From positions 1-19,669 of the forward strand of contig JAGVWJ010000037.1 of assembly GCA_018304385.1 (NCBI GenBank): a DNA stretch of 19,669 nt, read 5' to 3'. Shown here piece after piece: positions 1 through 19,669 of this stretch; the first letter of the stretch is position 1; each line of letters starts with the position of its first letter. The position numbers and the translations under genes are program-made. Source of the stretch: Candidatus Micrarchaeota archaeon (lineage in GTDB: Archaea; Micrarchaeota; Micrarchaeia; Anstonellales; Bilamarchaeaceae). The notes beneath the pieces are model-generated. The model did not search any database. It worked only from the letters and a program-made list of their open reading frames with translations, and had not been told where the DNA came from.

Positions 1-786
1 ATGAATTTTAAATTCGTCTAAATTATTTTTTTCAAGCGCATTTATCACCTGCTCATTTTCCGCATTAAGCTCTTGTATTAGAGCAGCATACTCACTTTTA
101 TTATTTTTCTTAAATTCCATTACTTTTGCAACTGCATTAGTTGTAGACATGCTTTGTTTTGGAAAAGATGCGAAAACTAGTTTGAACTGTTCTGGTAGGT
201 TAATTTTCTTAATCTCACAATTTAGTTTCGTTTCCAATTTTAATAATTCTGGAGAATATCTAACATATTTTATGCTTCCAAAGCATGCTGCTGCAATATC
301 AAAACCGCTTCCGATTTTATTTTGAGCGCGTGCATGTGCCAGTTGAGCGATTTTATGAATAGTATCGATACTTTCGCTTTGTGCAAATGCCTTAAACAAT
401 CCTTTAACTGTTGCAACTGTTACTGCTGCACTTGAACCAAGTCCGCTCTTACCCTTGTTTAATGCAAATGCTGCATCGCTTTTTGTTGTAATTTCGAAAC
501 CGGAATAAGTAATCGACTTGAATTTAAAATATTGAAATGCGGTAGCAATTGCACTTAGAACGAATTTTCCTGATTCATTTTTTACATTTGCGATTTCGCT
601 AGTTGTAGTTTCAATTTTTGTTTTGAATTGCGGAATTGATATAACTACTTTGTGATCCTTTCGCGTTTTAAGAGCTGCATGAACAAATGCATTAACTGCT
701 AGCACATAAGCTACGTTCGGTCTTTCTAATACTGAATAACCACCTAGTAATAAGATTTTTCCAGGTGCTGAAGTTATAACTGACAT
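1..786 (-). CDS. Phosphomevalonate kinase, ERG8-type GHMP kinase (3' end beyond left edge)
   Basis: Not in the ORF track because no stop is reached. Hand translation from ATG 786: MSVITSAPGKILLLGGYSVLE..., GHMP motif KSGLGSSAA, and AHARAQNKIGSGFDIAAACFGSIKY, closely matching the fungal/plant ERG8 motifs SAPGKALLAGGYLVL and [25 protein letters not shown]. TATA-like ATTTATTA at -31..-24. Confidence 0.88.
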   Translation of the reverse strand, partial: MSVITSAPGKILLLGGYSVLERPNVAYVLAVNAFVHAALKTRKDHKVVISIPQFKTKIETTTSEIANVKNESGKFVLSAIATAFQYFKFKSITYSGFEITTKSDAAFALNKGKSGLGSSAAVTVATVKGLFKAFAQSESIDTIHKIAQLAHARAQNKIGSGFDIAAACFGSIKYVRYSPELLKLETKLNCEIKKINLPEQFKLVFASFPKQSMSTTNAVAKVMEFKKNNKSEYAALIQELNAENEQVINALEKNNLDEFKIH

Positions 787-866
787 AATTTATTTTTTTA
801 AGGGAGATTTAATAAATATCTACCAAAAAGAGCCTTTTTATAGACTTTTATAATATATAGTAAAAT

Positions 867-2324
867 ATGCAAAGACAAATTGAAAGCACGACACCTAAAA
901 CACCTAGAATTAACCTAGGAAAACATATGCTACCTCCAGACCATACTAAAATTGATTCTTTTAGAAAATGGCTAACTTTATTTTTTATTGAGAGAGGCCA
1001 TTATAAAATAACCTCAAAGGCAATTGAAGAACTTGGACCTAAACTTTTAAGAAAAACTACAGAATACGGCGAACCTGTTTCTGATAGGAAAAAAGAACCA
1101 GTAATTGAGATTGTTCATGAACTACCTAAAGAAGATACCCGAGCAATAGTAAGAAGAGAGATAGAAATGATAGGAAAAGAAAAAGGGTTTGGAAAATTAT
1201 TAGATATGGAATATGTAAAACTTACAAAAATCAGTTGGCAAGATTTAAGAGTTAGAAAAGAGGTAATAAGAAAATTTGTTGAAATGGCAGGAAAACCAGA
1301 GGAGATATCGTACCATGATTTTAACAAATGGGGATTGGGAGGATTATTGGTTTCTCACTATGAAAACTCGCCTTATAATGCTTGGGTTGAAGCAGGATAC
1401 GCATACTCGATAGAAGAAACATTAGAACATGCCAAAACCCAGCAATTCAAAGATGATAAATTGTATCCTTGGCATATGAAACGGGCACCATCTGGATTCT
1501 ATGAAAACATAGAAGGAAGAGTAGCTGCAGTAAAGTGGCTTGTTTGGAAAACGAAACAAGAACAACCAGAAAGACAAATAAAAGATATAACTCAAGATGA
1601 TTTTAGAAAAAATTATTTAGGTGGGATGACTGATTATTATTATCAAGGATCGCCCTATTTGGCTTTAACAGAAGCTGGTTATTGCTATTCTCTAGTTGAA
1701 ATTAAACAACATGCAGAAAAAATGCAATTTGGAACTGAAAAGGTATATCCTTGGGAGATGGAAAGAGCTCCTTATATCTATGATGAAAAAGAAAATAGAA
1801 TTGCTGCAGTTAGATGGTTAGTTTGGAAACTGAAGAAAGAGCCAAGAGAAATAACTTTCGATGATTTTAATAATAATGGATTAGGTGGATTATTGGGTGA
1901 GCACTACAAAGGTTCTCCCTATCTAGCATTAGTGGAAGCAGATTATGCTTATTCTTTGGATGAAATAAAGGAGCATGCAAGAACTGGATTTAAAACTGAT
2001 AAAATATATCCTTGGGAGATGACTAGAGTGTCATTTGATTTATGGCCAAATAAAGAATTTAGGATAGCCGCAACAAAATGGTTAGTTTGGAAATTAAAGA
2101 AAGAAGCAAGTCTGATTGGCCCATTGGCCAAAAGCCTTGAAGTTTATAAAACTTCAAGAGAGATAACTAAAGATGATTTTCACAACAATGGCTTAGGCGG
2201 TTTGCTAGTAAGACCAGAATATAGAGGGGCTCCAACTTATCTTGCGCTTTTGGAAGCAGGATTAGTAACTAAAGCAGATAAAGATCACATGAGAAATTCT
2301 AATAAAACAAATGTTTCTCGCTAA
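867..2324 (+). CDS. Uncharacterised helical repeat protein, paralog 1 (3 YPW(E/H)M repeat units of 87-94 aa; possibly DUF4046-like)
   Basis: 485 aa ORF. YPW motifs start at nt 1464, 1746 and 2007. The N-terminal block FRKWLTLFFIERGHYKIT is shared with the ORFs at 6573 and 18741. DUF4046 likeness is from memory of the SPY..YP..WE...W..A.KWL pattern and is unverified. TTTTATAG at -31..-24. Confidence 0.85.
   Translation: MQRQIESTTPKTPRINLGKHMLPPDHTKIDSFRKWLTLFFIERGHYKITSKAIEELGPKLLRKTTEYGEPVSDRKKEPVIEIVHELPKEDTRAIVRREIEMIGKEKGFGKLLDMEYVKLTKISWQDLRVRKEVIRKFVEMAGKPEEISYHDFNKWGLGGLLVSHYENSPYNAWVEAGYAYSIEETLEHAKTQQFKDDKLYPWHMKRAPSGFYENIEGRVAAVKWLVWKTKQEQPERQIKDITQDDFRKNYLGGMTDYYYQGSPYLALTEAGYCYSLVEIKQHAEKMQFGTEKVYPWEMERAPYIYDEKENRIAAVRWLVWKLKKEPREITFDDFNNNGLGGLLGEHYKGSPYLALVEADYAYSLDEIKEHARTGFKTDKIYPWEMTRVSFDLWPNKEFRIAATKWLVWKLKKEASLIGPLAKSLEVYKTSREITKDDFHNNGLGGLLVRPEYRGAPTYLALLEAGLVTKADKDHMRNSNKTNVSR
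2107..2158. repeat. 48-nt in-frame double-hairpin insert flanked by CAAG direct repeats
   Basis: TTGGCC-CATT-GGCCAA (2116-2131) and CTTGAAGTTT-ATA-AAACTTCAAG (2136-2158). CAAG occurs at 2107-2110 and 2155-2158. The insert adds 16 codons relative to the KKEPREIT loop of the preceding repeat. Confidence 0.7.
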
Positions 2325-3294
2325 ACCTAATTCCCTCCCCAATCTTACATTCGATAATTTTTTTTATTCCATTAATTTCCTTTAACATGCTCTTAACTTC
2401 ATTAGGATTAGTAGTGTAAATATTTGCATTAGGTCCAGCATCAAATGTGTATGCTGCAATTTTTTCACTTTCATTTAGCGCTCGAACTGCTTTTTTTATT
2501 TTGTTTGATGTTTCATCCATATAAACAATTGGCGGAATGGTATCTGCCATGCACGCGTGCATATCATCACTATCTTCCATAATTATATCTGCCATTGATT
2601 CGAAATTGTTATCTTTTATTGCACTTCTCACAATTTCAAGCCTCTTACCTACAGCCTCCAACCTACTGCTAAATCGTTTTGATGTTTTTACAGTTTCAGC
2701 CATACCTGCGCGCGAGCTGACCTTCTTCTTTTCAGCGTCAACTATTGCGATTATATTGCGTAAATGCTTCCAATTGCTTGCTGGTGAAAGCTGCACAGCA
2801 TAGCTATCGTTTCCATCGCTTGCACTGCCTTTTTGCCATTCAACTGCTCCACCATAAACAGATCGCGTTGCTGAGCCACTACCTAAGCGAGCGAGAATAG
2901 AAATATCTTTCATAGAATAATCTAAGCCTACTGCCTTGCTTGCTGCAGCTGCGAGTGCTGCAAATCCGCTTGCTGATGATGCCAGACCTGCTGCTTTTGG
3001 AAATGTATTGTTTGATACAACTTTAGCGAATAATTTAATCTTTGCTCGCGCTCGGACAACATTTAAAAAATTACTAACCCGCTCGTACTCTTTTTCATCT
3101 GCAATTTTTCCATCCAGTATTGCTTCATCTTGCTTAAGCGCACTATCAAATTCAACAGTAGTAGTAGTTGAAAGCTGCTCATCCATTGTAAATGATATGC
3201 TATTATTTGTAGGCAGGATTAGCCTTTCGTCTCGCTTGCCCCAATACTTAATGATTGCAATATTTGAATTGGCAATGGCTGTGGATTTTTGCAT
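2299..3294 (-). CDS. mvaD: Diphosphomevalonate decarboxylase
   Basis: NIAIIKYWGKRD, GLASSASGFAA, RLGSGSATRS, KKVSSRAGM and catalytic FDAGPN motifs; 331 aa. Its 3' end overlaps paralog 1 convergently by 26 nt. Confidence 0.93.
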   Translation of the reverse strand: MQKSTAIANSNIAIIKYWGKRDERLILPTNNSISFTMDEQLSTTTTVEFDSALKQDEAILDGKIADEKEYERVSNFLNVVRARAKIKLFAKVVSNNTFPKAAGLASSASGFAALAAAASKAVGLDYSMKDISILARLGSGSATRSVYGGAVEWQKGSASDGNDSYAVQLSPASNWKHLRNIIAIVDAEKKKVSSRAGMAETVKTSKRFSSRLEAVGKRLEIVRSAIKDNNFESMADIIMEDSDDMHACMADTIPPIVYMDETSNKIKKAVRALNESEKIAAYTFDAGPNANIYTTNPNEVKSMLKEINGIKKIIECKIGEGIRFSEKHLFY

Positions 3295-3330
3295 ATATAA
3301 AGTTTAAAAAATTGAATTTTTAAATTAGAG

Positions 3331-4143
3331 CTATTGCAAAAACCCTTCTTCTATGCAGGTTTCTATATGCTCTGGTAGCATTGATAGACGGCATGAGAGA
3401 ACCCTGCTATTAGAAAATTTTATAGGAAACGAATCTTCGTATCCAGGCCTTAAATTTGCCAAGAGTACTGTAACGCCTAATAAATAGTCTGGAAATCCTT
3501 TTTCTCCAGACCAGTTTTCATGGCCAAGGTATGCATTTGTTTCTAGGAATGCAGTGGTTTGAATAATAACAGGCAGGTTGGCATAAGGACCGTATCCATC
3601 AAATACCTTCTCCCCTTCCCAATTATAAGAAAAACCTCCGCATATCTGTACTATTCTAGAGATAAAAGTAGATGTTGCAGTATCATGGATTAGCGTAAGT
3701 TTTCTAGGCATAACTAAAAATCTAGCTTTTTTTATCATTTCTGCTGCTAATTTTAAATCTTCTATTGCTTTTTCTTTATTTTTTGGGTCAGCGCGTATTG
3801 CATATGTAAGTGCCAACATATCATAAGATCTTGACCTAAAAGATACAGCTACTAATGGATCCTCTGCTATTTCTAGATAATACCTAATGAGCTTATCATA
3901 ATTTTTTTCTTCTAATAGCTTGATCTCTTCATCTGCTGTAAGAAACCTGCTCTTTTCTGGTTGCTCCTGTGGTTTTTCTACTTTGGGAGTTGGTTGAATT
4001 ATCTGCTCCTTTGGTTTAACAACACTACTTGGTGCTGCGCATGCAGTAATAAGACTTGTTAATAAAACTGATATGCTGGCAAAACGAATATGGTTTCTAG
4101 TATGTGCGGGAGTATTATTTCTATCTACGAATAGTTTCCTCAT
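3331..4143 (-). CDS. Hypothetical exported/lipoprotein-like protein
   Basis: ATG 4143 is preferred over the track start at 4167 because TATAAAAA lies at -31..-24. Basic N-terminus, hydrophobic stretch and lipobox-like LITA-C, then a Pro/Gln/Lys linker and a helical region. No family recognised. Confidence 0.65.
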   Translation of the reverse strand: MRKLFVDRNNTPAHTRNHIRFASISVLLTSLITACAAPSSVVKPKEQIIQPTPKVEKPQEQPEKSRFLTADEEIKLLEEKNYDKLIRYYLEIAEDPLVAVSFRSRSYDMLALTYAIRADPKNKEKAIEDLKLAAEMIKKARFLVMPRKLTLIHDTATSTFISRIVQICGGFSYNWEGEKVFDGYGPYANLPVIIQTTAFLETNAYLGHENWSGEKGFPDYLLGVTVLLANLRPGYEDSFPIKFSNSRVLSCRLSMLPEHIETCIEEGFLQ

Positions 4144-4166
4144 TATATGTGTTATAAATGCTAACA

Positions 4167-4174
4167 TTTTTATA
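4167..4174. promoter_or_regulatory. TATA element centred between divergent starts 4143(-) and 4197(+)
   Basis: TTTTTATA at 4167-4174 is at -31..-24 from ATG 4143 and -30..-23 from ATG 4197. Confidence 0.55.
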
Positions 4175-4196
4175 TCTTTAGGGACACAAGTAATAT

Positions 4197-4826
4197 ATGA
4201 AAAACCATGTTAGAGTTATTTATGATCCTTCAGTTGCAAAAGACCACACTGCTGCAATACTAAGAGGGGTTAAGAGTCTTGAAAGATTTGGCGTTTTAGT
4301 AGATGAGGGACTAGCTACAGAAAGAACTGCAGTAAAACCAGTAAGACTAGGCAGATACATAAGAAGAATTATTGAAGAAAGAAATGGAGCACCAATAGAT
4401 TTCAAATGCTGGGGAATTAGATTGGCAGATGTTTTTGCTGCTTCGCCTAAAGACATACTTGGTTTTGGGGTATTAGAAGATCCATTATTACTAGAAAAAG
4501 ATGGAAAAATAGAAGAGAGTGTTGGAGCAGGAAGGTTTGGGGATATTGCATTATTATCTTTATTTAGATTTATGGAGATAAGAAATCCACAATTAAGATT
4601 AAAAGCACTCGAAACTGCTGCAAAGCATGAGGCTGCGCATTTATTTAAAGCAGGGCATTGCACTGAACCAACATGCGTAATGCAGCCAAAGCCAGTGGTT
4701 TCAAAAAGCGTATTAGTAGAATCCATACTTCTTAGGCCTGATTTTTGCAGAGATTGTGAAAGAGAGATAAATGCAAAGGTAAGCCTTAGGGAATATGAAC
4801 TTAACCATATATCTGGAGCAGGATAG
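4197..4826 (+). CDS. Archaemetzincin-like zinc metalloprotease (peptidase M54-like)
   Basis: HEAAHLFKAGHC zinc motif followed by CVM (Met-turn) and FCxxC, the archaemetzincin cysteine pattern. Confidence 0.75.
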   Translation: MKNHVRVIYDPSVAKDHTAAILRGVKSLERFGVLVDEGLATERTAVKPVRLGRYIRRIIEERNGAPIDFKCWGIRLADVFAASPKDILGFGVLEDPLLLEKDGKIEESVGAGRFGDIALLSLFRFMEIRNPQLRLKALETAAKHEAAHLFKAGHCTEPTCVMQPKPVVSKSVLVESILLRPDFCRDCEREINAKVSLREYELNHISGAG

Positions 4827-4827
4827 A

Positions 4828-5691
4828 TTATTCAGTTTCTGGAAGAACAAGTTTTCCTTTGTGGAACACTTGCCCACGACTGTCACGATTAAGATGTGGA
4901 GGATACTTCCCATTTGAATATATCTCACACCCACTGCCCATACCTTCGCCTATACTAAACAACCCTTTTTGCACAACTATTTTGCCACCAGTTGCATGTT
5001 CACCTGCAGAAGAAACATAACCTCTAATTATTATAGTACCTCCACTTATCCCCCAACCAACAAATTCGTTAGCATCACCTTTTACTAAAATTCTACCTGC
5101 TGACATGCCCCAGCCAATATCATCGCCTACATTGCCATCCACAGTTATATTTTTAGTGTTTTTATAGCCTATCCCACGAATCTCTTTCGTACCTTCTGCA
5201 AGATATTTCGTATATATTATAAAATCAGTATCTGAAGAATTATTTATCATCGCACTGAGAAAAATCCCTGCCTTTTCTGAAAAATGTTCTTCATCTTGAA
5301 AATCTGCTAATGAGATACTAAATCTCTCAATATCTTTTGCAGAGCAACGAATATCTTTTAATAATTCGAAAACATTATCATAACTCTCAGGAAAACCACC
5401 ACCAAGCTCATTTATATCACAATTGAATTTTATCCATACTGCTCTAACCATAGCTGAAGCTGTACTTTCATCTATATCCAGTTTTCTTACTTCGTGAGGT
5501 TCTTCTTTTTTGTATCTTCTGAATGGATTGCCAACATTTTGTTGGCAAATATCCCGATTGTTCACGTGAACAATGGGCATCTTGTCGCTTTGCGACAAGC
5601 TTGTGTCACGATTTTTTTGCCATCGTGACAATGGATCGCTAACACATAAACTAATGCTCAAGGCTGATGGCCTATGGCTTAATCTTCTCAT
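4828..5691 (-). CDS. Stand-alone FwdC/GltB-C (GXGXG) beta-helix domain protein with a repeat/hairpin-encoded N-terminal leader
   Basis: C-terminal repeats ITVDGNVGDDIGWGMSAGRILVKGDANEFVGWGISGGTIIIRG. No other fwd or glt genes are nearby. The first ~55 aa are encoded by heptamers and hairpins. Confidence 0.75.
   Translation of the reverse strand: MRRLSHRPSALSISLCVSDPLSRWQKNRDTSLSQSDKMPIVHVNNRDICQQNVGNPFRRYKKEEPHEVRKLDIDESTASAMVRAVWIKFNCDINELGGGFPESYDNVFELLKDIRCSAKDIERFSISLADFQDEEHFSEKAGIFLSAMINNSSDTDFIIYTKYLAEGTKEIRGIGYKNTKNITVDGNVGDDIGWGMSAGRILVKGDANEFVGWGISGGTIIIRGYVSSAGEHATGGKIVVQKGLFSIGEGMGSGCEIYSNGKYPPHLNRDSRGQVFHKGKLVLPETE
5528..5630. repeat. Four tandem DNA hairpins inside the 5' coding region of the GXGXG gene
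   Basis: TTGCCAAC-ATTTT-GTTGGCAA (5528-5548); perfect 18-bp palindrome ATTGTTCACGTGAACAAT (5557-5574) flanked by CCCG/GGG; CTTGTCGC-TTT-GCGACAAG (5581-5599); TGTCACGAT-N9-ATCGTGACA (5604-5630). Confidence 0.85.
5653..5680 (-). repeat. Degenerate heptamer array (AAGCCAT AGGCCAT CAGCCTT GAGCATT)
   Basis: Four NNGCYNT units immediately after ATG AGA AGA TT on the minus strand. Confidence 0.6.
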
Positions 5692-5722
5692 GTGTCTAAT
5701 TGTGGTAGAAAGGTATTTTAAT
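5692..5722 (-). promoter_or_regulatory. Leaderless-type promoter with CACAATT-N6-ATG element
   Basis: Minus strand reads ATTAAAAT at -31..-24 and CACAATT at -13..-7 (5704-5698). Confidence 0.6.
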
Positions 5723-5965
5723 ACTATGTCGGACTTAGAAACACCTTTAACACGTCAACCAATATACAGAACCAACTAATTAATTCGGATCAATAAATCG
5801 TGGTTTTACCTCAATGGTTCTGTATAGATTGAGCCGAATATTAATTTGGCTCAAGATATTACGAATTTAGTAAAAAACTTAATGTTGCATTGACCATGGG
5901 CTAAATTAGAAAAACCAGCAATATTTATAAATAAGCGAATACGTATATCTCAATAGGTGAATTGT

Positions 5966-6187
5966 ATGGAATACAAATTATCTGCTATTGTTGAAAAAGA
6001 AGATAAATGGTATGTTGCTCATTGTGTAGAACTTTCAGTTACTAGTCAAGGCAAAAATATAGAAGAAGCACTGCAAAATCTTAAAGACGCAGTCGGATTA
6101 TATCTTAAGCACGCTGACAAGGACGAGATCGACCAATTAAAAACTGCACATAAAGAAGCTCCAGTTGTAGCGACAATAACGGTGTAA
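5966..6187 (+). CDS. hicB: HicB-family antitoxin (short form)
   Basis: YVAHCVELSVTSQGKNIEEALQNLKDAVGLYL is the HicB N-terminal motif. SD AGGTGA at 5955-5960 favours ATG 5966 over GTG 5957; 73 aa. Confidence 0.85.
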   Translation: MEYKLSAIVEKEDKWYVAHCVELSVTSQGKNIEEALQNLKDAVGLYLKHADKDEIDQLKTAHKEAPVVATITV

Positions 6188-6189
6188 AT

Positions 6190-6435
6190 ATGAAACTGCC
6201 AGTCATTTCTGGCTTTGAAATGATAAAACTACTAGGTAAACTAGGTTTTCGTCAATTGGACCAAACCGGGAGCCACGTTATAATGTTTAGAGAGGATGAA
6301 AGAGGAAAATTTAGGCCAGTTGTTCCGCTCAGTCGTGAATTGGCTATAGGTACTATGCTGAGCATAATAAAACAAGCTGGCTTAAATCGTGACGAATTTT
6401 TAGAAATTTACTATGGCAAAAAGTACATAAAATAA
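6190..6435 (+). CDS. hicA: HicA-family mRNA interferase toxin
   Basis: MKLPVISG..MIKLL.KLGF....TGSHVIM...VVP...ELAIGTMLSIIKQAGL with the catalytic GSH; 2 nt downstream of hicB. Confidence 0.88.
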   Translation: MKLPVISGFEMIKLLGKLGFRQLDQTGSHVIMFREDERGKFRPVVPLSRELAIGTMLSIIKQAGLNRDEFLEIYYGKKYIK

Positions 6436-6541
6436 ATTAAAACTATGTTCTTAATATTTTCAACAAGTTGATAATTCTTAGAATTATTTACATTTTTATA
6501 GATAAATTTAAGGTGAGTTTACAAATGCCCCCTACAGTACC

Positions 6542-6572
6542 TTTTTAATCCCTTGTTACCACAATTTATGGT
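6542..6572 (+). promoter_or_regulatory. Leaderless-type promoter with CACAATT-N6-ATG element
   Basis: TTTTTAAT at 6542-6549 (-31..-24), CACAATT at 6560-6566, ATG at 6573. Confidence 0.6.
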
Positions 6573-6585
6573 ATGACAAGAAGAA

Positions 6586-6730
6586 CTGCTATTAGCAATT
6601 GGCCAGTAGCTAGTGGCCAACTGCCAACGCGATTGTTGCGCAACGCAACAATGCGCCCATTGTTGCCAAGCAACAATTGGGAAGCTAAACGCCAAAGGCC
6701 GATAGCTAAAGGCCAACAACCACTAACTGA
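6586..6730 (+). repeat. Degenerate heptamer array interrupted by two in-frame REP-like hairpins
   Basis: CTGCTAT TAGCAAT TGGCCAG TAGCTAG TGGCCAA CTGCCAA, then a 54-nt insert (6628-6681: CGCGATTGTTGCG-CAA-CGCAACAATGCG and CCCATTGTTGC-CAA-GCAACAATTGGG), then AAGCTAA ACGCCAA AGGCCGA TAGCTAA AGGCCAA CAACCAC TAACTGA. Confidence 0.8.
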
Positions 6731-7277
6731 TCAATTAGATAAATCAGCTGAATTCAAGCGTTGGCTAGCCTTATTTTTTATTGGAAAAGGAAATTATAAG
6801 ATTACTGATAAAGGATATGAAGAATTAGCACCACAAGTTACTAGACAAAACCTCGAATTTGGAGAGCCAGTTAGTGATCGAAAAAGAGAGCCAAGATTAG
6901 AAGAAAGAAGATCGTTAACCAAATCAGAACTAAGAGAGGCAGTAGCTAGAAAAGTAGAACAAATGCTTAGGGATGGAAAAGCTGAAGAATTATATGATAA
7001 TAGATATATTGATAAACCCAAAAGATTAGATTGGAAAAGCAAGGATACGAAATTAGCAGTAATAAAAAAACTTGTTGAATTGTTAGGTAAAAATCCAAGA
7101 GAAATAACTGCATATGATTTTAATAATAATGGATTAGGTGGATTATTAGTAGACTATTACAAAAACTCTCCTTATTTAGCATTAGTGGAAGCAAGTTATG
7201 CTTATTCTTTGGATGAAATAAAAGAGCATGCAAGAACTGGATTTAAAACTGATAAGATTTATCCTTGGGAAATGAGT

Positions 7278-7857
7278 AGAGTTGGAAACGAATTTTGGTA
7301 TGATAAAGAAATGAGAATAGCAGCTACTAAATGGCTGATGTGGAAATTAAATAAAGAACCTAAAGATATAACTCAATCATTACAACGTTTCACATTATTT
7401 AGCTTTATTAGAAGCTGGTTATGCATATTCCGAAGATGAAATTAAAGAACAAAATGGAGAATTTAGAACAGATAAATTTTATCCTTGGGAGATGGGTAGA
7501 ATACCATTTGATTTATGGCCAAATAAAGATATTAGAATAGCTGCCATTAAGTGGTTGATATGGAAATTGAAAAAAGAACCAAAAGAGATAATTGCTGATG
7601 ATTTTAATAATAATAGATTATCTGGGTTGTTAAGACCTTACAAAGGTTCTCCTTATTTAGCATTAGTAGAAGTAGGATATGCTTATTCTATAGATGAGAT
7701 AAAGGAGCATGCAAGAACTTGGTTTAAAACTGATAAACTGTATCCTTGGGAGATGCAAAGAGTTGGAAACGAATTTTGGTATGATAAAGAAATGAGAATA
7801 GCAGCTACTAAATGGCTGATGTGGAAATTAAATAAAGAACCTAAAGATATAACTCAA
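7278..7857 (+). repeat. Perfect 99-nt direct repeat (7278-7376 and 7759-7857)
   Basis: Base-by-base comparison, AGAGTTGGAAACGAATTTTGG...CCTAAAGATATAACTCAA, is identical in both copies. Confidence 0.92.
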
Positions 7858-8000
7858 GGATTAATACAAACTTACAACGGTTCTCCTTATGAAGCACTTT
7901 TTGAAGCAGGCATAGCAACAGAATCAGATGAAGCCTATATGCGAAGCTCGCATCATACGCACTAACTGAAAAACGCCTTCAAAATATCAGTAGATAAATT

Positions 8001-8789
8001 TCACCTAAGCGCCTGCTCTAACGCAGTCCGACTATCAGTTTTTTCATCACGGTATTTTATAATAATCGCAGCAGCTAGCTGAACCTCTCCAAATGCTGTT
8101 TTTTTAGGCAGTGAGCCTGATATCACAACTGCATTCTCTGGTACTACCCCGTAATATATCTTTCCATTAGTGGAATCAAATATAGGTGTACTTTGATTGA
8201 TAATAACACCTGAAGATATAACCGCCCTTCGCTTTACTATCACGCCTTCATAAATGCCAGATTGCCCTCCAATGAAACATCCATCCTCTATTATCACGGG
8301 CGTAGCCTGAGGTGGTTCTAACACACCACCGATTATTACACCTGCTGAAATATGAACGCTCTTGCCAATTTGGGCGCATGAACCAATAAGCACATGTGAA
8401 TCAATCATGGTGTCTGCGCCTACATACGCACCTATGTTTATGTAACTAGGCGCCATCACTACAACGCGCGGCTCTAAAAAACTACCATAACGAACAGTAG
8501 AACCTATTGGTACCACACGAACGCTGCCATCTAGTTTTTTTAACGGGATTTTATCATAATAATCATAGCCATAACGCATGCGTTTGATACTATGAAGCTT
8601 AAAGTAAAGGAGAATTGCCTTTTTTACCCAGATGTTTGCATGCCACTTGTTGTTTATTTTTTCTGCTGTACGCAGCTCGCCGTTGTCAAGCAGTTTTATT
8701 GTCGCTTCGACAGCTGAAATAAAATCTTTTTTCTTAAGTAGAGATGTGGTGCATTGCTCAACCATTTCTTTTATGTCTTTCAAATTCAT
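8001..8789 (-). CDS. dapD: 2,3,4,5-tetrahydropyridine-2,6-dicarboxylate N-succinyltransferase
   Basis: LLDNGELRTAE, WVKKAILLYF, YYDKIPLK, SYINIGAYVG..TMIDSH..IGSCAQIGKSVHISAGVIIGGVLEPPQATPVIIEDGCFIG (long E. coli-type DapD). Confidence 0.95.
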   Translation of the reverse strand: MNLKDIKEMVEQCTTSLLKKKDFISAVEATIKLLDNGELRTAEKINNKWHANIWVKKAILLYFKLHSIKRMRYGYDYYDKIPLKKLDGSVRVVPIGSTVRYGSFLEPRVVVMAPSYINIGAYVGADTMIDSHVLIGSCAQIGKSVHISAGVIIGGVLEPPQATPVIIEDGCFIGGQSGIYEGVIVKRRAVISSGVIINQSTPIFDSTNGKIYYGVVPENAVVISGSLPKKTAFGEVQLAAAIIIKYRDEKTDSRTALEQALR

Positions 8790-8790
8790 G

Positions 8791-9999
8791 TTACCGCCTC
8801 AACAAATACCATTCTGCAGAAACCTTACGTATTTCTTTTATCTTACCTTTTTCTACAGCAACCTCGCCAGCAATATCATGACCAAGGAAAAATGGCATGC
8901 TCTCTGAAAATCCATATGCGCCCGCGTTTAAAACAGCTAGCAAATCGCCTTCTTTTAGTTTTGGCAACCTGACATCACGCGAGAAAAAATCCAAGCTAGT
9001 ACAAAGCTGGCCTCCAACATAATATTTCTCTGTTTTCTGTGGCCTCAATTCATCAGCCTTTACAATTGGATGCTGTTGAAGTATAGCTGGCCTTAACATG
9101 TTATTAATGCCTCCGTCTGTTATTGCAATAGCCTGACCTCTGGATTTTTTAACGTCAACCACCCGCGTCAAAAAAACACCGCATTCTGCTACTAAAAATC
9201 TTCCTAATTCTATCCAAATTTCACGTTCTTCGGCAAGATTATTTATCTCATTGCAAAACAAATCCAGATCAAATAAAGGATCTGTCTTTTTATATGGAAC
9301 GCCAATGCCGCCGCCAATGTCAATATAATCAAATGTAACATTGCATGAATCCTCAATCCTTTTAGCTAACCCAATAATCTTTCTGGCATTTTCTGATAAA
9401 AGTTTTGCATCCAACACCCCAGAAGCAGAATAACAATGCAAACCGCTTAATTTGATCTTTAATTTTTTAAGTCTTTTGATAGTTAAAGGGATTTGCTCTT
9501 CATCAATACCGAATTTTTGACAACCGCCTGAAGTGGTAATAACTCCTTTGTCAACCTGAAATGATGCATTAACGCGTACGCCTATGCGTTGATGCGACAA
9601 TGCAGTTGCTACTTTTTCTGCCTCGTTAAAAGATTCTACATGATAAGAACATATTGGGCCGACATGCTTGATTGCATCTAGGGTTTTTCCAGGCCCGGAG
9701 AAAATAATGTCTTTAAAATTTTTTGCAACTGCAAACTCGCCTTTGCTGGCAATATCCACGCCACAGCCAAGATCAGCAAGCTTTTTTGCAACATAACGAT
9801 TTGCGTTTGCCTTCATTGCATAAAAAATTTTTACATTTTTTGAAAGGCGGTTGCGCAATGCAAGATACTTTCTCTCTATTAATTGAAGATCATAAACAAA
9901 CAAAGGCGTATCATCAGCTAATTCTTTAACAGCTATACCTCCCATCCGGATTTCATCCTGCCATTCATCCAACAGCTCGCGATAGCTAAAGTTATCCAA
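8791..9999 (-). CDS. lysA: Fold-type III PLP decarboxylase; diaminopimelate decarboxylase by context, with BtrK/PvsE-like motifs
   Basis: YAMKAN (PLP lysine), DIASKGE, FSGPGK, KFGID, DIGGG, ELGRFLVAECG, GQLCTSLD, AGAYG. TTG start with SD GGTGA. Located inside the dap operon. Confidence 0.7.
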   Translation of the reverse strand: MDNFSYRELLDEWQDEIRMGGIAVKELADDTPLFVYDLQLIERKYLALRNRLSKNVKIFYAMKANANRYVAKKLADLGCGVDIASKGEFAVAKNFKDIIFSGPGKTLDAIKHVGPICSYHVESFNEAEKVATALSHQRIGVRVNASFQVDKGVITTSGGCQKFGIDEEQIPLTIKRLKKLKIKLSGLHCYSASGVLDAKLLSENARKIIGLAKRIEDSCNVTFDYIDIGGGIGVPYKKTDPLFDLDLFCNEINNLAEEREIWIELGRFLVAECGVFLTRVVDVKKSRGQAIAITDGGINNMLRPAILQQHPIVKADELRPQKTEKYYVGGQLCTSLDFFSRDVRLPKLKEGDLLAVLNAGAYGFSESMPFFLGHDIAGEVAVEKGKIKEIRKVSAEWYLLRR

Positions 10000-10001
10000 T
10001 T

Positions 10002-11105
10002 TTATTCACCTTGATTCTCCTTGTTTAATTCCTCTAATATAATTTCTATTCCTTTCTCAATATTTGATTCTGAGATTGCAAGCGAAATACGCAAATGCCC
10101 CTCACCAAGATCAAAACCTGCACCAGGAATTGTAAGAATGCCACGTTTCTTTGCCAGATTCAGACAGAAATCATATGACCCCGTATTAATTTTAGGAAAG
10201 ATATAAAATGCGCCTTCCGGCCTTACATGTGAAATTCCTTTTTCAGTTAAAAGCCTTGAAGCGCGCGAAGCGCGCTGCGTAAACGCTTTATGCATATCAT
10301 TATACTTTATTCTTTCATTTATGCAGTATGCAACAGCCTTTTGTTCAGCAAGCGGGGCGCCGGAGACTGTAAAATTTTGTACTTTTACCATTTGTTCAAT
10401 AAAAGAACGTTGGGCGATAACCCACCCAATACGGATGCCAGTAGCAGAAAACATCTTTGATGCACTAGAAACTTTTATAACATTTTCATATTGCCCCAAA
10501 AATGAAATATGCTCATTAAATGAAAGCGTTTCATAACATTCATCTGCTAATAAAATTGCGTTATTATCTTTTGCAATATCAGCTATTGCCTTTACTTCTT
10601 CTTTTGAGAGAACTTTTCCATTAGGATTATTCGGAGAACATGCAATAATCATTTTTGCTCCGTGCGCTTGTTTTCTTAATGATTCTATATCAACTTTACC
10701 ATTAATCAAGCCAACAAATCTGCTGTTCACTCCTAATAATTTAGCAACATGACTATATGCAGGGTATGCAGGACAAAGAATAACAACATTGTCTCCTTTT
10801 TCAAGTGTGGCAAACATTGAAGCAAACAACGCTTGCGCAGCGCCAATAGTAACTATCACTTCATTACTTTCTACATTGTAATAATTTGCAAGCGCATCCA
10901 GAAGACCACGATCTCCTTGATTAGGTGCATAAGTAGTATGACCTTTCTTAATATTTTCTATAATTTTTTCTTGAAGAACTGGATGAATAGGGAAATCCGG
11001 TATCCCTAAACCTAGATTAAAATCGATTTTTAAATCGCCAACATCTTCCCGGATTTTGCGAATAAGGGAGCGCTCGCAAGAGGTTATTCTATTGCTAATA
11101 ATCAT
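10002..11105 (-). CDS. Class I/II PLP aminotransferase, DapC-like by context
   Basis: YAPNQG, CSPNNPNG, ADECY, SASKMFSATGIRIG motifs. Start overlaps the asd stop (ATGA). Confidence 0.85.
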   Translation of the reverse strand: MIISNRITSCERSLIRKIREDVGDLKIDFNLGLGIPDFPIHPVLQEKIIENIKKGHTTYAPNQGDRGLLDALANYYNVESNEVIVTIGAAQALFASMFATLEKGDNVVILCPAYPAYSHVAKLLGVNSRFVGLINGKVDIESLRKQAHGAKMIIACSPNNPNGKVLSKEEVKAIADIAKDNNAILLADECYETLSFNEHISFLGQYENVIKVSSASKMFSATGIRIGWVIAQRSFIEQMVKVQNFTVSGAPLAEQKAVAYCINERIKYNDMHKAFTQRASRASRLLTEKGISHVRPEGAFYIFPKINTGSYDFCLNLAKKRGILTIPGAGFDLGEGHLRISLAISESNIEKGIEIILEELNKENQGE

Positions 11106-12130
11106 ATATATCCTCTTTGCTCAAGTAATTCAGCAAGCCATACTGCGCCTGCTGCTGCGCCCATCTTAGAATTATGCGAGACTAGAACATACTTTAAACC
11201 AAGAACTGGATCACTGCGTATTCTTCCTACGCATGTTGTTAATCCATTGCCTGTTTCCCTGTCCAATCGCGGCTGTGGCCTCGAAGGATCAGAAAAAACC
11301 TTTATCACCTGCTTTGGCGTAGAATGGGTTTTAACAGAAGATGAAAAATTGCTAAACGCTTTTTCAGCCTGTTCTATGGTTGCTGGTTTTTTCAATTGCA
11401 CAAACACGCTTTCTGTATGACCGTTCAACACTGGCACGCGCGTACATGTGCATGAAATATCAAATTTTTTATTAAGTATCTTTTGCGCCTCTTTTTCTAC
11501 TTTTTCCTCTTCTCCAACAATATATGGAATGACATTATCAATAATATCCAATGCACGTACGCCAGGGCTTCTGCCTGCGCCAGACACTGCCTGCAATGAT
11601 GTCATAATAACACTCTCTATGCCAAATTGGTCCAACGGCTTTAGGGTTATTGCCAAACCAGTAGTAGTGCAATTTGGGATTGGCGCAATAAATCCTTTCC
11701 AATTTCTGGTTTTTCTTTGTTTTTCAATAAGCGAGACTTGTTCTGGATTAACTGGAGGAATAATCAAAGGCACATCATTATCATATCGAAAAGCAGATGC
11801 AGTGCTGATAACAGCACAATGCTTTGCAAATTTTGGTTCTAGCTCCCTGGCAACATCTGCATCTACACATGAAAATATTATATCATAATCAGAAGGATCA
11901 AGTTTGCCTGCGTCCTGCACCTTGATGTTATTGATCTCTTCAGGCATAGGGTCATCAGCATACCAACCAACTATTCCGTTAGTTTCTATAGCTTGCCTAT
12001 ATGTTTTACCTGCTGACCGCTCAGATGCAGCGAATGAGATTAAATCAAATTGGGGATGATTGTTTAATGCAACAATAGCCTGCTGGCCAACTATGCCGGT
12101 TACACCTACAATAGCTGTTTTATATTTCAT
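11102..12130 (-). CDS. asd: Aspartate-semialdehyde dehydrogenase, archaeal/eukaryote-type
   Basis: GVTGIVGQ, ASERSAGKTY, STASAFRY..DVPLIIPPVNPE, catalytic PNCTT, QAVSGAG, RVPVLNGHTE. ATG 12130 preferred (SD GGTGA at 12140-12136). Confidence 0.95.
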   Translation of the reverse strand: MKYKTAIVGVTGIVGQQAIVALNNHPQFDLISFAASERSAGKTYRQAIETNGIVGWYADDPMPEEINNIKVQDAGKLDPSDYDIIFSCVDADVARELEPKFAKHCAVISTASAFRYDNDVPLIIPPVNPEQVSLIEKQRKTRNWKGFIAPIPNCTTTGLAITLKPLDQFGIESVIMTSLQAVSGAGRSPGVRALDIIDNVIPYIVGEEEKVEKEAQKILNKKFDISCTCTRVPVLNGHTESVFVQLKKPATIEQAEKAFSNFSSSVKTHSTPKQVIKVFSDPSRPQPRLDRETGNGLTTCVGRIRSDPVLGLKYVLVSHNSKMGAAAGAVWLAELLEQRGYI

Positions 12131-12135
12131 GAATG

Positions 12136-13404
12136 TCACCTGTTAAAAAATTCTTTATGAAATTCCCTTATAACATGATCATAATTTTTCTGGTCTACCA
12201 CTAAAGAAAGATCTATCTCTGATGCCCCCTGGGATATCATCTCTACATTGATATGTTGTGAAGATAAAACTGCAAAAACCCTTGCGATAAATGATGGGTT
12301 GTTTTTAATTGCATTGCCTACTATGCCAACAAGCGCAAGCGGCTCTTTAAGCTTAACATCAAAGTTATTCAAATCTGCTAATGCATGCAGTGCCTGCTTA
12401 CCATAAACCTGTTCAACAGTAAATGATATGTTTGCCTGCCCTGTAGCAATAACATCTACTGGTATATTTGCATCAGCAATGCGTGTAAGAATTTTTGAGG
12501 CAATGCCAAATGCCTCGACCATCTCATTACCTGATACACTGATTACTGCCAAGTTTTTTCTCCCTGCAATTGCAGCGATTTCATTTCTTTTACATTCTTT
12601 ATAAATCTGCGTGCCTCTGTTATCCGGCTGCATGATATTTTTTATCTCCGCAACAATCTTGGTTCCAACCAATGGTTCAAGCGCAGAAGGATGCAGGATT
12701 TTTGCACCAAACCTGCAAACCTCGCTAGCCTCTTCGAAACCCATGTCCAGGATATGTTTTGCACCTGGAACAATACGCGGATCTGCTGTTAAAAATCCAT
12801 CAACATTTTTCCAAAACTCAATGCGCCTGGCATTTAAAGAACGTGCAATTGCTGCAGCTGAATAGTCACTTCCACCCCTGCCAAACAAACAAATCTCATT
12901 ATTCTCATTAGGTGCATAGAAACCCGTAGTAATCACATTTTCATTTGGGAGTTTAATCTTGGTTTTCTTAAAATCACAGCGCGCATTAGCATACGGACCA
13001 TGTGCAATAAGACCAAACTTCTCAGCAGGGATAAGTGAAAAATCAGGAAGGTATGCATGAAGAACTAGCGCTGCTAAAAGTTCTCCTCTTGAAAGAACAT
13101 AAGCACGTAAACGCTCGCTAACCTCTGCAGTATATGATACGCCTGTTAATATTTTTTCCAATTCATTAAAAACATCTTCTAACGCAGTTTGTGCAACGTT
13201 ATGGCGCTGGCGCAAAGCAACTAAACCAGTTTGAAAATCCTTTTGTGCTAATGCCAAATCCACAATTTTTAACAATTCATCTGTTACGCCCTGCAAAGCA
13301 GATACGACGACTACCCTTGGCTTACTGGCAGAGATAACACTAACAATACGTTGAATATCTTCCAACGATGACAATATCCCTCCACCAAATTTTTGAACAA
13401 GCAT
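12136..13404 (-). CDS. lysC: Aspartate kinase with C-terminal ACT domains
   Basis: VQKFGG, VVVVSA, FGRGGSDYSAA, DGFLTADPRIVP, FGAKILHP, MISQGASEI. Confidence 0.95.
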   Translation of the reverse strand: MLVQKFGGGILSSLEDIQRIVSVISASKPRVVVVSALQGVTDELLKIVDLALAQKDFQTGLVALRQRHNVAQTALEDVFNELEKILTGVSYTAEVSERLRAYVLSRGELLAALVLHAYLPDFSLIPAEKFGLIAHGPYANARCDFKKTKIKLPNENVITTGFYAPNENNEICLFGRGGSDYSAAAIARSLNARRIEFWKNVDGFLTADPRIVPGAKHILDMGFEEASEVCRFGAKILHPSALEPLVGTKIVAEIKNIMQPDNRGTQIYKECKRNEIAAIAGRKNLAVISVSGNEMVEAFGIASKILTRIADANIPVDVIATGQANISFTVEQVYGKQALHALADLNNFDVKLKEPLALVGIVGNAIKNNPSFIARVFAVLSSQHINVEMISQGASEIDLSLVVDQKNYDHVIREFHKEFFNR

Positions 13405-13412
13405 AAGGACAC

Positions 13413-14150
13413 CTAACTGTTTAATACGTCTTTGAAATCGTGTAAAATACCATCTTTTTTACCATGTATCCATTTTGCTGATAATAAGGCACCCTGTGCG
13501 AAGCAACGCCTTGAAGTAGCTTTATGCCAAAGCTCTATCCTTTCTGCATTTCCTCCAAAAATAAGCGCATGATCTCCAATAACATCACCCACGCGTAATG
13601 AATGCACACCTACTTCTTTTTTTCTTTCACCTATGCCTTTTCTGCCATATGCAATATCGCTTTTATTCAATGCTTGAAGAGTGCGGAGCACCGTACCAGA
13701 TGGCGAATCAATCTTTAATCTATGATGGATATCAAGCATTTCCATATCATAGGCTGATAAACGGTCTGCCAAAAACTTTGCAGCCTCAATAAAGATATTA
13801 ACGCCAATTGAAAAATTGGCTGATATCACGCCACTGGTTTTATTTTTCGCAATTGCCTCGCGTATGCGCGTAATATCCTCTGGCGCAATGCCAGTAGTGC
13901 CAATAATAATATTTTTTCCAAGATTTGCTGCTGCAATCGCATTAGCAGGCGCAGCATTCTTTGTAGAGAAATCAACAACAATATCTGCAGATGCAAATGC
14001 GCTTTCTGGTTCATCAAAAACATTGACACCTTCGACCTTATTCCCGTGTGGTTCTAGAATTGACGCAATGCGAAAACCAGTATCTAACATTGCTGCTGAA
14101 AAAACTTCTTTGTTCATTTTGCCAAAACCAGATAATGCAATAGTAATCAT
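13413..14150 (-). CDS. dapB: 4-hydroxy-tetrahydrodipicolinate reductase
   Basis: VVDFS, IIGTTG, SANFSIGVN, HHRLKIDSPSGT, HSLRVGDVIGDH. SD GGTGA. Confidence 0.95.
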   Translation of the reverse strand: MITIALSGFGKMNKEVFSAAMLDTGFRIASILEPHGNKVEGVNVFDEPESAFASADIVVDFSTKNAAPANAIAAANLGKNIIIGTTGIAPEDITRIREAIAKNKTSGVISANFSIGVNIFIEAAKFLADRLSAYDMEMLDIHHRLKIDSPSGTVLRTLQALNKSDIAYGRKGIGERKKEVGVHSLRVGDVIGDHALIFGGNAERIELWHKATSRRCFAQGALLSAKWIHGKKDGILHDFKDVLNS

Positions 14151-14159
14151 TCAATCACC

Positions 14160-15134
14160 CTAATAGCTAGGCCAATAGCTGTCATTAGCCAGGCGATCTT
14201 CTATGCTTACACCATAAAACTTTTCTATGGGCTCCAGGATACTAGGCGAATTTTGCCATATTGTGCGGAGCATATTACGAACATGCGTTGTTGCATCTTT
14301 TGTCATTCTTCCAAGCGGCCTGCGAACATCATATGCAATCATGCCCAAACCAGCCATAGCAGTTTTAATTGGCACTGGATTACGGAACTTTTGTCCTGCT
14401 AATTTTACTGTCACTAATGAGAATAATGAAGAAAGGATTTTTGCCAATGATTCTGCGCCTAGCTCGTGATTATTGACTACTTTACAAAAATCCTGTATAG
14501 CGCGCGGCGCAATATTACTCATAACAGATATTACCCCTTTCCCGCCAATAGCCGGATCACTCATAATGTTATAAGTTAAATCATCATCACCGGACATTAT
14601 TGTAATATTTGAAAGACTGCGCGTTTTTCGCATGCGCTCAAGATTTCCTGTTGCCTCCTTAACTGTATCTAGATTTGGATAACGATTATGTAGAACAACC
14701 AGATCTTCAACGCTTAGCTCGCAACCTGTTCGCCCTGGAATAACATATGCAACAAAAGCTAGATCAGGGAATTTTTCGCATAAATACCCATAGTATTCTC
14801 TAGAAAGCTCCATTGATGATGGCCCATTATAATAGCAATCTACAAGCAGAATACGGTTACTGCCTAATGCTTGCGCCTCGCGCGTAAGATGCTCGCTGTG
14901 TTCTGTGCTATTTGTTCCGCATCCTGCAATAACATTTGCTTTTTTATCCAAAGCATGCCTGATCAAATTTGCTTTTTCCTCATCACTTGTAGTTGGGCTT
15001 TCGCCAGTTGTGCCATTGACTACGATATCCTGCACTCCATTTTGCACTTGAAATTCTATAAGACGATCAAATGCATCTACGTCTATTTTGCCATTTTTCA
15101 TTGGCGTGACAACAGCTGTACAACAGTTTTCCAT
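14160..15134 (-). CDS. dapA: 4-hydroxy-tetrahydrodipicolinate synthase (C-terminally extended type)
   Basis: TAVVTPM, NGTTGESPT, IAGCGTNST, YVIPGRTG, Schiff-base VKEATG, MSGDD, GVISV. Start placed at ATG 15134 (AGAGGGGGG upstream) rather than 15251. Confidence 0.93.
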   Translation of the reverse strand: MENCCTAVVTPMKNGKIDVDAFDRLIEFQVQNGVQDIVVNGTTGESPTTSDEEKANLIRHALDKKANVIAGCGTNSTEHSEHLTREAQALGSNRILLVDCYYNGPSSMELSREYYGYLCEKFPDLAFVAYVIPGRTGCELSVEDLVVLHNRYPNLDTVKEATGNLERMRKTRSLSNITIMSGDDDLTYNIMSDPAIGGKGVISVMSNIAPRAIQDFCKVVNNHELGAESLAKILSSLFSLVTVKLAGQKFRNPVPIKTAMAGLGMIAYDVRRPLGRMTKDATTHVRNMLRTIWQNSPSILEPIEKFYGVSIEDRLANDSYWPSY

Positions 15135-15158
15135 ATTAATCCCCCCTCTATTATGATA

Positions 15159-15208
15159 TTCGTAATAAATATTTATAAATCTATCGAAATTAGTAAATTT
15201 ATTACGAA
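15159..15208 (-). promoter_or_regulatory. dap operon promoter: palindromic TATA inside a 12-bp inverted repeat
   Basis: TTCGTAATAAAT (15159-15170) and ATTTATTACGAA (15197-15208) are exact reverse complements and flank ATTTATAAAT (15171-15180). Confidence 0.6.
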
Positions 15209-15287
15209 AATCGTACAAATAAATAAAACTGATGATGCGATAAATCAACAATTAAGCCTTCTTTCCTAGGAATTCTTGCATCTGGAC

Positions 15288-16655
15288 TCATTCTTTCAAC
15301 ACATAATAAACTCCTTTATATGATCCTATCTTTTTCAGATAGCTGAACTTCATCATTTCGTTTATTTCTCTTGTGGCAGTGGCGAGAGAAACTTTATTTA
15401 ATTTCACATACATTTTTGTTTTAATAGATTTATTTTTCTTCAAAAATTCTATTGCAATCAACTGTCTTTCATTCAAATCTTTATGAGATTTAATTGGCTT
15501 AAGCTCACTTTTTGCATTTCTTAATATTACCCTGAAAAATGCTTCATAAATCCCAAACTCTGGATCGCGCAAACCATAACTCCTCATTTCGTTAATCATT
15601 CTTGGAATGCCTGATCCTAATCCTTCCACGTAACCATAATCTCTGAGTATCCGATAAGTTAGTGGATTTCTCTGAACTGAAATTGTCCCAAATAGTTCCC
15701 TCGGCAATGCCTGAGGCAAAGAGCCAGGGTTTGTTATTTCGATTCTATCCTCAAAGACATAAATCTGAATCGCATCCTTGCTAAAGTAATCTCTGTGAGC
15801 TATTGCATTTACTATTGCTTCTCTTATTACATCAATTGGGTAATAATATCTTTCTTCTCTTTTTAACTCATTTTCAATCTCAATGCTTTTTGGAATATTT
15901 GCTTTTATAAATGCCATAGATCGATCTATGGATTCTATTAAATCTGCTTGCACTAATTCATGTGATACAATTTTTACCTGTTCGGATCCTTCAAATCTCA
16001 CAAGCTTTATTTCCATTTGCGGATTGAATAAAATAGGATCCTTTGCAAAGAACAAAGTCGCAGCATTTTTTACTTTTATTTCCCCATTTCTGCTTGCAAG
16101 TTGAATACTGACCAGAAAATCTTCTACAGAATGGGTTTCTAGAAAATCGTTCTGTTTTCTCAAACTCAAATAACGTTTTATTTTTGTAGTATCCAAATCA
16201 TCCATTTTTGCACTGCTTGGCGTTTCATCAAAACATAAAAATTGTTTTGCCCTGAGAAAATCAACCATCTGGTTTCCTTCTATTCTTTTCAATGTACTGC
16301 CTACTTTGACGTAAATTACACCTTGAAAAGTATGGAATGTATTGATCATTGCCTTTTGTACGGTTATGACTATTATTTTCTTATCCTGTAAGCTTAACAC
16401 TTCTATTTTTGGCACAAGCGGTGGCGAAATCGCTTGAGCTGCTGCTGAAATTTTTTGTTGAAGAACATCCGCATCTTCTTCGATTCCAACGATTTCTTTT
16501 TTTGCGTTCACACCAATAACAACTATTCCGCCATAGGTATTCGCCAAAGCGCACATAATTTTTGAAAATTCTTGGGAACTATGAAATGATTGCTTAAGCT
16601 CTACTTCTTGGGTTTCTCCACTCTCAATTATTTTTAATATTTGTTCTTTCTCCAT
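15288..16655 (-). CDS. AlbA_2 (Schlafen-like) domain + RecG C-terminal (HATPase_c_4-like) + HTH protein
   Basis: GETQEVELK, CALANTYGGIVVIGV (AlbA_2); IREAIVNAIAHRDY, IEITNPGSLP, RNPL, VEGLGSGIPRM (RecG_C); LNERQ...TATREINEM (wHTH). Confidence 0.85.
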   Translation of the reverse strand: MEKEQILKIIESGETQEVELKQSFHSSQEFSKIMCALANTYGGIVVIGVNAKKEIVGIEEDADVLQQKISAAAQAISPPLVPKIEVLSLQDKKIIVITVQKAMINTFHTFQGVIYVKVGSTLKRIEGNQMVDFLRAKQFLCFDETPSSAKMDDLDTTKIKRYLSLRKQNDFLETHSVEDFLVSIQLASRNGEIKVKNAATLFFAKDPILFNPQMEIKLVRFEGSEQVKIVSHELVQADLIESIDRSMAFIKANIPKSIEIENELKREERYYYPIDVIREAIVNAIAHRDYFSKDAIQIYVFEDRIEITNPGSLPQALPRELFGTISVQRNPLTYRILRDYGYVEGLGSGIPRMINEMRSYGLRDPEFGIYEAFFRVILRNAKSELKPIKSHKDLNERQLIAIEFLKKNKSIKTKMYVKLNKVSLATATREINEMMKFSYLKKIGSYKGVYYVLKE

Positions 16656-16668
16656 ATAATCACGCTTC

Positions 16669-16805
16669 TGATTAGTAATGAATAGTAATGAGTAGTATTT
16701 AAAATACTTGACTTTTTACTAATTTTTGATGAATTCTAACGACGAAAAGTTGTATTGATACAAAGTGAATAGTATTGAGTAGTAAAAAATAGCAATGAAT
16801 AGTAT
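16669..16805. repeat. Two arrays of TGARTAGTAW decamers upstream of the AlbA_2 gene
   Basis: TGATTAGTAA TGAATAGTAA TGAGTAGTAT (16669-16698) and TGAATAGTAT TGAGTAGTAA AAAATAGCAA TGAATAGTAT (16766-16805). Confidence 0.8.
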
Positions 16806-16826
16806 TTGAATTCAAGAAACGAAATG

Positions 16827-18581
16827 CTAATCCTCCAACGTCGATATATCGCCTTCCGGCAATCCTAGTTCGCGTGCGCGCAACAAACGCCGCATTATCT
16901 TACCGCTTCTTGTTTTTGGAAGTTTATCAACAAATGCAATCTCTCTTGGATACGCATGCGCAGCTAAGTGCTGCTTAACAAATTTCTTAATATCTTCCTC
17001 AAGCTCTGGATTTGGAGTATAACCAGCACGCAATGCAACGAATGCTTTGATAATTTCACCACGCAATTCATCTGGCTTTCCAATTACGCCTGCCTCTGCA
17101 ATTGCTGGATGTTCAACAAGCACGCTTTCTACTTCAAACGGACCAACACGCTCGCCAGATGTTTTAATTACATCATCTGCCCTTCCAATATACCAAAAAT
17201 ATCCATCCTCATCCTTGCGTGCGCGATCTCCTGTTATGTACCAGCCATTGTTGAATAGTTTTTTATATCGTTCTTCATCTCCCCAAAGCGTGCGCAGCAT
17301 GCTTGGCCAACCTGGTTTAATTGCTAAATGACCTTCTGTATTTGTTGGTAGCTCCTGACCAGTATCATCAACAACAGCTGCAACAATGCCAGGAAATGGT
17401 TTGCCCATTGAACCAAGCTTAATTGGCATACAAGGATAATTAGAAATTAACATGCTTCCAGTTTCTGTTTGCCACCATGTATCGTGAAATGGAAGATTAA
17501 ATACTTTTAGCCCCCAGCGAATGCCTTCTGGATTTAGTGGTTCGCCAACGCTATAAATATGACGAAGGTGCGAAAGATTATATTTTTTTGTAATTTCTTC
17601 GCCTGCCTTCATAAGCATTCTTATTGCAGTTGGTGCGGTATACCAAAGCGTAACCTCATGGCGCTCCAGCGCAGAGTACCAACCTTCTGGATCAAATCTT
17701 CCTTCGTATAATAATACTGTTGCACCGTTCGAAAGCGGACCAAGAATTCCGTATGAGATTCCTGTAACCCAACCATGGTCTGCTGTGCACCAATAAATAT
17801 CTTCTGGATGAATATCATGAATTAATTTATGTGTATAATGCTGCTGCAAAACAGCCATGTGCGCATGAACTACGCCTTTTGATTTTCCTGTGCTACCTGA
17901 AGTATAAAGCAAAAATGCATGATCCTCTGGATGCGTTTTTTCTATTTCAAATTCTTTTGATGCTTCTTTCATTTCTTCATTGTAATCAATAGTTATTGGC
18001 ATTGCTGACTGGCCTTCTATTTTTTGAATCGGTTCATTGTTTACTAATATAATATAAGTAAGATCAGGAAGCTTGTCTTTTATCTTATCAATTCTTTGTT
18101 TTAAATCTGGCGTAGTTACAACTGCCTTTGCCTTGCTATTGCCCAATCTATCAAGCAATGCCTCTTCTCCAAATGCTGAGAATAGCGTGCTAGCAATTGC
18201 GCCAACTTTTAATGTGCCTAAAAATGAGGCATAAACTGCAGGAATCCTTGGTAAGAATAAAAAAACCCGTTCGCCTTTTACAATTCCAAGTTTCTTTAGT
18301 ACATTTGCAAATTTATTCGTCATGTGTTTGAGGTCTAAATAGGTATACTTATCTATTTTGCCGTTTGCTGCTTCATAGATTAATGCAACTTTATTTTTAT
18401 TGTGGTTCTTTGCATGGCGGTCTACTGCATTATAAGCAGCATTTAATTCACCGTTATCAAACCATTCTATTTCATTATGTACATTCTTCCAATCAAAGTT
18501 TTTGTATAAAGCTTCATAATCTTTTAGATTGGGTTGTAATACGAATTTGGTTTGATCTTTTGTTACTATTTCTGTCTGCAT
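16827..18581 (-). CDS. acsA: Acetyl-CoA synthetase (AMP-forming), Bacillus AcsA-like
   Basis: YTSGSTGKSKGV, YWCTADHGWVTG, SVGEPLNPE, DTWWQTETG, GRADDVIKTSG, LPKTRSGKIMRR...GDISTLED. ATG 18581 preferred (SD AGAGGAG 8 nt upstream). Confidence 0.93.
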   Translation of the reverse strand: MQTEIVTKDQTKFVLQPNLKDYEALYKNFDWKNVHNEIEWFDNGELNAAYNAVDRHAKNHNKNKVALIYEAANGKIDKYTYLDLKHMTNKFANVLKKLGIVKGERVFLFLPRIPAVYASFLGTLKVGAIASTLFSAFGEEALLDRLGNSKAKAVVTTPDLKQRIDKIKDKLPDLTYIILVNNEPIQKIEGQSAMPITIDYNEEMKEASKEFEIEKTHPEDHAFLLYTSGSTGKSKGVVHAHMAVLQQHYTHKLIHDIHPEDIYWCTADHGWVTGISYGILGPLSNGATVLLYEGRFDPEGWYSALERHEVTLWYTAPTAIRMLMKAGEEITKKYNLSHLRHIYSVGEPLNPEGIRWGLKVFNLPFHDTWWQTETGSMLISNYPCMPIKLGSMGKPFPGIVAAVVDDTGQELPTNTEGHLAIKPGWPSMLRTLWGDEERYKKLFNNGWYITGDRARKDEDGYFWYIGRADDVIKTSGERVGPFEVESVLVEHPAIAEAGVIGKPDELRGEIIKAFVALRAGYTPNPELEEDIKKFVKQHLAAHAYPREIAFVDKLPKTRSGKIMRRLLRARELGLPEGDISTLED

Positions 18582-18709
18582 AATTTCCACTCCTCTGACA
18601 TTAACAATTAGATTAGTAGTTTGATGTGGAAGAATGATAATAGAAAGGTATAAAAGCGTTTTATTTTTGAGGTATGGACAATGGTCGAAACGTTTATCCT
18701 AGCAGAACG

Positions 18710-18740
18710 TTTTTATACTCTTGCTAACACAATTAAGGGT
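18710..18740 (+). promoter_or_regulatory. Leaderless-type promoter with CACAATT-N6-ATG element
   Basis: TTTTTATA at 18710-18717 (-31..-24), CACAATT at 18728-18734, ATG at 18741. Confidence 0.6.
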
Positions 18741-19669
18741 ATGACAAGAAGACTAGCAATGAGCAGTGGGCAGGTAGCCAGCAGCCAACTTCCAATAGCT
18801 AAAGACCGACTGCCATTAACTGATCACTTCGATAAAAAAGCAGAATTCAAACGATGGCTAGCGTTATTCTTCATTGAAAGAGGAAAATATAAGATTACTG
18901 AGAAAGGATATGCTGAACTTGCGCCACAATTAGTGAGACAAGATACTCATTTTGGAGAGGACAACGCTGCAAAAGAAAGAAGCACAAAAAGAGAAATAGC
19001 AAGACCATTAACAAGAAAAGAAATAAAAGAAGCAGTAGCAGCAAAAGTAGAAGCACTGTGCAGAGAAGGGAAGAGTGAGGGATTACTTGATGAAGGACAT
19101 CTAGCTTATAAAGCAGATTGGAAAGAAAAGGGAACTAGAGTTACCGTAATAAAAAAACTCTTAGAATTTTTAGGTGCTAGTCCTGCTAAACTTGATGAAT
19201 TAAGAAAAGAATTAAATGAACTTATTCTAAAAGCTGCAAGAGAAGAAAAAACTGATGCAAAAAGAATGCAAGAGGTTTTAGATGAGATACGAAGAAATTT
19301 TGAAAGAATTAGGAGAATAACTGCAGATGATTTTAATAATGTCAGTCTAGGAGGAGGACTCTTGAGTAAGTATTATAATTCTTCTATATATCTAGCATTA
19401 GTAGAAGCAGGCTATGCTTATTCTGAAGATGAGCTAAGAAAAGATGCTAGAACAGGGCAGTTTAGAACTGATAAGCTCTATCCTTGGGAGATGACCCGAA
19501 TTGGAAATTGGGTAGATAAAGAAAACAGAATAGCTGCTATAAAGTGGTTAGTTTGGAAAACAAAGAAAGATCCTAGAGAGATAACTAAAGATGATTTTAG
19601 ATCTAGTGGGTTAGAAGGTTTAGTAGCTGGACGATATAAAGGCTCTAATTATAAGGTTTTAGTAGAAGC
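18741..19669 (+). CDS. Repeat protein paralog 3 (3' end beyond right edge)
   Basis: Not in the ORF track. Hand translation is open to the edge: MTRRLAMSSGQVASSQLP...AEFKRWLALFFIERGKYKIT...DDFNNVSLGGGLL...YLALVEAGYAYSEDE...FRTDKLYPWEMTRIGNWVDKENRIAAIKWLVWK. Confidence 0.88.
   Translation, partial: MTRRLAMSSGQVASSQLPIAKDRLPLTDHFDKKAEFKRWLALFFIERGKYKITEKGYAELAPQLVRQDTHFGEDNAAKERSTKREIARPLTRKEIKEAVAAKVEALCREGKSEGLLDEGHLAYKADWKEKGTRVTVIKKLLEFLGASPAKLDELRKELNELILKAAREEKTDAKRMQEVLDEIRRNFERIRRITADDFNNVSLGGGLLSKYYNSSIYLALVEAGYAYSEDELRKDARTGQFRTDKLYPWEMTRIGNWVDKENRIAAIKWLVWKTKKDPREITKDDFRSSGLEGLVAGRYKGSNYKVLVE
18754..18823 (+). repeat. Degenerate heptamer array, 10 units, no hairpin insert
   Basis: TAGCAAT GAGCAGT GGGCAGG TAGCCAG CAGCCAA CTTCCAA TAGCTAA AGACCGA CTGCCAT TAACTGA. 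Confidence 0.7.

Follow-up and report, generated by a model that had tools for sequence, protein, structure and literature searches.

Why do three genes within one stretch of a Micrarchaeota genome (1.53 Mb) begin in nearly the same way? The initial annotation of this stretch (19,669 nucleotides in full, from here on called the window) had described a TATA-like box, a CACAATT motif, an ATG start and a run of degenerate heptamers at the genes starting at 5691 (−), 6573 (+) and 18741 (+), and had interpreted them, on what it took to be non-homologous genes, as a portable promoter-plus-leader module capping accessory gene families. All four elements are indeed at the positions claimed. The octamers at −31 to −24 are ATTAAAAT (5691−), TTTTTAAT (6573+) and TTTTTATA (18741+), and CACAATT-N6-ATG lies at 5689–5704 (−), 6560–6575 (+) and 18728–18743 (+). 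The coding sequences continue as ATG AGA AGA in the first gene and as ATG ACA AGA AGA in both others. Heptamer arrays were located with a GCNA-phase detector at 6588–6629, 6670–6718 and 18777–18818, near the starts of the latter two genes, and the 5691(−) gene has four looser units (GCCATAG, GCCATCA, GCCTTGA and GCATTAG at about 5651–5678 on the minus strand). The three occurrences of CACAATT-N6-ATG compare with 0.10 expected in the window, and none of 200 shuffles reached three. Genome-wide the pattern is rare, with six matches, four of which show the full cassette (the fourth locus is C24:32539). The paralog starting at 867 (+) has a TATA box and, as described, lacks both CACAATT and heptamers.

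The features of the window are the following (evidence in brackets):

867..2324, plus strand: family A paralog 1, with TATA box, without CACAATT or heptamer leader (sequence)
4828..5691, minus strand: family B gene, a GXGXG beta-helix protein of 287 amino acids (Pfam PF01493 GXGXG, E = 3.5e-08)
5530..5691, minus strand: leader of the GXGXG gene, with MRRLS, about 4 heptamer units (about 5651–5678), a remnant SDPL motif, hairpin inserts and the conserved NPFRRYKKE module (sequence; frame)
5698..5722, minus strand: promoter of the GXGXG gene, the TATA-like ATTAAAAT at −31 to −24, then CCTTTCTACCACAATT ending at −7 (sequence)
6539..6566, plus strand: family A promoter block of paralog 2, ACCTTTTTAATCCCTTGTTACCACAATT (BRE/TATA plus proximal element; near-identical at 9 family A loci)
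6573..7965, plus strand: family A paralog 2, its reading frame changing once near 7372 (sequence)
6573..6752, plus strand: leader of paralog 2, with MTRR, heptamer arrays, an in-frame hairpin pair, a second array and PLTD, up to the conserved FKRWLALFF domain (sequence; frame)
6623..6688, plus strand: 66-nt double-hairpin block in the leader of paralog 2 (identical to an intergenic copy at about 13327–13392 of contig C20)
18707..18734, plus strand: family A promoter block of paralog 3, variant TTTTTATACTCTTGCTAACACAATT (sequence, profile, alignment)
18741..18845, plus strand: leader of paralog 3, MTRRLAMSSGQVASSQLPIAKDRLPLTD, with about 9 heptamer units (sequence; array detector)

The resemblance of the three starts is real, yet it is not that of one portable unit but of three separate layers. 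We lean towards reading the cassette as three stacked layers, each with a history of its own, in a DPANN genome with predicted leaderless mRNAs. The 5691(−) gene is unrelated to the other two, as had been said; since those at 6573 and 18741 are paralogs of each other, it is the sole non-homologous member.

The two paralogs belong to family A, a repeat-protein family with about 11 loci, of which paralog 2 is probably disrupted. The GXGXG gene belongs to family B, which has about 16 paralogs in the genome (tblastn finds them on 12 contigs); its NCBIfam FwdC-like match is under the curated cut-off. A third family, C, has 16 matches here and 76 in a sister genome. Searches of Pfam and NCBIfam gave no match for family A, family C or a 78-residue leader piece, a protein atlas gave as only lead for family A a DUF4046-like hit with scores below 0.9, and a database search with residues 1–42 of one family C protein found nothing but the query. 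Families B and C align only over the N-terminal 60–70 or so residues (E = 3e-08), with the common conserved module ...DPFRRFKPE..VRK, and A and B only over 20 residues, the first 20 of paralog 3 against a GXGXG paralog. There are 21 B/C genes with the conserved FRRYK-type motif, about 12 of them with heptamer-type leaders.

The lowest layer is generic. In the gene set, which consists of longest-ORF calls made without a trained gene finder, a TATA-like hexamer lies at −35 to −22 in 394 of the 1360 genes called, the genome-wide TATA profile has its maximum at −30 to −23 from the ATG, and among called genes of the TATA type 87% have T or C at −1. Genes of this TATA/ATG type lack a Shine-Dalgarno sequence, and operon-internal genes have a GGTG-like motif. 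The octamers at −31 to −24 of all three window ATGs agree with the spacing in archaeal leaderless promoters (about 26–28 nt); this is the genome's ordinary leaderless geometry and no mark specific to the cassette. From the spacing and the missing Shine-Dalgarno motif we infer that the TATA box and the pyrimidine at −1 set transcription to start on the A of the ATG.

The second layer is the 28-nt block ending in CACAATT. It is family A's own promoter, neither generic nor linked to heptamer leaders. The test by which CACAATT would have been the proximal element of most genes came out against that possibility: of the 1358 genes called, only 6 have CACAAT within −22 to −4, and at −13 to −7 C is under-represented genome-wide (frequency 0.07–0.15). 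The block is present at 9 of 11 family A loci, with or without heptamers, so that the proposed tie between CACAATT and heptamer leaders does not hold. At the family A loci block and gene body align; upstream flanks and leaders do not. The variant TTTTTATACTCTTGCTAACACAATT recurs at C49:3342, at C39:1227 and in the sister genome G002, and the promoter layout of the family is found both in G002 and in a genome of another genus (G005). A loose fuzzy search with the core gave 225 mostly meaningless hits and was replaced by an nhmmer profile built from 8 sequences. Beyond family A, this profile finds genome-wide only C60:5699 (the GXGXG gene, E = 0.0055), C63:13066 and C24:17881 (E = 0.11), the first two of which were themselves among the 8 sequences; they represent the GXGXG gene, one other gene and one site without an ORF. 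The GXGXG promoter matches the family A block at 20 of 28 positions (counted by hand) with the same 6-nt spacing to the ATG. Descent alone is insufficient to explain this distribution, because the GXGXG gene and C63:13059 carry an A-type block without being paralogs of A. That the 5691(−) gene obtained its promoter from its neighbour by a local copying event was considered and rejected: the intervening 881 nt, which contain a HicA/HicB pair, share nothing else with family A loci. The block would be a promoter inherited by the paralogs and their relatives, far better kept than the coding leader, and may include an operator or proximal element co-regulating family A and two or three other genes, the one at 5691(−) among them.

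The third layer is the leader, with a basic start (M-R-R-L or M-T-R-R) and then a low-complexity stretch. The leaders are very probably translated, because all 25 are free of stops in the gene's frame only; the other two frames carry 70 and 72 stops, about one per 11 codons, and a generally stop-free composition was therefore dismissed as the cause. For the GXGXG leader the numbers are 0 stops in the gene's frame versus 4 in each other frame, and for that of paralog 2 they are 0 versus 5 and 7. Leaderless initiation and translation of the leaders are both predictions from geometry and open frames.

The heptamers are not confined to leaders. With our own phase-based detector and a shuffle control, 75 arrays of at least 4 units were found in the genome and none in the shuffled genome (47 versus none for strict arrays). 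Of the 75, 32 are intergenic, many others touch gene ends and several lie in frame inside genes; arrays are frequent at 3′ ends and between genes, often in inverted pairs, and the subtype GGGCARTGNGCAGTGAGCC is present at 35 loci. The units (GCYANNN and GCARTGR) are degenerate and neighbouring units differ in nearly every array; Tandem Repeats Finder missed the arrays, the units of which are too degenerate for it. The leaders also contain hairpin elements, as expected from the suggestion that they are a landing place for these. The block in paralog 2 and the copy on C20 are identical in 66 of 66 nt (alignment columns 45–110), the surrounding region giving 95% identity over 83 nt in blastn; thus the same palindromic element is found both inside a stop-free ORF leader and in non-coding DNA.

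Dispersed arrays and hairpin mini-elements would have settled in the leader stretch. Since a leaderless mRNA must start with its AUG, whatever inserts between promoter and gene body would have to be translated, and only in-frame, stop-free versions would persist. The repeat segment is probably without a dedicated function and looks like a tolerated, probably disordered N-terminal spacer.

The very start of the leaders is more ordered than that. The head ATG-AGA-ARA-CTA followed by an array lies at gene starts in 8 of 9 matches, and it occurs near-identically (ATG AGA ARA CTA GCAATGA GCAGTGG) on the three non-homologous families A, B and C. Here the initial annotation was partly right: start and leader are common to non-homologous families, but promoter and leader do not travel together. 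A leader-specific variant, GGGCAATGTGCAGTGAGCC, is identical in one A gene and one B gene. Most likely the near-identical head is the outcome of past recombination by which one group of A paralogs acquired a leader of the B/C type. We also note that a head shared at the nucleotide level, beginning at the ATG, is more ordered than one would expect if repeats had colonised the leaders at random, a point against the layered reading; it could mean that the leader was selected for function. MRR-type starts are associated with heptamer leaders (Fisher odds ratio 16, p = 2e-09), a value that is inflated by paralogy and on which we do not rely.

How do other explanations fare? That promoter, start codon, MRR and array move together as one unit capping accessory families would agree with the complete pattern at four loci and with the 5691(−) gene, a gene outside family A in which an A-like promoter is combined with an MRR-heptamer leader. 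The halves separate freely, however: five A loci have heptamer-free leaders behind the block, at least nine heptamer-led B/C genes, and other genes besides, are without CACAAT (most of the heptamer-led B/C genes use a different promoter, TTATAAACAC...), and the sequence common to the type-H leaders of A and the B/C leaders begins at the ATG, positions −6 to −1 being different (ATGGT or AGGGT versus ATAAC or ATGAC). We consider the single unit highly improbable. Another alternative is a targeting tag, in which the basic start and low-complexity leader direct the proteins to export, into a compartment or to a host cell. In its favour, the accessory families are large, B and C share their N-terminal module, and basic N-termini recur in relatives. 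However, leaders such as MTRRLAMSSGQVASSQLPIAKD have, judged by eye without a predictor, no hydrophobic run behind the basic residues and resemble neither Sec nor Tat signals, whereas clear signal peptides of this genome (e.g., MKKLLILVFLGLL) do show a hydrophobic h-region; the export leader that had been suggested is not supported by the sequences. The heptamer part is missing from many paralogs and from the homologs in other genera, whose N-termini are basic, and it varies freely in length (63–183 nt); a likelier signal than the heptamers is the conserved DPFRRFK module. A targeting role of the leader is improbable.

Two further explanations let the arrays themselves act. In the one, the piece that runs from the ATG to the end of the array serves as a recombination cassette, the arrays being homology joints at which leaders or bodies are swapped among paralogs and families, and gain or loss of units couples or uncouples leader and body. 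In addition to the common head and to GGGCAATGTGCAGTGAGCC, paralog 2 argues for it: its body is nearest to a paralog with a plain leader (82% identity, counted from the FKRWL codons), and its leader matches the type-H paralogs, with bodies only 71–76% identical. It is also in favour that type-H leaders do not form one clade; only 1 of 10 inner branches of the family A tree is well supported, and the leader history is uncertain because of this poor resolution. In a homolog in G002 the same leader forms an ORF by itself, of 27 codons, with its end 5 nt upstream of the main ATG; a single additional heptamer would join the two. Against such exchange stand the weak tree, the modest differences in identity, the degeneracy of the arrays, by which slippage and homologous pairing would both be inefficient, the possibility that the G002 leader is an assembly error or in decay, and the many arrays located at 3′ ends or in intergenic DNA, for which this role does not apply. 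We regard it as unlikely, although not negligible. In the other, the genes are turned on and off by slipped-strand mispairing in a repeat whose 7-nt unit is not divisible by 3. The unit length, the position of the arrays in the 5′ coding region and the G002 homolog, out of frame by what one unit would correct and with its main frame open for 135 nt upstream of the ATG, are in favour; but adjacent units are rarely identical, so that slippage should be rare, and 25 of 25 leaders of this genome are in frame. Classical phase variation is hardly credible here. A bolder combination, in which arrays after the start codon of leaderless Micrarchaeota genes are both recombination joints by which start-plus-leader is exchanged among A, B and C and frame couplers that toggle between a fused leader and an upstream mini-ORF by unit gain or loss, is quite doubtful; if true, genes with a possible role in host contact would have in it a means of diversification or switching.

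If the preferred reading of three stacked layers is correct, the leaderless layout shapes what selfish repeats can do: since these mRNAs would lack a 5′ untranslated region, whatever inserts behind the promoter is bound to be translated, and therefore repeat arrays and hairpin elements become N-terminal peptide tails. For work on DPANN archaea the analysis provides three handles, a sharply bounded promoter block marking a probable co-regulated gene set, an N-terminal module of about 60 residues common to two large unrelated accessory families, and the head-plus-array sequence of gene starts. It also calls for caution in annotation, since ATG-rich heptamer arrays yield false N-terminal extensions in other genes. 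Should arrays mediate leader swapping or switching, host-dependent archaea would have a new means of generating variation.

In haloarchaea and others, leaderless promoters have been mapped in which BRE/TATA lies about 26–28 nt upstream of a start site coinciding with the AUG (PMC2151090; PMC4983044); PMC8553660 gives the TATA spacing likewise. The window genes resemble these in sequence layout (TATA at −30 to −23 from the ATG, an A/T-rich stretch near −10, a pyrimidine at −1 and A at +1), whereas in the mapped promoters the start sites were determined. The family A block between TATA and start differs from them in being long, family-specific and outside the generic consensus.

The arrays recall the STRR and long heptanucleotide simple-sequence repeats known from cyanobacteria and other bacteria, among which are heptameric repeats in Xanthomonas and Nostoc (PMC4692102) and, in Beggiatoaceae, direct repeats of TAACTGA (PMC4679880). 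The likeness lies in their 7-nt unit, in being dispersed as many short arrays above chance (75 versus 0; strict 47 versus 0) and in their preference for gene boundaries. They differ in that the units are degenerate, the arrays often come in inverted pairs, a subset lies in frame in predicted translated 5′ leaders and the host is a DPANN archaeon.

The Rickettsia palindromic elements and other small palindromic repeats are inserted in frame into genes (reviewed in PMC10969869; for a related idea see PMC2996958), and the small hairpin-forming element of paralog 2, in frame and stop-free in a coding region with an identical intergenic copy, resembles them. It is much shorter (66–72 nt), has heptamer arrays around it and lies within an N-terminal leader rather than in a folded domain.

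With simple-sequence contingency loci such as the 7-bp repeats at hmw1A of Haemophilus influenzae (PMC8262952) the leaders share a heptamer unit placed 5′ in genes of accessory or surface type, where one unit could flip the frame; the hmw1A-type repeats are perfect and demonstrably vary in copy number, whereas the arrays of this Micrarchaeota genome are degenerate and known from assembled sequence.

The initial annotation described a cassette at three gene starts, 5691(-), 6573(+) and 18741(+), composed of a TATA-like octamer, CACAATT, six nucleotides, ATG, M(T)RR and a heptamer array, and took it for one portable unit. On balance we favour its separation into three layers: a generic leaderless geometry, a promoter block of one gene family, and heptamer arrays with a head common to three families. 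The genes of the window that are concerned are the following (in family A proteins a conserved N-terminal FKRWLALFF domain precedes units of about 90 residues):

Start 867 (+): family A paralog 1, repeat protein
4828-5691 (-): family B gene, GXGXG beta-helix
5957-6435 (+): HicB-like antitoxin (DUF7387, E=8.8e-07) and HicA toxin (PF07927, E=1.9e-14)
Start 6573 (+): family A paralog 2, repeat protein
Start 18741 (+): family A paralog 3, repeat protein

CACAATT-N6-ATG has exactly three matches, all at the three starts, versus 0.10 expected (enrichment statistics are only indicative, the paralogs not being independent). The TATA-like octamers, the ATG (ACA) AGA AGA starts and the heptamer runs lie at the positions claimed, and paralog 1 lacks both motif and heptamers. 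The carriers had been called non-homologous; the GXGXG gene is indeed unrelated to the others, but these are paralogs, so that it is the only unrelated carrier. The HicA/HicB-like pair occupies the space between two divergent cassette-bearing genes. Near 7372 (window 7366-7380) the reading frame of paralog 2 changes and the usual DDFNNNGLGGLL stretch is missing; the gene is probably disrupted there or carries a recombination scar. The final 96 nt of the window (19572-19667) are identical, reversed, to the end of contig C62 of the same genome (46013-46108, minus strand), and the window's contig, C60, and C62 therefore probably join within paralog 3.

The genome (1.53 Mb, 65 contigs, G+C 36.5%) contains an archaeal 16S rRNA gene (C3, piece L001 1501-3258) of 1758 nt versus a 1478-position model, which indicates insertions of about 280 nt. 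A TATA-like hexamer at -35..-22 precedes 394 of the 1360 genes, which we called ourselves as longest non-overlapping ORFs. The profile of these 394 reads T-T-T-(T/A)-A-A-A at -30..-23, T at -19, A at -10 and -9, and T at -7, with T or C at -1 in 87%; the remaining genes have a GGTG-like Shine-Dalgarno signal at -11..-6. Such a division, with leaderless first genes and Shine-Dalgarno-led internal ones, is the familiar archaeal pattern (PMC2151090; PMC4983044), and the cassette geometry is ordinary for archaeal leaderless promoters. Since this geometry is common genome-wide, the TATA octamer at -31..-24, regarded initially as part of the cassette, is not special to it.

That CACAATT might likewise be a generic proximal element, the case named as refuting the cassette, fails, because across the genome C is underrepresented at -13..-7 and only 6 of 1358 genes have CACAAT in their upstream region. 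CACAATT forms the 3' end of a 28-nt block with sharp boundaries, ACCTTTTTAATCCCTTGTTACCACAATT, of which TTTTTATACTCTTGCTAACACAAT is a variant form. An nhmmer profile built from eight regex-picked sites (six of family A, C60:5699 and C63:13066) and searched against the same genome picked up three more family A loci, absent from its building set; outside family A the sole new match was the ORF-less site C24:17881 (E=0.11). The E-values of C63:13066 (0.0011) and C60:5699 (0.0055) are partly circular, as both sites helped to build the profile; independent support for C60:5699 comes from its exact CACAATT-N6-ATG and from 20/28 positions in common with the family A block. In an alignment of seven family A loci, block and gene body align; upstream flank and leader do not. 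The layout is retained in the same-genus sister genome G002 (TTTTTATACTCTTTGTAACACAGTT-N5-ATG) and in G005, a genome of another genus. Together these findings argue that the block, which includes a putative operator or proximal element, is family A's own promoter and under selection. It is independent of the heptamer leaders to which it had been tied: at five block-bearing family A loci the leader is heptamer-free (e.g., MHKASV..., MQVVALLIRR..., MHSILLAV..., MMTKLNLAHP...).

A good copy of the A-type block at C24:17852-17881 (+) lacks an ATG at the usual distance, and the next ORF begins about 113 nt downstream, so that this copy may drive either a small RNA or a transcript with a long 5' UTR.

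As a repeat family, the heptamer arrays are spread over the whole genome. Our own detector (at least four in-phase GCNA units) found 75 in the genome versus 0 after shuffling; of these, 32 lie between genes and many of the rest touch a gene end. The subtype GGGCARTGNGCAGTGAGCC is present at 35 loci, frequently in inverted pairs directly after stop codons. Because ATG is part of units like GCAATGA and GCCATGA, arrays just upstream of real starts yield false N-terminal extensions in longest-ORF calls (C4:31289, C41:4901, C31:7878, C11:12020, C12:37184 and others).

The head ATG AGA ARA CTA GC plus array marks a gene start in 8 of 9 matches, carried by four family A paralogs, family B (GXGXG) members and family C. 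The proteins of family C (about 270 residues, no known domain) start MRRL...DPFRRFKPE. This family has 16 matches here (contigs C7, C10, C16, C19, C20, C33, C36, C40, C41, C47 and others) and 76 in G002 (1.3 Mb), an expansion unusually large for such a small genome. Families B and C align only over the first 60-70 residues (E=3e-08), including the conserved module ...A(N/S)DPFRR(F/Y)KPE..VRK, and A and B only over the 20-residue heptamer leader. Where a gene of family B or C has its own promoter, this is mostly TTATAAACAC-N-CTAATT-N-AC ATG, without CACAAT; similarity of B and C leaders to the heptamer leaders of family A starts at the ATG, positions -6..-1 being different. Members in the sister genome have heptamer leaders as well as plain ones, and the N-termini of homologs in other genera are basic but heptamer-free. 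A small membrane protein (C4:17912-18385, minus strand) starts MDSSRQSAMSNGQVAS, its array variant matching paralog 3 at 26/28 nt (hand count) and preceding a transmembrane helix.

Stops in 25 leaders (2328 nt in total) number 0 in the gene's frame and 70 and 72 in the other two. In most promoter-bearing genes no in-frame ATG other than the TATA-defined one precedes the conserved modules; a few, e.g., paralog 3 and C37, have an additional ATG inside the array. A leaderless mRNA has to begin at its AUG, and an insert behind the promoter can thus persist only as in-frame, stop-free coding sequence, a rule with which the open frames agree. Paralog 2 shows such an insertion directly: its leader is that of the paralog 3 type with a double hairpin added in frame, and a 66-nt block of this leader has an identical intergenic copy on C20, the copy also being flanked by heptamer units. 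Hairpins are likewise present in the 5691(-) leader, where a remnant SDPL precedes them and the conserved NPFRRYKKE follows.

In the family A tree, which is weakly resolved, the heptamer leaders are not one clade. The body of paralog 2 is nearest to that of a plain-leader paralog (82% identity, starting exactly at the FKRWL codons), but its leader matches paralogs with bodies 71-76% identical, and the family A gene C24:32553 and the family B gene on C37 carry the leader-specific variant GGGCAATGTGCAGTGAGCC in identical form. This suggests, though not decisively, that recombination has at least once placed a B/C-type leader on family A genes.

The leaders have a basic start but, unlike the genome's clear signal peptides, no hydrophobic core, and their heptamer part, without which many paralogs do, varies in length. 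These properties favour the heptamer leader being a tolerated spacer that would have no function of its own. An exchangeable leader module we consider unlikely, and a targeting tag distinctly less likely.

The single portable unit is improbable given the block-bearing family A loci with heptamer-free leaders and the B/C promoters, most of which lack CACAAT. Classical phase variation we regard as very improbable. In G002 the homologous leader is a separate 27-codon ORF (MRKRLAMSSGQ..., G002:C22, piece L038 1397-1486), with 5 nt between its end and the main ATG. As the two frames are offset by 2, one added heptamer would fuse them, and the main frame stays open over the 135 nt that precede its ATG. 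This split may reflect recent decay or an assembly error, or it may hint at switching.

A text search of the literature yielded no paper pairing Micrarchaeota with heptamers. New here are the separation of the cassette into three layers, the promoter block specific to one family, the head common to three families and, but for one match, confined to gene starts, and the frame-preservation argument derived from leaderless translation. The arrays resemble the STRR-type heptamer repeats and the TAACTGA repeats of Beggiatoaceae (PMC4679880; PMC4692102), and the in-frame hairpin resembles the Rickettsia palindromic elements (PMC10969869).
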